In this document: one piece after another, positions 1-62,718 of the stretch
Layout: every line of letters begins with the position of its first letter
How positions within the stretch are numbered: position 1 is the first letter of the stretch
From: Promethearchaeota archaeon
Lineage (GTDB): Archaea; Asgardarchaeota; Lokiarchaeia; Sigyniarchaeales; SOKP01
Assembly: GCA_019057865.1 (NCBI GenBank)
Contig: JAHLWP010000023.1
Coordinates: 1-62,718 of the forward strand
DNA length: 62,718 nucleotides
Direction of reading: 5' to 3'
Program-made: the position numbers and the translations under genes
Notes under the pieces: generated by a model
Told to the model about the DNA's origin: nothing
Seen by the model: only the letters and a program-made list of their open reading frames with translations
Databases searched by the model: none

Positions 1-129
1 TACAAAATAAGTAAAAGAAAAAAAGTTTTAGTATGACCTAAAAGGTATTAATGCCCAATATTAGATTTCTTATTATAATAAAATTGTTTTTAAAAAGATT
101 TAAATAATAAATTGACATAATAGTATATA

Positions 130-163
130 AAGTTTTTTTCTCAAGAAAGTTTTTTTCTCAAGA
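130..163. repeat. 17-bp perfect tandem duplication (AAGTTTTTTTCTCAAGA x2)
   Basis: Read directly: 130-146 and 147-163 are identical, just downstream of a TATATAA box-like sequence (124-130). Confidence 0.85.
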
Positions 164-238
164 AGTGGAATAGAAATTGGACCCAATAGGAGCTGAACTA
201 AAATAATTAAATTCAAAGGTTTAAGTTTTATAATTGTT

Positions 239-1006
239 ATGATTTTTGCTCAAAATATTCCATATTATAACGTATTAATGAATTTAAATCAAAGTTCAAA
301 TGCAATAGAATGGAACTTTAATGTTGGAGATAGTTTTAATTGGAGTGTAGCTAATAGTGATGTTACATATGGTTATCTCCCAATGAATTCTTATTATAAT
401 TTAGAAATTAAAAGTATAAATACATTGACAGGTATAGATGGAAAAGAAACGTCCCAAATTGATTGTATATTTCAAGCATACAATAATTCAGATAAATCTA
501 CAGATGTAATATTAAACAATGAAATGTTTATTTCTTTTAATAGCTCTATAAATGAAACATTACTATATGATACAGTTTTTAATATTCCATTGCTAATTCC
601 TTCGACCTTACAAGATGGTTTCTATGTTGGTCTAACGAATTTTTTTGTAAATCAGGGCATATTTGATTTTGGGATTAAAATTACTATAAGTGAACGAATT
701 TACAAAATACGCTATTATAATATATCAAATAGTATTAATGTTGAATGGACTTTCAACAATGAATCTAAATGTACTGAGTTAGAAATAACGGATAATGATG
801 TAGAAATTTTCTTATTAACTCTTGTGGAAACTGTTGAAAATGGTGATGACGATAAAACACAAGATAATAATTTATTAATTATCATAATTGCAACTACAAT
901 TCCATCTCTTATAGCAGTAGCTCTTGTAACAACATATACTTTAAAGAAAAAAGGAATAATCTTTAAAAAAAGAGCAGTTTCAGAACATAAAAATGATGCA
1001 ACATGA
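239..1006 (+). CDS. Secreted/surface protein with C-terminal membrane anchor
   Basis: Asn/Ser/Thr-rich beta-type ectodomain with many N-x-S/T sequons, then a hydrophobic helix (LLIIIIATTIPSLIAVALV) and a basic tail. The frame is open back to ATA at 203, which would add a signal-peptide-like IIKFKGLSFIIV. Confidence 0.7.
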   Translation: MIFAQNIPYYNVLMNLNQSSNAIEWNFNVGDSFNWSVANSDVTYGYLPMNSYYNLEIKSINTLTGIDGKETSQIDCIFQAYNNSDKSTDVILNNEMFISFNSSINETLLYDTVFNIPLLIPSTLQDGFYVGLTNFFVNQGIFDFGIKITISERIYKIRYYNISNSINVEWTFNNESKCTELEITDNDVEIFLLTLVETVENGDDDKTQDNNLLIIIIATTIPSLIAVALVTTYTLKKKGIIFKKRAVSEHKNDAT

Positions 1007-1071
1007 CGGATCTTGTATATTATAATTTTTATTTTTATTATTTATTTTAATTTCTTTTTTTTATTATCTAA

Positions 1072-1380
1072 ATTTCCCAATTTAATGCATTAGATGGGTA
1101 TATAACATTCGTTTTAACTGATGAAAGAAGTAATTTCGATACTCGAGCAGGAAAATCTCAAAATCCTGTATCCCAAATTATAGTAAATGTGAAGGAAGAA
1201 AAGGTATTAAATGTATTTAGTAAAATTGTTAGGTCTAAAAATAATTTATATGGCTTGATGAAGCTACTAAAGTATATTATTCCAAGAAAAATAAGAATAA
1301 AGGGTTCTTATATCGCTGCTTTAAAATTAGTAAGATGCCTAATGATTGGAAAGCATGAAGTTTACAAAAAAAGCAAGTGA
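1072..1380 (+). pseudogene. 5'-truncated SCP2/sterol-carrier-like gene remnant
   Basis: Frame is open from 1072 (ISQFNALDGYITFVLTD...) with no canonical start until GTG 1189. C-terminus KIRIKGSYIAALKL resembles the SCP2-fold end. It overlaps the start of the next gene. Confidence 0.45.
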
Positions 1381-2543
1381 GGTTTATAAAAATGAACTTA
1401 AACAAGGATCCATTTTTAGCTGTTTCTAATTCTATTAAGAATCACTATCTTGAAGATTGGCAGAAAAGCAATAAGAAAATAGTCGGGCATTATTATACAT
1501 ATATCCCAGAAGAATTATTACATGCTGCTAATTTACTATCATTTAGAATCAAAGCAACTGGGCATGAAGATACAGATTTAGGAGATGTTTATATGGTACG
1601 ATTTACATGTTTATTTGTAAGGGCTACATTAGATATGGCTTTACGGGGATTATATGATTTTTTAGATGGTCTTTTTATCTGTAATTCCTGTGATCATTCA
1701 CGCAGAATGTTTGAATTATTTGATTTAAAAGTATTCAATAGAGAATCTTTTCAAAAAAAAGTACCAAGATTTTATATCTCATTACCACATATAATTACAG
1801 ATGAAGGTTTTGAATGGTATAAAAAAGAAGTTGAGGAATTAAAAGAAGAAATCGAGAAAAATTATAATCTTAAAACAATAACAGATGAAGAGCTATTTGA
1901 TTCTATTAAGATTTATAACAAGAATAGACATCTTTTAAGGGAAATTCATAAATATAGAATTCGAGATTCTCCAAAAATTAATGGAACTGAGGCTTTGCAA
2001 ATATCAATGGCTAATTCTTCAGTTCCAAAAGATATTGCTAATCAAGAATTAGAGCGAATTTTAAATTTATTAAAAGATAGTGAGGGTTTAAAAACAGATT
2101 CTAAAAGAGTAATGCTTATTGGAAGTGAAGTTGATGATATTAATTTTACAAAACTGATTGAGGATTCTGGTGGCATTATTGTATCAGATTTCTTATGTTT
2201 TGGGACAAGAAATTTCTTAGATGATGTGAGATTAGAGGATAGAAATAATCCTTTAGAAAGTATTTCAAAAAGGCTTTATTACAGAATGTCTTGCCCTAGA
2301 ATGATGGATGATCATCAAAGACGATTAGATTTCCTTAAAGATGAAATAAAACAGGCAAAAGTTGATGGTATTATTCTACAAAGGATTAACAACTGTGATT
2401 TGCATGGTTGCGATAACATGCTTTATGTACATGAGTTAAAAGAGTTAGACCTTCCTATCTTGAATATTGATCGAGAATTCTTCCAAGCAGATACTACTCG
2501 CCTTCAAACGAGAATTGAAGCTTTTATTGAAATGATTTCTTAA
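1377..2543 (+). CDS. 2-hydroxyacyl-CoA dehydratase / benzoyl-CoA reductase family subunit (HgdB/FldC-like)
   Basis: YIPEELLHAA, NSCDHSRR, DFLCFGTR, SCPR, NCDLH and TRIEAFIEM are typical HGD-D family motifs. Confidence 0.85.
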   Translation: MRFIKMNLNKDPFLAVSNSIKNHYLEDWQKSNKKIVGHYYTYIPEELLHAANLLSFRIKATGHEDTDLGDVYMVRFTCLFVRATLDMALRGLYDFLDGLFICNSCDHSRRMFELFDLKVFNRESFQKKVPRFYISLPHIITDEGFEWYKKEVEELKEEIEKNYNLKTITDEELFDSIKIYNKNRHLLREIHKYRIRDSPKINGTEALQISMANSSVPKDIANQELERILNLLKDSEGLKTDSKRVMLIGSEVDDINFTKLIEDSGGIIVSDFLCFGTRNFLDDVRLEDRNNPLESISKRLYYRMSCPRMMDDHQRRLDFLKDEIKQAKVDGIILQRINNCDLHGCDNMLYVHELKELDLPILNIDREFFQADTTRLQTRIEAFIEMIS

Positions 2544-2575
2544 GATACGAAAATTCAATTAAAAAGAGAAAGTGA

Positions 2576-3205
2576 ATGAAAATGGAAAAATCTCTTGTTT
2601 TAGAAAATAGAGTTATCCCTATGAGGATGTTATATGAAGCTTTATCAACCACAGATCAATTAGTTAAGGGCATACTTCCTAAAAATGGGAAACCCGCATT
2701 AAGAATTGGTGTGGAAAAAGTGAAATCTGTTTTAGAAAGATATATCGAAAAAGCAAGAGAAGGACTTCCAATAGTAGGATATCATTTTGCTATTCCTACT
2801 GAATATCTTTCATGTTTTGATTGTGTTCCTGTATGTCTTGAAGGAACAGGCTATTATTTAGCAACAATGTTATTACATGGTGTTGAAAAATATTATGATT
2901 TGATGGGAAATTGGGGACATCCATTTCGTACCTGCACTGCTCAAAAGGGACCAATGGGTATGACATTGGATAACCTGTTTCAATTTGATGGAATAATCAT
3001 ACCTACAGCTCCATGTGATAATACATGTGCTTCTTATCCATTCTTTAAGTAAGGAAAGAAAATTCCTTTAATTATAGCAGATATATCTTTCCGCAAGGAT
3101 GAAAAGAGTTATGTATATTATGCTGAGCAGATTGAGAACAGTTTAATTCAACTTGGGAGGGTAATCGGTCAAGATCCTGATTTTGAAAAAATTAAAAAGA
3201 ATTAA
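2576..3205 (+). pseudogene. Disrupted 2-hydroxyacyl-CoA dehydratase partner subunit (HgdA-like)
   Basis: The ORF stops at TAA 3050-3052 after APCDNTCASYPFFK. The same frame continues with family-like GKKIPLIIAD...YYAEQIE...VIGQDPDFEKIKK to TAA 3203-3205, and the C-terminal half is missing. Confidence 0.8.
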
Positions 3206-3273
3206 ATTATCTAATTATTTTAACATTTATAACAACAATTTAAATGAGATTTTAGCCTTATAAAGTTTTCCCT

Positions 3274-4170
3274 ATGATATCTGGCTTTTCAATTATTTTA
3301 GAGGATGATATACTTTATTGTTCTAATAAAAAGAAATATCCTTCTTTTGAGATAGTACTCTTTGTAGAAAAGCTAATGAGAAGTATAAATCCTAGAAATT
3401 CATGGCGTTTGAAGAAAATTTGTTTAACAAATCAGAAAATAAGGAAAGAACGGATTGTTATTAAACACATAGTCACCAAGAAAAATCAAAATTTATTCTT
3501 TTGCATTATTGGCAATTTTCTTGTAGGATCTAGTCAAGCTTTTAAAATGCTAAAAGAATTTAGTAAACAAGTTAATAGTCATTTTAAGAACTTGGGTGTA
3601 TTAGAAGAGGCGTCAAAAAAATCTGCATTTAAAGAAATTATTAATCTTATTACTAATTATCTAAAAGATAAATATGTTGAATACTTAAATGAGGAAGAAA
3701 TAGACCAAGATATTACTAATAGTAATAATAATACAATTCATTATGCAGGAATTTCTACCCAAGGTTTACCAATCATATCTCAATTATATGATAGAAATTT
3801 ATTAAATAATTTAGAAAGAGAACCAACCAAAGAAAATATAGAATTATTTATTTCAGATCTTTCTGCTAAATTAGCTACTATTGCAATGAATACCCAGATT
3901 CGAGCCAAAACAAAAATTAAAGAAATTCATCTAAATGATATTGAAGACAATAATAATAACAAGAAAATAATTTTGTTTGGAAGCATTAATGGGTATTCTA
4001 TCGATTTTATTGCATCTGGTAATTTTTATAAGATTAAAGGTATATTTAAACAACTCAAATCTAAAATGTCTTTAGATAATACCTTTAAAAACGAATTTTC
4101 TGGAGATTTAAAACCTTTTAAACATTTAAAGAAATATCTTAATGAAGTTGTAAAAGATTTTGACTATTAA
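3274..4170 (+). CDS. Putative longin-like plus roadblock/longin-like two-domain protein
   Basis: N-domain has a longin-like pattern (FFCIIG...AFKMLKEFSKQV). C-domain has a roadblock/longin-like pattern (YAGISTQGLPIIS...LSAKLATIAMNT). Confidence 0.55.
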   Translation: MISGFSIILEDDILYCSNKKKYPSFEIVLFVEKLMRSINPRNSWRLKKICLTNQKIRKERIVIKHIVTKKNQNLFFCIIGNFLVGSSQAFKMLKEFSKQVNSHFKNLGVLEEASKKSAFKEIINLITNYLKDKYVEYLNEEEIDQDITNSNNNTIHYAGISTQGLPIISQLYDRNLLNNLEREPTKENIELFISDLSAKLATIAMNTQIRAKTKIKEIHLNDIEDNNNNKKIILFGSINGYSIDFIASGNFYKIKGIFKQLKSKMSLDNTFKNEFSGDLKPFKHLKKYLNEVVKDFDY

Positions 4171-4198
4171 ATTATAATATATATAATTCATATCATTC

Positions 4199-5491
4199 AT
4201 GAAAGCTGTAATCTTAGCTGCTGGAGAGGGAACGCGTCTAAGACCGATTACTTCAACTCGCCCTAAGACAATGATTCCTCTCGCTGGAAAGCCTTACCTT
4301 GCACATACTATTTTAGGATTAAAGGAAGCCGGAATTGAACATATTTTATTGGTGGTTGGATATAAGGAAAAACTGATAAAAGATTACTTTGAAAATTACA
4401 AGAAAGTATTTGACATTAAATTTGAATTTATCACTCAGAAAGAATATTTAGGCACAGCTCACGCAGCTAGTCATGCTAAAGATTTTATTAATGATGAACC
4501 TTTCTTACTAATGTATGGTGATATTCTAGTAGATAGAATCGTATTTAAAGAAATAATACAGAAGTTTAAAGAAACTAAAACTGATGGGCTTATTTTATTA
4601 ATTAAAGTAGACAATCCTGAAAATTTTGGAATAATTTCACTCGATTCTAATGGTTTTGTTGAGAAAATTACTGAAAAACCAGCTTCAGAATTAAATCTAG
4701 GAAACTTAGCAAATGCTGGAATTTTTATTTTTGATTCGATGATATTTGACGCTATTGAGAAAACAAAAAAATCAATTAGGAACGAATATGAGTTTACAGA
4801 TTCCATGGAATTCCTTATAAATCATTTAAATAAAAAAATCTATGGATTAATTATTGAAGATAGATTCTGGAGTGATATAGGATTACCATGGCAATTAATA
4901 GAGGCAAATGCTTACCTTTTAGAGAGTATTAAAACGAATTTTTTAGGAAATGTTGAAGAAAATGTGGTTATCTCAGGTAATGTGTATATTGGAAAAAATA
5001 CAGATGTTAGAGCTGGTACATATATCCAAGGACCATGTCATATCGGTGAAAATTGTTTAATTGGACCCAACGCTTTTATACGACCTTATACTTCTATTGG
5101 TGATAATTGTCATATTGGTATTTCTGAGGTTAAAAATTCCTTAATTTTTTCTAATACAGATGTTCCACATTTTAATTATGTTGGTGATTCCATTATTTGC
5201 GAAAATGTAAACTTGGGCGCAGGAACAAAACTTTCAAACTTGAGATTTGATAATAAAAATATAAAAATGAATGTTAATGGAAAATTGATTGATTCTGGTC
5301 GAAGAAAATTAGGTGCGATTATTGGACCTAATTCACAAACAGGGATTAACGCAAGTATAATGTGTGGTAAGAAGATAGGTGAAAATTCTATAATTGGAGC
5401 ACATACATTGGTAAATGAAGATATCCCTGCGAAAACGCTCTATTACCAGAATTTAAAGGGAAAAATTGTAAAGAAACCCATTACTTTTTAA
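4199..5491 (+). CDS. glmU: Archaeal bifunctional sugar-1-phosphate nucleotidylyltransferase/acetyltransferase
   Basis: MKAVILAAGEGTRLRP nucleotidyltransferase motif plus a C-terminal hexapeptide beta-helix with PHFNYVGDS and SGRRKLGA. Confidence 0.9.
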   Translation: MKAVILAAGEGTRLRPITSTRPKTMIPLAGKPYLAHTILGLKEAGIEHILLVVGYKEKLIKDYFENYKKVFDIKFEFITQKEYLGTAHAASHAKDFINDEPFLLMYGDILVDRIVFKEIIQKFKETKTDGLILLIKVDNPENFGIISLDSNGFVEKITEKPASELNLGNLANAGIFIFDSMIFDAIEKTKKSIRNEYEFTDSMEFLINHLNKKIYGLIIEDRFWSDIGLPWQLIEANAYLLESIKTNFLGNVEENVVISGNVYIGKNTDVRAGTYIQGPCHIGENCLIGPNAFIRPYTSIGDNCHIGISEVKNSLIFSNTDVPHFNYVGDSIICENVNLGAGTKLSNLRFDNKNIKMNVNGKLIDSGRRKLGAIIGPNSQTGINASIMCGKKIGENSIIGAHTLVNEDIPAKTLYYQNLKGKIVKKPITF

Positions 5492-5516
5492 TTTTTTAAT
5501 TTTGAATTTAAGAATT

Positions 5517-7241
5517 TTAGATTTTGCTTAATTCTCTCTTTTTAAATTGGCGTAATAATTTTGAGAATTTTAAGGCTTTATCATTATAATCTAGTTCTGC
5601 AAGTGCTTGTTCTTGATAAGCAACAAATATTTTTTCTGACAATTTTTCCCAATCTCTACAAATTGCAAGAGTCTGCTCATCATTTCTAAGGAGACTCTCG
5701 TAAGACATAATTCGATGAAATTCAGGAGCCAATGCGTTAATAATATCTTTATCAGCACCCTTCAATAAATCATGAATAAATGCATCTAAGGAATACCAAT
5801 CCTTTACTCTTTGAAAGTCACGATGGATTTGTGTCAGTAAAACCAGCCTTGGACCTTCCCACAGTTCCATTATCATCGAGTCCCTGTGTAATCGTGGAAA
5901 AGATAAAAAATCTTCCATAATTCCATGACCTCCAAAAAAAGAAATAGCCCTTCTAATCATAGCTGGTGCTTCATCAGCAACAACAATCTTTTGTAGCATT
6001 ATCAATTCTCTTAATCTAAAACGACGCTTACGTTCTTCTAGATCATCTATCTTTTCTAGGTCTCTTATACCACTTATTAATTCTTCGCCAAAATGAATAA
6101 ATTCAGAATAAACCTTAAAAGCTCCTGCTACTGTTCTTTTAGCATAATCATTTAATTCATTAATCTGATTAATCATCATAGGGAATGAGGCTACGGGGAT
6201 CTCAAAAGCTGTTCTAAATTGAGCATATAAAGTCGCTTCTCGGGCTACGCGTAATGCTCCTGCAGCCATGCCAAAAGCAACGTGAAGGCGTGATAATGAT
6301 AATACAATTCCAACCACATCTGCAAGTCCTTTTTCAAGTGGACCAACTGGATAAGCAACAGCTCCATTATAAGTTATTTCTGCTGTTGGTAATTCTGCAG
6401 TTCCCAATTTTGGCTTAAGGCGATCAATAGTATATGAGTTCCTGATTTCACTCTCCTTATTATTTGGAAGCCAAGATGGAACAACAAACGCAGCAACTCT
6501 GGTTGAGGATGGTGTTCCCTTGGGTTTAGCAGTCACCAGAGCATAATCAGTATGAGCTGCAGAACAGAAAAACTTTTGTCCATATAACCTCCAGCAATTT
6601 GAAATGCCATCGGGACCCTCAGATTCCTCGAAATTAGCTTCAACAAGATTAACTGGAATATCACTTCCACCTTGAATTTCACTGACAAATTGGGCACCTC
6701 TACTATACTCACCATCCTTTCCATCTCTAATATAGGCGAGAATTTCTTGTGCTTCAGGAGATAATTGCTCTTCATATTTCTGCATTAGCCAAACTAACCC
6801 ATGTGTACATGCAACAGGGCACATTGCTCCTGCTTCTCCATTCTCATTTAATAAGAAGATTTTAATAAATCTACTCCACGCACTATTTCTTAGAGGATCA
6901 AAAAGTCCAAGGCTAAAAATTTCACGCTCTAATGTTTCAGTTTCCATACAACGCTCTATGCGATCAATCCGATGATTATGAGCATCGTAATGTTTAACTT
7001 TCGTGACTTTTATTCTATTTTCAAGTTCATTGGCTTTATCTGAAAGATCTCGAAATCTGTATGATACATAATCCGACAGTGCTCGAAGATCACGGTCAAT
7101 GTTTTCAAATTCATTACCAGTATATTTTTTAACTAGAGCTTGAAGAAATTCATCATCTCGATAATAATTAAAATGATTTCTCACAAACAAATAATCATCA
7201 AAAGAATACGGATTATTCCTATTACCTTCTTGAGTAGACAT
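5517..7241 (-). CDS. Acyl-CoA dehydrogenase, AidB-like
   Basis: CPVACTHG, SEIQGGSD, LYGQKFFCSA, RLKPKLGTAELPTAEI, GGHGIME and ELWEGP. Confidence 0.85.
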   Translation of the reverse strand: MSTQEGNRNNPYSFDDYLFVRNHFNYYRDDEFLQALVKKYTGNEFENIDRDLRALSDYVSYRFRDLSDKANELENRIKVTKVKHYDAHNHRIDRIERCMETETLEREIFSLGLFDPLRNSAWSRFIKIFLLNENGEAGAMCPVACTHGLVWLMQKYEEQLSPEAQEILAYIRDGKDGEYSRGAQFVSEIQGGSDIPVNLVEANFEESEGPDGISNCWRLYGQKFFCSAAHTDYALVTAKPKGTPSSTRVAAFVVPSWLPNNKESEIRNSYTIDRLKPKLGTAELPTAEITYNGAVAYPVGPLEKGLADVVGIVLSLSRLHVAFGMAAGALRVAREATLYAQFRTAFEIPVASFPMMINQINELNDYAKRTVAGAFKVYSEFIHFGEELISGIRDLEKIDDLEERKRRFRLRELIMLQKIVVADEAPAMIRRAISFFGGHGIMEDFLSFPRLHRDSMIMELWEGPRLVLLTQIHRDFQRVKDWYSLDAFIHDLLKGADKDIINALAPEFHRIMSYESLLRNDEQTLAICRDWEKLSEKIFVAYQEQALAELDYNDKALKFSKLLRQFKKRELSKI

Positions 7242-7342
7242 ATAAAAGGTTTCTTTAAATTTGTAATTTTAAATTAAAATCAATATTTTAGATAGAATAA
7301 GTAAGTAATTAAAATTTGCTTTTGATCAACTTATTAAACCGT

Positions 7343-8140
7343 TCATTCAGTTTTTTCTGACTTACTTTCCTCAGTTGAAACTGCTTTTCTTGTTTCTGTA
7401 GGAGGTGAACGTCTAGTTTTTCTTTGAAGTTTTTTTACATTGATTCGTTCTGTTCTTCTTATTTCTGATTTTCGAGACCTTTTTATGGGAACTTCAACAA
7501 TTTCAAAATCCTCTTCTTTAGGAACATATTCTTTATCTACTCCACCTTCAGGAATAGATATTAATTTGCTTTTAATTATCACAGAACTAGATAATGGATA
7601 TATTGTTTTTGCTACTCTCTGAATTTGGTTCTGAAATTCTCCATACACCATGCCAACAATGAATTTCTCGTGATTTAGTGATCCAGCAAATTCTTCTAAA
7701 ATTTCTCTCATAATCTTACGGATTAAAATTTGCTGAGTATTTCTAGCTCTTTTTATTGTAGTACAAATCATTGTTACTCGAAATATATAATTATCTAATG
7801 TTTTCAAATTCAAAATAATCTGGATCTTTGAACTCCCTCTTCCTATTAAAGATCTGATGTAATCATTTGTGTAACTATGTCCAACAAAAACAGTTTCGCA
7901 TTTCTTTGGACCTTCATTTACGTTGATGACTTTAAAACTCAATTTTAAGCTAATATCAGAATAACTATTAGTGAAATCATAAAGAAGAGTCTCGATCACC
8001 CTCCCTAAAACATTATTTTCAACTCCAATAACATCAGCAATCTCTTTAAAATTGAAACTTTTAGGGGCTGAAATTGTATACCAATTCTTGTCCTTATATA
8101 AGACTTTTTTAGTTTTCCTTTTTCTTGCTTTTTGGCTCAT
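7343..8140 (-). CDS. rps3ae: 30S ribosomal protein S3Ae (eS1) with C-terminal extension
   Basis: KNWYTISAPKSF, GRVIETLLYDFT, DYIRSLI and KTIYPL; directly downstream of uS15. Confidence 0.92.
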   Translation of the reverse strand: MSQKARKRKTKKVLYKDKNWYTISAPKSFNFKEIADVIGVENNVLGRVIETLLYDFTNSYSDISLKLSFKVINVNEGPKKCETVFVGHSYTNDYIRSLIGRGSSKIQIILNLKTLDNYIFRVTMICTTIKRARNTQQILIRKIMREILEEFAGSLNHEKFIVGMVYGEFQNQIQRVAKTIYPLSSSVIIKSKLISIPEGGVDKEYVPKEEDFEIVEVPIKRSRKSEIRRTERINVKKLQRKTRRSPPTETRKAVSTEESKSEKTE

Positions 8141-8153
8141 GTCTTTGGTCCTC

Positions 8154-8612
8154 CTATCTTGCTACCAGCGTTCTAATTTTTTCTGGGTCATATTTGAAAT
8201 CTACCGGTAGCTTTTTCTTTTTCTTATAATATTTAATTAATCGGTAGATTTTTGATTCGGTTCTATTAAGACCCTTTTTTGCCTCTAGATCCTTATGGTT
8301 TGATTCGAGATGTTTTCTAATGTTAAATGCTTTTTTTACTAAGTTTGAAAATTCTTCGGGTAATGGGGCTTCTATTTCATTATCTTTGAGGATTTGACTG
8401 ATAGGTTTTCCTGTCACTACTTTAACCAATGGTATACCATAACTATCTCGTAATACTACTCCTATCATTGAAGCGGAATAAGCCTTTCGAGCAAGTTTAA
8501 CAACTAGATTTTCAACTTCCTCAGCAGAATATTCTACCCATACTGGTTTCTCTAATCTTGCAGGGCGCGTACTTCCTGATTTACCTTTCTTACGAGAATG
8601 CATCCGAGCCAT
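8154..8612 (-). CDS. rps15: 30S ribosomal protein S15 (uS15, archaeal/eukaryotic type)
   Basis: MARMHSRKKGKSGS, IGVVLRDSYGIP and ESKIYRLIKYYK. Confidence 0.97.
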   Translation of the reverse strand: MARMHSRKKGKSGSTRPARLEKPVWVEYSAEEVENLVVKLARKAYSASMIGVVLRDSYGIPLVKVVTGKPISQILKDNEIEAPLPEEFSNLVKKAFNIRKHLESNHKDLEAKKGLNRTESKIYRLIKYYKKKKKLPVDFKYDPEKIRTLVAR

Positions 8613-8760
8613 TTTTTTCTTCCTGGTTCTACTTTTTACAGAAAATATAGGCTAATTAATAAAATAGATAAAGAATCATATAAAATAAAATTTTGCAATT
8701 TAAATTCTAATAGAAGAAGATTAACAAAATAAATTTTGGTACTCTATTATTAAAATATTT

Positions 8761-9354
8761 ATGAAGAATAAAAATGAAATTCTTTACTTTATTACTGGAA
8801 ATAATAATAAATTTAATGAAGTTTTGAGTTTTTTCGAGAAAGAAAACTTAAATTATTTTTTAAAACAAAAGAAGATTAAAACAATCGAAATTCAAGCAGA
8901 TTCTATTAAAAATGTAGCCTTATTTAAATTAAATAGCATAAGGGAAAAAATTAATGGCTCTTTTTTCATTGAAGATGCTGGATTTTTTGTAGATATCCCC
9001 CTCAATGGCTTTCCAGGTGTTTATTCCTCATATGTATTGAGAACCATTGGTAATGAAAGAATACTTAAATTAATTAATGATTTTGTTCAATCAAGAGCTC
9101 ATTTTTCTGCAGTTATTGCTTTATATTTTAAACCTAAAGATAAAATCCTCTATTTTGAAGGTAATGTAGAAGGAAGGGTTTCGAGTAAAATTAGAGGTAA
9201 GGGTGGATTTGGTTTTGATCCGATTTTTATCCCTGATAGTATACCTGATAAGACTTTTGCTGAACTCTCAATAGAAGAAAAAAATCGTGTATCTCATAGA
9301 GGGATAGCACTAAAAAAATTAGTTGATTTTCTTCAGCAAAATATGAAAACTTGA
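8761..9354 (+). CDS. rdgB: XTP/dITP diphosphatase (RdgB/HAM1)
   Basis: FITGNNNK, EDAG, GFPGVYS, GFGFDPIF and EKNRVSHRG. Confidence 0.93.
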   Translation: MKNKNEILYFITGNNNKFNEVLSFFEKENLNYFLKQKKIKTIEIQADSIKNVALFKLNSIREKINGSFFIEDAGFFVDIPLNGFPGVYSSYVLRTIGNERILKLINDFVQSRAHFSAVIALYFKPKDKILYFEGNVEGRVSSKIRGKGGFGFDPIFIPDSIPDKTFAELSIEEKNRVSHRGIALKKLVDFLQQNMKT

Positions 9355-9461
9355 AAGGAATTTTTTAAAATGTTTGGCGAAATATATCCATTATAGTTTG
9401 TCGACTTAATTTCATTAAAATTATAAAAGTCAATAGATCTTTAGAAAGCGCATTATTCAAA

Positions 9462-10187
9462 CTATTTATTCTTTATATAATTTAGAATTTTGAGATACAG
9501 ATCCTTTTCTGCATCCTTTTTGTTTCCAAATTTTTCTGACTGTAAGCTATTTGGAAGTATTAGTAATTCCATTTGACTATTTTTATCAACTATTTTAAGA
9601 TTTTTGGCTCTCCAGATAGGGTCGTGTTCAAGACCATATTTTTCAAATTCAAGTTTTATAAGTATATTTGTTTTGTACTTATTTTGAAGAAATTCTAATA
9701 AAGCATTTTTATTTAATATAGTAGAATCTTTTATAATAGATTCAATATCCTCATAGAATCTATTAATTATCTTGTCTTCCACTAGTTTTAAATTAAAATC
9801 CGAATCAAGAAATATAGCACCGCATATCGCTTCAAAAATATCTGCTAAAATTCGAGTTCCCTCAATTTTTTGTTTATCAGATTTGAAAATATATCGCTCT
9901 AAATCAATTTTTATTGCTATTTTTTTAAATGCTTCATCGCTTTCCAATGATGCTTTAAGTTTTGTAATTTCTCCAGGATCCTCAATTCCCATTTGATATA
10001 ATTTTAATATGAATGCTGTTTTTATAACAGAATCTCCGAGAATTTCCAAATATTCATATGAAGGAATATTGTTTTCATTTCCAAATTGGGGAGTTGTTAA
10101 CGCTTGACCTAATAAGTCTTCATTCTTAAATTTATATTTTAATAAATCTTGGAATTTTTTTAATTTCTGACTCATCTTATCCAGCAT
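9462..10187 (-). CDS. rnc: Ribonuclease III domain protein with dsRBD-like C-terminus
   Basis: Signature YEYLEILGDSV and second acidic motif LADIFEAICGAIFLD. C-terminal KNALLEFLQ...KKDAEK resembles a dsRBD. Confidence 0.85.
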   Translation of the reverse strand: MLDKMSQKLKKFQDLLKYKFKNEDLLGQALTTPQFGNENNIPSYEYLEILGDSVIKTAFILKLYQMGIEDPGEITKLKASLESDEAFKKIAIKIDLERYIFKSDKQKIEGTRILADIFEAICGAIFLDSDFNLKLVEDKIINRFYEDIESIIKDSTILNKNALLEFLQNKYKTNILIKLEFEKYGLEHDPIWRAKNLKIVDKNSQMELLILPNSLQSEKFGNKKDAEKDLYLKILNYIKNK

Positions 10188-10248
10188 CTTCCTAATTAAC
10201 TATTATTATCAGATAAATTTAAAAATTTAATCTATTCTTAATAAATAT

Positions 10249-10674
10249 ATGGAAAGAGAAAAAATTCTTTCAATAATAAAAGGAATTGAGGAGAAGAATT
10301 TAGAATTAGAAAAGTACCTTTCAAATTTAACTATTTTATCTAGAAATGATGTTATTAAAGAAATCTCACAAAACATTATTCAAAATAATGAATTATTACA
10401 AGAAATAGTAAGTAGTAAGGAACAGCTTTTTTCAAGCGGAATTAAAAGACCTACTAGCCCAATCCAACATATAATCGAAGGTTTTCTCTCTAAAATTAAA
10501 AACACTCCCTTTAAAAAGGTTATATATTTAAGAGAGTTTCTTGAGATATTCAAACAAGAAATATCGGAGAAAGATAAAGATGTGATTTTACAATCCTTGA
10601 AAGACGAAAAAAATGAAGAAGAATTAAAAGAGAAAATGATAACTTTAGCTAATACATTTGAATTGAAATTTTAA
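10249..10674 (+). CDS. Hypothetical helical protein
   Basis: 141-aa ATG ORF filling the intergenic space; no recognisable motif. Confidence 0.65.
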   Translation: MEREKILSIIKGIEEKNLELEKYLSNLTILSRNDVIKEISQNIIQNNELLQEIVSSKEQLFSSGIKRPTSPIQHIIEGFLSKIKNTPFKKVIYLREFLEIFKQEISEKDKDVILQSLKDEKNEEELKEKMITLANTFELKF

Positions 10675-10723
10675 AATTAATTCCTTTAACTTATGATTTG
10701 AAAAGTTATATGTATTATTTAAT

Positions 10724-11128
10724 TCAAAGCTCAAATAGCTGAAGTAAAATTAATACTTTTTTAATACCTCGTATCTTTATTTTTCCAGTAAGTACTTTCC
10801 TTATTATTTTCCCCATTGAAACTTCATCGCCTCCTAAGATTTCCAAAAATAAAGGCGTAGAAGTTTGAAATAAGCCATCCCAACCAACAACTTTCTTTTT
10901 TAAATTCTTTTTTGGTTTATTTTCTATGCCCTCAACATGTATTGTGCCTTTATCGATCACAAGCAACGCAGCATATTTTCCATCTTTTGCATTCAAAAGA
11001 ATTTTAACTCCAGTATCCTTAAATCTTTCTTTAAATTTCTCATTTTCATTTAAAGGGTCAACCAACTTCGCTACAGTGGCAGCAAAACCACGTGGTCTTT
11101 TCTTTTTTTCTTCAGTCATACTAATCAA
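10724..11128 (-). CDS. SCP2/sterol-carrier-like lipid-binding protein (probable ATG at 11119)
   Basis: NENEKFKERFKD...KVLTGKIKIRG follows the SCP2-fold pattern. Confidence 0.65.
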   Translation of the reverse strand: MISMTEEKKKRPRGFAATVAKLVDPLNENEKFKERFKDTGVKILLNAKDGKYAALLVIDKGTIHVEGIENKPKKNLKKKVVGWDGLFQTSTPLFLEILGGDEVSMGKIIRKVLTGKIKIRGIKKVLILLQLFEL

Positions 11129-11295
11129 TTACTAAAAATTTTAGTAATTTTAATACTTTTTTCAGTTATAATTAAATTACTTCTTAAATAATTTAAAGAT
11201 TTAATTTATTTTTTTAAAGTTAAACGTAAGAATTCATAAATAGATAAAATATTAGAGAATAAGTGAACTAATTAGAAGCAATGCTTGCAATATAG

Positions 11296-11550
11296 TTAGT
11301 ACCCATTCGCTTCAGACCTCCCAAAATAATCTTCCCACGCTTTCCTATCTTCACCGGAAATTCTTTCTCCCAAAATTCTATCTTTAACTACAATTGGTGC
11401 TGATTCTCTCTCGTCATGTTTAATTGTTTTAATTATTTTGTAATCCTCTTGGTCTTTTCCTAAGTCAAACTCTTTGTCACATGCTTTACAATATAATTTT
11501 TTGCTTTTTGGGATTAAGATGTTGTCGCACTCAGGGCAGAATCTCATCAT
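11296..11550 (-). CDS. TFS/RpoM (RPB9/A12/C11)-family paralogue with N-terminal Zn ribbon only
   Basis: MRFCPECDNIL...LYCKAC N-ribbon with no C-terminal CxxC/QxRxADE ribbon. AGGTGA SD-like sequence precedes ATG 11550. Confidence 0.75.
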   Translation of the reverse strand: MMRFCPECDNILIPKSKKLYCKACDKEFDLGKDQEDYKIIKTIKHDERESAPIVVKDRILGERISGEDRKAWEDYFGRSEANGY

Positions 11551-11834
11551 TCCAAAAATCACCTTTTTCAATGCTTATGCTTATTAAATTTTACGGTTTA
11601 GTTCATTATTATATTTCAGAGATATTAAAACTATTTAACCCTTATAAATTTAATGAAAATTTAACTTAATGTGCGTCAATAGTATATATAAATTTTTGCA
11701 TTTAATCAATTAATAAGTACAAAAAATCAGTCAATTAAATCATGTCAAAATATCTTATAATTTAATTAGATTTAACTAAAATGAGTAATTAAAAACCTAT
11801 TTAAATTATTACAAATCTTTTTACTTAAGAACTT

Positions 11835-12599
11835 TTGAAATTGGGGATATTTGAAATAAATTCTTCAGAAAAGAATGTTTTAGTAATAGCTCATCGAGGC
11901 GCTTACAGTGATGCTCTCGAAAATAGTATGGAGGGATTTAAAAGAGCTATTGAGTTAAGGGCTGATTATGTTGAACTGGACATTCATAAAACTTTAGATG
12001 GCATCCCTGTTATAATGCATGATACAAATACTATTAGAATGACAGGAAAAAACGGAATTATAAAGAGCATGACTATTAAGGAGTTGAAACAATTAAAATT
12101 ACATAATGGTGAGAAAATCCCTACATTACAAGAAGTCATTCAAGTTGCTAAAGGTAAAATTAAGTTATTATGTGAGTTAAAAGGTAAAGGAACTGCTTTA
12201 AATGTAGTGAAGATATTAAGAGAAAAGGATATGATTGATTCTACTATTATTCAATCCTTTTATGTTGAAGAATTGCTAGAAGTTAAAAATATTGAGCCAA
12301 ATTTTAAATTAGGATTAATTGTCCCAATTACGGAAGAATACTTACCTGAATGGGCTCAAAGGAAAAATATGATTCACGAAGTACTTAGTTTCAAGTTTGA
12401 ATATCTAATTACTCGATTTAAAAATGTTAAGGAGAAATTTATAAATTATTCTCATAAATATGATTTAAAAATACTAGTTTATCCAGTTGATTCTAAAATA
12501 ATTACTAAAAGGTATATCAATATGGGTGTAGATGGATTAATTGTTAATAATATTTCGCAAACTAAAGCTATTCTTAGGCAATTGAAGGATATTTTTTAG
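11835..12599 (+). CDS. Glycerophosphodiester phosphodiesterase
   Basis: IAHRG, ENS, VELDIH, IMHD, IPTLQE, ELK and GVDGLI. Confidence 0.9.
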   Translation: MKLGIFEINSSEKNVLVIAHRGAYSDALENSMEGFKRAIELRADYVELDIHKTLDGIPVIMHDTNTIRMTGKNGIIKSMTIKELKQLKLHNGEKIPTLQEVIQVAKGKIKLLCELKGKGTALNVVKILREKDMIDSTIIQSFYVEELLEVKNIEPNFKLGLIVPITEEYLPEWAQRKNMIHEVLSFKFEYLITRFKNVKEKFINYSHKYDLKILVYPVDSKIITKRYINMGVDGLIVNNISQTKAILRQLKDIF

Positions 12600-12722
12600 T
12601 ATATCTCTTACAAAAACATTTAAACTAATACTTTTTCCTAATTTAATAAAATATTTTAGTCAAATGATCATACTTTAATTATTATATTACAGAATTTTTT
12701 ATTATAATCTCCTTATTTAATT

Positions 12723-14219
12723 ATGCCTGATTCAGTTTCAACAGAAATGATTGATTTTAATAGACTATTTTACCCAAGAGCTATTGGTATTATTGGAGCT
12801 AGTTATAAACCTGCTGGAGGAGGATATTTTGTCGAAATCATGAAGGATAGATTTCGAAATCCTATCTATCTTTTTAATCCCCGTTTAGCCGGCACTGAAC
12901 TATTTGGTATAAAGGTTTATCGCTCAATTTTAGAAATCCCTAAAGAAAAGCCAATTGATTATGTAATAATTGGTGTTCCCGCCAAAATAGTCCCTAAAGT
13001 TTTAGAAGAGATTGGGCAGAAGGGAGTTCCATTTGCTACAATTTTTGCTTCTGGGTTTAGTGAAGTTGGAAATGAAGATTTAGAGAGTCAAGTGCTTAGC
13101 TTAGCTAAAAAATATCATATTCGCATAATAGGACCAAATTGTTTGGGTGTTTATAATCCAGAAGCAGGATTATATATTGGAAGAGATCAATCAAGAAAGG
13201 CAGGAAATTTTGGATCTGTGTTGCAATCTGGTGGATTAGCGGTAAATATAGCTCAATTAGCATGTACTTATGGAGTAGAAGTCTCAAAAATGATCTCAAT
13301 TGGAAATGCTATAGATTTATCACATCCAGATTTTTTAGAATATTTTCTAATTGATAATCGCACAGCAATTATTGGATTGTATCTTGAAAATCTTAAAACT
13401 CAAAAGATTGGTCGCCGATTCATGGAAACAGCGAAAAAATGTAATCTAAATAGAAAACCCGTGATCTTATGGAGAGCTGGTTATGGAGAAGCAACTAAGA
13501 AAGCAATATTGTCCCATACAGGAGGTTTAGCAGGAAACAATAAAATTTGGCAAGCAGTTGCTAAGCAAACAGGGTGTAGCCTAGTAGATAACTCAGTTGA
13601 ACTTGCGGCTTTAGCTTCTGCTTTTAAATTAATCCATTTACCCACTACACGCAATATTGGATTAATAGGAATTGGTGGAGGCTCAACAATAGAGGCAGGA
13701 GATACTTTAGAAAAATATAATTTGAAAATTCCTCAACTAACTGAAAAAACAATTATCAAAATGAGTCGTTTTTTACCTGACGTAAATACTAATTTTACAA
13801 ATCCTATTGATCTAGGAGCTCAGGGAGCTCTCCCTCATGTATATTATCGAACAATCTTAACTCTTGATAAAGACCCTAATATTTCTTCTATAGTGTTTGT
13901 TAAAGATCCTGAACGATTTCGCAAATTAGAAGACTCAATTCTAGGTAAATTAGGATTTGATAAAGGTGTAGATTTAAATCGAGAATTCATCAGGTATATT
14001 AGTAAAGCAAAAAGAATTTGTACAAAACCTATGGTTTGTGTAATGTTAAAAATTTCGGAAGGATTTGAGGAGTATAAAAGTCGTTATAAATTTAAATTAA
14101 AGCTTCTTAACAGAAATGTCCCTGTATTCGAAAACTTTGATTTATGTGGAAAAATACTCAACAATATGAATACATATAGAGAATTTCTTCAAAAGTATGG
14201 AAAGTATCCAAAAAATTAA
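12723..14219 (+). CDS. ADP-forming acyl-CoA synthetase alpha subunit (AcdA-like)
   Basis: PRAIGIIGAS, IIGPNCLG, QSGG, phospho-His motif SHTGGLAG and NPIDL. Confidence 0.85.
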   Translation: MPDSVSTEMIDFNRLFYPRAIGIIGASYKPAGGGYFVEIMKDRFRNPIYLFNPRLAGTELFGIKVYRSILEIPKEKPIDYVIIGVPAKIVPKVLEEIGQKGVPFATIFASGFSEVGNEDLESQVLSLAKKYHIRIIGPNCLGVYNPEAGLYIGRDQSRKAGNFGSVLQSGGLAVNIAQLACTYGVEVSKMISIGNAIDLSHPDFLEYFLIDNRTAIIGLYLENLKTQKIGRRFMETAKKCNLNRKPVILWRAGYGEATKKAILSHTGGLAGNNKIWQAVAKQTGCSLVDNSVELAALASAFKLIHLPTTRNIGLIGIGGGSTIEAGDTLEKYNLKIPQLTEKTIIKMSRFLPDVNTNFTNPIDLGAQGALPHVYYRTILTLDKDPNISSIVFVKDPERFRKLEDSILGKLGFDKGVDLNREFIRYISKAKRICTKPMVCVMLKISEGFEEYKSRYKFKLKLLNRNVPVFENFDLCGKILNNMNTYREFLQKYGKYPKN

Positions 14220-14448
14220 TCCTTTCTATTTAGAATATTTAATTGTTATACTTTCTCGAATGTTCAGTGGAATCTTATTATTGTTTATTCGTAATTTAAA
14301 GAGGATATTTTTGGTAAACAATTAATCTTATTTTTTTAAACAAAATAGTTTTTACTTTTATTTCTCTTATCTTCTTTTATCAAATTGATTTTGATAAAAT
14401 TAAAACAGTTTAAAAATTTTTTCAAGTATTTAGGAAGTATTCAACAAA

Positions 14449-15309
14449 TCAAGCTGTTTTTTGCTGATTAATTAGATGTTTAACTTCTATTGGACGTCCA
14501 GGACTACCTTGATAATACTTTTTACCATCCTTTCCTCGCCAATTTTTATGTAATACTGTATTAGGGAATATAATATTATCGTCTGTCGTCAACGCATTTG
14601 GACCTGCTATTGTCCCTGGATAAAATGTATTGTTTATTCCTATTTTAATTTCCATCATAGTAATTTTACCGAAAATTGTGTTAACTGCATGACTTGATAA
14701 AGCACTTGAAGGATAAAAAAATGTATTATCTCCTATATCAGTAAATTCTAAACCTACATACCCATCGCAATAAATAACATTATGTCCGATTTTATTATGC
14801 GAAACTTTTCGAAGTGTTCGATTTACGAGCCATGGAAATGGAGATTTTGACGTTATCCACATTGGATATTTAATAATAAAACCTCTTTTATGATAGTATT
14901 TCATCATTTTACCTTCTGGACTATTTACATCGTCAAGAACTCGTGCAAAAACACCTTCTTGAGGTGGTGATTTTTTATACCAATACCTAGCCCAAAACGC
15001 TACAAATTCGATTAAAACAATCAAATAGATATAATATATTAATAAAAGAAAACCTGGTAATATAAGTAAATGTAAGAAAGGTGGAATTGAAAATAATCTA
15101 ATAAAAAAGTATTCAAAAAGGAAAAATATACCAACACACAAATATAAAGGCACTAAGAAGCTTATAAAATTAATTTTAAAGAAATCAATTGCTGGAAGCT
15201 CGACTGTTTTTGCTTCTTTTACAGCAGAATTAAAATCATTTTTCATTTTATCAACTTCCATAATATTGTACCTAATGAAGAACTCTAATAAATTATTTAG
15301 AATTGCCAA
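14449..15309 (-). CDS. Membrane protein with C-terminal left-handed beta-helix (hexapeptide acyltransferase-like)
   Basis: Two N-terminal hydrophobic helices, then IGHNVI/IGDNTF/IGINNT repeats and a YQGSPGR end. The true start is probably a downstream ATG. Confidence 0.7.
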   Translation of the reverse strand: MAILNNLLEFFIRYNIMEVDKMKNDFNSAVKEAKTVELPAIDFFKINFISFLVPLYLCVGIFFLFEYFFIRLFSIPPFLHLLILPGFLLLIYYIYLIVLIEFVAFWARYWYKKSPPQEGVFARVLDDVNSPEGKMMKYYHKRGFIIKYPMWITSKSPFPWLVNRTLRKVSHNKIGHNVIYCDGYVGLEFTDIGDNTFFYPSSALSSHAVNTIFGKITMMEIKIGINNTFYPGTIAGPNALTTDDNIIFPNTVLHKNWRGKDGKKYYQGSPGRPIEVKHLINQQKTA

Positions 15310-15424
15310 TTAATAATTTTTTACATTTTTTATGAAAAATAATCCCAAATTTTTAAGTAAATAATTAATTTGCTTTTGTATCACTTTCTTATTAATTGTA
15401 AGAACATTTAGTATAAAAATAACC

Positions 15425-16663
15425 ATGTCAAATGATACAACCCTTAAGAATCGAAGATACTTCAAATATCCTAACTTATCTCCACTATGGATAGCTGTTT
15501 TTATCGATATTATAGGATTCTCAATGATTCTACCGATGGCACCATTTATCGCTAAGGAGTTTAACGTTCATATTTTTGTCATGGGTATAGTTCTTTCTGT
15601 AAATGCTATGTTTTCATTCATTTTTGGACCAATTTTAGGAAAATTAAGCGATAAATTTGGAAGAAAACCATTACTTTTAATCTCTCAATTTGGCACATGC
15701 GTAGGATTTATTTTATTGGCATTTTCAAATTCGATCTGGATGGTTGTTATATCGCGTGCTGTTGATGGAGTCTTTGGAGGTAATTTTCCAATTGCAAAAG
15801 CTATCATTGGTGATGAAGTTCCTCCAAAAGATAGAAGTTTTCAAATGGCAAATATAGGAGTTGCCCATGTATTAGCTTCTCTTATTGGACCAGGATTAGG
15901 GGGAACTCTTTTTAGTATTGGAGGGATTTTTCTTCCTGGATTATTGGCGGCAGGATTATCTGTATTTACAATGATAATTACAATTTTTATTTTAGAAGAG
16001 ACTTGGCCAAAATCAAAACGTCAAGTAACTCAGGAAATTATTCCAAAAATTATTATCAAAATTAGAAAAAACAAAAGTGCTATGTTTTATTTGGTACTAT
16101 GGGGTTTTCATACAGCATCTTTCATGATCGCAATGGTTTCATTTTCTTTCTTCGCGGAGATTGTATTTGGAGTTGATCCTTATGAAATTGGAATCTTATT
16201 GATGATCGCTGGTATTTTAAGGGTTTTAGTAAGATTTACATTATTTAAACCGACCATAACAAAGTTGGGAGAGAATAATGCAATCAAGTTTGGATTAGGC
16301 ATCTTTTTTGTATCCTTTCTAATAATTGGGTTCTCCATTAATGTTATAATGCTGTTCGCAATGATTTTATTCATTAGTTTTGCTGCTTCATTAACCCGTG
16401 GTCCATTAAATAGCAAAATAAGTCAGTCAGTATCACCAAGAGAACAAGGTAAGATCAATGGTTATTCTTCTGGATTAGATAGTTTTGCGCAAATTATAGG
16501 ACCTTTAACCGGTACTTTTATGCTTGGTTTTTTTGCTCCGTACTACTTAAGTTTTGTAATTGGTTCAATAGCTTTAGTTCCTTTTCTAATGAGTTTTAAA
16601 ATTATAGAATTAAAGCGATATGAGTTACCAACTCAAAAGGAAATTATAGTTCCAGAGAACTAG
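15425..16663 (+). CDS. MFS transporter (DHA1/TetA-like)
   Basis: Motif A GKLSDKFGRKP, about 12 hydrophobic segments and IGPGLGG motif C. Confidence 0.92.
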   Translation: MSNDTTLKNRRYFKYPNLSPLWIAVFIDIIGFSMILPMAPFIAKEFNVHIFVMGIVLSVNAMFSFIFGPILGKLSDKFGRKPLLLISQFGTCVGFILLAFSNSIWMVVISRAVDGVFGGNFPIAKAIIGDEVPPKDRSFQMANIGVAHVLASLIGPGLGGTLFSIGGIFLPGLLAAGLSVFTMIITIFILEETWPKSKRQVTQEIIPKIIIKIRKNKSAMFYLVLWGFHTASFMIAMVSFSFFAEIVFGVDPYEIGILLMIAGILRVLVRFTLFKPTITKLGENNAIKFGLGIFFVSFLIIGFSINVIMLFAMILFISFAASLTRGPLNSKISQSVSPREQGKINGYSSGLDSFAQIIGPLTGTFMLGFFAPYYLSFVIGSIALVPFLMSFKIIELKRYELPTQKEIIVPEN

Positions 16664-16725
16664 TTAATTCATATCTAAAATAAATTTTTCTGATAATTCA
16701 AATAATTAATATTTAAGTTTAATCT

Positions 16726-17565
16726 TTAACTTTTAAGAAAATCTATGATATGCTTATTAACTTCTGGAGCTTTTTCTTTGTAAGAACTATGTCCTGCTTT
16801 CTCAATTACAATAAATTTACTATTAAGAATTCTTTCATGAATTTGCAGATTTACAGACTTAGGCATTTGGCGATCATTTGAAGCACACATAATTAATGTT
16901 TCACTTTTAATTTCATGTAATCGGTCTATAATATTATGAGTCCCTAGCGCATGTGCTTGATTTTCTATATCTTGTGGAGTTGCAGGGTTAATAGTGTCTT
17001 CTCTAATCAAATCCTCAGCTGAAAATAGTCCATAAAACTTCTTTTTTGGATTTTCTTTCATTTCTTTTCGAAATTTAAGTGTGTAACTAATAGGAGTCGA
17101 ATCGAAAAATGCTTTAGTAGGATCTTTCAATCTTTTTTCATATCCTGTAATTTTACTCTGCTTGTAGACTTCTAAGCCAGATTTATTTTCAGGCCATTTA
17201 GGAATAGTATTAATCAAAACTAATTTATTTAATCGATTGGGATATTTTACAGCAAAGTGTTGAGCAATCATACCTCCAACTGACACTCCAACAACGTGAG
17301 CTTTATCGATTTTGAGATATTCCATCAAACTATTTATATCATCAGCAAATAATTCCATAGTATATGGTTGATTTGGACGATCAGATTTACCTGACCCTCG
17401 ATTATCGAATCTTATTACCTTGAAATGTTCAGATAAAGGACCAAATTGTGCTATCCAACTTTCTTTTTTTGCTCCGAATCCATGAATTAAGAAAACTGGT
17501 ACTCCTTCACCTTTTACTTCGTAGCATATTTTTATTCCATTAACTTCAGCAAATAATTCAGACAT
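16726..17565 (-). CDS. Alpha/beta hydrolase
   Basis: HGFG oxyanion loop, FDNRGSGKSD, nucleophile GVSVGG and AGH. Confidence 0.9.
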   Translation of the reverse strand: MSELFAEVNGIKICYEVKGEGVPVFLIHGFGAKKESWIAQFGPLSEHFKVIRFDNRGSGKSDRPNQPYTMELFADDINSLMEYLKIDKAHVVGVSVGGMIAQHFAVKYPNRLNKLVLINTIPKWPENKSGLEVYKQSKITGYEKRLKDPTKAFFDSTPISYTLKFRKEMKENPKKKFYGLFSAEDLIREDTINPATPQDIENQAHALGTHNIIDRLHEIKSETLIMCASNDRQMPKSVNLQIHERILNSKFIVIEKAGHSSYKEKAPEVNKHIIDFLKS

Positions 17566-17670
17566 ATAAGATTTATTCTAGTAATTTTTTCAAGTTAGAT
17601 AATCAAATCTTTATCAATATTAAAGATTTTTTTTAATTCTATAAATAGGGTAATTGAAGGATTTCATATT

Positions 17671-18510
17671 CTATTTGTTTAAAAATTCGAGAATTGTCTT
17701 ATTAACTTCGGGAGCATTTGAAAGATTTACCATATGACCTGCTTTATCAATAATTTTTAAAATACTATTTGGAATTACTTCATTCATTTCTTTCATAAAT
17801 GAAAGAGGAATTAGAACATCATTAGATGAAGCAATTAATAGCACTGGATTTTTTATTTTATTCAACCTACTAAAACTATTAAAATCTAATAAAGAATGGG
17901 CTTGGTTTATGAGATCTTGAGCGGATACCCGTTTATCATTATCAATTTTAATTAAATCTTCAACAGAGAATAGATTAAAAAATTTTTTTTTAGGGTTTGC
18001 CTTCATCTGCCTTCTAAATTTTTGGTGGTAGAGAAACTTCGAGAGTTCCCAAAAAGCCTCTTCCGGGGGCCCATTACTTTTATTTAGGTTTTCAGAGGTT
18101 TGTTTTATAAGGATATCATGGATCCATTTCGCTGAATAAGTGGTATTCATTAGTACTAACTTATTCACATATTTAGGATAATTTAATGTAAATTGTTGAA
18201 TTATCATTCCACCTAAACTTTGTCCGATTAAATGTGCTCCATCTATTTGAAGAAAATCCATTAAACCTTTAAGATCATTCGCAAACATTTGCATTGTAAT
18301 AGGCTCATTAGGATGATCAGATTTTCCTGAACTTCGATTATCAAACGTAATTACATTAAATCTCTCACTTAATGCTCCAATTTGTGCGATCCATCCTTCT
18401 TTTGTTCCACTAAAACCACTTACTAATATCACTGGATAGCCTTTTCCATATTTTTTATAGCATATATTTATACCATTAATATAAGCAAAGACTTCTGTCA
18501 TAATAACCAT
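17671..18510 (-). CDS. Alpha/beta hydrolase (tandem paralogue)
   Basis: FDNRSSGKSD, GQSLGG and AGH; shares the cap insertion MKxNPKKKF with 16726-17565. Confidence 0.9.
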   Translation of the reverse strand: MVIMTEVFAYINGINICYKKYGKGYPVILVSGFSGTKEGWIAQIGALSERFNVITFDNRSSGKSDHPNEPITMQMFANDLKGLMDFLQIDGAHLIGQSLGGMIIQQFTLNYPKYVNKLVLMNTTYSAKWIHDILIKQTSENLNKSNGPPEEAFWELSKFLYHQKFRRQMKANPKKKFFNLFSVEDLIKIDNDKRVSAQDLINQAHSLLDFNSFSRLNKIKNPVLLIASSNDVLIPLSFMKEMNEVIPNSILKIIDKAGHMVNLSNAPEVNKTILEFLNK

Positions 18511-18537
18511 TATTTAATTTCTTTTCAATATTCTTTT

Positions 18538-19602
18538 TTACATCTTACATATCGAGAATCCACAAAATTTACAATTTCCTTTATTATCTAAATTCAATTC
18601 ACTGATACCAAAGATGACTCTTTTAATAACTATCTTAGAGCAGTTTGGACATACAGTATGTTCATATTTTGTATTTGGCAAGTTTCCAAGGTAAACATAT
18701 TTTAAGCCAACATCTTGTGCAATATCATAAACATTATATAATGTTTTTAATGGTGTTGGAACTTTATAGCCATAATCAACAGATTTATATTGTGGAAAAA
18801 ATCGACTAATATGAAAGGGAGTCAATTCTCCTAATTCTTCTAATATTCTTTGAGCAATACTTTTTATGATCTCTTCATCAGAATTTAAACCTTCAATTAT
18901 TAAGGTAGTAATCTCAACATGTACTCCTAAATCAATTGCTAAATTAGCATTTCGCCATACTTTTTCTACATCTGTTCCACAATATTTTTGAACCATATCC
19001 GCTCCTCCTTTTATATCAATATTAATAGCATCAAGTCCATTTTTAACTAACTCTTTAAGAACTTCTTCTGTCATATATCCATTCGATACATAGGTATTAT
19101 ATAACCCTTTTTTTTTAGCTAATTTAAACACATCCAATGAATATTCAAATAGTAATGTTGGTTCATTAAAGGATATTGAAGTTCCCTGACAATTATTTTT
19201 TATCGCAATTTTGATAAATTTTTCTGGAGAGAGAAACTCATGCGAATTTTTTACAATATCATATATTTTTTTTGAAGGATGTGAAAGGTGATGATTTTGA
19301 CAAAAAAAACAACTAAAATTACATCCATATGTACCTACGGTAAGAGCTGTACTTCCAGGATGAAAATGATAGAAAGGTTTTTTTTCAATAGGATTAAATG
19401 ATAAAGCGGGAATTAGTCCATAAACAATACAGTATATTTTACCATCTCGATTAATTCTCGTTTGGCAAAATCCTACTTTTCCTTCAGCAATTTTACATTT
19501 TCTCTCACAAGTTAAACATTGAGATATATGGTCATCAATTTTTTGCTGAAATCTTGCAATTTTTAAAAATTTTGAATTAGATAAGTCAATATTATTGTTC
19601 AT
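18538..19602 (-). CDS. amrS: AmmeMemoRadiSam-system radical SAM enzyme
   Basis: N-terminal CLTCERKC...GFCQTR, PIEKKPFYHF, CNFSCFFCQN (CxxxCxxC) and C-terminal CPNC...CKFCG. Confidence 0.88.
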   Translation of the reverse strand: MNNNIDLSNSKFLKIARFQQKIDDHISQCLTCERKCKIAEGKVGFCQTRINRDGKIYCIVYGLIPALSFNPIEKKPFYHFHPGSTALTVGTYGCNFSCFFCQNHHLSHPSKKIYDIVKNSHEFLSPEKFIKIAIKNNCQGTSISFNEPTLLFEYSLDVFKLAKKKGLYNTYVSNGYMTEEVLKELVKNGLDAINIDIKGGADMVQKYCGTDVEKVWRNANLAIDLGVHVEITTLIIEGLNSDEEIIKSIAQRILEELGELTPFHISRFFPQYKSVDYGYKVPTPLKTLYNVYDIAQDVGLKYVYLGNLPNTKYEHTVCPNCSKIVIKRVIFGISELNLDNKGNCKFCGFSICKM

Positions 19603-19647
19603 TACTAATTTATCAAATATTATTCTTATAAATATAAATTTTATAGA

Positions 19648-20223
19648 TCATTTAGGGATTTTTGCGATATCTTTAAGAACCTTACCATCTTGAATTATCC
19701 CATAATCACAAAATGAATTGCTTAAAGCCCTATTGAACACAATATCCAATTTCTCCAGCATTTTTGCAAAGTATAAATTGATTACTCCCCCATGGGCTAC
19801 AATTAATATTTTCTTATTAGAGTACCTTGAATCTATTTCTTCAATTTTCTTAGAGAATCTCTTTAAAGCACTATTTACCGTTTCCCATTTATTATATGAT
19901 TGTTCCCTATTTGCCATACAAAGTTCCATTGTTTTTAGATATTCTTCTTTTTCAAGAAATCTTCCTTGATCTCTCATTATTTCATTTAGTTTTTCATCTC
20001 TTATTATCTCCAGCTGAAGTTTCTCTGCCAAAGGAAATGCTGTCTGATATGCTTTTTCTTCATTTGAAGTTATTATTATGTCAATATCATTGAATAAATC
20101 TAATTTAGATATGTTAGTTGCCTCTTTTTTTCCTCTTTCTGTTAGAAACCATTTTGAGATCTTTAAATTTTCATCAATTTTGGTTTCAGCATGTCTTAAA
20201 AAAATGATAATATTATTAGGCAT
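19648..20223 (-). CDS. Histidine phosphatase (phosphoglycerate mutase family)
   Basis: RHAET, KAYQTA, LNEI and VAHGG. Confidence 0.88.
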   Translation of the reverse strand: MPNNIIIFLRHAETKIDENLKISKWFLTERGKKEATNISKLDLFNDIDIIITSNEEKAYQTAFPLAEKLQLEIIRDEKLNEIMRDQGRFLEKEEYLKTMELCMANREQSYNKWETVNSALKRFSKKIEEIDSRYSNKKILIVAHGGVINLYFAKMLEKLDIVFNRALSNSFCDYGIIQDGKVLKDIAKIPK

Positions 20224-20281
20224 CTTATTTTGCTTTTTATTAGGATTATACTACATTTAAATGGAATAGCTTGTTTAATAT

Positions 20282-21655
20282 TTATTTCGATTTCAAAATT
20301 ATTCTTAAAAAGTGAAATCCTCTAGCAAATAAAATTTTCATTAAAGGCAAATCCATTATGTATCTAATGATTCTTAATAACAGATATTTTTTTTTTGGAT
20401 GAAATGTACTTAAATCCTTGTCATAAGAAATTTTTTTAATATAGAAGTTTTTATTAAAAAAGGATAATAAAAGAGAATAAGTCATAATGGCTATTATGTC
20501 CCAAGCTCTTTTTATGTGATCTCTCGGATAATTTAATTTTTCTCCCATCCCCATCCTTAGAATTTCAATGACATGATAAATATCTAATTTACTCCTAGTT
20601 AATTCTCTTGTGGCCCATAATAAATAAATACATCCACCACAATACGACATTAAAGCTTGTGCTCCTGTTTCTTCTGCTTCTTTGAACTTTTTCATTCCTT
20701 CCGAAATAATATCAAATATTATAGAAACATTTTTTACCCAAGATGCTCCAGAACCAAATCCACAACATAATGAATCTTTCCTATTATGCTTCATTTCAAT
20801 GATCTGGCAGCCACATTTCTTTAATATTTCTCTAGGTATCTCCCAATAAGCACCCGGCAAAGCTTTTGAATAACAATTATCATGAATAGTTACCGTCAAA
20901 TTTAACTGATTTTTCAAAATCAATTCTCCAGAATTTATATTATCTAAAAGCCATTGATTGAAATTAATAAAGTTTTGAGTATGATTCACTCCCATTTCCT
21001 TAGGATGGACTTCTTTAAATATATATTCAACAGCATCTAAAGTAGCGAAAATATCTTTTACACCCCAGGAATCAAAATCATTCTTGGTTCTTACAGCAAT
21101 GTTTTGAACGGCATCTAAGTAACCACCTTGGTATAAATATGCACCACCTTCCCATTGGTCAATTCTATCAATGGGATTAAAGTAGTCCAATAATTTGCTT
21201 CCTCCAATTATAAATGGAAATAAATGAGTATAATTGCCAATCAATAATGGTTTATCATTTGGTTTTGGTATATAATGCATCCATTTGTAAATCCAGATTC
21301 TTTCTTGATTTGATAGAAACACATTCAGAAGTTGCCAAATGTTAGATTGCATAGTAGGACATACAAATCGATATAAAGGAGGAGCTCCTCTCTTTTTATA
21401 TAAATCATTCCATCTTTCAAGTATTAACTGGTATGGATTCGCGTGTTGAGGACAATATAAATTACATGAAAAACAAGTAGTACATTTATTTAAAACAAAT
21501 TTAGATTCTTTACCTTCAATTAATCTTTTTATTTCTTCTTTGGCTTCTTCTATGGGTAATTGCAATACAGGGCATTTATGAAGGCATTCTCCACATAGAT
21601 TGCATAAATCTTTCTTGAATCCTGATTTCCTTTTTGTTTCTACCATATCTACCAT
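20282..21655 (-). CDS. Fe-S oxidoreductase, HdrD/GlpC-like (2x[4Fe-4S] plus CCG domains)
   Basis: CNLCGECLHKCP, CTTCFSCNLYCP, HDNCY, LCCGFG and YCGGC. The first CCG domain is degenerate (WEGG in place of CCG). Confidence 0.85.
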   Translation of the reverse strand: MVDMVETKRKSGFKKDLCNLCGECLHKCPVLQLPIEEAKEEIKRLIEGKESKFVLNKCTTCFSCNLYCPQHANPYQLILERWNDLYKKRGAPPLYRFVCPTMQSNIWQLLNVFLSNQERIWIYKWMHYIPKPNDKPLLIGNYTHLFPFIIGGSKLLDYFNPIDRIDQWEGGAYLYQGGYLDAVQNIAVRTKNDFDSWGVKDIFATLDAVEYIFKEVHPKEMGVNHTQNFINFNQWLLDNINSGELILKNQLNLTVTIHDNCYSKALPGAYWEIPREILKKCGCQIIEMKHNRKDSLCCGFGSGASWVKNVSIIFDIISEGMKKFKEAEETGAQALMSYCGGCIYLLWATRELTRSKLDIYHVIEILRMGMGEKLNYPRDHIKRAWDIIAIMTYSLLLSFFNKNFYIKKISYDKDLSTFHPKKKYLLLRIIRYIMDLPLMKILFARGFHFLRIILKSK

Positions 21656-22920
21656 GCATCACCATATTTAGGAGGTAATTCCTTGATTTCTTCTAATTTG
21701 AATGTCTTATTAGAAAGGATCTTAGGAACTTGTTTTTTGATAATTCCCCAGAAGATATGCTTTCCTCTTTTCTTTTTAGCTTTATTAGTTAGAGATGGTT
21801 TTTCTTCTAATGCCATTTGTATTAATTCTATGATATGGTACACCTTAATTTTTCTAAAATATAATTTCTTGTTTGTGTAAAAAACTGCTAAACAACCAGC
21901 ACAATACACACAAATAATGTCAGCTTTTGTCTTTTTAAAATCTTTAAAATTTCTAATCGTTGATGTTCTCATTTTAAATGGTTGATATGCAGACTCAATA
22001 GAAAAACCAGCTCCAATCCCACAACATCGCATATTTTCTCTGCAAGCTTCACTCTCAAAAACCTTAATCCCTATTCTTTCTAAGATTTTTCTAGGAAGAT
22101 CTATATATTCATCTCCAAACATCTTCGAGTAGCATGAATCTTGAATAGTAGCAGTTAAATTCAATTTCTTTTTTACTTGAATTTCTCCATTTTCAAATTT
22201 TTCCCATAAATATTGTAGATATGACTTAATGGATTCAAATTTATAAGTTAAACCATAATGAGGAAGTATGTTTTTAAAAACATTTGTTCCAGCTGTACAT
22301 AATACTAATAGATTTTTAGGTTTCAAAATATTAAACCATTTATCTAATCTCTTTGTAATCTGAAATAAATCATCTTTATATCCTGTCCGGAATAAAGTTT
22401 CTCCACAACAATATTCAAGTCTGCCTCTTATATCTAAATCTTTAAAAAAACTAGTTTGTGTAAGTTCAGCATAGGTAATTATATTACATCCAGGGTATGT
22501 CAGTGTATCACCTTTTAATGGTTTTAGATCAGCCCAACTTTTTACTAACTCTTTTGTTTTTTTCGGTAAATGTTCCATAACATAGGATCGAAAATTTGGA
22601 TAATGAGGATATAATGTCATAAAATATTCTCCTCTTTTTCTTAATCCTTCTTTTTTATATAGTTCATTCCATCGTTGCAGTATCAATTCAGCAGGATGGG
22701 CATTTTCAGGGCAATAAAAATTGCATGAAAAACAACTTTGACAATCGTTTAACACTCTTTTAGTAGGTTCTCCCGCGATCAATCGCTTCATTTCATCAAT
22801 AGACTCTTCAATAGAGAGCCCCATTATTGGACATTTATTAAAACATTCACCGCAAAAAGTGCAAACATCTTTATTAAATGGAGAGAAGAATTCTATGTCG
22901 ATAGGTTCTATTTTAGTCAT
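21649..22920 (-). CDS. Fe-S oxidoreductase, HdrD/GlpC-like (paralogue)
   Basis: CTFCGECFNKCP, CQSCFSCNFYCP, YPGC, YCCGE, QDSCY, RCCG and YCAGC. ATG 22920 avoids overlap with the upstream gene. Confidence 0.85.
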   Translation of the reverse strand: MTKIEPIDIEFFSPFNKDVCTFCGECFNKCPIMGLSIEESIDEMKRLIAGEPTKRVLNDCQSCFSCNFYCPENAHPAELILQRWNELYKKEGLRKRGEYFMTLYPHYPNFRSYVMEHLPKKTKELVKSWADLKPLKGDTLTYPGCNIITYAELTQTSFFKDLDIRGRLEYCCGETLFRTGYKDDLFQITKRLDKWFNILKPKNLLVLCTAGTNVFKNILPHYGLTYKFESIKSYLQYLWEKFENGEIQVKKKLNLTATIQDSCYSKMFGDEYIDLPRKILERIGIKVFESEACRENMRCCGIGAGFSIESAYQPFKMRTSTIRNFKDFKKTKADIICVYCAGCLAVFYTNKKLYFRKIKVYHIIELIQMALEEKPSLTNKAKKKRGKHIFWGIIKKQVPKILSNKTFKLEEIKELPPKYGDAW

Positions 22921-22925
22921 AATTA

Positions 22926-23735
22926 TTAGATAACTCCAGCCATTTGAATTGTAATTAAACACATAAAATATAACATCAAAAAATTTCCAATTAAGATTCC
23001 CACATCTTTTACTCCTTTAGAGGATTTGGTAGGTTTCCTGAAAGTGAACATAGTACCAATTGGCATGAAAATAAATGGAAAGAAATAGTACTGCTCCAAA
23101 ATAATAAATGCCCAAATGGCTAAAATTAATGTAATTGTTGAAATTGTCCAGATTATAATCTGACATTGCCGCAAACTAAAATATCTCGTTAAAGCATCAG
23201 AATCTATTATTTCATGAACGAGTTGACCGGTAATCGCAAATCCTAGAATCGTAAAAATTAAGATCCATTCAGATACTGACATTAGCGATAATTCAGCATC
23301 AATTTTTATCATAAAATATGGAAAAAGGACATGAGAAGCGCCCAATAATATGTGATTTAAAAGAGGAACAGGTTTAAGCCATTTAACATATAAAAGAACC
23401 ATAATGATTATTATACCTAAAAATAGCCCATTAATTGGATATGTTAAACAAGTGCGCAATAATAATGAAATACCAAAAATGAAACAAACAAGCCCAATTG
23501 TAAATATTTCACGTGGATGATATCCTTCCACCCGTTTAAGAGTTTCTTTTTCATTGGGATCCTTCATATCAACAACATCATTCCAGGTATTTCCGGTAAT
23601 TGCTAAAAAGAAAAATCCTATTAAAATATCAAAATGATTAAAAGGGTTTAGATTGTTCAGAAAAATAGCGACCAATAATGGTATCATTACTGAAAAGACA
23701 TAATCTATTCTTAAAAGATCAATCCTTTTAGACAT
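22926..23735 (-). CDS. UbiA-family prenyltransferase
   Basis: Multi-TM protein with NTWNDVVDMKD (NDxxD), Y..WLKP and HEIIDSD as the second acidic motif. Confidence 0.8.
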   Translation of the reverse strand: MSKRIDLLRIDYVFSVMIPLLVAIFLNNLNPFNHFDILIGFFFLAITGNTWNDVVDMKDPNEKETLKRVEGYHPREIFTIGLVCFIFGISLLLRTCLTYPINGLFLGIIIIMVLLYVKWLKPVPLLNHILLGASHVLFPYFMIKIDAELSLMSVSEWILIFTILGFAITGQLVHEIIDSDALTRYFSLRQCQIIIWTISTITLILAIWAFIILEQYYFFPFIFMPIGTMFTFRKPTKSSKGVKDVGILIGNFLMLYFMCLITIQMAGVI

Positions 23736-23813
23736 ATTTGAATAATCTCGATAAATTAAATAATTATATTAGATTAAAAATGAAATTTCTATTATATTTT
23801 TTTTAGTTTGAAA

Positions 23814-26800
23814 TTATTGTCTCGTACTTTGAATAAATTGTTTTTCCTTTTTTTGCAGTTTTTCCCATCTCTTACGCTCCGATCGCAATTTGAATAAATC
23901 AATGTCTTTAAATATCAAACCTTCTTCTTTTATTGGAAGATTTCTTTCCGTTCGATCTTTTTCAGGAGTATAAATTAGCGAATCACCAAATTCAGCGATA
24001 TTGGCAAAAAAGCAGTATGCGTATATAGATCTTCGCGCGTCAAAATGAGTAGCTTTAAAGTCTGCTGTAACCGGTGTAAAAGCGGGATTTAAAATTATAT
24101 CCACCGCAGGTTCGAAATTTTTTAATTCAACTCTTAGATCCATATCAAGGAAATCTCGGCAAATAATAATTGCGATTCGTCCAAATTCGGTGTTACAGAC
24201 AATTACATTTCGGGGAAGATCTCCTACTCCTATGCCTTCCTTAATTTCTGTTCCTTCAAATCGTATTATAGATGGAATATGTTTCTCTTGTTCCCAAAGG
24301 ATACCATCTGGTCCAAAAACTCTTGCAATATTTCTTTTTGTTTCTTGGTCATGAAATGAACCTGGGATTATGTACATCTCATATAATTTGGCAAGATCAG
24401 AAATATCTTCTAATAATTCACCGTAATTAAGGTCAATTATCATTTCTGGGAAAAGTAAAACATTGACTCCCTCTTTATGTGCCTTTTCAATCATGTTTTT
24501 AACTATTGTTCTTATAATTTCAACTTTATCTTCTCGAAGGCTTAATAGACCTGAAGTTTTCATCTCGTAAAACTCGCTTAAAATATCTCCAGTTTCAGAT
24601 ATACCAATTTGAGCTATACCAACTCTAAATTCTCTTTTTTGGGTTCTGGGGTATTCTTTAAATAAATCTCTATAAATAATTTGATATTTCTTTTTAGTAA
24701 TTTTTTCTCCTATAAATCTCCTCTCTTCTTCAGTGAACTGATACACTTCACCCAACCGAGGTGATTGACTAGTCTCAAGCGAGCAAGCAGGAGCTATTAT
24801 GCCCGTTGTACTACTAGATATTGAAGGTTTTTTAATGGTATTTAGAGCTGAAACTAATATCTTTTCTTCTTGTTCTAATCTTTCCAAGCGGGTCAGTATC
24901 TCCCTTTCTTTATCTTTATAACCAGCTTTACTAAAAAGTTCTGCAGCAGATTTTAGGTAATTAGCCCCAATATCTAAAAGATTTTTTTTATTGCTAATTT
25001 CTAACTCTTCATCCGCTCTTATTAAGTGCCATACTGCATCGAAATAAGTTGAAGTAGCTAACGCCCAATCTCCACCATTCTTAAAACCTCCTTTCTCATA
25101 AGAGGAAGCTGCTGTTCTTAACATTGATTTGATTTTAGGGTATAATTGAGCTTTTACTTCAGAATTATAAGTCTCATCAAATTCACATCCAAGTTCTAAA
25201 GCATGGCAAAAAGAAGAATTTCCTGATGCCAGTAATTTCAACTTGCTATCGGTGAAAAGATTACTAGCTTTTATGAATAAATTAGCCGATTCTGAGAATC
25301 TATCATGATCCTCATATTTTTCAGCAAGTTCCATGCTTTCCCAAGCTTTACATAGATAATATACCGCCTCTAATTCCACTCGTTCTTTTTCAGTTTTAAA
25401 AAGGTTGCAAACATATCTAAACTGTGAAGCTGCTGAAGCAAATAATTCTGCGGCTGTTATATGTTCACCTTGTTTTCCTACGATTCTTGCCTTTTCAATA
25501 TCTATTCTCGCAGAACAATAAGATGTCCTTAATTTGGCTACTTTTATAAGTTTCTCAATTCGTACAATTTCCATTTTTTCTTTAGATTGATTTAGGCGTT
25601 TTTCTAGGATTGTTATTGCATTTTCAAACATTTCTATAGTTACATTATATTTTTCTATAGCCTTTCTGTGTTTTTCTTGTTTGCTAAGTTGTTCTGCTAT
25701 TTCCTGAGACGCCCACGCAGAGTAATAATTCGCTTCATAACTATAACTTGATAGATTTTTTAGAATTTCACATGCATTATTATAGCTCTCCCTAGCTTCT
25801 TGATGACTTTCACTTTTATGATTAACTTTGGCAATTTCAATTAAGTTCCATGCTTTAACATAATTTAGTTTTTCATTAATTCTCTTTATTAATGGTTTAT
25901 ACTCAACTTTTTTTAATGATTCAGTATAAGCATTTTGTGCCATCCCATAATTGTTTGCAGAAACGGTATGGTTACCTAAGCGATCCTCTATACGTGCTAA
26001 GTATTCAAATGTAGCGGCTGTGTATGATTGATACCCTCTGGTTTCACTTTCTTTAGCTACTTGGAGGAATAAATCTTTTGCCTTTTCAAGTATATCATTT
26101 TTTTTAGCTAAAATACCAAATTCTTCATAAAGAAGTCCTAAACGCATTTGAGCTGTAATGATACCCGTTCGAGATTCGATTGAATGCTCCACATACTTCT
26201 CAGAAGCATCTATAGCCGCTGATAACATTTCAATTTTAGTTTCTTCATCCTGAGTAATATCTGCGAGAGTTTTATAAGCTCTATAGAGAGAATTATAGCC
26301 ATAAGCTCGAACCCATCCTCCTTCATATTTCTCTGCAATTTTTTCAATGTGTTTGGCATATTCAAGCATTTTTTGTGCCTTCTCCTCCTGTTCATCTTTT
26401 GAACTAGCGAGAATGGATAATTGTGAATACGACCATGTTAATGCTAAATATGAATCTGAAAAAAAAGGTGAAAACAATATTCCGTCCAAATTCTTTTTTG
26501 CATGTTCAATAGCTTTTTTGGCATATGATTTCCTCTGATCTGAGGTGAAATAGCTCCTTTGAGCCATATTAGCATAATAAACTGCCAATATTAGATTATT
26601 CTGGAATCTCCATAAATTATAAGTATCTTTTAATATTTTTCCAATCTCTATAAACCTTTCAAGGACAATAGAAATAGCCCTCTGAAAATACTTAACTCTA
26701 CCTCCAAGCATAGCCCACCTAAGCAGCCAATATATAGACTCACTTATTAAGGATATATCGTTTATTTTTCTGGCAAGGTCTAAAGATTTTTCTAGTAATC

Positions 26801-27644
26801 TTAATGCATTATCAAGGTATTTTCTTTGTTTATTTTCTTCCTCAATGAAATTAATCGCAAAATAACCATATAAATTGCCAGAAATCATATTCATCATAGA
26901 AATAGCAATTTGATCATCATGTTTCTCAATAAATTTTAAACTTTCATCACATCTCAATAGAAAGTTTTTGAAATATTCTTTCCAATATTCAATCTGTCTA
27001 AATGGTTTTATATAGTTTTGAGCTAAAGTTAAATAGTACTCAGCATAGCATGATTCCGCTAGAGAATGAACATTTTTAACTTTTTTTGAAAGATTTTGAG
27101 CTTTATGGACAATATCTATAGTTTTTTTATAAAAATCTTCGAACTCTTTAGGGTCACTAATAAAAAATCCTTTTGCTATAGAAACATATCCAACACGACT
27201 TAAAATCCTAGAAAGATGCTCTTGGTCGTCCTCCTTAGAATATTCTTCGCTTACTTCAAGGAAAAGTTCGTAGGCTTTAGTGACTTTCTCTATTGCTTCT
27301 TCAATAGAACTTGCAATATGCCCACTGAAATATGTCGCTTCCGCTTTGCATTCCAATTTAATAGGATTATTCCTAATTTGTTCAAAGAAAATCATAGCAT
27401 CTGTATATGCCTTCACTGTTCGTTTGTTATATTCTACAAAATCTACAGCTGTTTTTACGGTAAAAGCTGCTCGAGAATATGAATATCCAAGCTTTCTATA
27501 AGTTTCAGCAGTTTCTTCTAGTAAATGTTTTTTGAAAAACCATCTAACAACTCGTTCGTATAATTTGGCTGCTTCTTTCCAGTTATAAAGTTTTTCTTCA
27601 TGTGTTGCTTTTTCTATTAAATTCTCTACTTCTTCCTCCATCAT
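23814..27644 (-). CDS. Giant TPR/alpha-SNAP-like solenoid protein with C-terminal nitrilase (C-N hydrolase) domain, copy A
   Basis: ~950 aa of amphipathic helical repeats, then RVGIAQ, LLFPEM (Glu), IIPGS, QEKHIP (Lys), GRIAIIICRDF (Cys), NPAF and FANI. Confidence 0.85.
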   Translation of the reverse strand: MMEEEVENLIEKATHEEKLYNWKEAAKLYERVVRWFFKKHLLEETAETYRKLGYSYSRAAFTVKTAVDFVEYNKRTVKAYTDAMIFFEQIRNNPIKLECKAEATYFSGHIASSIEEAIEKVTKAYELFLEVSEEYSKEDDQEHLSRILSRVGYVSIAKGFFISDPKEFEDFYKKTIDIVHKAQNLSKKVKNVHSLAESCYAEYYLTLAQNYIKPFRQIEYWKEYFKNFLLRCDESLKFIEKHDDQIAISMMNMISGNLYGYFAINFIEEENKQRKYLDNALRLLEKSLDLARKINDISLISESIYWLLRWAMLGGRVKYFQRAISIVLERFIEIGKILKDTYNLWRFQNNLILAVYYANMAQRSYFTSDQRKSYAKKAIEHAKKNLDGILFSPFFSDSYLALTWSYSQLSILASSKDEQEEKAQKMLEYAKHIEKIAEKYEGGWVRAYGYNSLYRAYKTLADITQDEETKIEMLSAAIDASEKYVEHSIESRTGIITAQMRLGLLYEEFGILAKKNDILEKAKDLFLQVAKESETRGYQSYTAATFEYLARIEDRLGNHTVSANNYGMAQNAYTESLKKVEYKPLIKRINEKLNYVKAWNLIEIAKVNHKSESHQEARESYNNACEILKNLSSYSYEANYYSAWASQEIAEQLSKQEKHRKAIEKYNVTIEMFENAITILEKRLNQSKEKMEIVRIEKLIKVAKLRTSYCSARIDIEKARIVGKQGEHITAAELFASAASQFRYVCNLFKTEKERVELEAVYYLCKAWESMELAEKYEDHDRFSESANLFIKASNLFTDSKLKLLASGNSSFCHALELGCEFDETYNSEVKAQLYPKIKSMLRTAASSYEKGGFKNGGDWALATSTYFDAVWHLIRADEELEISNKKNLLDIGANYLKSAAELFSKAGYKDKEREILTRLERLEQEEKILVSALNTIKKPSISSSTTGIIAPACSLETSQSPRLGEVYQFTEEERRFIGEKITKKKYQIIYRDLFKEYPRTQKREFRVGIAQIGISETGDILSEFYEMKTSGLLSLREDKVEIIRTIVKNMIEKAHKEGVNVLLFPEMIIDLNYGELLEDISDLAKLYEMYIIPGSFHDQETKRNIARVFGPDGILWEQEKHIPSIIRFEGTEIKEGIGVGDLPRNVIVCNTEFGRIAIIICRDFLDMDLRVELKNFEPAVDIILNPAFTPVTADFKATHFDARRSIYAYCFFANIAEFGDSLIYTPEKDRTERNLPIKEEGLIFKDIDLFKLRSERKRWEKLQKKEKQFIQSTRQ

Positions 27645-27782
27645 TATCGTACTCTTAAACTATTATATATATTTTCCATTTAATAACCTTGGATTCATTA
27701 AGTATATCTAAAGAATGATTAATATTCAAGTTAAATCAATTTATATTTTTTTACTTTTTTGAAGTTATGAAATTAGAATATT

Positions 27783-30700
27783 TTATCTTGTGCTTTGGAT
27801 AAATTGTTTTTCCTTCTTTTGCACTTTTTCCCATTTCTTACGCTCTGAACGCAATTTGAATATATCAACATCTTTATAAATCAAACCCTCTTCTTTAGCA
27901 GGAATCATTCGTTCAGTACGATCTTTTTCAGGAGTGTATATAAGAGATTCTCCAAATTCTGCGACATTAGCGAAGAAACAGTAAGCATAAATAGATCTAC
28001 GGGCATCAAAATGGGCCGCTTTAAAATCAGCTGTGACTGGAGTAAATGCAGGATTAATTAGAATATCAACAGGAGGTTCAAAATTTTTTAATTCCACTCT
28101 CAAATCCATATCAAGGAAATCCCGGCAAATAACTATAGCAATTCTTCCAAACTCAGTATTACATATGGTTGTATTTCTTGGATAGGAACTTGTTTCAATT
28201 GCTTCTTTAACTTTTTTTCCCTCAATATGTATTGTTGCGGGGATATGTTTTTCCTGTTCCCAAAGAATACCTTCCGGACTAATTACTGTACTAATATTTT
28301 TCTTAGATTTTTCATCGTGATAAGACCCCGGAATAATATACATATCATAAATTTTAGCATAGTTCATTAACTCCTCAATGACTTCATTATAATTCAAATC
28401 AATCATCATTTCTGGAAAGATAAGAATGTCAACTCCACTAGAATTAGCCTTCTCAATGATTTCTTTATAGGTTGATCTAAGTGAATTTAATACATTTTCT
28501 TTAATTCCTAATAATCCAAGCTTTTTAATATCAAAAAACTCTTTTAAAATGTCTCCAGATTTAGATAGCCCAATTTGACCAATTCCAATTTTACATGTAT
28601 TTCGTTGGATTTTAGAGTATTGTTTTAGTAAATCATTATATATTAAATTATATTTTCTCGCTTTCTCCATACTATCCGATAATTCACTAGCTTCTACTGT
28701 TAATTGATTGATTTCACTTAATCTTGGTGATAAACTGGATTCTATTGGGCATGCGGGAGCAACAATCCCTGCTGTACTTCTTGAAATCACAGGGTTACTA
28801 ATTGTATTTAAAGCAGAATATAAAATCATTTCTTCTCTTTCTATCCGATGTAATTTTTCATAAATTTCTTCATGTCTTTCTTTATATCCCGATTTTTCAA
28901 ATATATCCGCAGCAGACTTTAGATATTTAGTACCAACTTCTAACTGCTTTTTTCTATTATCAAGTTCTAATTCTTGATCTGCTTTGATTAAATGCCAAAG
29001 TGCATCGAAATAAGATGAAGTTGCTAGAGCCCAATCTGCACCACCATTAAATCCTCCTCTTTCATACGAACTAGATGCTTTTCTTAACATCATTCTTACT
29101 TTTTTATAATAATCTGCTTTTTTCTCAATATCTGTAGAATCATCAAATTTGCAGCCGTTTTCTAACGCTAAACAAACAGAAGAATTACCAGAAGCTAATA
29201 ATTTTAATTTTCTATCAGTGAATAAATCACTTGCTTTTAAAAATAGTTTTGAAGCTTCTAAGAACCTCTCTGGTTCTTGATAATTCTCAGCAAGCTCCAT
29301 CCCTTCCCAAGCTCTACATAAATGATAAATTGCTTCTAATTCCTTTCTCTCTCGTTCAATCTTAAATAAAGTACAAATATCTCTAAATTGAGAGGCCGCT
29401 AAAGCGAAATTCTCAGCAGCAGATAGATGCTCCCCTTTCTTTTGAAGAATTCTGGCTTTCTCAAGGTTAATACGGGCTAAACAGTAATTAATCCTAACAT
29501 TAGCCACTTTTTCTAGTTTTGATATTCTTTCTATCTCAATTTTATTAGAAGACTGAGTTAAAGCTTCTTTTAATACATCTATTGATTTTTCAAAACTTTC
29601 TTTTGTATCTTGATATTTATTAATTGCGTCTTGATGTTCTTCTTTCTTGCTTGCATCTTCTGAAACTTCTAATAATGCCCAAGATGAATAATATGAAGCC
29701 TCATATTGATATTTAGATAGATTTTTCAGGATCTCACAAGCCATATCATATTGTTCTTTTGCTTTCAAATGATCCTCTTTTTTATGGTTAACTTTAGCCT
29801 CTTCAATTAATTTCCAAGCATTATCATATTCAATCTTTTCTTTAACTCTATCTTTTAATGGTTTAAATTGAATTTTTTTTAATGATTTTATATGAGCTTT
29901 ACTTGCCATTTCATATTGTTGAGCAGAAGCTAAATGATTACCCAATCGATCTTCTATTCTTGCTAAATATTCATAAGCAGCAGCAGTATGGTAATAATAA
30001 CCCTTCTCTCCAGTGTCTTTTACTAAATTAAGAAATGATTCTCTTGCCTGAGACAATGGTTCTTTTTGCTTAGTAAGTATAGCAAAATCCTCGTATAACA
30101 ATCCGAGATGCATCCGATCGGCAATGAAATCCCTATACGATTCAATTGAAAATTCAATATGATTTTTGGTTGCATCTATTGCAATTAATAAATTCTTAAT
30201 TTTTTCTTGCTTATTTACTAAAATATCAGATAAAGTCTTATGAGCTCGATATAATGAAATATAACCAGCAGCTCTACTCATTCCTGCTTTATACTTGTTT
30301 CCAGCTTTTTCAGCTGCATGTGCACATTCAAACATATTTTTAATAAGTTTCTCGCGATTCTCTCTTTTGGGAGTTAAAAGTACTAATTGCGAATAGAGAT
30401 TAGTCAAAATCTGATATGATATTGGCAAAAATGGTCCAAAGGTGAGTTTTTTTAGTCCATCTTCTAATTCTTTAATTCCTTTCTTTGCATAAATTCTTCT
30501 TAAATCCGGTTTTAAAAAACTTCTTTGAGTAAAATTTTGATAAGATATTGCTGACAAAAAATTAGTCAAGAAACTCCAAAACGAATATAAATTTTGATAA
30601 ATTTTTCCTTTTTCTTGAATTTCATTAATATCTGCTAATATCCTTTTTTGAAGATCTTGGAATCTTCCTAAAATAGCAAGATGGTAATCCAACCAAAATA

Positions 30701-31628
30701 TAGAATGTATAAGCATTGGTTTAATATTTAATTCTCTAATAATTTCTAAAGATTTCTCGCAAAAATTTATACCTTTATCAGCAAGATCTTTTTGTTCTTT
30801 CTCATCATAAATAAACCTAGCCGCAATTTGGCAATTTATAGAACCCTTAGAATGGTAAATTAAAGCTTTATTGTATTTGTCATCACATTGTTCAACATAC
30901 TTTAAACCTTCATTGCAATTATCAAGGAACTTATTAAGAATCAGTTCCTGTTCACTATTCATCCAAAAAAGTTTATCTGTTCTGGAAAAACTTATCCAAG
31001 TTTTGATGGCATTAATAAAATTGTTTATGAATAAAAAACTTCCTATATATTCTTTATAATCTAATTCATATGATAAATTCCAACCTTGTTCATTTATTTC
31101 AGCACCTTTTTGGCATAATTGCTCAAATTCAACAGGATCGTCACAATATTGTAATAAATAACCTAAAGTAATTGTAGATTGGTTTAAAATCCTCAATAAA
31201 TTGCTTTTATCATTTTTTTTATTATAAATTTCACTAACTTCTATGTATTTTTCAAAAGAATTAAGATAAAATTCTTTACAATATTCAGGAGATATTCCCC
31301 TGTCTGCTTTAACTCTAAATTGTCCTGCTATACACTCTAATTCTTTTACTTTATCATTCATCTCTTTATAAAGCCTTATTGCCTTATCATATGCTTTTAT
31401 GGAATTTTCTATCCATTTTTTATGTTCTTCCTCTGTTTCAGCTGTTAAATTTGCCATTTGGTAAATGTTTCCAATTTTTTCATAAATTTTTGCAATTATT
31501 TTTATATCTTTCTTATCTATTAGAGATTCTAGGACTTGTTTATACAATTTAGCAGCTTCTATTAAATTATAATTCTTTTGCTCTACTTCTGCTTTTACTA
31601 ATAATTCAGCGGGGTCTATTTTTACCAT
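27783..31628 (-). CDS. Giant TPR/alpha-SNAP-like solenoid protein with C-terminal nitrilase domain, copy B
   Basis: Same architecture as copy A: KIGIGQ, LIFPEM, QEKHIP and IVICRDF; a collinear paralogue. Confidence 0.85.
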   Translation of the reverse strand: MVKIDPAELLVKAEVEQKNYNLIEAAKLYKQVLESLIDKKDIKIIAKIYEKIGNIYQMANLTAETEEEHKKWIENSIKAYDKAIRLYKEMNDKVKELECIAGQFRVKADRGISPEYCKEFYLNSFEKYIEVSEIYNKKNDKSNLLRILNQSTITLGYLLQYCDDPVEFEQLCQKGAEINEQGWNLSYELDYKEYIGSFLFINNFINAIKTWISFSRTDKLFWMNSEQELILNKFLDNCNEGLKYVEQCDDKYNKALIYHSKGSINCQIAARFIYDEKEQKDLADKGINFCEKSLEIIRELNIKPMLIHSIFWLDYHLAILGRFQDLQKRILADINEIQEKGKIYQNLYSFWSFLTNFLSAISYQNFTQRSFLKPDLRRIYAKKGIKELEDGLKKLTFGPFLPISYQILTNLYSQLVLLTPKRENREKLIKNMFECAHAAEKAGNKYKAGMSRAAGYISLYRAHKTLSDILVNKQEKIKNLLIAIDATKNHIEFSIESYRDFIADRMHLGLLYEDFAILTKQKEPLSQARESFLNLVKDTGEKGYYYHTAAAYEYLARIEDRLGNHLASAQQYEMASKAHIKSLKKIQFKPLKDRVKEKIEYDNAWKLIEEAKVNHKKEDHLKAKEQYDMACEILKNLSKYQYEASYYSSWALLEVSEDASKKEEHQDAINKYQDTKESFEKSIDVLKEALTQSSNKIEIERISKLEKVANVRINYCLARINLEKARILQKKGEHLSAAENFALAASQFRDICTLFKIERERKELEAIYHLCRAWEGMELAENYQEPERFLEASKLFLKASDLFTDRKLKLLASGNSSVCLALENGCKFDDSTDIEKKADYYKKVRMMLRKASSSYERGGFNGGADWALATSSYFDALWHLIKADQELELDNRKKQLEVGTKYLKSAADIFEKSGYKERHEEIYEKLHRIEREEMILYSALNTISNPVISRSTAGIVAPACPIESSLSPRLSEINQLTVEASELSDSMEKARKYNLIYNDLLKQYSKIQRNTCKIGIGQIGLSKSGDILKEFFDIKKLGLLGIKENVLNSLRSTYKEIIEKANSSGVDILIFPEMMIDLNYNEVIEELMNYAKIYDMYIIPGSYHDEKSKKNISTVISPEGILWEQEKHIPATIHIEGKKVKEAIETSSYPRNTTICNTEFGRIAIVICRDFLDMDLRVELKNFEPPVDILINPAFTPVTADFKAAHFDARRSIYAYCFFANVAEFGESLIYTPEKDRTERMIPAKEEGLIYKDVDIFKLRSERKKWEKVQKKEKQFIQSTR

Positions 31629-31776
31629 CCTTGATTATTATTTCATCTTAAATTGAAAAGTAATTTTTCTTGGTTTTCATATTTTAACTCTTTAGTAATA
31701 ATGAGATTTCTCAATTTATAATTCTTTACGTTTTTTTCAAATAGTTAAATGTATTATCATTTAGAGTAGGAGTATC

Positions 31777-32583
31777 TCAAAAATACATTCGTATAGCCAA
31801 TCCCATCAATACGATAGCTACAATAAATTGAAGATAGTTACGAGGTATTTTGTTTGAGACCTTAGCTCCAAAAATCGATCCTAAAATGGCACCTATACCA
31901 ATGAAAATTCCAATTAAAAAATTAATTTGACCAAGAAAGCTCTTAACAATGGTGTTATAAATAGCAGTAAAAAAGATTATTGAAGTGGAAATTGCAGTAG
32001 CATTATGAATAGGATATTGTAGCACAATATGTAAGGAAGGTGTGTTAATAATTCCACCACCTATACCAAGTAGATTTGCTGTAAAGCCAGCTAAGATAAA
32101 TAATGGTATAGATTTCATAAGATTAATTTTATAATCGTGTTCTTTAAGAATGAATTCCTTCTCAATTAAATCCTCTGAGTGCCCTTTATTTATAGTATGT
32201 ATTGCTTTATAGACCATATTCAAACCTCCAATAAGTAATAAGGAAGCAAAGATCATTTTTAATAAAGTATTGTTTATCTGAATAATTGAAAATATAATAC
32301 TAGCAGAAATGCTTCCTAAAATAGAAAAAGTTGCAAATAGTAGAGATAATTTTATAGCAGTTCTTTTTTGCTTTAAATAGGATATGAAACCTGCTAAAGA
32401 AGAAATTAAAATTATAAAGGTAGATGTATCTATTGCTTTATTAATGGGGATTAAAAATAGGAGAGTCATAATAGAAACAAAAAAAATACCCCCTCCCACA
32501 CCAGAAATAACAGAAATTGTACCTGTTAAGAAACCGAGAAATATTAATAAAAAAATAATCCCCAGTGATAGTTCCATAAACAA
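31777..32583 (-). CDS. TauE/SafE sulfite exporter family protein
   Basis: Duplicated GVGGG and GIGGG motifs with about 8 TM segments. Confidence 0.88.
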   Translation of the reverse strand: MFMELSLGIIFLLIFLGFLTGTISVISGVGGGIFFVSIMTLLFLIPINKAIDTSTFIILISSLAGFISYLKQKRTAIKLSLLFATFSILGSISASIIFSIIQINNTLLKMIFASLLLIGGLNMVYKAIHTINKGHSEDLIEKEFILKEHDYKINLMKSIPLFILAGFTANLLGIGGGIINTPSLHIVLQYPIHNATAISTSIIFFTAIYNTIVKSFLGQINFLIGIFIGIGAILGSIFGAKVSNKIPRNYLQFIVAIVLMGLAIRMYF

Positions 32584-32707
32584 CCAAATATCTTTTATCT
32601 CAAAAAGTTTCTTAAAATACGGTATTACTAAAAAAAATCAATAATTAAATTATAGAAACGTTATTAATTTAGTAAGTAAATAACCTTAATTTTTGATAAT
32701 ATATCAT

Positions 32708-33103
32708 ATGCCTGATTCTAACGACGAAAAACTAATAGTTGAACTTGTTGCTTGTTCCCGATGTGGCAATCCTTTTATGGTAGAAAAAGGAAAAAAATCT
32801 TCGGGTGACCTTGTTTGTGATAATTGTATTAAACTAGAACAAAGAAAAAAACAGTTAGCATTAGGTGTTATTGATAATGTACTTGAATCTCAAAAAGAAA
32901 TAGGAGATTCAATTATGGAAGTGAAGAATAAAATATCACAATCTCAGTCTAATAAGCAATTTTTCCTAGAAAAAATTAAGAGAAAATCTGAGTCTCTTAC
33001 AAAGTCCATTGAGCTCTTACAAAAAATAGATAAGACAAAAGAAGAAAAATTTATTGATGAATACAAAAAATTGTTCGAGAAATTAAAGAAAGATTATTCT
33101 TAA
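32708..33103 (+). CDS. Zn-finger plus coiled-coil hypothetical protein
   Basis: CSRC...CDNC followed by heptad-like helices; ATG 32708 preferred over TTG 32693. Confidence 0.7.
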   Translation: MPDSNDEKLIVELVACSRCGNPFMVEKGKKSSGDLVCDNCIKLEQRKKQLALGVIDNVLESQKEIGDSIMEVKNKISQSQSNKQFFLEKIKRKSESLTKSIELLQKIDKTKEEKFIDEYKKLFEKLKKDYS

Positions 33104-33122
33104 ACTATTTTTTAAATCTAAC

Positions 33123-33884
33123 TTACATCTTTATGAAAATAAATGCTAAGTTCATTATTTTATTAAGTGAATGATATTTTGCATCCAATTTCATGAATTT
33201 AGCCATAGATATAACGATTATATTCCAAATCTTTCGAAAAATAATATTTGATTCATAACGATATCTTAATTTTAATATCTTTCTTTCAATTTTTTTAGGA
33301 TTTGTAGTTTGAATATCTGCGATACGCATCAATTGTCCATAGATTCCAAAGAATTTTATTGTCTTCAATTTATACTTTTTAAATAATCCTTTTACTTGGT
33401 TTATTTCATAACGTCTATAATGTCCTATCAATTTATCTTGGTTTGTGTAAAATCTCATACTATGAGGGACTGTAATAACTGCTATTCCATTTTTTTTTAA
33501 AATTCTGCTGATTTCGGAAACTGCTATTTGGTCATCTTTAATATGTTCCAACACATCCAGAGCACATATAAAATCAAATGAACCACTACGATATGGTAGC
33601 CGTAAAATATCTCCACAAACAGGATACAAGTAAATCTTTGAAGAATATTGTTTTAAGGGGAGATTAGCGAGATCAAAAAAAGATTTATGAAAACTATTAT
33701 TAAATACGTATAGAAATGAATTACCTGAACATCCAATATCTATTGCATTTTTTAATTGATTCTTCAAATTGAGATTTTCTTTTAATAAATCGAATTTACA
33801 TCTGATTCCTGGAGAAAGAAAATATTCATTTATAGTTCTGTGAGAAAAATTCTTATGTTCTTCGTAAAATCTCTTTTTATTCAT
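33123..33884 (-). CDS. Class I SAM-dependent methyltransferase
   Basis: IDIGCSG, LPYRSGSFD, DVLEH, RILKKNG and GHYRRY. Confidence 0.88.
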   Translation of the reverse strand: MNKKRFYEEHKNFSHRTINEYFLSPGIRCKFDLLKENLNLKNQLKNAIDIGCSGNSFLYVFNNSFHKSFFDLANLPLKQYSSKIYLYPVCGDILRLPYRSGSFDFICALDVLEHIKDDQIAVSEISRILKKNGIAVITVPHSMRFYTNQDKLIGHYRRYEINQVKGLFKKYKLKTIKFFGIYGQLMRIADIQTTNPKKIERKILKLRYRYESNIIFRKIWNIIVISMAKFMKLDAKYHSLNKIMNLAFIFIKM

Positions 33885-34070
33885 AAAAATAGTTAAAATG
33901 ATAATTTAAAAATAAATAGGCTAGTTATTATATATTTAGTTATCAAAATTCTTATTTTTTTCTCTATGTGGGTCGCCATTCTTTAAAGCCTTTTTAAGTA
34001 ATCGAAAATATTAAAAATTAATATTAAAAATTACAGTTAATTTATTTTACAAAAATAATTTTATTTAACG

Positions 34071-34478
34071 ATGATTCAACTAAGTGTACTTTTGGAAGAT
34101 AAGCCAGGGGAACTCGCTAATTTTATTAAGCTACTTATGGATAATAAAATCTTTATAAGAGCTTTAACTGTAGCAAAAACATCCGAATATGGATTACTAT
34201 TAATTCTAGTTGATAAACCAGAACAGTGTGTTGATCTTTTGGATGAAAATAATTTTACTTTATCCACTACAGAAGTCATTGCTGTAAGATTAAATGATAA
34301 CCCAAATGCATTGTATGAAATTCCAAAAACATTAGGTGATAATAAAATCAATATTGATTACTTTTATTCTACTTTAATAAAAGAAGAAGCTCTACTTATA
34401 TTGCGTATAGAAGATCAAATTATCGAGGAAGCATTAAATACTTTAAAAGAGAAAGGATTTACTATAGTAGAAAAATAA
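34071..34478 (+). CDS. Tandem ACT-domain protein
   Basis: QLSVLLEDKPGEL...IRAL and second repeat LNDNPNAL...INIDYFY. Confidence 0.88.
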   Translation: MIQLSVLLEDKPGELANFIKLLMDNKIFIRALTVAKTSEYGLLLILVDKPEQCVDLLDENNFTLSTTEVIAVRLNDNPNALYEIPKTLGDNKINIDYFYSTLIKEEALLILRIEDQIIEEALNTLKEKGFTIVEK

Positions 34479-34529
34479 CATCTATAATTTTTGTTTTTTA
34501 CTAAAATTTATTTTCATTCTTCTATTAAA

Positions 34530-37064
34530 TTAAAAAAGATCATCATCAAGATCTTCATTCCCCTCTGGGAATCTTCCGAATTCTTGCATGAATTGTTGAA
34601 GTAATTCACTCTCTCTTTTTGTGTACATTGGATCTTCATCATAATCAAAATAACAAGCCTTTATATTTGTTTTTAATTGTTCCTCTAATGCTAAACGTAA
34701 ATTAGGAGTTCCTTGTATTAAGATTATCTCTTGATTCTCATTTAAGACTTGAATAGCACCTTCCGTCTCGGGTACTAATAGAACATTGTCAGTAATTAAT
34801 TCTAACCATTTTTGAGGGGGAAGCACTACAGGTGAGATTTCAAAACGTAGATCACATCTTAAACAACGATTAGCCTCTTCCAAGGCTAAATTTTCATCAA
34901 AACCTAGTTCAATTTCATTAAAACTGCTTTGACGTTCTTTTAAAGATAAAAGCGGCATTTGAGAACGCGATTTATCAAAAAAGTTTTCATCACGTCCCAA
35001 GAATGGGTTAGAAACCTCTTTTTCAGTAAATATATCTTCCATTTCGCCATTCCCTCCCAAATACTTATCAATTGAAGTAGCAGCTTTTCGTCCCATCTCA
35101 ATTGCATCAACTACAGAACCGGGGTTTATTACAACTTCACCACCCGCAAAAATTCCAGGGATATTTGTCTCTAAAGTTTCTTCTTTAGTTTGAATCAATC
35201 CTTCTGTAGAGATTTTAATTTTGTTCTCTCCCTCCAAAAGAGATAAATCAGGAATTTGGCCTATAGCCATTATTATCATGTCTGTTTTAATCGATTTAGT
35301 ATTTTTTTCATCAAAAATAGGATTGAATTTGTTATTTTCATCAAATATTGAGTCACAGTGGATAAGTTCTACCTCAGACACTTTACCATCCATATCAGTG
35401 ATTTTTTTTGGTCCCCATGAACAATTAAGTGTTATGCCCTCATCTATTGCTTTTTGAATTTCCCATTCATGAGCAGGCATCTCTTCCCTACATTCTAAGC
35501 AGGTTAATTGGACTTCTCTAACTCCTAATCGTTTAGCTGTTAAAGCTACATCTATTGCTACATTACCTCCCCCGATAACAATAACATTTTCAGTAATCTT
35601 AACTTCTTTACCAAGATTGATTTCTTTCAAAAAGTCAAGACCCCATAGAATATTTGGTAGATTTGAACCTTCTATCTCAAGTTTTTTGGTATTTTGAGCA
35701 CCAATAGCTAAAAATATGGCATCAAAGCCCTGTTCTTTTAAATCATCAAGCGATAAATGTTCTCCTATAAGTTTTTCTGTTTGGATATCAATTCCCGTAC
35801 TTAATATATGATCAAGATCTTTTTGAAGGACAACTCGTGGTAATCGATATTCAGGAATTCCTACTCTCAACATTCCTCCCATATAAGAATTAGTTTCAAA
35901 CACTGTAACAGAATGGCCAATTCTCCTTAAATAATAAGCTGCTGTGAGTCCTGCTGGACCAGAACCAATCACGGCCACTTTTTTCCCCGTTGAAGAGCCA
36001 ATTTTTATTTGTGATTTCCACAATTCAGTATCATGGTCCATTGCAAAACGTTTTAGTGCACAAATAGCAATAGGTTCATTAATTTGGTTTCGACGGCATT
36101 TGATTTCACAATCATGAAAGCAAACTCTTCCAAGAACTGAAGGAAAAGGTGTTTTTTCGCGGACAACTGCCGCTGCTTCAGCATACTTTTTCTCTGCAAT
36201 CAATCGAATATATCGTGGTACATCAATCCCTAATGGGCAAGTATCTCTACAAGGGACAAGCTGTTTTTCACGTTCAGCCCAAAGGATATCTTTATCTGTC
36301 AGTGCTCCTGTTGGGCAAACCTCAACACAAGCACCGCAGAATTTACATCCCGATTCCTTAAGAGTAGGGGCTATGCTCCCAACTATGGTTTCTCCATTAG
36401 AATAAACGAACCCTAAGGCTTCAACACCACGGAGATCTCGACAGACTCTAACACATCTAGTACATCCGATACATAACTCGTAATTCCGGATAAAAAGAGG
36501 TTCATCCTCAATAATCGTACGTCCTCGGGGAATATAACGTGGAGTATCTTCTCGAATTCCAATATTCTCAGCAATTTTTTGTAATTCACATCGTCCTAAG
36601 ATTGGACAACAACGTTCCTCTACAGGAACATTAGGCGAACATGGTTCACGACTACAACCTTCGCGTTGGGCACAAACCAAACAGGCATGTGGATGTGTTG
36701 AAAGTATCTGCATTAACTTCTCACGACGCAGAGCTTGAATTTCCGATGTATTAGTCAAGATTATCATACCCTCTTCGATCATAGTACTACAAGATGTAGA
36801 TAAACCTTCAATCCCTTCTACTTTTACAACGCAAAGTTGGCATCCTTCATGTCCTTGGGATGAAAAAATAGAATTATCATTTTTGATTTGAGTATTCCCT
36901 TGAAAAACAAATTCTATTGGTTTCATTCCTATTAGGGGTGGTAAATCTGGGTGTGCACAAAGACTAGGAATATAAATTCCAGCATTTTTAGATGCTTCTA
37001 AAATAGTAATTCCTTTTTTAGTATCAATTTTAGTCCCGTTAATAGTAATTGATATCGTTTCCAT
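34530..37064 (-). CDS. bzdV: BzdV-like NAD(P)H:ferredoxin oxidoreductase (2Fe-2S/NuoG-like N-terminus, 2x[4Fe-4S], GltD-like FAD domain, C-terminal extra domain)
   Basis: IPSLCAHP, GCQLCVV, CIGCTRCVRVC, CKFCGACVEVCP, PCRDTCP, GRVC, GSGPAG, GIPEYRLP, GGGNVAID and EANRCLRC; last gene of the bzd operon. Confidence 0.72.
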   Translation of the reverse strand: METISITINGTKIDTKKGITILEASKNAGIYIPSLCAHPDLPPLIGMKPIEFVFQGNTQIKNDNSIFSSQGHEGCQLCVVKVEGIEGLSTSCSTMIEEGMIILTNTSEIQALRREKLMQILSTHPHACLVCAQREGCSREPCSPNVPVEERCCPILGRCELQKIAENIGIREDTPRYIPRGRTIIEDEPLFIRNYELCIGCTRCVRVCRDLRGVEALGFVYSNGETIVGSIAPTLKESGCKFCGACVEVCPTGALTDKDILWAEREKQLVPCRDTCPLGIDVPRYIRLIAEKKYAEAAAVVREKTPFPSVLGRVCFHDCEIKCRRNQINEPIAICALKRFAMDHDTELWKSQIKIGSSTGKKVAVIGSGPAGLTAAYYLRRIGHSVTVFETNSYMGGMLRVGIPEYRLPRVVLQKDLDHILSTGIDIQTEKLIGEHLSLDDLKEQGFDAIFLAIGAQNTKKLEIEGSNLPNILWGLDFLKEINLGKEVKITENVIVIGGGNVAIDVALTAKRLGVREVQLTCLECREEMPAHEWEIQKAIDEGITLNCSWGPKKITDMDGKVSEVELIHCDSIFDENNKFNPIFDEKNTKSIKTDMIIMAIGQIPDLSLLEGENKIKISTEGLIQTKEETLETNIPGIFAGGEVVINPGSVVDAIEMGRKAATSIDKYLGGNGEMEDIFTEKEVSNPFLGRDENFFDKSRSQMPLLSLKERQSSFNEIELGFDENLALEEANRCLRCDLRFEISPVVLPPQKWLELITDNVLLVPETEGAIQVLNENQEIILIQGTPNLRLALEEQLKTNIKACYFDYDEDPMYTKRESELLQQFMQEFGRFPEGNEDLDDDLF

Positions 37065-37172
37065 TTTTTACACTCTCTAAAAATAATTAGATCAAGAAAC
37101 AATCGTAAAAAAAAATTATGGTATGGATCGATATTTATTATTTGAAATAATAAATAAATATCTACTTATATT

Positions 37173-37460
37173 CTACCAAGAGTGAGATAATGCGCCAGGT
37201 TCACAAGCTTGTACACAAGGTAATTCCTTTGACCTACCACCTGGTTTACAAGGAGCACATGAGTATTTAATTTTCTTGCGGTGTTCTTCAGTGACGGTTG
37301 CTATGATTTCATCCCCTAGGGGATCTAGTTCATTTTCAGCCATTTCTAGTACACCTACAGGGCATGCTTCAACACATCTTCCACATGAATTACATAGATC
37401 AGTATCTACAGTGATAAAATATTCTCCTGAGCCATCCTTATAACCATAATTAGCTTTCAT
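37173..37460 (-). CDS. Benzoyl-CoA-reductase-associated 2x[4Fe-4S] ferredoxin
   Basis: CNSCGRCVEACP and CAPC...PCVQAC; located between bzdQ and the bzdV-like gene. Confidence 0.85.
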   Translation of the reverse strand: MKANYGYKDGSGEYFITVDTDLCNSCGRCVEACPVGVLEMAENELDPLGDEIIATVTEEHRKKIKYSCAPCKPGGRSKELPCVQACEPGALSHSW

Positions 37461-37498
37461 CCTTCACTTCCTCTTGTTTTAAATATTTAAATGAGATT

Positions 37499-38386
37499 TT
37501 AAGCTTTCTTGCGCTCTTTTTCGACAAGAATCTTTCCAAACAAGGCTGCCCCAATTGCTCCGGCGAGTTGTGGATCGATAGTTGATTCAGAGGCTTTGAT
37601 TTTCAGTTCATCCTCAATTCTTTTAACAACTCCAATATTTTTAGCAATTCCCCCGGTTATGGCAAATTTCTCTTCTATTCCAAGCCGTAGTAATAAAGTC
37701 ACTATACGATGTGCCATTGCTGCGCAATAAGCTGCCAAAACCTTTTCTTTGGGCCAACCCTTTCTAAGTAACCCAACAGCTTCTGATTTAGCAAATACCA
37801 CACAAGTGCTACTAACTGGTTCTGGTTCTTCATCTACTTGCAAAGACATTTTTCCTACATCATTAATGTGTACTTGAAGCAAATCTGCAAATACTTCCAT
37901 TCCTCTTCCTGTTCCTGCAGCACATTTATCATTCATGAGGAACGCAGTAACTTTACCACGATGATCACAACGAATTGCTTTACAATCTTGTCCTCCCATA
38001 TCCAATACTGTTCTTATCTCGGGACCATAAATAAAGTTAGCACCTCTAGCATGACAAGCGATTTCTGTAATAGCTCGATTTGAAAATGGTACATTAACTC
38101 GACCATATCCAGTTCCAACAACATATTGAATTTTATCTAGAGATAAACCTGTATCTTCAAGTGCCCAATTCATTGCATTATTGGCGCTATCTGGACTATT
38201 AGACCCTGTTCTCATGCTGCTATAACAATAGATTTCACCATCTACCATTATTACAGCTTGGGTGCTAACTGACCCAACGTCAACTCCTGCTGAAATAATA
38301 TCTCCATCTTGCCAGTTTAGATCTGGGTTAGTATAACGAGATTCAGTCCATCTCCAATATTCCTTGTCTAATTCTGCATTTGACAT
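37499..38386 (-). CDS. bzdQ: Benzoyl-CoA reductase, Bzd-type, subunit Q (ATPase/activator)
   Basis: N-terminal EYWRW, GVDVGSVSTQ, GTGYGR, TEIACHARG, DMGGQD, MNDKCAAGTGR and STCVVFAKSE. Confidence 0.9.
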   Translation of the reverse strand: MSNAELDKEYWRWTESRYTNPDLNWQDGDIISAGVDVGSVSTQAVIMVDGEIYCYSSMRTGSNSPDSANNAMNWALEDTGLSLDKIQYVVGTGYGRVNVPFSNRAITEIACHARGANFIYGPEIRTVLDMGGQDCKAIRCDHRGKVTAFLMNDKCAAGTGRGMEVFADLLQVHINDVGKMSLQVDEEPEPVSSTCVVFAKSEAVGLLRKGWPKEKVLAAYCAAMAHRIVTLLLRLGIEEKFAITGGIAKNIGVVKRIEDELKIKASESTIDPQLAGAIGAALFGKILVEKERKKA

Positions 38387-38390
38387 TATT

Positions 38391-39173
38391 TTAACCTCTA
38401 ATTTTATCTTGTGCTATAAGTGCTGCTCCTAACGCACTAACATATTCTGGAGCTACAACATCCTTTGGTACTAAGAGATCAAATCCAAGATTTCTATTCA
38501 TTGCATCTACAAACCCAATATTTTTCGCCATACCACCTATCAATGAGATATCTTTCTCAATACCTATTTGACGAAGCATACTTGTGTTTCTATCTGCAAT
38601 TGCATCATGTACGGCTCGAATTATATCCTCCTTCTTAGTTTTTTGATGTATTAATGATACGACTTCTGATTCTGCAAATATTGTACATTGTGCGTTCATT
38701 GGAATTTGTTTAGTTGATTTTAAAGATAATTCTCCCATTTCTTCAATTTCTACTTCTAATGCTCTAGACATAGCTTCTATAAACGCACCAGCCCCAGCAG
38801 CACATTTCTCATTTATACCAAAATCTTTAACTTTACCGTGTTCGTCAATTTTTACAACTCTTCCCTCTTCTGCTCCTATATCAACTATAGTGCGTACAGA
38901 AGGAAAAATAAAATAAGTTCCACGAGCATCGGCAGTGATTGTAGTTATATTAGTATCTGCAAACTTAATTGCATCCATCCCAGCTCCAGTGACAGTAATA
39001 TGTTTAATCTCTTCTCGTTTAATTCCCGCTTTATCAAGAGCACTATTTAATACTTGCTCTGCTGATTCTTCTTGATCAAATCCACTTAATACCGAAGCTG
39101 TAGATAAAATCTTATCATCAAAAATACAAACTTTTGTATTTTTTGAACCAGCATCCAGTCCTACTGTTATTAT
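38391..39173 (-). CDS. bzdP: Benzoyl-CoA reductase, Bzd-type, subunit P (ATPase/activator); probable ATA start
   Basis: The track ORF (from 38978) extends 65 codons in frame (IITVGLDAGSKNTK...VTGAG). Core motifs are DIGAEEGR, NEKCAAGAG and QCTIFAESE. Confidence 0.88.
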   Translation of the reverse strand: MITVGLDAGSKNTKVCIFDDKILSTASVLSGFDQEESAEQVLNSALDKAGIKREEIKHITVTGAGMDAIKFADTNITTITADARGTYFIFPSVRTIVDIGAEEGRVVKIDEHGKVKDFGINEKCAAGAGAFIEAMSRALEVEIEEMGELSLKSTKQIPMNAQCTIFAESEVVSLIHQKTKKEDIIRAVHDAIADRNTSMLRQIGIEKDISLIGGMAKNIGFVDAMNRNLGFDLLVPKDVVAPEYVSALGAALIAQDKIRG

Positions 39174-39253
39174 TTTAAACCACTCTTCATTCTTTTAATT
39201 TAAATTTTTAATGATAAACTTTTTTTTGATTATAAAAAAAATCTATAAATTGA

Positions 39254-40567
39254 TTAGTATTTTATTTTCTCCATCTCAATTGATTCCATAAAAGCATCTA
39301 CACGCTTCATAGTTCGCTCAAGATCAAATTCTCTCTCATCTCCCATGTTACCTTCAAAGGGCATGGTTGGTATCCCTGCTTTTTGGATAGCTAAACGATT
39401 TTCTGCAATTCCGAGACTTAAACCCTCACATCCTCTATTAAAATGCAGAAATACCCCATCTAATTTCCATTCCTTAGCGATCCTAATCATCATATCAGAT
39501 TTAAGTTTTGGATGATAAAAATGCTGCCATTCTGGTTTACTCAAATTCCATTCAGCAAGCGCTCGTAATGCGTCATCTCGATTAGTTATTTCAATATCAG
39601 GAATAGTTTTAGGACCCCATGTTCCATCTTCTTTTACTTCCCATAAACCAATGAGTCCAAATGTGTAAAGACTTCCTATTGATACACAACCATATTGCTC
39701 TAAATAGCGAAAAATTCTTAAAAAAGCCCAAGGAGGTTGAGTATCTGTCATAATACGGCATTTTTCATTTCCTACAGCAGCTATACCTCGTGCTACGCGA
39801 TCTTTTATTTCTGGATATAGTTCTTTTTCATAAAAGTCCGCTGTCCATTGAGCTGATTTTCTTAAAGTACCGAGAACATATAAAGAATACATTGATTTCT
39901 CATCTAAAGGAGCTGGTATTGCTTTATTAAGAGCGCAAATTGCTGACCAATAATAACAAGTCCGAAATTCATTATAAACTGCTTTAATTAAAAGTTCATC
40001 GTCATAATTTCTTCCAGTTATTTTTTCAAGCCATTTGATTCCATCATGCATCTGACTAACAATATAATTGATTTTGTGATCAGTTCGTTTTTCATATGGT
40101 CCCACTGATACATCAATACTAAACATAGGAATTCCTCCTTCAAGTTCACTTGCTATCTGATACCATTTAGAATGGGAACAGCAAATATGATCTTGCCATA
40201 TGAAGTCTGCTTTAGGGAATTCTTCAGAAAATTGTGGCCATGCATATTTGTTAATAAGGATAGATCCCCAATAATTACGCATATAGGAACAGAGATCACG
40301 CGCAAATCCCTTAGCTTCAGTTGCCTCTTGACATTCTAAAGCAAATTTATCGTTAAATGCAACAGTTGCTCCATATGGTTCTCCTGTTAACGAATATACA
40401 TCATCTCCTAATCCAGCAGGAATAGCATCAAAAGACCATGCTCCTCCTGCCCATCTAAGTCCACCCCGTTCGTGAGCCTTAGCAAAGTCTTCATAATACT
40501 TCACTCTAAGGGCTTTAGCTTTATTCCAACACTTCAATTGTTCTGTTGGATATTTAGTCTCTACCAT
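39254..40567 (-). CDS. bzdO: Benzoyl-CoA reductase, Bzd-type, subunit O
   Basis: [48 protein letters not shown] and HFNRGCEG. Confidence 0.92.
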
Positions 40568-40585
40568 TTTTATACCTCTTAAACT

Positions 40586-41707
40586 CTAAAATAAATCCTC
40601 TTCTCTTAATATTTCAAGAAATGCTTCAACCCGCGTTTTGAATTGACCTATTGGAACGGTAACATCGAATTCAAGGAATAAAGTTGAGATACCATTATCT
40701 TCTAAAGCTTGCTTAATAATAGGAATATCTAATTCATGTGGATCACAAAATTTTTGTTGAATTAAGATCGCTCCTTGCACATCATAATCCTTTGCCAATT
40801 GTACAATATAATCAAGTCTTGTTCGTTGAGGCCAATCTTTACTTGGGCAAGGTATGCGTTTCACATACCTTTCAGATATTGCAGCTAGCAAATCTCCGTT
40901 TATTTTTACTTCCTTATCAAAATACCGAGTTCCAGTACAATGATCATCAATTACAAATCTTGCACCTAAACCTTCAACCATACCCAGAAATTTAGTATCA
41001 TCATCCTCAGAGCCTAAGATCATAAGCCGTTCACCCGAGTCATCTAGATTCCTTGAGGGAAGATCTTGTAAAAGTTTTTCTAATGCTTTATTATGGTCTT
41101 GCTTATCTGTTATTTGAGCAGAGACTACCATAAGCATTGCTTCTAAACCTGTCAAGGGGGGATTAGACTTTTTTCTGAGTTCATACACTTCTTGCAAAAG
41201 GCGGCGATTACTATTCATAGCCTCAATCCCTCGTTTAAGATCCTCATCTGTAATTGGGATATCTGTCCACTTTTCAACTGCTTTTTTGAATTCTTTTAGC
41301 TCTTCTGTTAAATAAGGGATAGCATGAGGACTTTGAACATGCATAGGATGTGGTAGATAGTATTTAAAATCCACAGGAATATGGAGATCCCAGCTAGTAT
41401 AAGTCTGTCTAATATGGAGACAACTTTGAGCAATCATTATTCCATCAAGATAGTCATATTTGCCTTTCAGACCTTGAGCTAAACAATCACGACAGAAAGG
41501 GCAAAACATAGCAAAAATATGCGGTTCTGAGACATCTTGTGGTTCATGACTGCCTAATATCCTTACTGGTAGAATATTTGCTGCATATAGAATCTCTTCA
41601 GGTACATATGTACAAAAATATCCTAGTACTTTACCACCAGTACGCTCTTTCCATTTTTTCGCATATTCATGCCGGTTTTCGTACCAATCTTTAAACTTTT
41701 CAAACAT
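40586..41707 (-). CDS. bzdN: Benzoyl-CoA reductase, Bzd-type, subunit N
   Basis: GYFCTYVPEE, MFCPFCRDCLAQG, QSCLH, DDHCTGTRYF, CPSKDWP and QKFCDPH. Confidence 0.92.
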   Translation of the reverse strand: MFEKFKDWYENRHEYAKKWKERTGGKVLGYFCTYVPEEILYAANILPVRILGSHEPQDVSEPHIFAMFCPFCRDCLAQGLKGKYDYLDGIMIAQSCLHIRQTYTSWDLHIPVDFKYYLPHPMHVQSPHAIPYLTEELKEFKKAVEKWTDIPITDEDLKRGIEAMNSNRRLLQEVYELRKKSNPPLTGLEAMLMVVSAQITDKQDHNKALEKLLQDLPSRNLDDSGERLMILGSEDDDTKFLGMVEGLGARFVIDDHCTGTRYFDKEVKINGDLLAAISERYVKRIPCPSKDWPQRTRLDYIVQLAKDYDVQGAILIQQKFCDPHELDIPIIKQALEDNGISTLFLEFDVTVPIGQFKTRVEAFLEILREEDLF

Positions 41708-41721
41708 TTTAATTCAAATTT

Positions 41722-42768
41722 TTATTTTTGACAAAAGATAATAATTCTAATTCCTTCTCCCCGCCGCATAACGTCAAAGGCTTCATTAATTTCTGAAAGT
41801 GGAAATTTATGTGTAATTAGTGGTTTTAGCTGAAGTGAACCATTCTTAACCAAGTCAATAATATGTGGATAATCCACGGGACGGCAACCAAGGCTTCCCA
41901 TTATTTCCATTTCTCGAAACATTACACGACCAATATCGAATCCATCCCAACGTTTAGGTGAGTATCCCACAGCAATCAAACGACCTCCAGTTCGTAAGCT
42001 ATTGAATGCCTGTTTCATTGTTGCTGGATGCCCGATTGCCTCAAAGGCAATATCCGCACCTCCTCCAGTTATTTTTCTAATAGTACCAACGATTTCTCTT
42101 TCATCTTTATCTTTTGCTAAAATAGTTTCTACAGCTCCGATTTGCTTAGCAATCTCCAACTTTTTAGGGACAATATCAACAGCAATAGGTAACCCACCTG
42201 CTGCTCTTATATTCTGAACCACATTTAAACCAATTCCACCACAACCAATAACCACTGCCCAGTCACCAGGTCTAACTTGACCTCGATTTTTCACTGCATG
42301 GTACGGTGTTGAAACAGCATCCGAGATAATACAACTTTCTTCTAATGACAATTCAGTTGGTAGATGAACCACATCTTTTATAGGGACCTTAATTTGTTCT
42401 GCAAATCCCCCATCAATGTGATTACCAAGCATTATTTGATTACTGCAAATATTTTCTCGACCAGTTCTACAATTAACACAGTACCCACAGGAAAGCACAG
42501 CGGGAATAATAACATGATCTCCTTTTTTAAAGGTAGTTACATTCTCACTTACCTCTTTAATACGTCCTGATATTTCATGACCTAAAATAAGGGGTGGCTG
42601 TTTAACTGTTGGTACACCATGTTCTAGATAACCAAAATCAGTATGACAAACACCACATGCTTCTATCTCTATTATAGCTTGACCTATTTCGCCAGAAATA
42701 CTCGGCGTCGGATAATTATCATCTAGTTTTAAGGGTTCCTTAACCTTTTCAAAAACGGCTGCTCTCAT
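41722..42768 (-). CDS. had: 6-hydroxycyclohex-1-ene-1-carbonyl-CoA dehydrogenase (Zn-dependent MDR; BzdX/Had)
   Basis: CGVCHTD, LGHEISG, CGYCVNC...C, DAVSTPYHA and GSLGC; operon context. Confidence 0.82.
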   Translation of the reverse strand: MRAAVFEKVKEPLKLDDNYPTPSISGEIGQAIIEIEACGVCHTDFGYLEHGVPTVKQPPLILGHEISGRIKEVSENVTTFKKGDHVIIPAVLSCGYCVNCRTGRENICSNQIMLGNHIDGGFAEQIKVPIKDVVHLPTELSLEESCIISDAVSTPYHAVKNRGQVRPGDWAVVIGCGGIGLNVVQNIRAAGGLPIAVDIVPKKLEIAKQIGAVETILAKDKDEREIVGTIRKITGGGADIAFEAIGHPATMKQAFNSLRTGGRLIAVGYSPKRWDGFDIGRVMFREMEIMGSLGCRPVDYPHIIDLVKNGSLQLKPLITHKFPLSEINEAFDVMRRGEGIRIIIFCQK

Positions 42769-42846
42769 CTTAATTTCCTACAATTTGTTTTATTTTTATT
42801 ATAATTTAAACCTAATTCTTATTAAATTTAAGAATAATGAAATTGT

Positions 42847-43623
42847 TTAACGGTTTTGCCAATTGGGTGATCGTTTCTCTAAAAATGCTTGTAATCCTTC
42901 ATTCGCATCATGCGTTGACATTAGTTCTTTGAGATAAAATTCTTCAATCTGATCTAGTTGAGTATCAAAATCGATTCCTAAAGCTATGTTGAATATTTTT
43001 TTTGTATGTTGTAAAACAATTGTGCTTAGACTATTAAAAGATTCAATAAATTTAGTAAATTCTTGTTCAAATGATTCATGCGGGAAAATTTGGTTAGAAA
43101 TTCCGAGTCTAAGAGCCTCATTAGCATCGATTATATTGCCTAACATGATAAGTTCAAAAGCTTTTTTATTTCCGATAATTTGAGGAAGGGCTAATACAGC
43201 AATTGGTGGAAATACACCTACTTTTATTTCTGGTTGACCAAATTTGGCTTTCTCTGAGGTAAGTACAATATCACAAAATATCGCAATTTCACAACCTCCA
43301 CCAAGAGCTGCCCCTTTAACACTTGCTATTGTGGGACATTTAATCTTGTTAAGTTTTCTAAAAATTCCATGGAATTCCTTAATCATTTTTGGAGCTTTAT
43401 CACCAATATGATCATCTATATCAACTCCCGAAGAAAATGCTTTTCCATTATGATCAAAAATTAGTGCCTTTAATGATTGATCAGCTATAAAACCTTCAAG
43501 AGCCTTATTGATTTGCTCCATCATTTGAATTGTTAAAATATTCAATGGACCATTGTTGAAAATAATTCTTCCAACATCATTAGCTTTTTCCACTATAATT
43601 AAATCATTTGTCAACTTTTTCAC
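42847..43623 (-). CDS. dch: Cyclohexa-1,5-diene-1-carbonyl-CoA hydratase (BzdW/Dch)
   Basis: Crotonase with PLNIL, FSSGVD..DH, LGGGCE and QPEIKVGVFPP; GTG start; operon context. Confidence 0.82.
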   Translation of the reverse strand: MKKLTNDLIIVEKANDVGRIIFNNGPLNILTIQMMEQINKALEGFIADQSLKALIFDHNGKAFSSGVDIDDHIGDKAPKMIKEFHGIFRKLNKIKCPTIASVKGAALGGGCEIAIFCDIVLTSEKAKFGQPEIKVGVFPPIAVLALPQIIGNKKAFELIMLGNIIDANEALRLGISNQIFPHESFEQEFTKFIESFNSLSTIVLQHTKKIFNIALGIDFDTQLDQIEEFYLKELMSTHDANEGLQAFLEKRSPNWQNR

Positions 43624-43671
43624 TCAATATGGCGATTTTTTTCTGTCTTTTTTTTTAAAAAAATATTATAA

Positions 43672-44637
43672 TTATAGTTTAGCTCCACAGTTACCACAAA
43701 ACTTGAAAACAGAAGGTAAGTTTTTGGTCTGACATGAAGGACATGTTATAGATGGTGGACCCCATAAAAATTCGGGATGTTGACTTCCTCTTATACCTCT
43801 ATAATTTGGAGGACGTTTTTCTACAAATGCTGACATTCCTTCAAGAGGTTCCCAGGAAGTATAATGAATAGCTAACCAGTCTTTTGCGTGACCAATTGTT
43901 TGATGCCAAACAAGATCTTTCCAGAAATTAACTTGTTGTTTTGTATATCTCATGCATTCTGGAAACTTATCAATAAGTTTCTGACAAAATTTATCAACTT
44001 CATCATCTATTTCTGAATACGGGACAACAGAATTCACTAAACCCCATTCTAAAGCTTTTTTTGCTGAGATTGGTTCACATAGAAATAAAATTTCTCTTGC
44101 TCTACGATCACCAACAATAATAGGTAACCATTGAGTCGCGCCTCCACACGCCACAGATCCTACTCTTGTTCCTACTTGTTGAATAGTAGCATGTTCTGCA
44201 GCTACTGCTAAATCACAAGCCATTTGCCATTCATTACCCCCTCCTGCCACGATACCATTGATTCTCGCAATAGTAGGTTTACCAATATTACGGAATACAT
44301 CATGAGCTTCTTGGAAAATACTCATCCATTTCCAATATTCAGCAGGTTGGACTGTAAATCTTTCTCTATACTCTTTTACGTCACCACCAGTACAAAAAGC
44401 CTTATCACCTGCTCCAGTCAAGATAATAACAGCAACATTATTATCCCAAGCGGCATCATGAAATGCTTCAATCATTTCCATTAAAGTAAGGGTTGAATAA
44501 GCATTATAAACATGAGGTCGGTTTATTGTTACTTTTGCTTTCCAATCTTTTTTTTCATAAATTATTTCTTTAAAATCGAATTCTTTTGGATCCTTAGGTG
44601 TGAAGTTTGGTTCTTTTGTATAAGTCATAACAATCAC
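43672..44637 (-). CDS. oah: 6-oxocyclohex-1-ene-1-carbonyl-CoA hydrolase (ring-opening; BzdY/Oah-like) with C-terminal Zn ribbon
   Basis: YNAYST, AFCTGGD, GGGNEW..ACDL, GSVACGGAT and DKFPEC; tail CPSC...FCGNCG. Confidence 0.8.
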   Translation of the reverse strand: MIVMTYTKEPNFTPKDPKEFDFKEIIYEKKDWKAKVTINRPHVYNAYSTLTLMEMIEAFHDAAWDNNVAVIILTGAGDKAFCTGGDVKEYRERFTVQPAEYWKWMSIFQEAHDVFRNIGKPTIARINGIVAGGGNEWQMACDLAVAAEHATIQQVGTRVGSVACGGATQWLPIIVGDRRAREILFLCEPISAKKALEWGLVNSVVPYSEIDDEVDKFCQKLIDKFPECMRYTKQQVNFWKDLVWHQTIGHAKDWLAIHYTSWEPLEGMSAFVEKRPPNYRGIRGSQHPEFLWGPPSITCPSCQTKNLPSVFKFCGNCGAKL

Positions 44638-44727
44638 ATCAATACTTAATTTTTTTGATTTCTTTTTTTTTTATTATTATTCTTAGATAATTTTACAAAT
44701 TAATTTAAAATTTGTTAATAGAAAACG

Positions 44728-44753
44728 TTTAGTGGGAATAAAATTCCACTAAA
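44728..44753. promoter_or_regulatory. Imperfect inverted repeat (TTTAGTGGGAAT-AAA-ATTCCACTAAA) in the divergent promoter of the bzd operon; candidate operator
   Basis: Read directly; about 90 bp upstream of oah. Confidence 0.45.
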
Positions 44754-44859
44754 AGCACAATTCAGATGGAATATAAAAAATAGTAATCTTTAAACCGAAC
44801 ATTATCATAATATCTAATGTAGATTCGGAAAAGAAAACTTAAAATTGGACAGAATAACT

Positions 44860-45141
44860 ATGGTGTCAGATAAAGAAAAAGGTAAAGAAGAAAAAGATCT
44901 AAATATTCCTCCTAGAGGAAAAGACTGGGAGAGGGGATTCACAGTTGAAGAAAATAGAGTAGCTGAGTACGTAGAATTGTATGAATCAATTGGGTATGAA
45001 GTACGCGTTGAGTCTGCTACTCCAGATGAGATGGAAGATTGTCAAGTATGCTTTAAGGTAAATTTTGATAATTTACGAACAATCTATATCAAGCGAATAA
45101 AAAATAAAGATAATTACACGGACTTAGAAGAAGAAATATAA
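44860..45141 (+). CDS. Small CxxC hypothetical protein divergent from the bzd operon
   Basis: WERGF...RVAEYVELYESIGYEVRVE...CQVCF...TIYIK; ATG 44860. Confidence 0.7.
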   Translation: MVSDKEKGKEEKDLNIPPRGKDWERGFTVEENRVAEYVELYESIGYEVRVESATPDEMEDCQVCFKVNFDNLRTIYIKRIKNKDNYTDLEEEI

Positions 45142-45248
45142 CAGATCATTAAGTCTCTTTCTAAACATAAAAAAGGTTTATACTTTAACAATTGTTAAAA
45201 ATTATTTTTTAGTCAATATTTTTATCTTTTTTTTCATTAGATTAATTT

Positions 45249-45689
45249 ATGTCGAACTTAGAACCTGTTAAATTTGAAGATTTTAATGAAGGAGATTCTG
45301 CTTCATTTGCAAAAACCATAACTGAGGCGGATGTAACACTATTTGCGGGAATATCCGGAGATTTCAATCCTTTACATATTAATGAAGAGTTTGCGAAAAC
45401 TCAGATGTTTGGTACACGTGTCGTTCATGGGGCTTTTAGTTTAGCATTAATTTCAGCAGTACTTGGTGTTCATTTATTTGGTCCAGGAGCCCTTTATGCT
45501 TCACAAAAGGTAGTATTTAAAAAACCAGTATATATTGGGGATACATTAACTGCAGTTGCAACAATAACAAAGAAATACACTAAAGAAGGCAAAAGTGGAA
45601 CACTACAATTTCTAGATGTAGAAACAAAAGTATTAAACCAAAAAGATGAAGTTGTTACAGACGGAGAAGCCCAAGTACTAGTCATGTAA
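45249..45689 (+). CDS. MaoC-family (R)-enoyl-CoA hydratase
   Basis: FAGISGDFNPLH, VVHG and FKKPVYIGD. Confidence 0.92.
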   Translation: MSNLEPVKFEDFNEGDSASFAKTITEADVTLFAGISGDFNPLHINEEFAKTQMFGTRVVHGAFSLALISAVLGVHLFGPGALYASQKVVFKKPVYIGDTLTAVATITKKYTKEGKSGTLQFLDVETKVLNQKDEVVTDGEAQVLVM

Positions 45690-45789
45690 CATTTTTTTTC
45701 TTTTTTCATATTTTAACAATGCGTTTTTTCTTAACAAATGTTTTCGAAAAATTTTTTGTATTTGCTTTATTTTTTTTAAATGGTATGAA

Positions 45790-46926
45790 ATGTCAGAAAA
45801 AGTCGAAGATCGAATAAAAGAATTAGAAGAACGATTGGCTTCCACCAAGGTAAACAAAGCTACACAAAAAAGTATAAATTTCATTAAAGCACAACTAGCC
45901 AAACTCCGCGAAGATTTGATTCGTATTGCTAGTTCTAAAAAAGGAGGTGGCGGTGGCTTTGGAATAAAAAAATCTGGAGCTGCTCAAGTATCTTTTATTG
46001 GATTTCCTTCAGTAGGAAAATCTTCCTTACTTAACTTGCTTACCGGAGGGAAAACTCATTCTAAAGTAGCAGCATACGAGTTTACAACAGTAACAGCTAT
46101 ACCTGGTATGATGAATATTGAAGATGCTAAAATACAGCTTATTGATTTGCCAGGGGTAATTTTAGGTGCAGCTACAGGAAAAGGACGTGGTAAGGAAGTG
46201 TTGGGGGCAGTAAGGACTGCTGAGTTAATTTTAATTATTATATGTTTTCGTCAAGATGGAACTATTAATATCACAGACTTAGATTTAATTAGAAAAGAAT
46301 TAAATGACGCTGGGATTCGGTTAAACACTCAACCCCCACGGATTCAGATAAAGGAACAAAACCAAGGAGGTATACATTTCACATATAATGGGAATCAATT
46401 AATGGATACAGAAGAAGTTAAATCTTTAATGAATGATTTGAAAATTCGTAATGCGGGTGTTTACTTCGCCGAACCTGACATTATCCCAGATCAATTAATA
46501 GATTTCGTTTTAGGTAATCGAGTTTATACAAGAGAATTTGTTGTTATAAATAAATCTGATTTAATGGAAGCTCCAATTCCCCCTGAAAAGATTACAGAAG
46601 CAATTGGTCATGAACATTGGGTTATGGTCTCAGCGAAAAATAAAGAAAATATTAATACGCTTAAGCATAATATCTTCATGGAGCTGAATTTAATACGAGT
46701 GTTTTTGAAGCCACCAAGACAGGAAGCTGATATGGATGAGCCAATAATTCTCCACCGGGGTGATACACTAGAGAAACTCTGTCGTAAAATTCACAAACGA
46801 TTCATAAGCGATTATCGCTACTCGTTAGTATGGGGTAAATCTGCTAAGCACCCTGGTCAAAAATTTGATAACCTAGATCACGTAGTTGAGGATGGTGACA
46901 TAATTTCAATTTATCTGAAGCGATAG
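45790..46926 (+). CDS. DRG/RBG1-family OBG GTPase with TGS domain
   Basis: NKATQ, GFPSVGKS, YEFTT, DLPG, NKSD and WGKSAKHPGQ (TGS). Confidence 0.93.
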   Translation: MSEKVEDRIKELEERLASTKVNKATQKSINFIKAQLAKLREDLIRIASSKKGGGGGFGIKKSGAAQVSFIGFPSVGKSSLLNLLTGGKTHSKVAAYEFTTVTAIPGMMNIEDAKIQLIDLPGVILGAATGKGRGKEVLGAVRTAELILIIICFRQDGTINITDLDLIRKELNDAGIRLNTQPPRIQIKEQNQGGIHFTYNGNQLMDTEEVKSLMNDLKIRNAGVYFAEPDIIPDQLIDFVLGNRVYTREFVVINKSDLMEAPIPPEKITEAIGHEHWVMVSAKNKENINTLKHNIFMELNLIRVFLKPPRQEADMDEPIILHRGDTLEKLCRKIHKRFISDYRYSLVWGKSAKHPGQKFDNLDHVVEDGDIISIYLKR

Positions 46927-47144
46927 TAGGAATGAAGAATTTAAATCTTTAAAATCAACAAAATTAGAGAAGAATTATTCTATTCATTAATTTCTTTATT
47001 AATTAAACTTTTAAAATATTATATTAAAACTTAATTCTTTTCTTAAAAAACTAATAAAATATATTAAAATGCCATCTTAATAGTTATTTAAAGTAATCTA
47101 ATTAAATCAGAATTTTTAAAAATAAATTTCCAAGAGAAGAAGAG

Positions 47145-47483
47145 ATGAAGGAGGAAAAACCTCAAATTCCAGGGGAAGATGAAATGATTCAAAAATGTAT
47201 TGATCCCATTACTGGAAGAGATATCACGGCTGAACATATAAGTCAACGTTTAACTGAACTAGAGAAAATTGCAGTTGATATTGTAAACAAAGCGATCGAA
47301 GAATATAAGAAAAATCCAGATGGAAAACACACAATCTACGAGAAATATTATTGGGAAATTCATCAAAAATTAGGAGTAGGCTCTATTGGACCTGCAACTG
47401 CCGCAGCTGGACCTTTAATGTATTCGAAGATGGATGAATTGGCCAATAAACTAGGTATTTCTAAAGAAGAGCGAATTTCTTAG
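47145..47483 (+). CDS. Hypothetical protein
   Basis: 112-aa ATG ORF with purine-rich upstream sequence. Confidence 0.65.
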   Translation: MKEEKPQIPGEDEMIQKCIDPITGRDITAEHISQRLTELEKIAVDIVNKAIEEYKKNPDGKHTIYEKYYWEIHQKLGVGSIGPATAAAGPLMYSKMDELANKLGISKEERIS

Positions 47484-47565
47484 TGAAAATATGAAATTAA
47501 ATCCCATTATTTATTTCTGAACATAAAATTTAACATTTCACATTATTTCAGAATAGACCCTAATG

Positions 47566-47587
47566 TTTTCCCATAATTATGGGAAAA
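47566..47587. promoter_or_regulatory. 22-bp perfect palindrome TTTTCCCATAATTATGGGAAAA; candidate operator
   Basis: Read directly; 100 bp upstream of the CoA ligase-thiolase-dehydratase run. Confidence 0.6.
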
Positions 47588-47687
47588 GATAAAATTTTTT
47601 ATATAAATTAGATGTTTAAAATAAGATTAAAATATTTTTAGAAATCGTTCAGATTCATCAATTACGTAAATAAAGGAGGAAGAAATA

Positions 47688-49268
47688 ATGGCATGGCTTG
47701 ATATTGGTGAAATTGTTAATGTTAATGCTAATAAATATCCAAATAAACTTGCTCTGAAAGATGCAAAACGTCAATTAACATTTAAAGAATTAAATGAAAG
47801 AACTAATAAACTTGCGAATGGAATTCTTAAAAATGGGATAAAAAAGGGAGATAAGATAGCTATATTATCTAATAATTCAATAGAGTTTATGGAAATTTAC
47901 GTGGCGTCAGCTAAAGGAGGATTTATAATCGTTCCCTTAAATTTTCGGCTACACCCAGATGATATTTCGTTCATTATTAATAATTCAGATGCAATATGGT
48001 TATTTGTAGAATCTAGATTCTACGAAGCTACAGAAAAGATTTGGGAAAGAGCTAAAGAATTGGGATTTGATAATGTTCAACGTGTATTGATTGCTGATCA
48101 ACCAGCGGAAGGTTGGAAATTCTATGAAGATATTGTAGAAATGGGTGAAAACATGTATCCTTCTATAAAGATTAATCCAGAGGATACTTGGGTAATTCTT
48201 TATACATCAGGCACGACAGGGAGACCAAAAGGAGTGATACGCTCCCATCGTTCTTATATTGCATTTTTCTTAATTAACGAAGCAGAATTCTCATTTACTC
48301 CTCAAGATTATGGCATGATTTTAATGCCATTATCTCATGTAAATTCTACATTCTATTCATTTGTCTTCACTTACTTAGGCGCTCCATGCTATATCCATAT
48401 CGAGTATAAATTTGACCCTGAAGAAATTTTAAAGATAATTCATCGGGAGAAAATATCTTTTACCTCAATGATACCTACTCACTATAACTTAATATTAAAT
48501 CTCCCAGAAAAAGTGAAAGATAAATATGATCCTAGTTCTGTTAGAGCTCTTTTAACGTCTTCAGCTCCTGCTACTAAGCAGATGAAACTAGAAGTAATGA
48601 AGCTTTTTGAAAAGACTCAGCTTTTTGAAGCTTATGGTTCGACAGAGGCAGGTCTGGTTACTCTCCTTAGACCTGAAGATCAAATGAATAAGTTGGGATC
48701 TATAGGAAAAGAATGCATAGGTACTGATCGTATTCTTTTATTGGATGAAGATAAGAATCCTGTACCTGAAGGGGAAATTGGTGAACTATATTCTCGTGGA
48801 CCACAAATGTTCGATAAGTATTACAAATTACCAGAAAAAACTAGAGATTCATTTAAGGGAGAATACTTTAGCGCTGGTGACATGGCTAAAAGAGATGAAG
48901 AAGGGTTTTATTACTTAGTTGATCGGAAGGCTAATATGATAATTACGGGTGGAGAACATGTTTATCCTTCTGAAGTTGAAAAAGTTATTGTATCATATCC
49001 AAGTGTTATTGAATGCGCTGTAATTGGCTTACAGGATTACAAATGGGGAGAAAAGGTGACAGCAGTTTGTGTTTTAAATAAAGAAGTGGAATCTCCAAAT
49101 GAGTTAACTAATGAAATTCGGCAATTTTGCGAAGATAAGTTAGCAAGATTTAAGCTCCCAAAGGAATGTATATATATTACCTCAGAAGAGATGCCTAGGA
49201 CGGGTTCAGGAAAAGTTATTCATCGTATATTACGAGAACGATTTAATAAACAAATTAATAATGAATAA
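47688..49268 (+). CDS. AMP-forming acyl/aryl-CoA ligase
   Basis: YTSGTTGRPKG, YGSTE, SAGD, DRKANMIITGGE and PRTGSGK. Confidence 0.92.
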   Translation: MAWLDIGEIVNVNANKYPNKLALKDAKRQLTFKELNERTNKLANGILKNGIKKGDKIAILSNNSIEFMEIYVASAKGGFIIVPLNFRLHPDDISFIINNSDAIWLFVESRFYEATEKIWERAKELGFDNVQRVLIADQPAEGWKFYEDIVEMGENMYPSIKINPEDTWVILYTSGTTGRPKGVIRSHRSYIAFFLINEAEFSFTPQDYGMILMPLSHVNSTFYSFVFTYLGAPCYIHIEYKFDPEEILKIIHREKISFTSMIPTHYNLILNLPEKVKDKYDPSSVRALLTSSAPATKQMKLEVMKLFEKTQLFEAYGSTEAGLVTLLRPEDQMNKLGSIGKECIGTDRILLLDEDKNPVPEGEIGELYSRGPQMFDKYYKLPEKTRDSFKGEYFSAGDMAKRDEEGFYYLVDRKANMIITGGEHVYPSEVEKVIVSYPSVIECAVIGLQDYKWGEKVTAVCVLNKEVESPNELTNEIRQFCEDKLARFKLPKECIYITSEEMPRTGSGKVIHRILRERFNKQINNE

Positions 49269-49315
49269 GAAATTATAAGAAAAATAATTATAAATTAAAT
49301 AAGAGTGTAAATTAA

Positions 49316-50524
49316 ATGTCTTTTAAAAATGCTTATATCCCTTATGGCGCCTATTGGAGCACCCCTTTTAGCCGATGGCAAGGCAGCTTTCAGAATCTCC
49401 ATGCGATAAAGTTTGCGGCGGATATTACAACTAGATTTTTAAATGAAAGGGAAATATCTCCTAATAACTTTGATGAACTCATATTAGGTATTACAATTCC
49501 GCAGCTCTATTGTTTCTATGGAGGACCTTGGTTAGCAAGTATGATTGGAGCTGAACATGTTACTGGACCTATGATTAGTCAAGCATGTGCGACAGGAACC
49601 AATTCTATTTCGATTGCTGCGCAGAATATAGAAACGGGAACAAACAAAAATGTACTTGTAGTAACCGCAGATCGATGTTCCAATGGACCTCATCTTGTCT
49701 ATCCGAACCCTCAAGCACCAGGAAGCACGTTAGATGCAGAAAATTGGGTATGGGATAATTTTGGTAGAGATCCTTTTGCTAAAAATGCTATGATCGAAAC
49801 AGGTGAGAATGTAGCTAAAGAAGTAGGGATTACTAAAAAAGAACAAGACAAACTCACCATATTACGTTATAACCAGTATCAAGATTCTTTGAAAGATAAT
49901 AGAGCATTCCAAAAGAAATATATGATCGAACCAATCGAGGTTAAAGATCGTTCTGGTCGAAAAGTACTGGCAACTATAGAAGGTGATGAAGGCATATATC
50001 CAACAACTATAGAGGGATTGTCGAAACTTAAACCAGTACTTCCAGAAGGTACAATAACCTATGGAACTCAAACCCATCCTGCAGATGCTAATTGTGGTCT
50101 TATCGTCGCTACAAAAGAAAATGCAGATCAATTAAGGAAAAGAGAAGATGTTGAGGTAAGAATTGTATCTTACGGAGAACATAAAACAAAGAAAGGATAC
50201 ATGGCTATGGCAATTGTTCCGGCTGCAAATAAAGCACTAGAATATGCAGGGATTTCTATAAAAGATGTATCAGTAATTAAAACACATAATCCTTTTGCAG
50301 TTAATGACATTTATTTCTGTAAAGAGATGGATATCGATTGGAAAGATATGAATAACTACGGAAGTTCACTTATATATGGTCATCCTCAAGCACCTACAAT
50401 GATGAGAATTATTATAGAATTAATAGAAGAGTTGGTGGAGAAAGGGGGAGGATTAGGTTTAGCTGACGGTTGTGCTGCTGGTGATACAGCTTCTGCTCTC
50501 GTTTTGGAAGTAAAAGTCGACTGA
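49316..50524 (+). CDS. Thiolase (acetyl-CoA C-acyltransferase) with atypical THNPF motif
   Basis: SQACATG (catalytic Cys), KTHNPFA, YGHP and GCAAG. Confidence 0.88.
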   Translation: MSFKNAYIPYGAYWSTPFSRWQGSFQNLHAIKFAADITTRFLNEREISPNNFDELILGITIPQLYCFYGGPWLASMIGAEHVTGPMISQACATGTNSISIAAQNIETGTNKNVLVVTADRCSNGPHLVYPNPQAPGSTLDAENWVWDNFGRDPFAKNAMIETGENVAKEVGITKKEQDKLTILRYNQYQDSLKDNRAFQKKYMIEPIEVKDRSGRKVLATIEGDEGIYPTTIEGLSKLKPVLPEGTITYGTQTHPADANCGLIVATKENADQLRKREDVEVRIVSYGEHKTKKGYMAMAIVPAANKALEYAGISIKDVSVIKTHNPFAVNDIYFCKEMDIDWKDMNNYGSSLIYGHPQAPTMMRIIIELIEELVEKGGGLGLADGCAAGDTASALVLEVKVD

Positions 50525-50584
50525 ATTAAATTCTAATTATTTTATTTTTGAAAGTACAACTTAATAATAAATGAGGTATCTTTA

Positions 50585-51811
50585 ATGCTTAGAAAGAAAA
50601 TACAGGCAGTAAAAGAATTAAACCAGCTAATGTCTGATTATTATCATGAGTTAGATGATGCCTCCAAAAATGATGAGAAGAAGGTCGCCTGGTGCTCGAG
50701 TGTTGGTCCAGCAGAAATTTTAAGAAGTCTAGGATTCAAAGTATATTTTCCAGAAAACCACAGTGCTATGTTAGGCTCCTCTAGAATGGCCACAGATTTA
50801 ATTCCATATGCAAATGCGATAGGCTATTCACCAGAAATATGTTCATATCTTACTGCTGATATTGGTGCATATTTAAAAAGAGTAACTCCATTATCAAAAG
50901 CCTACCCTGATATTAAGAGTGTACCAAGACCTGATGTGCTTGTATTTAATACAAATCAATGTAGAGAGGTTCAAGATTGGTTTGGATGGTTTGCTAATGA
51001 ATATAACGTTCCATTAGTTGGTATTTCTACACCTAGAAATGTGGGCGAAGTCACAACCTCACATATTACATTTATAGCACAACAAATGGAGGATTTAATT
51101 AAATCATTAGAGAAGATTTCAAACAATAGATTTGACCTTGATAGGCTTAAGGAAATTGTTTCACTCTCTCGTGAGTGCTCTAATCTTTGGAAAAAAGTTT
51201 TAGATACAGCTGCTAACATACCTTCACCTATCACCTTCTTTGATGGATCCATCCATATGGGACCTGCGGTAGTTTTGAGAGGAACTCAACAAGCTGTGGA
51301 TTACTATGGAATCCTATTAGAAGAATTACAAAATAGAGTAAAAAATCAGGAAGGAGCGGTAGAGAGTGAACATTTTAGACTTTATTGGGAAGGAATGCCT
51401 ATTTGGGGAAGACTTAGACACTATTCTGAGCTATTTGCTAGTCTTAGAGCATGTGTAGTTGCATCAACTTACTGTAATAGTTGGATTTTTTCAGCTTTTA
51501 ATGAAAACCATCCTTTTAGAAGTATGGCAAAAGCCTATACTGAGCTGTTTATCGTACGTTCAGATGAATATAAAGAAAAGTATCTTAACAAAATGATAGA
51601 ATTTTTTAAAATTGATGGCATAATTTTTCATGATGCAAAAACATGTCCGCATAATACTAATTCACGCTATGGGATGCCCCAAAGACTAGAAATAGACACA
51701 AAGATACCAAATTTAATTATAAATGGAGATTTAAACGACTTGAGATGTCTTTCTGACGAACAATCAAGAACAAGCATAGAAGCTTTTATAGAACAATTAG
51801 AAGAGAGCTAA
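50585..51811 (+). CDS. 2-hydroxyacyl-CoA dehydratase family subunit (HgdA/FldB-like)
   Basis: FPENH, GYSPEICSY, NTNQC, WEGMPIW, HDAKTC and IEAFIEQL. Confidence 0.85.
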   Translation: MLRKKIQAVKELNQLMSDYYHELDDASKNDEKKVAWCSSVGPAEILRSLGFKVYFPENHSAMLGSSRMATDLIPYANAIGYSPEICSYLTADIGAYLKRVTPLSKAYPDIKSVPRPDVLVFNTNQCREVQDWFGWFANEYNVPLVGISTPRNVGEVTTSHITFIAQQMEDLIKSLEKISNNRFDLDRLKEIVSLSRECSNLWKKVLDTAANIPSPITFFDGSIHMGPAVVLRGTQQAVDYYGILLEELQNRVKNQEGAVESEHFRLYWEGMPIWGRLRHYSELFASLRACVVASTYCNSWIFSAFNENHPFRSMAKAYTELFIVRSDEYKEKYLNKMIEFFKIDGIIFHDAKTCPHNTNSRYGMPQRLEIDTKIPNLIINGDLNDLRCLSDEQSRTSIEAFIEQLEES

Positions 51812-51946
51812 AATTGCTAGAGAAGGAAATTTTAAGAATTAAATAAGTATAATTTTTAAAGAATTAAGAATAAAAAACTTTGTAAATAACAATTCGAATG
51901 ATAAAAAGAATTTCCCTCAAATACATTATATAAGAGAAAAAAAAAA

Positions 51947-52417
51947 ATGGTTAATAAGATAAAAGCTATTGATATAAAAAATTACATTGGTAAAGAATAT
52001 AGTACTGAATGGTATAAAGTCACTCAAAATAATATTAACCAATTCGCAGATCTTATAAAAGATCACCAATTTATTCATGTAAGTCCAGAAGAAGCAAAAA
52101 GTTCAATCTATGGGAGGACTGTTGCTCATGGTTTTTTTGTCTTATCTATGTTAGGTTTCTTTACTTTACAAGATGGTAAAAGAGATTCGATGCAATTCTA
52201 TGTAACAGATGCAAAAGCAATCCTTAATTATGGATTTGATAAAATTAGGTTCATTTCTGCCGTTCCAGTTGGATCTTACATTCGAGATGTTTCATATATC
52301 TCAAAGGTTGAATTAGTAAAGAGGGGTGTGAAATTTACATCCCATCATACAATAGAACTTAAAGGACAAGATAAACCTGCTCTTATAGCGGATTGGATAA
52401 ATTTACTCGTTTTATGA
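51947..52417 (+). CDS. MaoC-family dehydratase (NodN-like)
   Basis: FADLIKDHQFIH, TVAHGF and NYGFDKIRF. Confidence 0.88.
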   Translation: MVNKIKAIDIKNYIGKEYSTEWYKVTQNNINQFADLIKDHQFIHVSPEEAKSSIYGRTVAHGFFVLSMLGFFTLQDGKRDSMQFYVTDAKAILNYGFDKIRFISAVPVGSYIRDVSYISKVELVKRGVKFTSHHTIELKGQDKPALIADWINLLVL

Positions 52418-52423
52418 AAATAA

Positions 52424-52705
52424 TTATCCTCCTACAAGTGGGGGGGAGAGTATTATTTCATCTCCATCATTTAATTTTGTTTTCAATTCTTCCAAAAATA
52501 GGTAATTTCTTCCATTTACCAATATAATTGCATGGCTCTCTAAATTTCCTTGCGAATCTCTAAAACTTTTCCGTATTCTTTTTCCGTGCTTACTCATGAA
52601 CTGATCTATTACATCACCTAATGTATTAACATCTGAATATTTAATCTGTGTTAACCCAACATCAGTTGAAAATATTGTCATTAGTTTCAATGTGACATCT
52701 GCCAT
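52424..52705 (-). CDS. moaD: MoaD/ThiS/SAMP ubiquitin-like sulfur carrier
   Basis: ILVNGRN, LNDGDEI and C-terminal PPLVGG. Confidence 0.85.
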   Translation of the reverse strand: MADVTLKLMTIFSTDVGLTQIKYSDVNTLGDVIDQFMSKHGKRIRKSFRDSQGNLESHAIILVNGRNYLFLEELKTKLNDGDEIILSPPLVGG

Positions 52706-52862
52706 TAAATTTTTAATATTCTGATGAGATTAAAAATTTTTTCTAAAATAATTTTAAAATTTAATAGCAAGGTTAATAATTTTTTATTAATATTTCCTAA
52801 TCTAAAAATAAAGATTTTTTAGATTTAATACTTAAGTCAACCTTTATATTCAAGTGGAGTGA

Positions 52863-54404
52863 ATGGATTCCAAGAATAGAATTATCGAACAATTAAATCG
52901 GATTTTAAAGGAAAGTCAAGTATTGACTGATTTAGAAGACCGTTATGTTTATTCGTTTGAAAAGATTTTTTTAGACCAAACTTATTCAAAGCCTGATATT
53001 ATAGTTAGAGTTTCCTCCTTGAAGGAAGAAAAGGAAGTAATAGAATTACTAGAGAAAGAGAATGCAATATTGATTAAAAGAGGTGAAGAAGCTTCATCTT
53101 TTAATAATAAAACATCAAAAGTTTTAATTTTATTAGATAACGTGAAAATCCCTAAACTTGAAAATTATTCTGAAAAAATCGGAGAAAAGGATGATATTAT
53201 CACAAAGTTTAATGAACTGCATATAGCAGGGTATGGAACTTATAGGAATCTTGCTTTAATGGTTCAAAACTTACTTTACGGAAAAACCCTAAACAAATGT
53301 CAACAATGTATTACCTGCAGTGGTTATTGTACAGTATCACCTTCTTTTAACGGAGTAGAAACCTGGTCTTCGAAGGGAAGAATGCTCATAGCCAAAGGAA
53401 TAATGAATGGAGAATTAAAATTTTCAGACAAGATTGTTGATATATTATATAATTGTACAAAATGTGGACTGTGTTTCGCCCAATGCTTTCAAGATTTAGA
53501 GTTTCATGAAGCAATACTTTATTTAAGGCATATTATGGCAGAAAAGAGTTTGGTCCCACAAGTCTTTCAAACAGCAGCAAATAATATTTTTGAAAATGGG
53601 GATCCTAGTGCTACACCCGTCACCCGTCGCCTTTCACGGATAAAAAATCTCTCTGAACTTGATTTACCGGGAAAATCCGATATTTTGTGCTGGTTAGGGT
53701 GTACAGTAGCAACTAGAACTCCGAAAACAGCTGAAGTTTTTTTCAAAATTTTAAATCATGTTAACGTCGAATTCACAATGTTAGGAGAACAGGAAGGATG
53801 TTGTGGGTATGTTTTAATTTCATCAGGGTTATGGGAAGAAGCCACTAAAGTCGCTAATGAAGTTATTAAACGAATTGAGAAAACTGAGGCTAAAACTTTG
53901 ATAACACCATGTTCTGGTTGCTATTATACGTTTACACGGCTTTATCCTGAAATCCTTAATCTCGAGATACCTTGTGAGATCCTTCATACATCACAATATA
54001 TTGAAAAATTATTAAAAGAAGAAAAACTCAAACTAAAACCATTAAATTTAAACATTACATATCATGATCCATGTTCATTAGGAAGACATTGTAAAGTATA
54101 TAATGCACCACGTAATGTATTAAAAGCTATACCTAATCTTAATCTTATCGAAATGCCTTTAAACAAAGAATTAGCTCGATGTTGTGGCGGAGGAGGTGGA
54201 CTTTGGACATATAATAATCAAGTTAGTATGGAATCTGCATATACAAGGCTTAAAGAAGATTTAATTTCAACTAATGTTAATATTTTAACAACAGCTTGTC
54301 CATTATGCCAATTAAATTTCCGTTTTGCTTCTAGAATGAAATTTCTCTCTAAAAACTCAATAAAGATCTACGATATTACAGAAATAATTGAATCAGCTAT
54401 GTAG
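52863..54404 (+). CDS. Fe-S oxidoreductase (GlcF/HdrD-like, CCG domains) with vestigial GlcD-like N-terminus
   Basis: N-terminal VLTDLEDRYVYS...PDIIVR, then CTKCGLCFAQC, WLGC, GCCG, TPCSGC, YHDPC, RCCGGGG and TACPLC. Confidence 0.82.
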   Translation: MDSKNRIIEQLNRILKESQVLTDLEDRYVYSFEKIFLDQTYSKPDIIVRVSSLKEEKEVIELLEKENAILIKRGEEASSFNNKTSKVLILLDNVKIPKLENYSEKIGEKDDIITKFNELHIAGYGTYRNLALMVQNLLYGKTLNKCQQCITCSGYCTVSPSFNGVETWSSKGRMLIAKGIMNGELKFSDKIVDILYNCTKCGLCFAQCFQDLEFHEAILYLRHIMAEKSLVPQVFQTAANNIFENGDPSATPVTRRLSRIKNLSELDLPGKSDILCWLGCTVATRTPKTAEVFFKILNHVNVEFTMLGEQEGCCGYVLISSGLWEEATKVANEVIKRIEKTEAKTLITPCSGCYYTFTRLYPEILNLEIPCEILHTSQYIEKLLKEEKLKLKPLNLNITYHDPCSLGRHCKVYNAPRNVLKAIPNLNLIEMPLNKELARCCGGGGGLWTYNNQVSMESAYTRLKEDLISTNVNILTTACPLCQLNFRFASRMKFLSKNSIKIYDITEIIESAM

Positions 54405-54412
54405 ATCATCTT

Positions 54413-54568
54413 TTATTTTGCTAGTCCTCGAATTTTTGGTTGTCCTGGCCAAGGCCAAGAGATGCGATATTTAATTTTACAATGAGGACATGTAGCTTCT
54501 TTCGCATTTGGTTTGATTGGAAAGCGTTCTAAACAATTCAAACATCTGCATTGAGAACCTTTACTCAT
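54413..54568 (-). CDS. 51-aa Zn-ribbon microprotein
   Basis: CRCLNC...TCPHC...ISW...PKIRG; ATG 54568. Confidence 0.7.
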   Translation of the reverse strand: MSKGSQCRCLNCLERFPIKPNAKEATCPHCKIKYRISWPWPGQPKIRGLAK

Positions 54569-54843
54569 ATATGAATCACTTTTTCTAAAAAGAATATAAA
54601 CTGATATTAAACAGTTTCCATTACACAATTTTAAACTAATTAATTATTAGTTTTTCGTTGAAATATTTAAATCTAATGGAAAATTTAAATAAAAAGTAAA
54701 TTTATTTAATTTTTGAAGTGAATACTACTTATAACTTACCTTCTCAATTTAATTCTGTAGCAAATGTGGGCACATATTCCCATCGCAGCAAAAATATCAG
54801 AGTTTCACGGTTTAGTAAAATTAAGAGGTAGAGGTGGCATAAT

Positions 54844-56733
54844 ATAGTTTGGAATAAAAAAATTGCTTATATTGATTTATCTACAGGAGAAATAATTAAA
54901 AAACTGATTCCAAAATCAATCCGAAAGCAATTTTTAGGCGGGAGAGGTATAGATATGCATCTTTTATACAATCATCTATCACCCGGAATTGATCCTTTGA
55001 GCCCTGAAAATGTTTTACTTATAGGTACTGGATTACTTACTGGAATCCCTGCACTTGGGAGTGGTAGATGTGATATTGCAGCGAAATCACCGATAACTGG
55101 AGCAGTTGGCGACTCTAATGTTGGAGGTTTCTTTGCCCCTGAACTGAGAATGGCGGGGTTTGATCACTTGGTAATAAAAGGAAAAGCAGAGAAACCTATT
55201 TATCTTTGGATAAATGATGGAGAAATAGAAATAAAGGATGCAAGCTATCTCTGGGGGAAGGATACGTTTAAAACACAAACCCTAATCCGTTCAGATCATG
55301 GAGATGAAGAAATCAAATCTCTAGTAATAGGTAATGCAGGTGAAAATCTTGTACATTTTGCTAATGTAAGAACTGGTATGAAGAATTCTGCAGGACGAAC
55401 AGGTATGGGTTGTGTTATGGGATCAAAGAACTTAAAGGCAATAGCTACTCGTGGAACAATGGATATAGAATTAGCGTATCCAGACCAATTATTGGATTAT
55501 TGTAAAGAAATGATTGATATGGTTATGAAAAACCGGTATTCAAGAGCTGCATCAAAATGGGGCACACTCATAATTTATAGTACTACCAATACTACTGGAT
55601 TAATTCGAACAAGAAATTTTCAGTTAAATCAGCTAGAGCAGGGATGGGATATTGAACCTGAAGAAATGGATAAATATACAATTGGGATGTCTGGTTGTTA
55701 TGGTTGCCCTGTTAGCTGTCGACACCGTTATACATTAAAGGATGGTCCCTTTGCACCTATTTTCGCAGAAGGTCCAGAATACACTTCATTAGGAGCATTT
55801 GGTACTATGGTAGATTGCAAAAAAATGGAAACAGTTCTTGTTGCAAACCATCTTGTTAACAAATATGGTTTAGATACATTAGAAACTGGTGGTCTCATAG
55901 CTTGGGCAATGGAACTATATGAGAAGGGAATACTTACTGAAAATATCACAGATGGATTAAAGCTCGAATGGGGTAATGAAGAAGTCCTGTTTGAACTTAT
56001 CAGAAAAATTGCTCAAAGGGAAGGATTTGGAAACGTACTAGCTGATGGATTTAAAAACGCAATAGCTAAGATTGGAAAGGAATCTGAATACTATGCCATT
56101 AAAGTAAAAGGTCTGAGTAATTTGCATTCAGATGAGCGTCCAACTCCTAGTTTAGCTTTAGGTATTGCCACGTCAACGAGAGGGGCTGACCATTTAAGAA
56201 GTCGACCAGCAATCGATCTTTATGGATTACCAGAAGACTTCTTAGAAGAAATATACGGTGGAAAAATCTCTTCGGATTACCGGTCGTATGAAGGGAAGAG
56301 TCGTATGGTTTGGTGGCAGGAACTCTTATATGCAGTCACAGATTCACTTGGGACCTGTAAGTTTCAAACAGTATTTTTGGCAGTTCATGCTCCAAAATGG
56401 GAGGAATATTCAAAACTAATCCATCTAGTTTCTGGAATGCAATATTCAACATCTCAGCTTATGGAAATTGGCGAAAGAATCTATACTATCGAAAGAATGT
56501 TTAACAATAGGGAGGGATTTTCAAGAAAAGACGATACTCTACCAGAACGCTACTTTAAAGAGGTCACTCCTGTAGGACTTCCAAGAGTGAAAGGTATTAA
56601 AATTGATAAAGGAAAATTCGAAGAAATGCTTGATGAATACTATGCCCTACATGGTTGGGATAATAATGGGATTCCCACAGGGAAAACTCTTCAGAAACTT
56701 AGAATTGAAAAGGAACAAACTCATATTATTTGA
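54844..56733 (+). CDS. aor: Tungsten-dependent aldehyde:ferredoxin oxidoreductase (AOR family); probable ATA start
   Basis: An in-frame extension restores IAYIDLSTGE...FLGGRG. Other motifs are KSPITG, AGRTGMGCVMGSKNLKA, GCYGCPVSC, EGPEY, RGADH, DSLGTC and DDTLPER. Confidence 0.9.
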   Translation: MVWNKKIAYIDLSTGEIIKKLIPKSIRKQFLGGRGIDMHLLYNHLSPGIDPLSPENVLLIGTGLLTGIPALGSGRCDIAAKSPITGAVGDSNVGGFFAPELRMAGFDHLVIKGKAEKPIYLWINDGEIEIKDASYLWGKDTFKTQTLIRSDHGDEEIKSLVIGNAGENLVHFANVRTGMKNSAGRTGMGCVMGSKNLKAIATRGTMDIELAYPDQLLDYCKEMIDMVMKNRYSRAASKWGTLIIYSTTNTTGLIRTRNFQLNQLEQGWDIEPEEMDKYTIGMSGCYGCPVSCRHRYTLKDGPFAPIFAEGPEYTSLGAFGTMVDCKKMETVLVANHLVNKYGLDTLETGGLIAWAMELYEKGILTENITDGLKLEWGNEEVLFELIRKIAQREGFGNVLADGFKNAIAKIGKESEYYAIKVKGLSNLHSDERPTPSLALGIATSTRGADHLRSRPAIDLYGLPEDFLEEIYGGKISSDYRSYEGKSRMVWWQELLYAVTDSLGTCKFQTVFLAVHAPKWEEYSKLIHLVSGMQYSTSQLMEIGERIYTIERMFNNREGFSRKDDTLPERYFKEVTPVGLPRVKGIKIDKGKFEEMLDEYYALHGWDNNGIPTGKTLQKLRIEKEQTHII

Positions 56734-56749
56734 AATCGAGGTATATAGA

Positions 56750-57238
56750 ATGCAAAAAATTTTATATGTTGATCCAGAAAAATGCACGGGATGTAGACTT
56801 TGTGAGAATGTATGTTCTCTTTATCATGAAAAAGTTTGTAACACCTCCCGAGCAAGAATTCATATTGTAAAATGGGAAAATGCAGGACTCTATATTCCAA
56901 TGGTTTGTCAGCAATGCGAAACTCCTATTTGTGAGATTGTTTGTCCTATGCATGCTGTGAGCAGAGATGAGAGGACAGGGGCTATGCTTATTAACCACGA
57001 TTTGTGTGTAGGGTGTAAATTGTGTGTAATGTTCTGTCCACTCGGTGGAGTTGGGATAGACAAGAATAGGAAGATTTTAAAGTGTGACCTTTGTGGTGGT
57101 GATCCCTTATGTGTGAAGTTTTGTATCCCTGGTGCTCTGCAATTTATTGATGCAAATACAATTAATTTAAGGAAAAGAAGAATAGCGGCAGAAAAATTCT
57201 CAGATTTAATGAAAAAGTTGCTAGAGGTATCAATATAA
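56750..57238 (+). CDS. 4x[4Fe-4S] electron-transfer subunit of AOR
   Basis: CTGCRLCENVC, CQQCETPICEIVCP, CVGCKLCVMFCP and KCDLC...CVKFC; GAGGT SD before ATG 56750. Confidence 0.88.
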   Translation: MQKILYVDPEKCTGCRLCENVCSLYHEKVCNTSRARIHIVKWENAGLYIPMVCQQCETPICEIVCPMHAVSRDERTGAMLINHDLCVGCKLCVMFCPLGGVGIDKNRKILKCDLCGGDPLCVKFCIPGALQFIDANTINLRKRRIAAEKFSDLMKKLLEVSI

Positions 57239-57271
57239 AGAAATTTTATATAAATTTAAAGAGGGTTAAAT

Positions 57272-58216
57272 ATGGTTGAAAAATTTAAAATTGGAATTTT
57301 AGGAGTTGGACCAACAGGAGGGATTTTGGCAGCCCATCTAGCACAGGCAGGCCATAATGTAGTCCTCATTGACATATTTAAAAGTCATATGGATGAAATA
57401 AAAAAGAATGGACTAAAGATAACAAATCTTAAAGAATTTAATGCTCAATTCGAAAAAAAAAATATCTATTATTCAATAGATGAACTTCAAAATAAAGATG
57501 TTGATACTTTATTTATTGCTGTAAAAGCATCTCACCTTGAAGAAATTTTACCAAAAATTAAAAATATTGTGAAACCGAACACTACTTTAATTAGTTTACA
57601 GAATGGTTTTGATACAGAGGAACTTATAGCTGAATATGTTGGAAATGAGAATTCTATGCGTATTGTTGTTAACTACGCTGGAAATTTAATAGATAATGGA
57701 ATTATTAGGATGTCGTTCTTCAATCCTCCTAATTATTTAGGTGTTTTAACAGCTAAAGCTGAAGAAAAGGCTAAAAAGTTAGCAGAAATTATCACTACTG
57801 CTGGTTTAGAAACTGTATTTACTCCAGATATAAAAAAATATGAATGGACAAAATGCATACTTAACGCGATAAGTCCTGTTTGCGTTACCACACGAACGAC
57901 AATGAAACAAGCAATGGAGTTCGAGGATACAAGGAATATTTGTAGAGAAATCTTGCGTGAGGGAATTGAAGTCGCAAGAGCCCGTGGTATTAACTTTGAG
58001 CCAGACTTTTTAGATTCCTGCATGAATTATCTAGACAAAGCAGGTCACCATAGAGTTTCAATGCAAGCAGATATTGAAGCAGGAAAACAATCAGAGATAG
58101 AATTTCTCAATGGAAAAATAGTAGAGTATGGAAAAATCGAAGGAATACAAACACTATATAATAAAATATTTGTATCATTAATTAGAGGGTGTGAACTTCC
58201 CTCTGTTAATCGTTGA
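57272..58216 (+). CDS. panE: Ketopantoate reductase family (PanE/ApbA)
   Basis: GVGPTGG, IAVKA, LQNG, WTKCILN, SMQAD and EIEFLNG. Confidence 0.8.
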   Translation: MVEKFKIGILGVGPTGGILAAHLAQAGHNVVLIDIFKSHMDEIKKNGLKITNLKEFNAQFEKKNIYYSIDELQNKDVDTLFIAVKASHLEEILPKIKNIVKPNTTLISLQNGFDTEELIAEYVGNENSMRIVVNYAGNLIDNGIIRMSFFNPPNYLGVLTAKAEEKAKKLAEIITTAGLETVFTPDIKKYEWTKCILNAISPVCVTTRTTMKQAMEFEDTRNICREILREGIEVARARGINFEPDFLDSCMNYLDKAGHHRVSMQADIEAGKQSEIEFLNGKIVEYGKIEGIQTLYNKIFVSLIRGCELPSVNR

Positions 58217-58233
58217 TCAATTATTATGCAATT

Positions 58234-59010
58234 ATGCCTGATGATTTATATTTTATAGGTATCGACGTTGGGACGTCATATGTGAAATCTGTAATTTTAA
58301 ATAAATCTAAAGAGATAGTCGGTTCCTTCATTAAACGAACTGGTGCAACTATTGAGCATTCAAGTAAAATTGCTTTTGAAAAAGCTATTTCAATCGCTTC
58401 ATTATCTAGATCTGAAATTCAACATATTACATCTACTGGATTTGGGAAGAATAAAATTTCTTTTGCTAATATTACTAAAACTGAAATTAGTTGTCATGCA
58501 AAAGGAGCTTACCACTATTTTCCCGAAAAGATTACAATTATTGATATTGGAGGACAGGATACAAAAGTTATTAAACTAGACGGCAAGGGAAAAATTATTA
58601 GGTTCAAGATGAATAGAAAATGTGCTGCGGGAACAGGGGTGTTTATTGAAGAGATCGCAAATCGCCTTGATATCCCTCTAATTGAGATGAATAGTATGGC
58701 AGCTAAATCTACGAAAAATGTTCCTCTTGGAAGCTATTGTACTGTTTTTGCTAAGACAGAAATTCTTACTCGTATCAAAGAGGGAGAAAAAGTTGAAGAT
58801 TTGGTGAAGAGTGTATTTGAATCTGTTATAAGGAGAGTAATTGAGATGACAGAACTAGAGGGTACTCTAGTCCTTACTGGGGGTGTTATAGCTCATAATA
58901 GCATTATTGGTGAAATTCTGAAAAGAGAAATTAGAGCAGATATTCTGATTCCACCTAAACCTCAACTAATAGGAGCTATAGGAGCAGCACTATATGCAAT
59001 AGAGATGTGA
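58234..59010 (+). CDS. Acyl-CoA dehydratase activase (HgdC-like ASKHA ATPase)
   Basis: GIDVGTS, STGFG, TEISCHAKG, DIGGQDTK, MNRKCAAGTG and YCTVFA. Confidence 0.9.
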   Translation: MPDDLYFIGIDVGTSYVKSVILNKSKEIVGSFIKRTGATIEHSSKIAFEKAISIASLSRSEIQHITSTGFGKNKISFANITKTEISCHAKGAYHYFPEKITIIDIGGQDTKVIKLDGKGKIIRFKMNRKCAAGTGVFIEEIANRLDIPLIEMNSMAAKSTKNVPLGSYCTVFAKTEILTRIKEGEKVEDLVKSVFESVIRRVIEMTELEGTLVLTGGVIAHNSIIGEILKREIRADILIPPKPQLIGAIGAALYAIEM

Positions 59011-59055
59011 AACTAAAAAAAATTTAATAAAAATATTGAAAAAAAAAGTTAGTTT

Positions 59056-59580
59056 TTAACTTATTAATTTGCCGCCATATTCTTTTCGGGCTTGCTTTGT
59101 ATTCTCATTTGTAATATAAAAGCCTATAAAATAGCATATCAAAACAATAATAAAAGCTATTAATGCAGTCAAATAAAACCATCGAAATCGTTCTTCCATG
59201 AGATCAACAATCACCCATTTAAATACCCAAGAAACACCTCCGCCTAACATCACGAACAATATATCAAAGAATGCGTTAAGAAAGGTATCTTTCCTATTTT
59301 CGTATTTTAATCCAAGTCTCCATAAAATAATGTTTTCAAACAGTTCCCACACTATCGCTACAATTAGAACACCTAAATATATCCAACACCATCCTAATGT
59401 TGAAGGGATATCCGTGATATATTGATAGAGAGTAATCATTAAAGAAAGAATTGCAAACGATCCAATTCCTAAATCAATATGACCCCAACTATAAAAATCT
59501 ATGGGTGAACGGCCGACATAATCCTCAAGTAGTCCCACAAAGGGAACATAATGTGACTTTTTGGATTCTTCACTTGACAT
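59056..59580 (-). CDS. Integral membrane protein with H...ExxE...D motif (possible membrane metallohydrolase-like)
   Basis: About 4 TM segments; WGH, WELFEN and NAFFDI. Confidence 0.65.
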   Translation of the reverse strand: MSSEESKKSHYVPFVGLLEDYVGRSPIDFYSWGHIDLGIGSFAILSLMITLYQYITDIPSTLGWCWIYLGVLIVAIVWELFENIILWRLGLKYENRKDTFLNAFFDILFVMLGGGVSWVFKWVIVDLMEERFRWFYLTALIAFIIVLICYFIGFYITNENTKQARKEYGGKLIS

Positions 59581-60576
59581 ATTAAATCCTCTTTATTTTT
59601 AGATAAATCAAATCAAATTTTTAAAAAAATATATTTAAATTACAAATAAAATAGTCTTTTTTAATTTAAAATTGATCATATTATGTTTTATTTTTCATTG
59701 TGATTTTTGCAGAATTATAAAATTAATTCATTGGATTTAATAAAAACAACATAACTAAATTCAAAATTTTGATAAAAATAATTACAGATTTATGATTTTA
59801 TGTAAAACATTCATTAACCTCAAACTTTTATATTTAAAGTTAGTAAAGTTTATGTAGCATAGTTTTATAGTTTGAAATTATTTTGTATTAACAACCATTG
59901 TAGGAAATGTAAGAGAAATCATTAAAAAATAAACCCAGTATAACAACAATAAACAAAAATAGATTTTCTAAAAACATTTAATAATTTACGTTATCAAATT
60001 AAAATATTTAAAACTTTTGAGTGTTTTAAGGTAATTTTAAGCTTATTAAGAACTTAATAAAATGTTAATTTGTATCTATATGTAACTAATAGATCAAAAA
60101 TTTGTGTACAAATTCGGATTATATTTTTAGAAAAAAATGTTTTTTTTTCCATAATTTTAACGGAAATTTTTTTTTTTTAATTAAAATTATGAACTCTTTC
60201 GACTTATATTTTTTAACCAAGGATGTATTAAAGAAATATTAATTCTATAAATGCATAATAGTGGTATAGCAATTATATTTACAGAATAATCGAACAGAGC
60301 GTTCATAATTTTAACGAATTTTACGAAACATTTAATAGTCTAGATAACTAATTAATTACTAGAAAAAATTTTTTTTTTCTAAGGAGTGGAATGTTTCTTT
60401 TTTAGCCCATAATTATTCCTCCACGAAAATTTTGGTAAGATACATTCTAATACTCCTTGTTTTTTTCCCATCTTTTTAGTTCCAGCAATCTTATAACTTT
60501 AAAGTTAATTATCTTAACAATCAATTTTAATTAGTTGATAAATAAATGTTTAAATATCAAAGAAAAAATTTTTGAT

Positions 60577-61773
60577 TTATTCTTTAGATTTTAGTTTTTT
60601 TAATTCTTCTGTTATAACTGGAACAATTTGTAGAAGATCTCCAACCAATCCATAATGAGCAACTTTAAAAATTGGTGCATTTGGATCCTTATTGATTGCT
60701 ACTATAATTTCAGAATTCTGCATTCCTACTAAATGTTGAATTGCTCCAGAAATTCCACAAGCAATATATAATTTTGGAGATACAGTTTTTCCTGTTTGAC
60801 CTACTTGACGATCTTGATCTAACCAATTTAGTTCAACTGTTACTCGTGAACCCCCCATTTCCGCTCCAAGTACATTTGCAAGCTCTTTTATTAAATCAAA
60901 ACCTTCTTTTGACCCAACTCCTCTGCCTCCAGCTACAATGATATCTGCTTCTTCAAGATTGACGCTTATTTTTTGTTTTTCAATAGTCTTTACTATTTTT
61001 GTAATTGAAACTTTTTCTTTATATTGACTCTCAATTCTTTTTATCTTTACTTTTCGTTTATGCTCTTTGGTTACTGTAAAAATTCCTGGTCTTACTGTAG
61101 CCATTTGCGGTCTACTATTTGGAGTTCTAATTGTTGCCATGATATTTCCTCCAAATGTAGGGCGTGTTTGTAATAAATTATTTGTTTCTGGATCAATATC
61201 TAAACCTGTACAATCTGCCGTTAAACCGGCATTCAATCTTTTGGCTATTCTAGGTGCAAAGTCTCTCCCTGTTGGAGTAGCACCAATTAGTATTATTTCA
61301 GGTTTTTGCTCAGAAATTAATTCAGAGAGAATATTTACATACAAGTCTGAATAATAATTTCTTAATATAGGGGAACTAACATAAATTACCTCATCTGCTC
61401 CATAATTTCCAAATTCTTCTAATATATTATCAAATTTATCTCCTAATATTACAATAGAAAGCGTGACTCCTAATATATCAGCTAAATCTCTTCCTTTACC
61501 TAAAAGCTGATATGCTACTTTATGAATCTCGCCTTTGTAGTGCTCAGCAATTACCCAAACTCCTTTATATAGGCTCTTTTCAACTTTCTCAACATATTTT
61601 TCTCTTTCTAAAATAATCGCATCTACAGAGCATATCTCAACACAAGCTCCACATAAATTACACTCTCCTGTGATTACTGCTACATCGTCGATTACTTCAA
61701 TTCCTCCATAAGGACAACTAGAAACACAATCTGCACACCCAGTACAGAACTCTGAATCAATCTTTATGCTCAT
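60577..61773 (-). CDS. etfA: Electron transfer flavoprotein alpha subunit with N-terminal 2x[4Fe-4S] ferredoxin domain
   Basis: CTGCADCVSSCP and CNLCGACVEIC, then GLTADCT, RPQMATVRP, QVGQTG and GISGAIQH. Confidence 0.93.
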   Translation of the reverse strand: MSIKIDSEFCTGCADCVSSCPYGGIEVIDDVAVITGECNLCGACVEICSVDAIILEREKYVEKVEKSLYKGVWVIAEHYKGEIHKVAYQLLGKGRDLADILGVTLSIVILGDKFDNILEEFGNYGADEVIYVSSPILRNYYSDLYVNILSELISEQKPEIILIGATPTGRDFAPRIAKRLNAGLTADCTGLDIDPETNNLLQTRPTFGGNIMATIRTPNSRPQMATVRPGIFTVTKEHKRKVKIKRIESQYKEKVSITKIVKTIEKQKISVNLEEADIIVAGGRGVGSKEGFDLIKELANVLGAEMGGSRVTVELNWLDQDRQVGQTGKTVSPKLYIACGISGAIQHLVGMQNSEIIVAINKDPNAPIFKVAHYGLVGDLLQIVPVITEELKKLKSKE

Positions 61774-61802
61774 CTTATAGTCCTCATTAAAGTATTAAAG
61801 AA

Positions 61803-62612
61803 TTAAAAAACTTTATCATCTATTAAATTTTTAATTAATTTTTGCGTCATTTCCTCAGGAGTGCCGCTTAAAGAGATGTGTTCGCCTTTACGTTCAGGAA
61901 TGAAAATTTTCCAGACTTCTGTCATTGATCCATTTAATCCAATATTAACTTTATCTGCTCCTAAATCTTCTGAGTTCCAAAAAAATACTTCTTTCTTCTG
62001 ATATGCATCTACTATTCCTTTTATTCCTGGAATCCTTGGCTTATTTATTTCTTTTAAAACAGAAATTAATGCAGGTAATTTTGTTTCAATAATAGCAACT
62101 TCTTCTACTCTAAAAACTCGTTCCACTACAACTACATCATCTTTCTTTAATTCAAATTTAATAACATAGGTAATCTGAGGAATTACTAACTCTTCTGCTA
62201 ATTCTGGTCCTACTTGAGCGGTGTCTCCATCAATCGCTTGAGTTCCACAGATCACAATATATTTTTCATTTTCATTGGAATCTTTCAATAATTTGTTAAT
62301 TGCTAACGCTAAAGTATGAGATGTAGCTAAGGTATCTGCTCCTGCGAAAGCTTTATCTGTTAAGAGATAAGCTTTATCAACCCCCATAGCTAACACTTCA
62401 CGTAAGGCTTGCTCTGCTTGAGGAGGACCCATGCTGATGGCGATAACTTCACCACCATGAGTTTCTTTAATCGTTAATCCTAATTCAACAGCATGTTTGT
62501 CATGTGGATTAACAATAGATGGAATTCCTTCCCTTACTAAAGTATTAGTTTTAGGATCAATTTTTACCTCAGATACTCCGGGAACTTGTTTGATGCAAAC
62601 AAATATTTTCAT
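61803..62612 (-). CDS. etfB: Electron transfer flavoprotein beta subunit
   Basis: CIKQVP, NPHD, SMGPPQA, FAGADTLAT and QAIDGDTAQVGP. Confidence 0.93.
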   Translation of the reverse strand: MKIFVCIKQVPGVSEVKIDPKTNTLVREGIPSIVNPHDKHAVELGLTIKETHGGEVIAISMGPPQAEQALREVLAMGVDKAYLLTDKAFAGADTLATSHTLALAINKLLKDSNENEKYIVICGTQAIDGDTAQVGPELAEELVIPQITYVIKFELKKDDVVVVERVFRVEEVAIIETKLPALISVLKEINKPRIPGIKGIVDAYQKKEVFFWNSEDLGADKVNIGLNGSMTEVWKIFIPERKGEHISLSGTPEEMTQKLIKNLIDDKVF

Positions 62613-62718
62613 TTTTTTTTATAGAAGTATGTATTAATTGTTTCTTATATAATTTTAAATATTAAAAATCTTAAAAAAATAATTATAATATCTTTTTCTT
62701 AGACTTCTTGAATTTTAT

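Follow-up and report, generated by a model that had tools for sequence, protein, structure and literature searches.

Nitrilases, like TIR domains, work to our knowledge only as oligomers, and DRT1, a reverse transcriptase (RT)–nitrilase protein, needs a swapped C-terminal tail to complete its active site. In DRT1 the nitrilase is the toxic effector; its activity requires assembly and is gated by a C-terminal tail that is conserved, and a class 3 defence RT comes with a nitrilase or with a phosphohydrolase (PMC13275509). DSR2 forms tetramers, and the binding of a phage tail-tube protein to its solenoid turns the enzyme on (PMC11850899, PMC10981675).

The window analysed here, 62,718 nucleotides of contig JAHLWP010000023.1 from a Promethearchaeota archaeon, carries two neighbouring genes for giant proteins, P0001 and P0002, in which a nitrilase module follows a long TPR superhelix. 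Both appear to represent a new type of archaeal sensor-effector, because they combine a helical coil with a defence-type amidase in a family that has repeatedly exchanged this enzyme for immune-type domains. The large modular family to which they belong is real and apparently undescribed.

Gene organization and relationship of the two proteins

The initial annotation had reported two adjacent, co-oriented ORFs of 1276 and 1281 aa; inspection of the reading frames and their translations found them exactly so, with a spacer of 138 bp:

27783..31628, minus strand: P0002 gene, 1281-aa TPR-solenoid/nitrilase protein
23814..27644, minus strand: P0001 gene, 1276-aa TPR-solenoid/nitrilase paralogue

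Over their full length the two proteins are 50% identical, and by segment (tblastn) identity is 30% in residues 1–450, 63% in residues 700–960 and 67% in the nitrilase domain. Orthologues of P0002 with 67–88% identity are present in Asgard MAGs, and P0001 falls into a separate, well-supported clade of the solenoid tree with orthologues of its own; the two paralogues are old and belong to an accessory family. Comparison of P0002 with its 88%-identical orthologue in genome G208 gave a dN/dS of 0.17, indicating purifying selection and thus that the genes are genuinely coding. Neither protein has a detectable signal peptide or TM-like segment, in agreement with the initial annotation; both also lack a Walker A motif, and the Pfam scan found no NTPase family in them.

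The TPR superhelix and the junction peptide

The N-terminal three quarters of each protein consist of helical repeats, divided as follows:

30279..31628, minus strand: P0002 residues 1–450, variable N-terminal part of the superhelix and presumed specificity region (conservation, dN/dS, helical repeats in the AlphaFold2 model)
28749..30278, minus strand: P0002 residues 451–960, conserved C-terminal part of the superhelix (pairwise identity, dN/dS)
24780..27644, minus strand: P0001 residues 1–955, TPR superhelix with a variable N-terminal and a conserved C-terminal part (sub-threshold Pfam matches, alignment A2, tblastn)

About 950 aa of TPR/alpha-SNAP-like repeats had been proposed for each protein. 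Pfam gave only sub-threshold matches (TPR_12, SNAP, MIT), and it was the AlphaFold2 model of the ~960-aa helical part that bore the proposal out, as an all-helical repeat of ~37 helices wound into a superhelix (pLDDT 87.7, pTM 0.79). Foldseek matched this model with probability 1.0 to the large TPR scaffolds Ctr9, Ski3, IFT-A, Naa15, OGT and IFIT5.

Conservation is uneven along the coil. Pairwise identity within the family is lowest in P0002 residues 1–450 (0.27–0.41) and reaches 0.55–0.61 in residues 451–960, a part matched by 401 protein clusters; dN/dS is highest in residues 1–450 (0.28–0.35) and only 0.08 in residues 751–960. The fast-varying N-terminal third of the solenoid probably sets the binding target. 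Residues ~700–960 are shared with a third protein of the same genome, the GTPase-nitrilase paralogue P0039, whose alignment with P0002 starts at residue 705.

Between the superhelix and the C-terminal module lies a short junction:

28659..28748, minus strand: P0002 residues 961–990, end of the conserved junction peptide (STAGIVAPACPIESSLSPRLSEI...) and cassette boundary (motif conservation)
24690..24779, minus strand: P0001 residues 956–985, from just past the junction-peptide core (STTGIIAPACSLE, ~944–956) to the cassette boundary

The linker that the two proteins had been said to share is real and extends well beyond this pair, the motif GI[IV]APAC[SP][LI]E being conserved family-wide and in all C-terminal variants. 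In the AlphaFold2 model of P0002 it forms a low-confidence coil. Sister proteins are 83–97% identical up to the junction and 0–20% identical from ~10–15 residues beyond the motif.

The nitrilase module

27786..28658, minus strand: P0002 residues 991–1281, nitrilase-superfamily module with tetrad E1073/K1127/E1142/C1168 and invariant tail ...FIQSTR (PF00795, PADLOC, alignment A1)
23817..24689, minus strand: P0001 residues 986–1276, nitrilase module with tetrad E1067/K1121/E1136/C1162 (PF00795, PADLOC, alignment A1)

A C-terminal nitrilase domain with an intact Glu-Lys-Cys triad had been recognized in both proteins, and this identification holds. CN_hydrolase (PF00795) matches residues ~1048–1259 with 30.8 bits in P0002 and 26.5 bits in P0001, above the curated gathering cut-off of 23.2 bits, and a third paralogue scores 41.4 bits. 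The motifs FPEM, QEKH and ICRDF are invariant across 19 homologues, as is a second glutamate (E1142 in P0002, E1136 in P0001). In the corresponding alignment A1, which has 80% column identity, the tetrad (columns E83, K137, E152 and C178) and the C-terminal tail do not vary, and the tetrad aligns with the FPE, RK.H and C.D motifs of Nit (7elf) and Nit2 (2w1v). An AlphaFold2 model of the domain built on a shallow alignment reached a pLDDT of only 59 and was set aside; its order of strands and helices is compatible with an alpha-beta-beta-alpha sandwich.

On sequence grounds the module is of the clade found in antiviral RT–nitrilase and CARF–nitrilase proteins. In PADLOC, P0002 matches CARF_nitrilase (5.8e-15), RTasNitrilase (7e-13), RT_UG5-nitrilase (5e-12) and Drt1a (3e-3), and P0001 matches RTasNitrilase (1.3e-9); two canonical CN hydrolases encoded elsewhere in this genome, used as negative controls, matched none of the PADLOC models. 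The proposed test of placement put the module outside the housekeeping clade, next to relatives that bear LRR, HEAT or STAND modules. Counted over its wider relatives, the fusions are to LRR (9/75), HEAT (6/75) and nSTAND3 (4/75), and the near-invariant module itself (63–92% identity) also occurs behind canonical TPRs, Pkinase, Ras/Roc+Pkinase, an Arf-like GTPase, a beta-helix and AAA_16. No RT or CARF domain was found in P0001 and P0002, among their neighbours or in the 150 nearest relatives scanned.

Exchange of C-terminal cassettes

A search with the solenoid had been suggested as a way of finding other effectors in place of the nitrilase, and such exchange is what it revealed. In place of the nitrilase, the same solenoid and junction carry TIR_2 (6e-15), Metallophos (7e-11), a longin-like domain or a zinc finger of the RING/B-box-like type. 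Of the 153 members of the family that were retrieved, 127 have a nitrilase cassette, 8 a phosphoesterase, 6 a longin-like domain, 4–5 a zinc finger and 2–3 a TIR domain. The non-nitrilase forms are scattered over a solenoid tree of 130 sequences as sisters of nitrilase forms; Fitch parsimony requires 16 changes for 20 non-nitrilase leaves, compared with 19.7 on average after shuffling. The effector has been swapped independently about 16 times, always at the same sharp junction. In PADLOC the TIR and phosphoesterase cassettes, too, match models of defence effectors.

Exchange of C-terminal cassettes at a conserved motif is also what weapons deployed between cells would show, with a repeat carrier, a demarcating motif and an exchangeable C-terminal toxin in the manner of polymorphic toxins. 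TIR, phosphoesterase and amidase are domain kinds that also serve as toxins, and genome G188 has an orphan nitrilase fragment 3 kb from a full gene. The giants, however, have no known trafficking domain in addition to lacking any export signal, and secretion-system genes are absent nearby. Nor does a conserved small immunity-like gene follow them, the next gene being UbiA or, after the 138-bp spacer, the other giant; RING and longin cassettes would moreover make no sense as exported toxins. We therefore regard such a function as very improbable.

Distribution and chromosomal context

The family is found almost only in Asgard archaea, where 132 of 400 genomes, from 5 of 33 families, carry it in 1 to 6 or more copies. 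It is absent from complete genomes of the same genus and is therefore dispensable. A single-copy, uniformly conserved gene would have spoken against the initial interpretation; the family is instead multi-copy and patchy. In the window the giants occupy an insertion slot between two conserved genes that lie outside the system:

22926..23735, minus strand: UbiA-family prenyltransferase (Pfam)
31777..32583, minus strand: TauE/SafE-family membrane protein (Pfam, 6.5e-42)

The slot lies between UbiA and TauE or a methyltransferase, and in genomes without giants UbiA directly adjoins one or the other; the slot is empty in two complete relatives (G147 and G216). Synteny on the TauE side recurs in L005, L009, L019, L040 and L041. 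Occupancy varies between 0, 1, 2 and 5 giants of changing type.

This variation bears on the idea that the giants are ordinary metabolic amidases or nitrilases on a scaffold, functionally tied to UbiA and to the HdrD-like and radical-SAM genes nearby, or, in a variant of the same idea, that the tandem proteins form an obligate heteromer. The intact tetrad would suit a metabolic enzyme, and in several genomes strand and neighbourhood are shared with metabolic genes. Yet a slot so changeable in content argues against both an operon role and an obligate pair; the module is also far from curated metabolic families, having no NCBIfam metabolic match and matching Nit/Nit2 in the PDB only at 1e-4, and it is swapped for TIR or RING. 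A metabolic role is accordingly extremely improbable.

Enrichment of defence genes among the neighbours had likewise been anticipated, and here the expectation failed. At ~10 loci examined the neighbours are housekeeping genes, with no recognizable defence genes, integrases or marks of mobile elements directly beside the giants; at a single locus, an integrase and a Cdc6-like gene lie at a distance of 3–4 kb.

Link to a ubiquitin-like gene cluster

P0039 has a longin+GTPase+helical+nitrilase architecture. Its gene adjoins those for JAB, a ThiF-type E1, a divergent E2, a ubiquitin-like protein and membrane RING-like proteins, and the adjacency of GTPase-nitrilase, E1, E2 and JAB recurs in G187, G188 and L019. 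Over its N-terminal part P0039 shares 58% identity with the cluster's stand-alone longin-GTPase, and the zinc-finger cassette of the giants' family is homologous to the RING tails of the cluster's membrane proteins (33% identity, E 4e-12).

These observations favour an endogenous role, in which the giants would be regulatory or protein-modification scaffolds of an Asgard network of ubiquitin-like proteins and small GTPases. The solenoid would recruit cellular proteins in the way that OGT, Naa15 and PP5 use their TPR superhelices, and the cassette would modify them: the nitrilase as a protein amidase or isopeptidase (an Nta1-like N-terminal Asn/Gln amidase or a biotinidase-like acyl-lysine hydrolase), the RING by ubiquitylation and the phosphoesterase by dephosphorylation, with the longin domain coupling to small GTPases. 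Purifying selection and the stable chromosomal slot fit such scaffolds, and among the best fold matches of the superhelix are TPR scaffolds that bear or partner an enzyme (OGT, Naa15 and also separase). Against them, no E1, E2 or JAB genes adjoin P0001 and P0002, this adjacency being seen only for the GTPase-nitrilase paralogue, and UQ_con E2 went undetected in two genomes of another Asgard family that have the nitrilase module (77% and 86% complete). Neither Nta1 nor biotinidase showed specific similarity to the module, the family is dispensable, and its nitrilase, TIR and phosphoesterase cassettes match defence-effector profiles, whereas housekeeping nitrilases do not. Ubiquitin-like E1/E2/JAB cassettes are, besides, also used in bacterial defence, so that the ubiquitin link is compatible with immunity. 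On balance an endogenous scaffold seems somewhat unlikely.

Proposed role

The best reading of the family is a role in conflict or innate immunity, to which we give an even chance. The sensor-effector, defence-like interpretation of the initial annotation thus stands in part: effector swapping, the clade affinity of the nitrilase and the multi-copy, patchy distribution support it, and linkage to defence genes does not. Each giant is a cytoplasmic single-chain protein made of a ~960-aa TPR superhelix, a ~30-aa junction peptide and an effector cassette. We infer its ligand, activation mechanism, substrate and antiviral outcome as follows. Its solenoid would bind a protein, probably a foreign one; binding would relieve autoinhibition, bring the C-terminal domains together, or both; and the amidase so assembled would hydrolyse an amide, either of an essential metabolite or of a protein, with the result that growth stops.

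Several features count against a role in defence, namely the ~10 loci without defence neighbours, the lack of an NTPase switch in the giants, the RING-like and longin-like cassettes, which are signalling rather than toxic modules, and the position of the GTPase-nitrilase paralogue within the E1/E2/JAB cluster. Selection is purifying throughout (dN/dS below 1) and paralogue lineages persist across genera, which looks calmer than a typical arms race.

A more specific form of the immune reading, which we consider unlikely, holds that the family consists of Asgard-specific, NTPase-less antiviral pattern-recognition receptors whose outputs would comprise toxic enzymes (nitrilase, TIR, phosphoesterase) as well as RING-ligase and longin modules shared with the E1/E2/JAB-GTPase cluster. 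If this were true, the closest archaeal relatives of eukaryotes would already have connected immune sensing with signalling through ubiquitin and GTPases, in a TRIM/IFIT-like manner.

Comparison with known systems

The closest resemblance of the nitrilase is to the class 3 defence RTs DRT1 and UG5, in which the RT and a nitrilase are either fused or paired, and to CARF–nitrilase, a type III CRISPR ancillary protein, whose PADLOC profiles the Asgard module matches at 5.8e-15 to 5e-12; the sequence match to a chain of the DRT1 structure is weak (E 0.009). The invariant tail of the Asgard nitrilase recalls the conserved tail that gates DRT1, and the alternation of nitrilase and phosphohydrolase among class 3 RTs is the same as that among the Asgard cassettes. 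Unlike these systems, the giants have a TPR superhelix, without RT or CARF, as their regulatory part, and their family is almost restricted to Asgard archaea.

With DSR2 (defence-associated sirtuin 2), a single-chain NADase with an alpha-solenoid sensor, the giants share the union of a large alpha-solenoid and an enzymatic effector in one chain without a STAND NTPase, but the Asgard effector is C-terminal, the order being reversed, and is a nitrilase rather than SIR2; Foldseek on the superhelix gave no specific fold match to DSR2, and no match to it appeared by sequence. The comparison with Avs, made in the initial annotation, holds for a TPR or other repeat sensor with interchangeable effectors, as in Avs/NLR-like STAND sensors generally, and distant relatives of the Asgard nitrilase are indeed fused to nSTAND3 NTPases. 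It is only a loose one, however, because the giants have no STAND NTPase; they also have their effector at the C-terminus and not at the N-terminus.

The eukaryotic proteins OGT, PP5, Ctr9, Ski3, Naa15 and IFIT resemble the giants in their solenoid fold (Foldseek E down to 1e-8), although TM-scores of only 0.2–0.37 and ~11% identity indicate generic TPR similarity and not orthology. PP5 combines TPRs with a calcineurin-like phosphatase, and the solenoid–phosphoesterase variant follows the same domain logic. Finally, the recurrent exchange of C-terminal domains at a conserved demarcating motif is reminiscent of Rhs/CDI-type polymorphic toxins, from which the Asgard giants differ in being cytoplasmic, in having neither a secretion/trafficking domain nor an immunity gene, and in that some of their cassettes are non-toxic.

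The tandem genes and their nitrilase domain

Both open reading frames of the initial annotation were recovered with the same coordinates, lengths and orientation, and are listed here from ORF calling and translation:

23814-27644, minus strand: P0001 gene, 1276 aa
27783-31628, minus strand: P0002 gene, 1281 aa

A spacer of 138 bp separates the two genes, and their products are 50% identical end to end (30% over residues 1-450, 63% over residues 700-960 and 67% over the C-terminal 291 residues). Neither protein carries a Walker A motif or a TM-like segment, the latter as previously noted. The assignment to the nitrilase superfamily with an intact Glu-Lys-Cys triad was borne out: CN_hydrolase scores over the Pfam cut-off in both proteins at residues about 1048-1259, and the FPEM Glu, the QEKH Lys, the second Glu (KEA) and the ICRDF Cys do not vary across 19 aligned nitrilase C-terminal domains, where the catalytic residues line up with those of Nit and Nit2 in a PDB profile search. 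The C-terminal tail ending in FIQSTR is invariant in the same alignment. The AlphaFold2 model of the domain from the 19-sequence alignment reached a pLDDT of only 59.

Judged by profile comparison, the domain is distant from the curated metabolic families. No NCBIfam family covers it, and Nit/Nit2 in the PDB match at about 1e-4 only. Among the PADLOC models it matched CARF_nitrilase (5.8e-15), RTasNitrilase (7e-13), RT_UG5-nitrilase (5e-12) and Drt1a (3e-3), whereas the control, two canonical CN hydrolases that the same genome encodes as stand-alone proteins (Pfam 141 and 100 bits), gave zero PADLOC matches. These results point away from the housekeeping clade that had been considered at the outset, and a metabolic reading of the proteins is unlikely. 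Contig 54 of the same genome carries, at 203209-203745 on the minus strand (locus L014), a fifth and only distantly related nitrilase domain (27% identity) within a 691-aa frame; its RTasNitrilase match (4.8e-17) is stronger than that of P0001 and P0002.

Fold and evolution of the solenoid

The approximately 950 aa of TPR-like helical repeats proposed earlier are supported by modelling. In Pfam the helical part gave sub-threshold matches to TPR_12, SNAP and MIT; AlphaFold2, with a 23-sequence alignment, predicted for residues 1-990 an all-helical superhelix of about 37 helices (pLDDT 87.7, pTM 0.79). Foldseek related this model to the TPR scaffolds Ctr9, Ski3/TTC37, IFT-A, separase, Naa15, Ypp1, OGT and IFIT5 with E-values down to 1e-8, yet with TM-scores of just 0.2-0.37. 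Since a PDB profile search returned nothing beyond designed repeat proteins and weak similarity to IpaD and to the MIT domain of VPS4, the solenoid is of a generic TPR type with no specific homologue. The faint MIT likeness falls on P0002 residues 4-72 and also on P0001 residues 597-633 (PDB profile E 0.018; Pfam MIT E 0.007). ESCRT-III/VPS4 is present in Asgard archaea; the likeness may be just a generic three-helix/TPR resemblance.

Compared with an 88%-identical orthologue in the Asgard genome G208, dN/dS was 0.17 overall, 0.35 and 0.28 for the first and second blocks of 150 codons, 0.08 over residues 751-960 and 0.13 in the nitrilase, and exceeded 1 in no region. Family-wide pairwise identity rises in the same direction, from about 0.28 (residues 100-300) through 0.59 (700-960) to 0.72 in the nitrilase, with a peak of 0.91 at residues 1191-1240. 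The N-terminal third of the solenoid is its fast-evolving part, which fits the expectation for a specificity region.

Exchange of C-terminal domains

Other effectors were found in place of the nitrilase, a possibility that the initial annotation had raised. P0200, encoded fifth in a tandem array of five genes in a Hermod-labelled MAG, keeps the solenoid and linker and closes with a Cys/His zinc finger, for which there is no NCBIfam family. In further proteins the solenoid is followed by a TIR domain (TIR_2, 6e-15), a calcineurin-like phosphoesterase (7e-11) or a longin-like domain, the last assigned solely by its resemblance, by eye, to the N-terminal domain of P0039, a GTPase-nitrilase paralogue in the same genome as the window. 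The TIR cassette matched the bSEFIR, ThsB and TIR-NLR models of PADLOC, and the phosphoesterase cassette its 'Effector/Endonuclease' defence model PDLC00736. The 153 retrieved proteins with the conserved C-terminal part of the solenoid comprise 127 with nitrilase, 8 with phosphoesterase, 6 with longin-like domain, 4-5 with zinc finger and 2-3 with TIR.

Non-nitrilase forms are dispersed in a tree of 130 solenoids, each with nitrilase forms as a highly supported sister. Fitch parsimony required 16 changes for the 20 non-nitrilase leaves, near the shuffled expectation of 19.7, so nearly each of these forms represents a separate swap. Sister pairs with different cassettes are 83-97% identical across the solenoid and a conserved peptide (consensus GIxAPxCPxExSxSPRLxE..TEE), and identity then falls to 0-20% within about 15 residues. 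Recurrent swaps, together with this collapse of identity at one junction, indicate that the effector is a cassette exchanged at a fixed point. An export signal and an immunity gene are both absent; a polymorphic-toxin reading was therefore set aside as unlikely.

Distribution of the family and of the nitrilase module

At 90% identity the solenoid family falls into at least 401 protein clusters; its full-length homologues span 1272-1281 aa. All named sources are Asgard MAGs (Promethearchaeota: Loki-, Thor-, Hermod-, Odin- and Hod-), except for a single partial protein labelled Bathyarchaeota. The genome of the window encodes three such giants, P0001, P0002 and one on contig 9. Far from being single-copy and uniformly conserved, the nitrilase module occurs in 132 of 400 Asgard genomes (E <= 1e-30), all within 5 of 33 families, at 1 to 6 or more copies per carrier, and it is missing from some complete congeneric genomes. 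An orphan module fragment (residues 134-291, 80% identity, in a 203-aa frame) was seen in the genome G188 at C1:1551144-1551617, plus strand, 3 kb upstream of a complete solenoid-nitrilase gene; this could be a relic or a cassette in reserve.

In a profile search against 1.8 billion representative proteins, the module had 52 matches at E < 1e-30. Near-identical modules (63-92% identity) stand C-terminally behind very different N-terminal parts: the giant solenoid, canonical or MalT-type TPRs, a protein kinase, a Ras/Roc GTPase with kinase, an Arf-like GTPase, beta-helix/NosD repeats and AAA_16. Nitrilase domains at the next level of similarity (E 1e-21 to 1e-9) are fusions too, with LRR (9/75), HEAT (6/75) and nSTAND3 NTPase (4/75) partners, and with reverse transcriptase in none of the 75. 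In P0043, a metagenomic protein of 1090 aa, the module is internal (residues 129-419), preceded by an AAA_16 ATPase fragment and followed by an alpha/beta hydrolase; P0043 represents either a further architecture or a fused gene call.

A variable genomic slot

The neighbours of the giants in the window are metabolic genes: UbiA, two HdrD-like CCG/Fe-S proteins, a histidine phosphatase, a radical-SAM protein, an alpha/beta hydrolase, TauE and a methyltransferase. PADLOC detected zero defence genes among five neighbouring proteins, and at about ten family loci Pfam identified housekeeping genes, amid which further members sit singly, with no defence-island signature. The linkage to defence genes that had been anticipated is consequently unsupported. 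A nitrilase-profile scan of viral contigs found the module in none.

The frame of the slot, from UbiA to TauE/methyltransferase, is syntenic in relatives and its content variable:

L009: one giant
Window: two giants
L005: four nitrilase giants and one zinc-finger giant
G208: one nitrilase giant, two unrelated genes and two zinc-finger giants

The slot is vacant in two complete relatives: UbiA directly adjoins TauE in G147 and a methyltransferase-76aa-TauE block in G216. With 1-5 genes elsewhere, the giants are accessory cargo of this slot rather than partners of UbiA or TauE; on these grounds an operon link with UbiA, the HdrD-like and the radical-SAM genes was rejected, as was obligate pairing of the tandem genes.

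The two unrelated genes in G208 (locus L039, contig C82), between the nitrilase and zinc-finger giants, and two further loci of the window are:

L039, 9573-10907, minus strand: 444-aa gene with a CylK-like beta-propeller match
L039, 11582-12472, plus strand: 296-aa gene with no match
Window, 20282-22962, minus strand: two overlapping tandem HdrD-like paralogues (457 and 437 aa), each with a 4Fe-4S dicluster domain and a CCG cysteine-rich domain; kept beside UbiA in G208 and G216, missing in L009 and G147
Window, 34530-37064, minus strand: 844-aa iron-sulfur flavoprotein (2Fe-2S, NuoG-like 4Fe-4S, ferredoxin, DPD-type Fer4_20, Pyr_redox_2)

A ubiquitin-like cluster around the GTPase-nitrilase paralogue

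P0039 (871 aa) has a longin/roadblock-like domain and a P-loop GTPase in place of solenoid residues 1-700:

L020 (contig 54 of the window's genome, 74000-92000), 10151-12766, minus strand: longin-GTPase-helical-nitrilase paralogue

Its neighbours are a Ras/Roc GTPase, a stand-alone longin-GTPase (58% identity to the P0039 N-terminus), JAB, a ThiF-type E1, a divergent E2, an 88-aa Ub-like gene and three polytopic membrane proteins whose tails are RING-like. Homology (33% identity, E 4e-12) links these tails to the zinc finger found on the solenoid in place of the nitrilase. The adjacency of nitrilase and E2 (about 1.8 kb) is repeated in two closed genomes of the same genus, G187 and G188, and at locus L019 a 505-aa GTPase-nitrilase gene directly precedes JAB-E1-E2. 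The ubiquitin link is real for the GTPase-nitrilase paralogue only; it does not reach P0001 and P0002. The module also occurs, with no detectable E2, in two genomes of another Asgard family (77% and 86% complete).

The giants might accordingly be an endogenous protein-modification or signalling scaffold tied to a ubiquitin-like and small-GTPase network. The RING and longin cassettes and the P0039 cluster speak for this main rival, as do the calm regime of selection and the lack of defence genes nearby; we consider it less likely than not. It is compatible with an immune role, the two not being mutually exclusive.

Significance and relation to known systems

We have shown a separable sensor-junction-cassette architecture with recurrent exchange, including cassettes that match defence-effector profiles, and one nitrilase reused behind many sensor or signalling modules, with a variable N-terminal solenoid and a patchy, copy-number-variable occurrence in the slot. 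Together these features are hallmarks of conflict or immune sensor-effector proteins, a reading with a ligand-gated mechanism to which we give about an even chance. The solenoid would capture a ligand, capture would relieve autoinhibition and/or cluster the C-terminal domains, and the nitrilase (or TIR) would then assemble into an active oligomer.

Archaeal immunity apart from CRISPR and restriction is little mapped, and many archaeal genomes are without a further known system (PMC12988326). Full-text literature searches returned no description of the solenoid-nitrilase family, and recent archaeal defence surveys do not include it. Its RING and longin cassettes and the paralogue in the ubiquitin cluster connect it to Asgard eukaryote-like signalling modules and, under either reading, it bears on the pre-eukaryote use of such modules. 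The clean separation of sensor, junction and cassette makes it a natural chimera series for experiments.

The family would belong to a known kind, the single-chain sensor-effector proteins; its architecture is apparently undescribed, its cassette junction well defined and its tie to eukaryote-like modules intriguing. Its closest architectural analogue is DSR2, an NTPase-less solenoid joined to an enzyme. The closest mechanistic precedent for the nitrilase is DRT1, where the effector is the nitrilase, which builds the core of the tetramer and is locked by conserved C-terminal residues domain-swapped over the neighbouring active site (PMC13275509). The giants could help to show what defence-type nitrilases hydrolyse, a question posed by that work (PMC13275509), as they offer the same type of enzyme free of RT machinery and alongside TIR and phosphoesterase equivalents.

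What the first reader, a model, noticed from the sequence alone, without database searches (positions are those of the whole stretch)
34530..44637. Contiguous Bzd-type class I benzoyl-CoA reductase and ring-cleavage operon in an Asgard-like archaeon
Seen: nine co-oriented, closely spaced genes in the order oah-dch-had-bzdN-bzdO-bzdP-bzdQ-ferredoxin-bzdV-like. Established: these steps convert benzoyl-CoA to 3-hydroxypimeloyl-CoA by ATP-dependent dearomatisation in Azoarcus/Aromatoleum and in the archaeon Ferroglobus placidus. N/O/Q-specific motifs plus the adjacent dch/had/oah genes separate it from the generic HgdABC paralogues that are often mis-annotated as BCR. Inference: the organism degrades aromatics anaerobically. 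This is notable because energy-limited strict anaerobes usually use the ATP-independent class II (BamB) enzyme. Aromatic degradation has been proposed for Asgard lineages before, so the novelty lies in the completeness and operon structure.
Basis: partly seen in the sequence, partly recalled or inferred. Interest (0 to 1): 0.75.

Follow-up and report, generated by a model that had tools for sequence, protein, structure and literature searches.

The report
Asgard Bzd-type benzoyl-CoA reductase operon
This Lokiarchaeial genome carries a genuine ATP-dependent operon for breaking the benzene ring without oxygen; that is already published for Asgard archaea, but here the usual ring-opening enzyme is replaced by a different, unnamed relative.

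Summary
Nine co-oriented genes lie on the minus strand at 34530-44637. BzdN, BzdO and BzdQ pass NCBI's curated Bzd-type cut-offs. BzdO and BzdN match the crystallised Aromatoleum BzdNO far better than any dehydratase, and every cluster ligand and catalytic residue checked is kept, with one substrate-side Ser replaced by Gly. The contig is archaeal, and the cluster is syntenic in about 30 related Lokiarchaeial species.

Bzd-type operons with ferredoxin, BzdV, Dch and Had in Loki-, Hermod- and Heimdallarchaeota were published in 2019-2021. BzdO passes its cut-off in 57 of 400 Asgard genomes surveyed.

Corrections and additions:
- **"oah" is not canonical Oah/BamA.** It is a 321-aa MenB/BadI-like crotonase with a C-terminal zinc ribbon. 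Its family and canonical Oah largely replace each other among BzdO-bearing genomes.
- **bzdP starts at ATA.** This codon aligns with the ATG of relatives.
- **A tenth gene.** An unannotated 93-aa protein travels with bzd clusters in archaea and bacteria.
- **Regulation.** A non-coding block upstream of the operon, which contains a palindrome, is more conserved than the coding DNA. A related palindrome precedes the divergent ligase-thiolase operon.

No enzyme activity or growth on aromatics was tested.

The parts
43672..44637 (-). ech321: MenB/BadI/Oah-related crotonase with a C-terminal 4-Cys zinc ribbon (CPSC...CGNC). It is the proposed ring-opening hydrolase standing in for Oah/BamA.
   Evidence: It has Pfam ECH_1 plus Zn_Ribbon_1. 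NCBIfam scores are all below cut-off: BadI 209/468, MenB 209/380, Oah 189/464.
42847..43623 (-). ech258: Dch-like enoyl-CoA hydratase, the candidate cyclohexa-1,5-diene-1-carbonyl-CoA hydratase.
   Evidence: Its best NCBIfam hit is TIGR03189 at 170 bits against a 292-bit cut-off. The Dch-like genes beside canonical Oah in the bacterial loci L057 and L066 are also below the cut-off; L057 scores 175.
41722..42768 (-). adh348: Had-like Zn-dependent MDR dehydrogenase, the candidate 6-hydroxycyclohex-1-ene-1-carbonyl-CoA dehydrogenase.
   Evidence: TIGR03201 is the top hit at 237 bits against a 339-bit cut-off, about 40 bits above any other ADH family. Relatives score 225-274 bits.
40586..41707 (-). 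bzdN: BCR subunit that carries the [8Fe-9S] double-cubane cluster.
   Evidence: TIGR03190 scores 488 bits, above the 454-bit cut-off. It scores 474 bits to PDB 8S02_B. Cys36/73/100/263/293/327, Arg53/267/290, His330, Ser239 and Gln324 are all conserved.
39254..40567 (-). bzdO: catalytic, benzoyl-CoA-binding subunit with the aqua-[4Fe-4S] cluster.
   Evidence: TIGR03191 scores 681 bits, above the 449-bit cut-off. It scores 660 bits to PDB 8S02_A. Cys95/128/380, Glu65, His131, Trp46, Tyr97, Tyr298, Gln274, Leu302 and Leu383 are conserved. Ser44 is Gly here, as in all 78 relatives examined.
38391..39173 (-). bzdP: second ASKHA ATPase subunit, 260 aa, starting at ATA 39173-39171.
   Evidence: Read from a few codons upstream of the ATA, it gives a full-length match to CoA_E_activ (1-248 of 248). 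There is no in-frame ATG, GTG or TTG before 38978. The ATA aligns with ATG in about 70 relatives; L035 also has ATA, L014 has GTG, and L024 and L033 have TTG. The nearest solved structures are the HadI activator and MbdQ/MbdP.
37499..38386 (-). bzdQ: ATPase subunit.
   Evidence: TIGR03192 scores 435 bits, above the 380-bit cut-off.
37173..37460 (-). 2[4Fe-4S] ferredoxin (BzdM-like), the presumed electron donor to BzdPQ.
   Evidence: It has Fer4 domains. It carries eight Cys as CxxCxxCxxxCP and CxxCx10CxxxCEP. It follows bzdQ in nearly all related loci, bacterial ones included.
34530..37064 (-). BzdV-like 844-aa protein with an N-terminal [2Fe-2S]/NuoG-like FeS domain and a GltD/NfnB-like FAD-NAD(P)H module. 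It is the presumed NAD(P)H-linked ferredoxin reductase.
   Evidence: The domains come from Pfam and NCBIfam. The best PDB matches to residues 270-740 are NfnA/StnC-type and NfnI subunits. It follows the ferredoxin in archaeal and bacterial loci at 43-84% identity.
44860..45141 (+). orf93: unannotated 93-aa protein with invariant W23, E31, R33, E36, Y41 and a CxxC motif (C61, C64). It is a conserved companion of bzd clusters.
   Evidence: It sits divergently upstream of ech321 in 22 same-family loci at 69-86% identity. In the Heimdall/Hod-type Asgard loci (group f16), Thermoplasmata, Gemmatimonadota and Acidobacteriota loci it lies immediately downstream of bzdV. It has no Pfam or NCBIfam family. 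The profile search found 1025 representative clusters at E<=1e-3. The AF2 model has pLDDT 63 with a beta-alpha-beta-beta core and no significant PDB fold match.
44662..44757 (.). Conserved non-coding promoter/operator block upstream of the bzd operon. It contains the inverted repeat AGTGGGAAT-AAA-ATTCCACT at 44731-44750.
   Evidence: The block has a median 93% DNA identity to the window in 22 species. The ech321 coding DNA has 86% and its third codon positions 67%.
47568..47585 (.). Perfect palindrome TTCCCATAATTATGGGAA upstream of the CoA-ligase operon. It uses the same half-site as the bzd operator, in everted order.
   Evidence: The sequence is. It is conserved, with a flanking block, in most same-family relatives.
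45249..52417 (+). Divergent companion module: MaoC hydratase (45249-45689), an inserted TGS-domain Obg/DRG-family GTPase, AMP-forming acyl-CoA ligase (47688-49268), thiolase (49316-50524), HadB-like HGD-D protein (50585-51811) and MaoC (51947-52417). It probably handles substrate activation and beta-oxidation of the opened ring or of a side chain.
   Evidence: The domains come from Pfam and NCBIfam. The module is syntenic with the bzd operon in same-family loci at 79-96% identity. Orthologues of the ligase (64-66%) and thiolase (59-60%) lie near canonical Oah in the Heimdall/Hod-type group f16. The ligase is not the TIGR02262 benzoate-CoA ligase equivalog: it scores 192 bits against a 375-bit cut-off.

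Best explanation
The locus is a chromosomal operon of a Lokiarchaeial (Promethearchaeota) archaeon. It encodes a Bzd-type, ATP-dependent class I benzoyl-CoA reductase with its electron-supply chain and the modified beta-oxidation enzymes that open the dearomatised ring.

The proposed flow is as follows.
1. An acyl-CoA ligase from the divergent operon makes the aryl-CoA.
2. The BzdV-like flavoprotein reduces the 2[4Fe-4S] ferredoxin.
3. BzdPQ uses ATP hydrolysis to push electrons into BzdN ([8Fe-9S]) and BzdO (aqua-[4Fe-4S]). This reduces benzoyl-CoA to cyclohexa-1,5-diene-1-carbonyl-CoA.
4. [quoted passage not shown]
5. The MenB/BadI-like crotonase with a zinc ribbon (ech321) opens the ring, in place of canonical Oah/BamA.
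6. MaoC hydratases and the thiolase continue the beta-oxidation.

What is shown: the gene content and order, family membership of BzdN, BzdO and BzdQ, conservation of the active-site and cluster ligands, and the synteny and phyletic patterns.

What is inferred: every catalytic step, the role of ech321, the direction of electron flow through BzdV, the ligase substrate, and co-regulation through the shared palindromic operator.
For: - **HMM membership.** BzdN, BzdO and BzdQ exceed the curated equivalog cut-offs, while the Bcr-type and Had-type models score 3-5 times lower.
- **Match to the crystallised enzyme.** BzdO and BzdN score 660 and 474 bits to Aromatoleum sp. CIB BzdNO (8S02), against 103 and 176 bits to HadBC. 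All three BzdO and six BzdN cluster cysteines are conserved, together with Glu65, His131 and the benzoyl-pocket residues of PMC11971306.
- **Synteny.** The nine-gene order plus the divergent module is conserved in about 22-30 species of the same GTDB family. The bzdNOPQ-fd-bzdV core is also conserved in Thermoplasmata, Aminicenantes, Planctomycetota and Eubacteriales MAGs.
- **ech321 and Oah replace each other.**
  - In the window's family (f1), 30/134 genomes have BzdO, 0/134 have canonical Oah and 34/134 have ech321.
  - In the Heimdall/Hod-type group f16 the counts are 13/22, 15/22 and 0/22.
  - In a third Asgard group, f19, they are 11/19, 0/19 and 11/19.
  - Four non-Asgard BzdO-bearing genomes each have one or the other.
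- **Independent association.** In a fourth Asgard group, f15, an ech321 orthologue (72%) sits in a cluster with a Had-like gene and a different four-subunit BCR-like enzyme set, 27-41% identical to the Bzd subunits.
- **Chromosomal, archaeal context.** Archaeal r-proteins eS1 and uS15 and a TGS-domain Obg/DRG-family GTPase lie on the same contig.
- **Regulation.** The operator block is conserved above the coding level, and a related palindrome precedes the ligase operon.
Against: - No biochemical or expression data exist for this genome.
- Dch, Had and the ligase are below their curated cut-offs.
- ech321 matches no characterised equivalog, and close homologues (57-74%) occur in Asgard families without BzdO (groups f9, f15 and f17). 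Its substrate may therefore be broader or different.
- bzdP depends on a rare ATA start, so its expression level is uncertain.
- The genome has no carboxyltransferase (PF01039) and no OAD_beta (PF03977). A glutaconyl-CoA decarboxylase route below glutaryl-CoA is therefore absent, and a decarboxylating glutaryl-CoA dehydrogenase must be assumed.
- BzdO is present in only 20/53 genomes of the genus, so it is an accessory trait.
Confidence: 0.85

Rival explanations
1. The BzdNOPQ-like enzyme is a paralogue acting on something other than benzoyl-CoA. Candidates are a substituted benzoyl-CoA or a 2-hydroxyacyl-CoA, which would make it an HgdAB/HadBC-type dehydratase mis-read as BCR.
For: All members share the Pfam families HGD-D and BcrAD_BadFG. 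The same window and genome hold further HGD-D paralogues and activases. Ser44 of Aromatoleum BzdO, which lies near C3 of the ring, is Gly here.
Against: The equivalog cut-offs are passed, and the HadB/HadC models score only 127 and 197 bits. Similarity to crystallised BzdO is about 6-fold higher than to HadB. His131, which is Ala in HadB according to PMC11971306, and the rest of the benzoyl pocket are conserved. The Gly at position 44 is universal in 78 relatives. MbdO (3-methylbenzoyl-CoA reductase) matches at only 44 bits.
Confidence: 0.07
2. ech321 is not the ring-opening hydrolase. It would be an ordinary hydratase, a BadI-type 2-ketocyclohexanecarboxyl-CoA hydrolase for alicyclic acids, or a MenB. 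Ring cleavage would then be done by an unidentified enzyme, or the pathway would stop at a cyclic product.
For: ech321 is below the cut-off for Oah and scores slightly better for BadI and MenB. Homologues exist in Asgard families that lack BzdO. One search lists homologues in cultured Firmicutes (Heliophilum, Acididesulfobacillus); whether those organisms have a BCR was not examined. The tree does not resolve it as sister to Oah.
Against: Its phyletic distribution complements canonical Oah among BzdO-bearing genomes. It is the first gene of the operon, next to the Dch- and Had-like genes. It also accompanies a second, unrelated BCR type. The positions aligned to E. coli MenB Tyr97 and Asp163 are Val and Ala; the catalytic role of those MenB residues is recalled from memory. 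No other gene in the 99.7%-complete genome scores better for Oah.
Confidence: 0.35
3. The cluster is on a mis-binned or chimeric contig of bacterial origin, or is a very recent bacterial transfer that says nothing about Asgard physiology.
For: GC content of the cluster (0.32-0.38) is somewhat above that of the flanks (0.26-0.31). The closest non-Asgard BzdO sequences are bacterial or Thermoplasmatota at 67-73% identity. The genome has 5.2% estimated contamination.
Against: The same contig carries archaeal ribosomal proteins, a TGS-domain Obg/DRG-family GTPase and other housekeeping genes. The cluster and its flanks are syntenic in about 30 Asgard MAGs, including closed chromosomes. All 47 Asgard BzdO sequences form one supported clade.
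Confidence: 0.02

Closest known systems
bzd cluster of Aromatoleum (Azoarcus) sp. CIB; BzdNO crystal structure 8S02 (PMC11971306)
   Same: It has the same four-subunit architecture, split into NO and PQ modules, with a dedicated ferredoxin and a BzdV-type oxidoreductase. BzdO and BzdN score 660 and 474 bits to the crystallised proteins. All cluster ligands, Glu65, His131 and the benzoyl-pocket residues are conserved.
   Different: The host is a strictly anaerobic archaeon. The Dch/Had/hydrolase genes precede bzdN here rather than following it; the Aromatoleum gene order is recalled from memory, because the 2004 paper was not held. The ring hydrolase is not Oah-type. Ser44 is Gly. bzdP starts at ATA.
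Published Asgard bzd clusters: Hermodarchaeota h02s_80 (PMC8163825, Fig. 5) and Lokiarchaeota CR_06 (bioRxiv 10.1101/763623)
   Same: They describe the same kind of cluster. Bzd-type subunits lie on one contig with BzdV, ferredoxin, Dch and Had, and are read as an ATP-dependent benzoyl-CoA pathway in Asgard archaea.
   Different: The passages of those papers read here do not mention the non-canonical hydrolase, the 93-aa companion gene, the ATA start or the conserved operator. Only the text found by term searches was read, not the supplements.
[quoted passage not shown]
   Same: ech321 is in the same crotonase superfamily. It occupies the place in the pathway gene set that canonical Oah fills in other BzdO-bearing genomes.
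   Different: ech321 scores 189 bits against a 464-bit cut-off. It is 321 aa rather than 369-385 aa, lacks the segment at HMM positions 212-261, and adds a zinc ribbon. Canonical Oah sits on a long separate stem in the tree.
BadI (2-ketocyclohexanecarboxyl-CoA hydrolase) and MenB (DHNA-CoA synthase)
   Same: These are the best-scoring named families, with full-length alignments of about 209 bits each. Both catalyse Dieckmann or retro-Dieckmann C-C chemistry on cyclic beta-keto-acyl-CoAs, which is established knowledge.
   Different: ech321 is far below both cut-offs of 468 and 380 bits. The positions aligned to MenB Tyr97 and Asp163 are not conserved. The zinc-ribbon tail is extra.
Class II (BamB-I) tungsten benzoyl-CoA reductase
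   Same: An AOR-family gene (54844-56733) and an HdrD-like gene lie 10 kb away. In the Heimdall/Hod-type clusters (group f16) their orthologues lie directly next to bzdN.
   Different: This AOR scores 375 bits to Pyrococcus AOR and 260 bits to BamB 4Z3W. It is therefore an aldehyde oxidoreductase and not BamB.

Membership tests
Bzd-type class I benzoyl-CoA reductase (BzdNOPQ) | The N, O and Q subunits score above the curated equivalog cut-offs (TIGR03190, TIGR03191, TIGR03192). | tested here: met
   Scores are 488/454, 681/449 and 435/380 bits.
Bzd-type class I benzoyl-CoA reductase (BzdNOPQ) | BzdO has three Cys ligands of the aqua-[4Fe-4S] cluster (C95, C128, C380) and the acid/base pair Glu65 and His131. 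| tested here: met
   All are conserved in the alignment to 8S02_A. The residue list comes from PMC11971306.
Bzd-type class I benzoyl-CoA reductase (BzdNOPQ) | BzdN has six Cys ligands of the [8Fe-9S] double cubane (C36, C73, C100, C263, C293, C327). | tested here: met
   All six are conserved, as are R53, R267, R290, H330, S239 and Q324.
Bzd-type class I benzoyl-CoA reductase (BzdNOPQ) | The benzoyl-CoA pocket residues are present (W46, Y97, Y298, Q274, L302, L383, S44). | tested here: met
   All are conserved except S44, which is Gly here and in all 78 relatives examined.
Bzd-type class I benzoyl-CoA reductase (BzdNOPQ) | Two ASKHA ATPase subunits (P and Q) are encoded next to N and O. | tested here: met
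   BzdQ passes its equivalog cut-off. BzdP is a full-length activase domain only if translation starts at ATA 39173.
Bzd-type class I benzoyl-CoA reductase (BzdNOPQ) | The enzyme carries out ATP-dependent reduction of benzoyl-CoA to 1,5-dienoyl-CoA. | not testable with these tools
   This needs an enzyme assay.
Oah/BamA ring-opening hydrolase (TIGR03200) | The protein scores above the equivalog cut-off of 464 bits over the full 360-position model. | tested here: not met
   ech321 scores 189 bits and matches only positions 38-211 and 262-327. Canonical neighbours in relatives score 542-561 bits.
BadI 2-ketocyclohexanecarboxyl-CoA hydrolase (TIGR03210) | The protein scores above the equivalog cut-off of 468 bits. 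| tested here: not met
   ech321 scores 209 bits.
MenB 1,4-dihydroxy-2-naphthoyl-CoA synthase | The protein passes the equivalog cut-offs of 343 and 380 bits and keeps the catalytic Tyr97, Asp163 and Tyr258 (E. coli numbering; the residue roles are recalled from memory). | tested here: not met
   ech321 scores 200 and 209 bits. The aligned positions are Val, Ala and Tyr.
[quoted passage not shown] | The protein scores above the equivalog cut-off of 292 bits. | tested here: inconclusive
   ech258 scores 170 bits, which is its top hit. The Dch-like genes next to canonical Oah in the bacterial loci L057 and L066 are also below the cut-off (L057 scores 175), so the model appears narrow.
Had 6-hydroxycyclohex-1-ene-1-carbonyl-CoA dehydrogenase (TIGR03201) | The protein scores above the equivalog cut-off of 339 bits. 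| tested here: inconclusive
   adh348 scores 237 bits, which is clearly its top hit. Relatives score 225-274 bits.
Benzoate-CoA ligase (TIGR02262) | The protein scores above the equivalog cut-off of 375 bits. | tested here: not met
   The best hit in the genome scores 258 bits. The cluster's own ligase scores 192 bits and is best matched by the generic FadD-like model PRK06187 at 430/476 bits.
Class II BCR catalytic subunit BamB | The protein is closer to BamB than to aldehyde:ferredoxin oxidoreductases. | tested here: not met
   The AOR scores 375 bits to 1AOR and 260 bits to 4Z3W.

The most novel reading that the evidence does not exclude
The 317-330-aa crotonase-plus-zinc-ribbon family (ech321) is an unrecognised ring-opening hydrolase. 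It would do the Oah/BamA step in Lokiarchaeia, in two further Asgard groups (f19 and f15), in some Thermoplasmatota and in many bacteria. If so, surveys of anaerobic aromatic degradation based on bamA would miss these lineages. In addition, the 93-aa CxxC protein (about 1000 representative clusters, no Pfam family) would be a previously unnoticed accessory component of Bzd-type reductases.
Probability: 0.45. Interest if true: 0.55.

Novelty: new member of a known kind. Interest (0 to 1): 0.35.

Why it matters
The headline claim, an ATP-dependent benzoyl-CoA reductase operon in an Asgard archaeon, is real but already published, so it adds one more well-assembled example. Here the cluster lies on a 62.7-kb contig of a 99.7%-complete genome.

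What may be worth following up:
- **A different ring hydrolase.** This whole Lokiarchaeial family lacks the standard marker gene bamA/oah and carries a different, highly conserved crotonase in its place. That would bias marker-based estimates of anaerobic aromatic degradation.
- **An unannotated companion gene.** A small protein travels with bzd clusters in both archaea and bacteria.
- **A testable operator.** A strongly conserved palindromic operator links the reductase and ligase operons, which gives a defined regulon to test.
- **ATA starts.** Two genes of the region start at ATA, so automatic annotation will truncate them.

Tried and rejected
- **Programmed -1 frameshift for bzdP.** An out-of-frame ATG (MKSGLK**) overlaps a T_TTA_AAA heptamer. 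I rejected this because the in-frame ATA aligns exactly with the ATG of about 70 relatives, and another species also has ATA.
- **The nearby AOR as BamB (class II BCR).** Rejected, because it is closer to Pyrococcus AOR.
- **ech321 as MenB for menaquinone synthesis.** Rejected on HMM cut-offs, on non-conserved MenB positions and on its operon context.
- **Ser44 to Gly in BzdO as a specificity change.** Rejected, because Gly is universal in the 78 relatives examined.
- **High identity across 'different Asgard phyla' as evidence of recent transfer.** Rejected. The >88%-identical hits, labelled Hermod-, Hod- or Odinarchaeota at NCBI, group with the Promethearchaeota sequences of the window's type, and the GTDB survey places that type in two genera of the window's own family.
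- **Fold search for orf93.** Foldseek against the PDB gave no match at E<=0.001. The ESM Atlas returned only hypothetical proteins.
- **Original bzd cluster paper.** PMC516837 was not held, so orf93 could not be compared with BzdS, BzdT or BzdU.
- **RNA families.** Rfam found no match in the window.

Full report
**Observation.**
ORF listing and family scans confirm nine co-oriented genes on the minus strand between 34530 and 44637, separated by 4-108 bp. In transcription order they are:
- a 321-aa crotonase with a zinc ribbon
- a 258-aa crotonase
- a 348-aa Zn-dependent dehydrogenase
- BzdN, BzdO, BzdP and BzdQ
- a 95-aa ferredoxin with eight cysteines
- an 844-aa protein that joins [2Fe-2S]/NuoG-like FeS domains to a GltD/NfnB-like flavin module

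**Is it a real benzoyl-CoA reductase?**
BzdN, BzdO and BzdQ exceed NCBI's curated equivalog cut-offs (488/454, 681/449 and 435/380 bits). The Thauera-type Bcr models and the HadB/HadC dehydratase models score three to five times lower.

Against solved structures, BzdO scores 660 bits and BzdN 474 bits to the crystallised BzdNO of Aromatoleum sp. CIB (8S02). HadB and HadC score 103 and 176 bits, and the 3-methylbenzoyl-CoA reductase subunits MbdO and MbdN score 44 and 108 bits.

I took the residue lists from the structure paper (PMC11971306) and read them against the printed alignments.
- In BzdO the three cysteines of the aqua-[4Fe-4S] cluster are conserved. So are Glu65 and His131, and the pocket residues Trp46, Tyr97, Tyr298, Gln274, Leu302 and Leu383.
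- In BzdN the six cysteines of the [8Fe-9S] cluster are conserved. So are its three arginines, His330, Ser239 and Gln324.
- The only difference is Ser44 to Gly in BzdO. All 78 relatives examined share it, so it is not specific to this genome.

**bzdP.**
The canonical-start ORF is only 195 aa. The frame is open for 67 more codons that encode the ASKHA N-terminus, with no ATG, GTG or TTG among them. I considered a -1 frameshift from an out-of-frame ATG and rejected it. In about 70 related loci the start is ATG-ATA-ACA, and the window has ATA-ATA-ACA at exactly that place (39173-39171). One other species also has ATA, and three have GTG or TTG. Read from a few codons upstream of that ATA, the protein covers the whole activase model.

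The nearby aldehyde oxidoreductase shows the same pattern. ATA GTT TGG at 54844 aligns with ATG GTT TGG in relatives. Earlier notes of this scan had flagged both ATA starts, and my comparison with relatives supports them.

**Whose genome?**
The window is a whole 62.7-kb contig of a 4.26-Mb genome estimated at 99.7% complete and 5.2% contaminated. It carries archaeal ribosomal proteins eS1 and uS15, a TGS-domain Obg/DRG-family GTPase, Ham1 and other housekeeping genes.

A scan of species-representative genomes found BzdO at 81-93% identity in about 50 Asgard MAGs. It was 67-73% identical in Thermoplasmata, Aminicenantes, Planctomycetota, Eubacteriales and other MAGs. The nine-gene order recurs in about 22-30 of the Asgard loci at 75-97% protein identity, together with a divergent module of MaoC, acyl-CoA ligase, thiolase, an HGD-D protein and MaoC. 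The six-gene core bzdNOPQ-fd-bzdV also recurs in the bacterial and Thermoplasmatota loci. All 47 Asgard BzdO sequences form one supported clade with two subclades. A chimeric or mis-binned contig is therefore very unlikely.

**How common is it, and is it new?**
In a survey of 400 Asgard genomes, BzdO passes its cut-off in 57. I use the survey's anonymous group codes below.
- f1, the window's own GTDB family: 30 of 134 genomes, including 20 of 53 in the window's genus.
- f16, whose clusters are those labelled Heimdall- or Hodarchaeota at NCBI: 13 of 22.
- f19, a third Asgard group with small genomes: 11 of 19.

The trait is thus patchy and accessory but widespread.

The literature already describes it. 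Farag et al. (bioRxiv 10.1101/763623) reported BzdNOPQ in one operon in Lokiarchaeota and discussed the paradox of an ATP-dependent enzyme in energy-limited sediment archaea. Zhang et al. (PMC8163825) show a Hermodarchaeota contig with the four Bcr subunits, BzdV, ferredoxin, Dch and Had.

**The 'oah' gene.**
The 321-aa protein (ech321) scores 189 bits on the Oah model, whose cut-off is 464, and matches only positions 38-211 and 262-327. It scores 209 bits on each of BadI and MenB, again far below their cut-offs. No better Oah candidate exists in the genome.

By contrast, crotonases found near bzd genes in Brocadiaceae, Planctomycetota, Aminicenantes and Thermoplasmatales loci score 542-561 bits, so they are canonical Oah.

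ech321 ends in a four-cysteine zinc ribbon. The positions aligned to E. coli MenB Tyr97 and Asp163 are Val and Ala (the roles of those residues are from memory).

ech321 belongs to a large, slowly evolving family of 311-348-aa proteins, annotated only as enoyl-CoA hydratase or naphthoate synthase. It occurs in several Asgard lineages, Thermoplasmatota, Acidobacteriota, Armatimonadota, Chloroflexota and some cultured Firmicutes. In a tree, this family forms a tight bush from which canonical Oah and MenB depart on long separate stems.

**Why I still think ech321 opens the ring.**

| Genomes | BzdO | canonical Oah | ech321 homologue |
|---|---|---|---|
| Window's family (f1) | 30/134 | 0/134 | 34/134 |
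| Heimdall/Hod-type group (f16) | 13/22 | 15/22 | 0/22 |
| Third Asgard group (f19) | 11/19 | 0/19 | 11/19 (10 of the same genomes, mostly within 10-15 kb of bzdO) |
| Gemmatimonadota chromosome | yes | yes | no |
| Thermoplasmata bin33 chromosome | yes | yes | no |
| Methanomassiliicoccales bin396 chromosome | yes | yes | no |
| Thermoplasmata b1.sp2_bin.40 | yes | no | yes |

In a fourth Asgard group (f15), an ech321 orthologue (72%) lies in a cluster with a Had-like gene and a different four-subunit BCR-like enzyme set, 27-41% identical to the Bzd subunits. This association is independent of the Bzd type.

Against this reading, 57-74% homologues occur in Asgard families without BzdO. I put the hydrolase role at roughly 55-65%.

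The Dch-like and Had-like genes are also below their cut-offs. So are their counterparts in the related clusters tested, and the Dch-like genes beside canonical Oah in L057 and L066 among them, so those two models are simply narrow.

**Additional parts.**
- **orf93.** A 93-aa ORF at 44860-45141 lies divergent from the operon. It is conserved at 69-86% in 22 same-family loci. Its homologues sit immediately downstream of bzdV in the Heimdall/Hod-type Asgard, Thermoplasmata, Gemmatimonadota and Acidobacteriota loci. It has invariant Trp, Glu, Arg, Glu and Tyr residues and a CxxC pair. It has no Pfam or NCBIfam family. A profile search found 1025 representative clusters at E<=1e-3. Its AlphaFold model is of middling confidence and has no significant PDB match.
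- **Operator block.** The 95-bp non-coding block upstream of the operon is 93% identical (median) across 22 species. The coding DNA is 86% identical and third codon positions 67%. The block contains the inverted repeat AGTGGGAAT-AAA-ATTCCACT.
- **Ligase palindrome.** A perfect palindrome with the same half-site in everted order lies upstream of the ligase and is conserved in most relatives. Together the two sites suggest one regulon.

**Pathway context.**
- The cluster's ligase is a generic FadD-like enzyme and not the benzoate-CoA ligase equivalog, so the entry substrate is unknown.
- Orthologues of the ligase and thiolase lie near canonical Oah in the Heimdall/Hod-type genomes, which ties them to the pathway.
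- The AOR 10 kb away is an aldehyde oxidoreductase and not BamB. In the Heimdall/Hod-type clusters its orthologue abuts bzdN.
- The genome lacks the carboxyltransferase and OAD_beta families, so glutaconyl-CoA decarboxylase is absent.
- Three PFL-like glycyl-radical enzymes are present.

**Verdict.**
The locus is a genuine, well-preserved Bzd-type class I benzoyl-CoA reductase operon in a Lokiarchaeial genome. All catalytic roles remain inferences from sequence and gene context.

Noticed in passing
window 54844-56733 (+): The aldehyde:ferredoxin oxidoreductase needs an ATA start at 54844. ATA GTT TGG there aligns with ATG GTT TGG in Heimdall/Hod-type relatives, and the canonical-start ORF lacks about 37 N-terminal residues. 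With bzdP, this makes two ATA-initiated genes in one window.
   Followed up: partly
L095:5211-11550 and L096:2152-8346 (Asgard group f15): A different gene cluster holds a Had-like ADH, a four-subunit BCR-like enzyme set only 27-41% identical to BzdNOPQ, and a 72% orthologue of ech321. This may be a second type of class I reductase in Asgard archaea.
   Followed up: partly
window 34071-34478 (+): An ACT-domain-pair protein lies convergent with the end of bzdV. It is conserved at this position in many same-family loci (50-96% identity) and may be a small-molecule-binding regulator.
   Followed up: no
L046 (CP070831, Promethearchaeota bin108 chromosome): This closed chromosome has only a 5'-truncated cluster. 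bzdO starts at residue 40, and bzdN, Had, Dch and ech321 are not in the 10-kb flank. Neither Oah nor ech321 is found elsewhere in that genome, so the operon looks decayed.
   Followed up: partly
L017 (DAOVRZ010000160, labelled Halanaerobiales bacterium): A 7.9-kb contig in a bacterial MAG carries bzdNOPQ-fd-bzdV at 80-92% identity to the window and is nearly identical to a Heimdallarchaeota-labelled contig (L018). It is probably mis-binned. NCBI phylum labels among the Asgard hits are also inconsistent with the GTDB grouping.
   Followed up: no
own genome G000 (whole): The 99.7%-complete genome has no PF01039 carboxyltransferase and no PF03977 OAD_beta. Three PFL-like glycyl-radical enzymes are present (C58:36083, C54:193828, C41:77749).
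   Followed up: partly
window 1377-2543 (+), 50585-51811 (+), 58213-59010 (+): Two further HGD-D family proteins (388 and 408 aa, HadC/HadB-like) and a separate BcrAD_BadFG activase lie in the same window, each without an obvious partner subunit next to it.
   Followed up: no
window 45790-46926 (+): A housekeeping TGS-domain Obg/DRG-family GTPase is inserted between the MaoC gene and the ligase of the divergent module. It is there only in the window and three relatives (L009, L012, L020).
   Followed up: no
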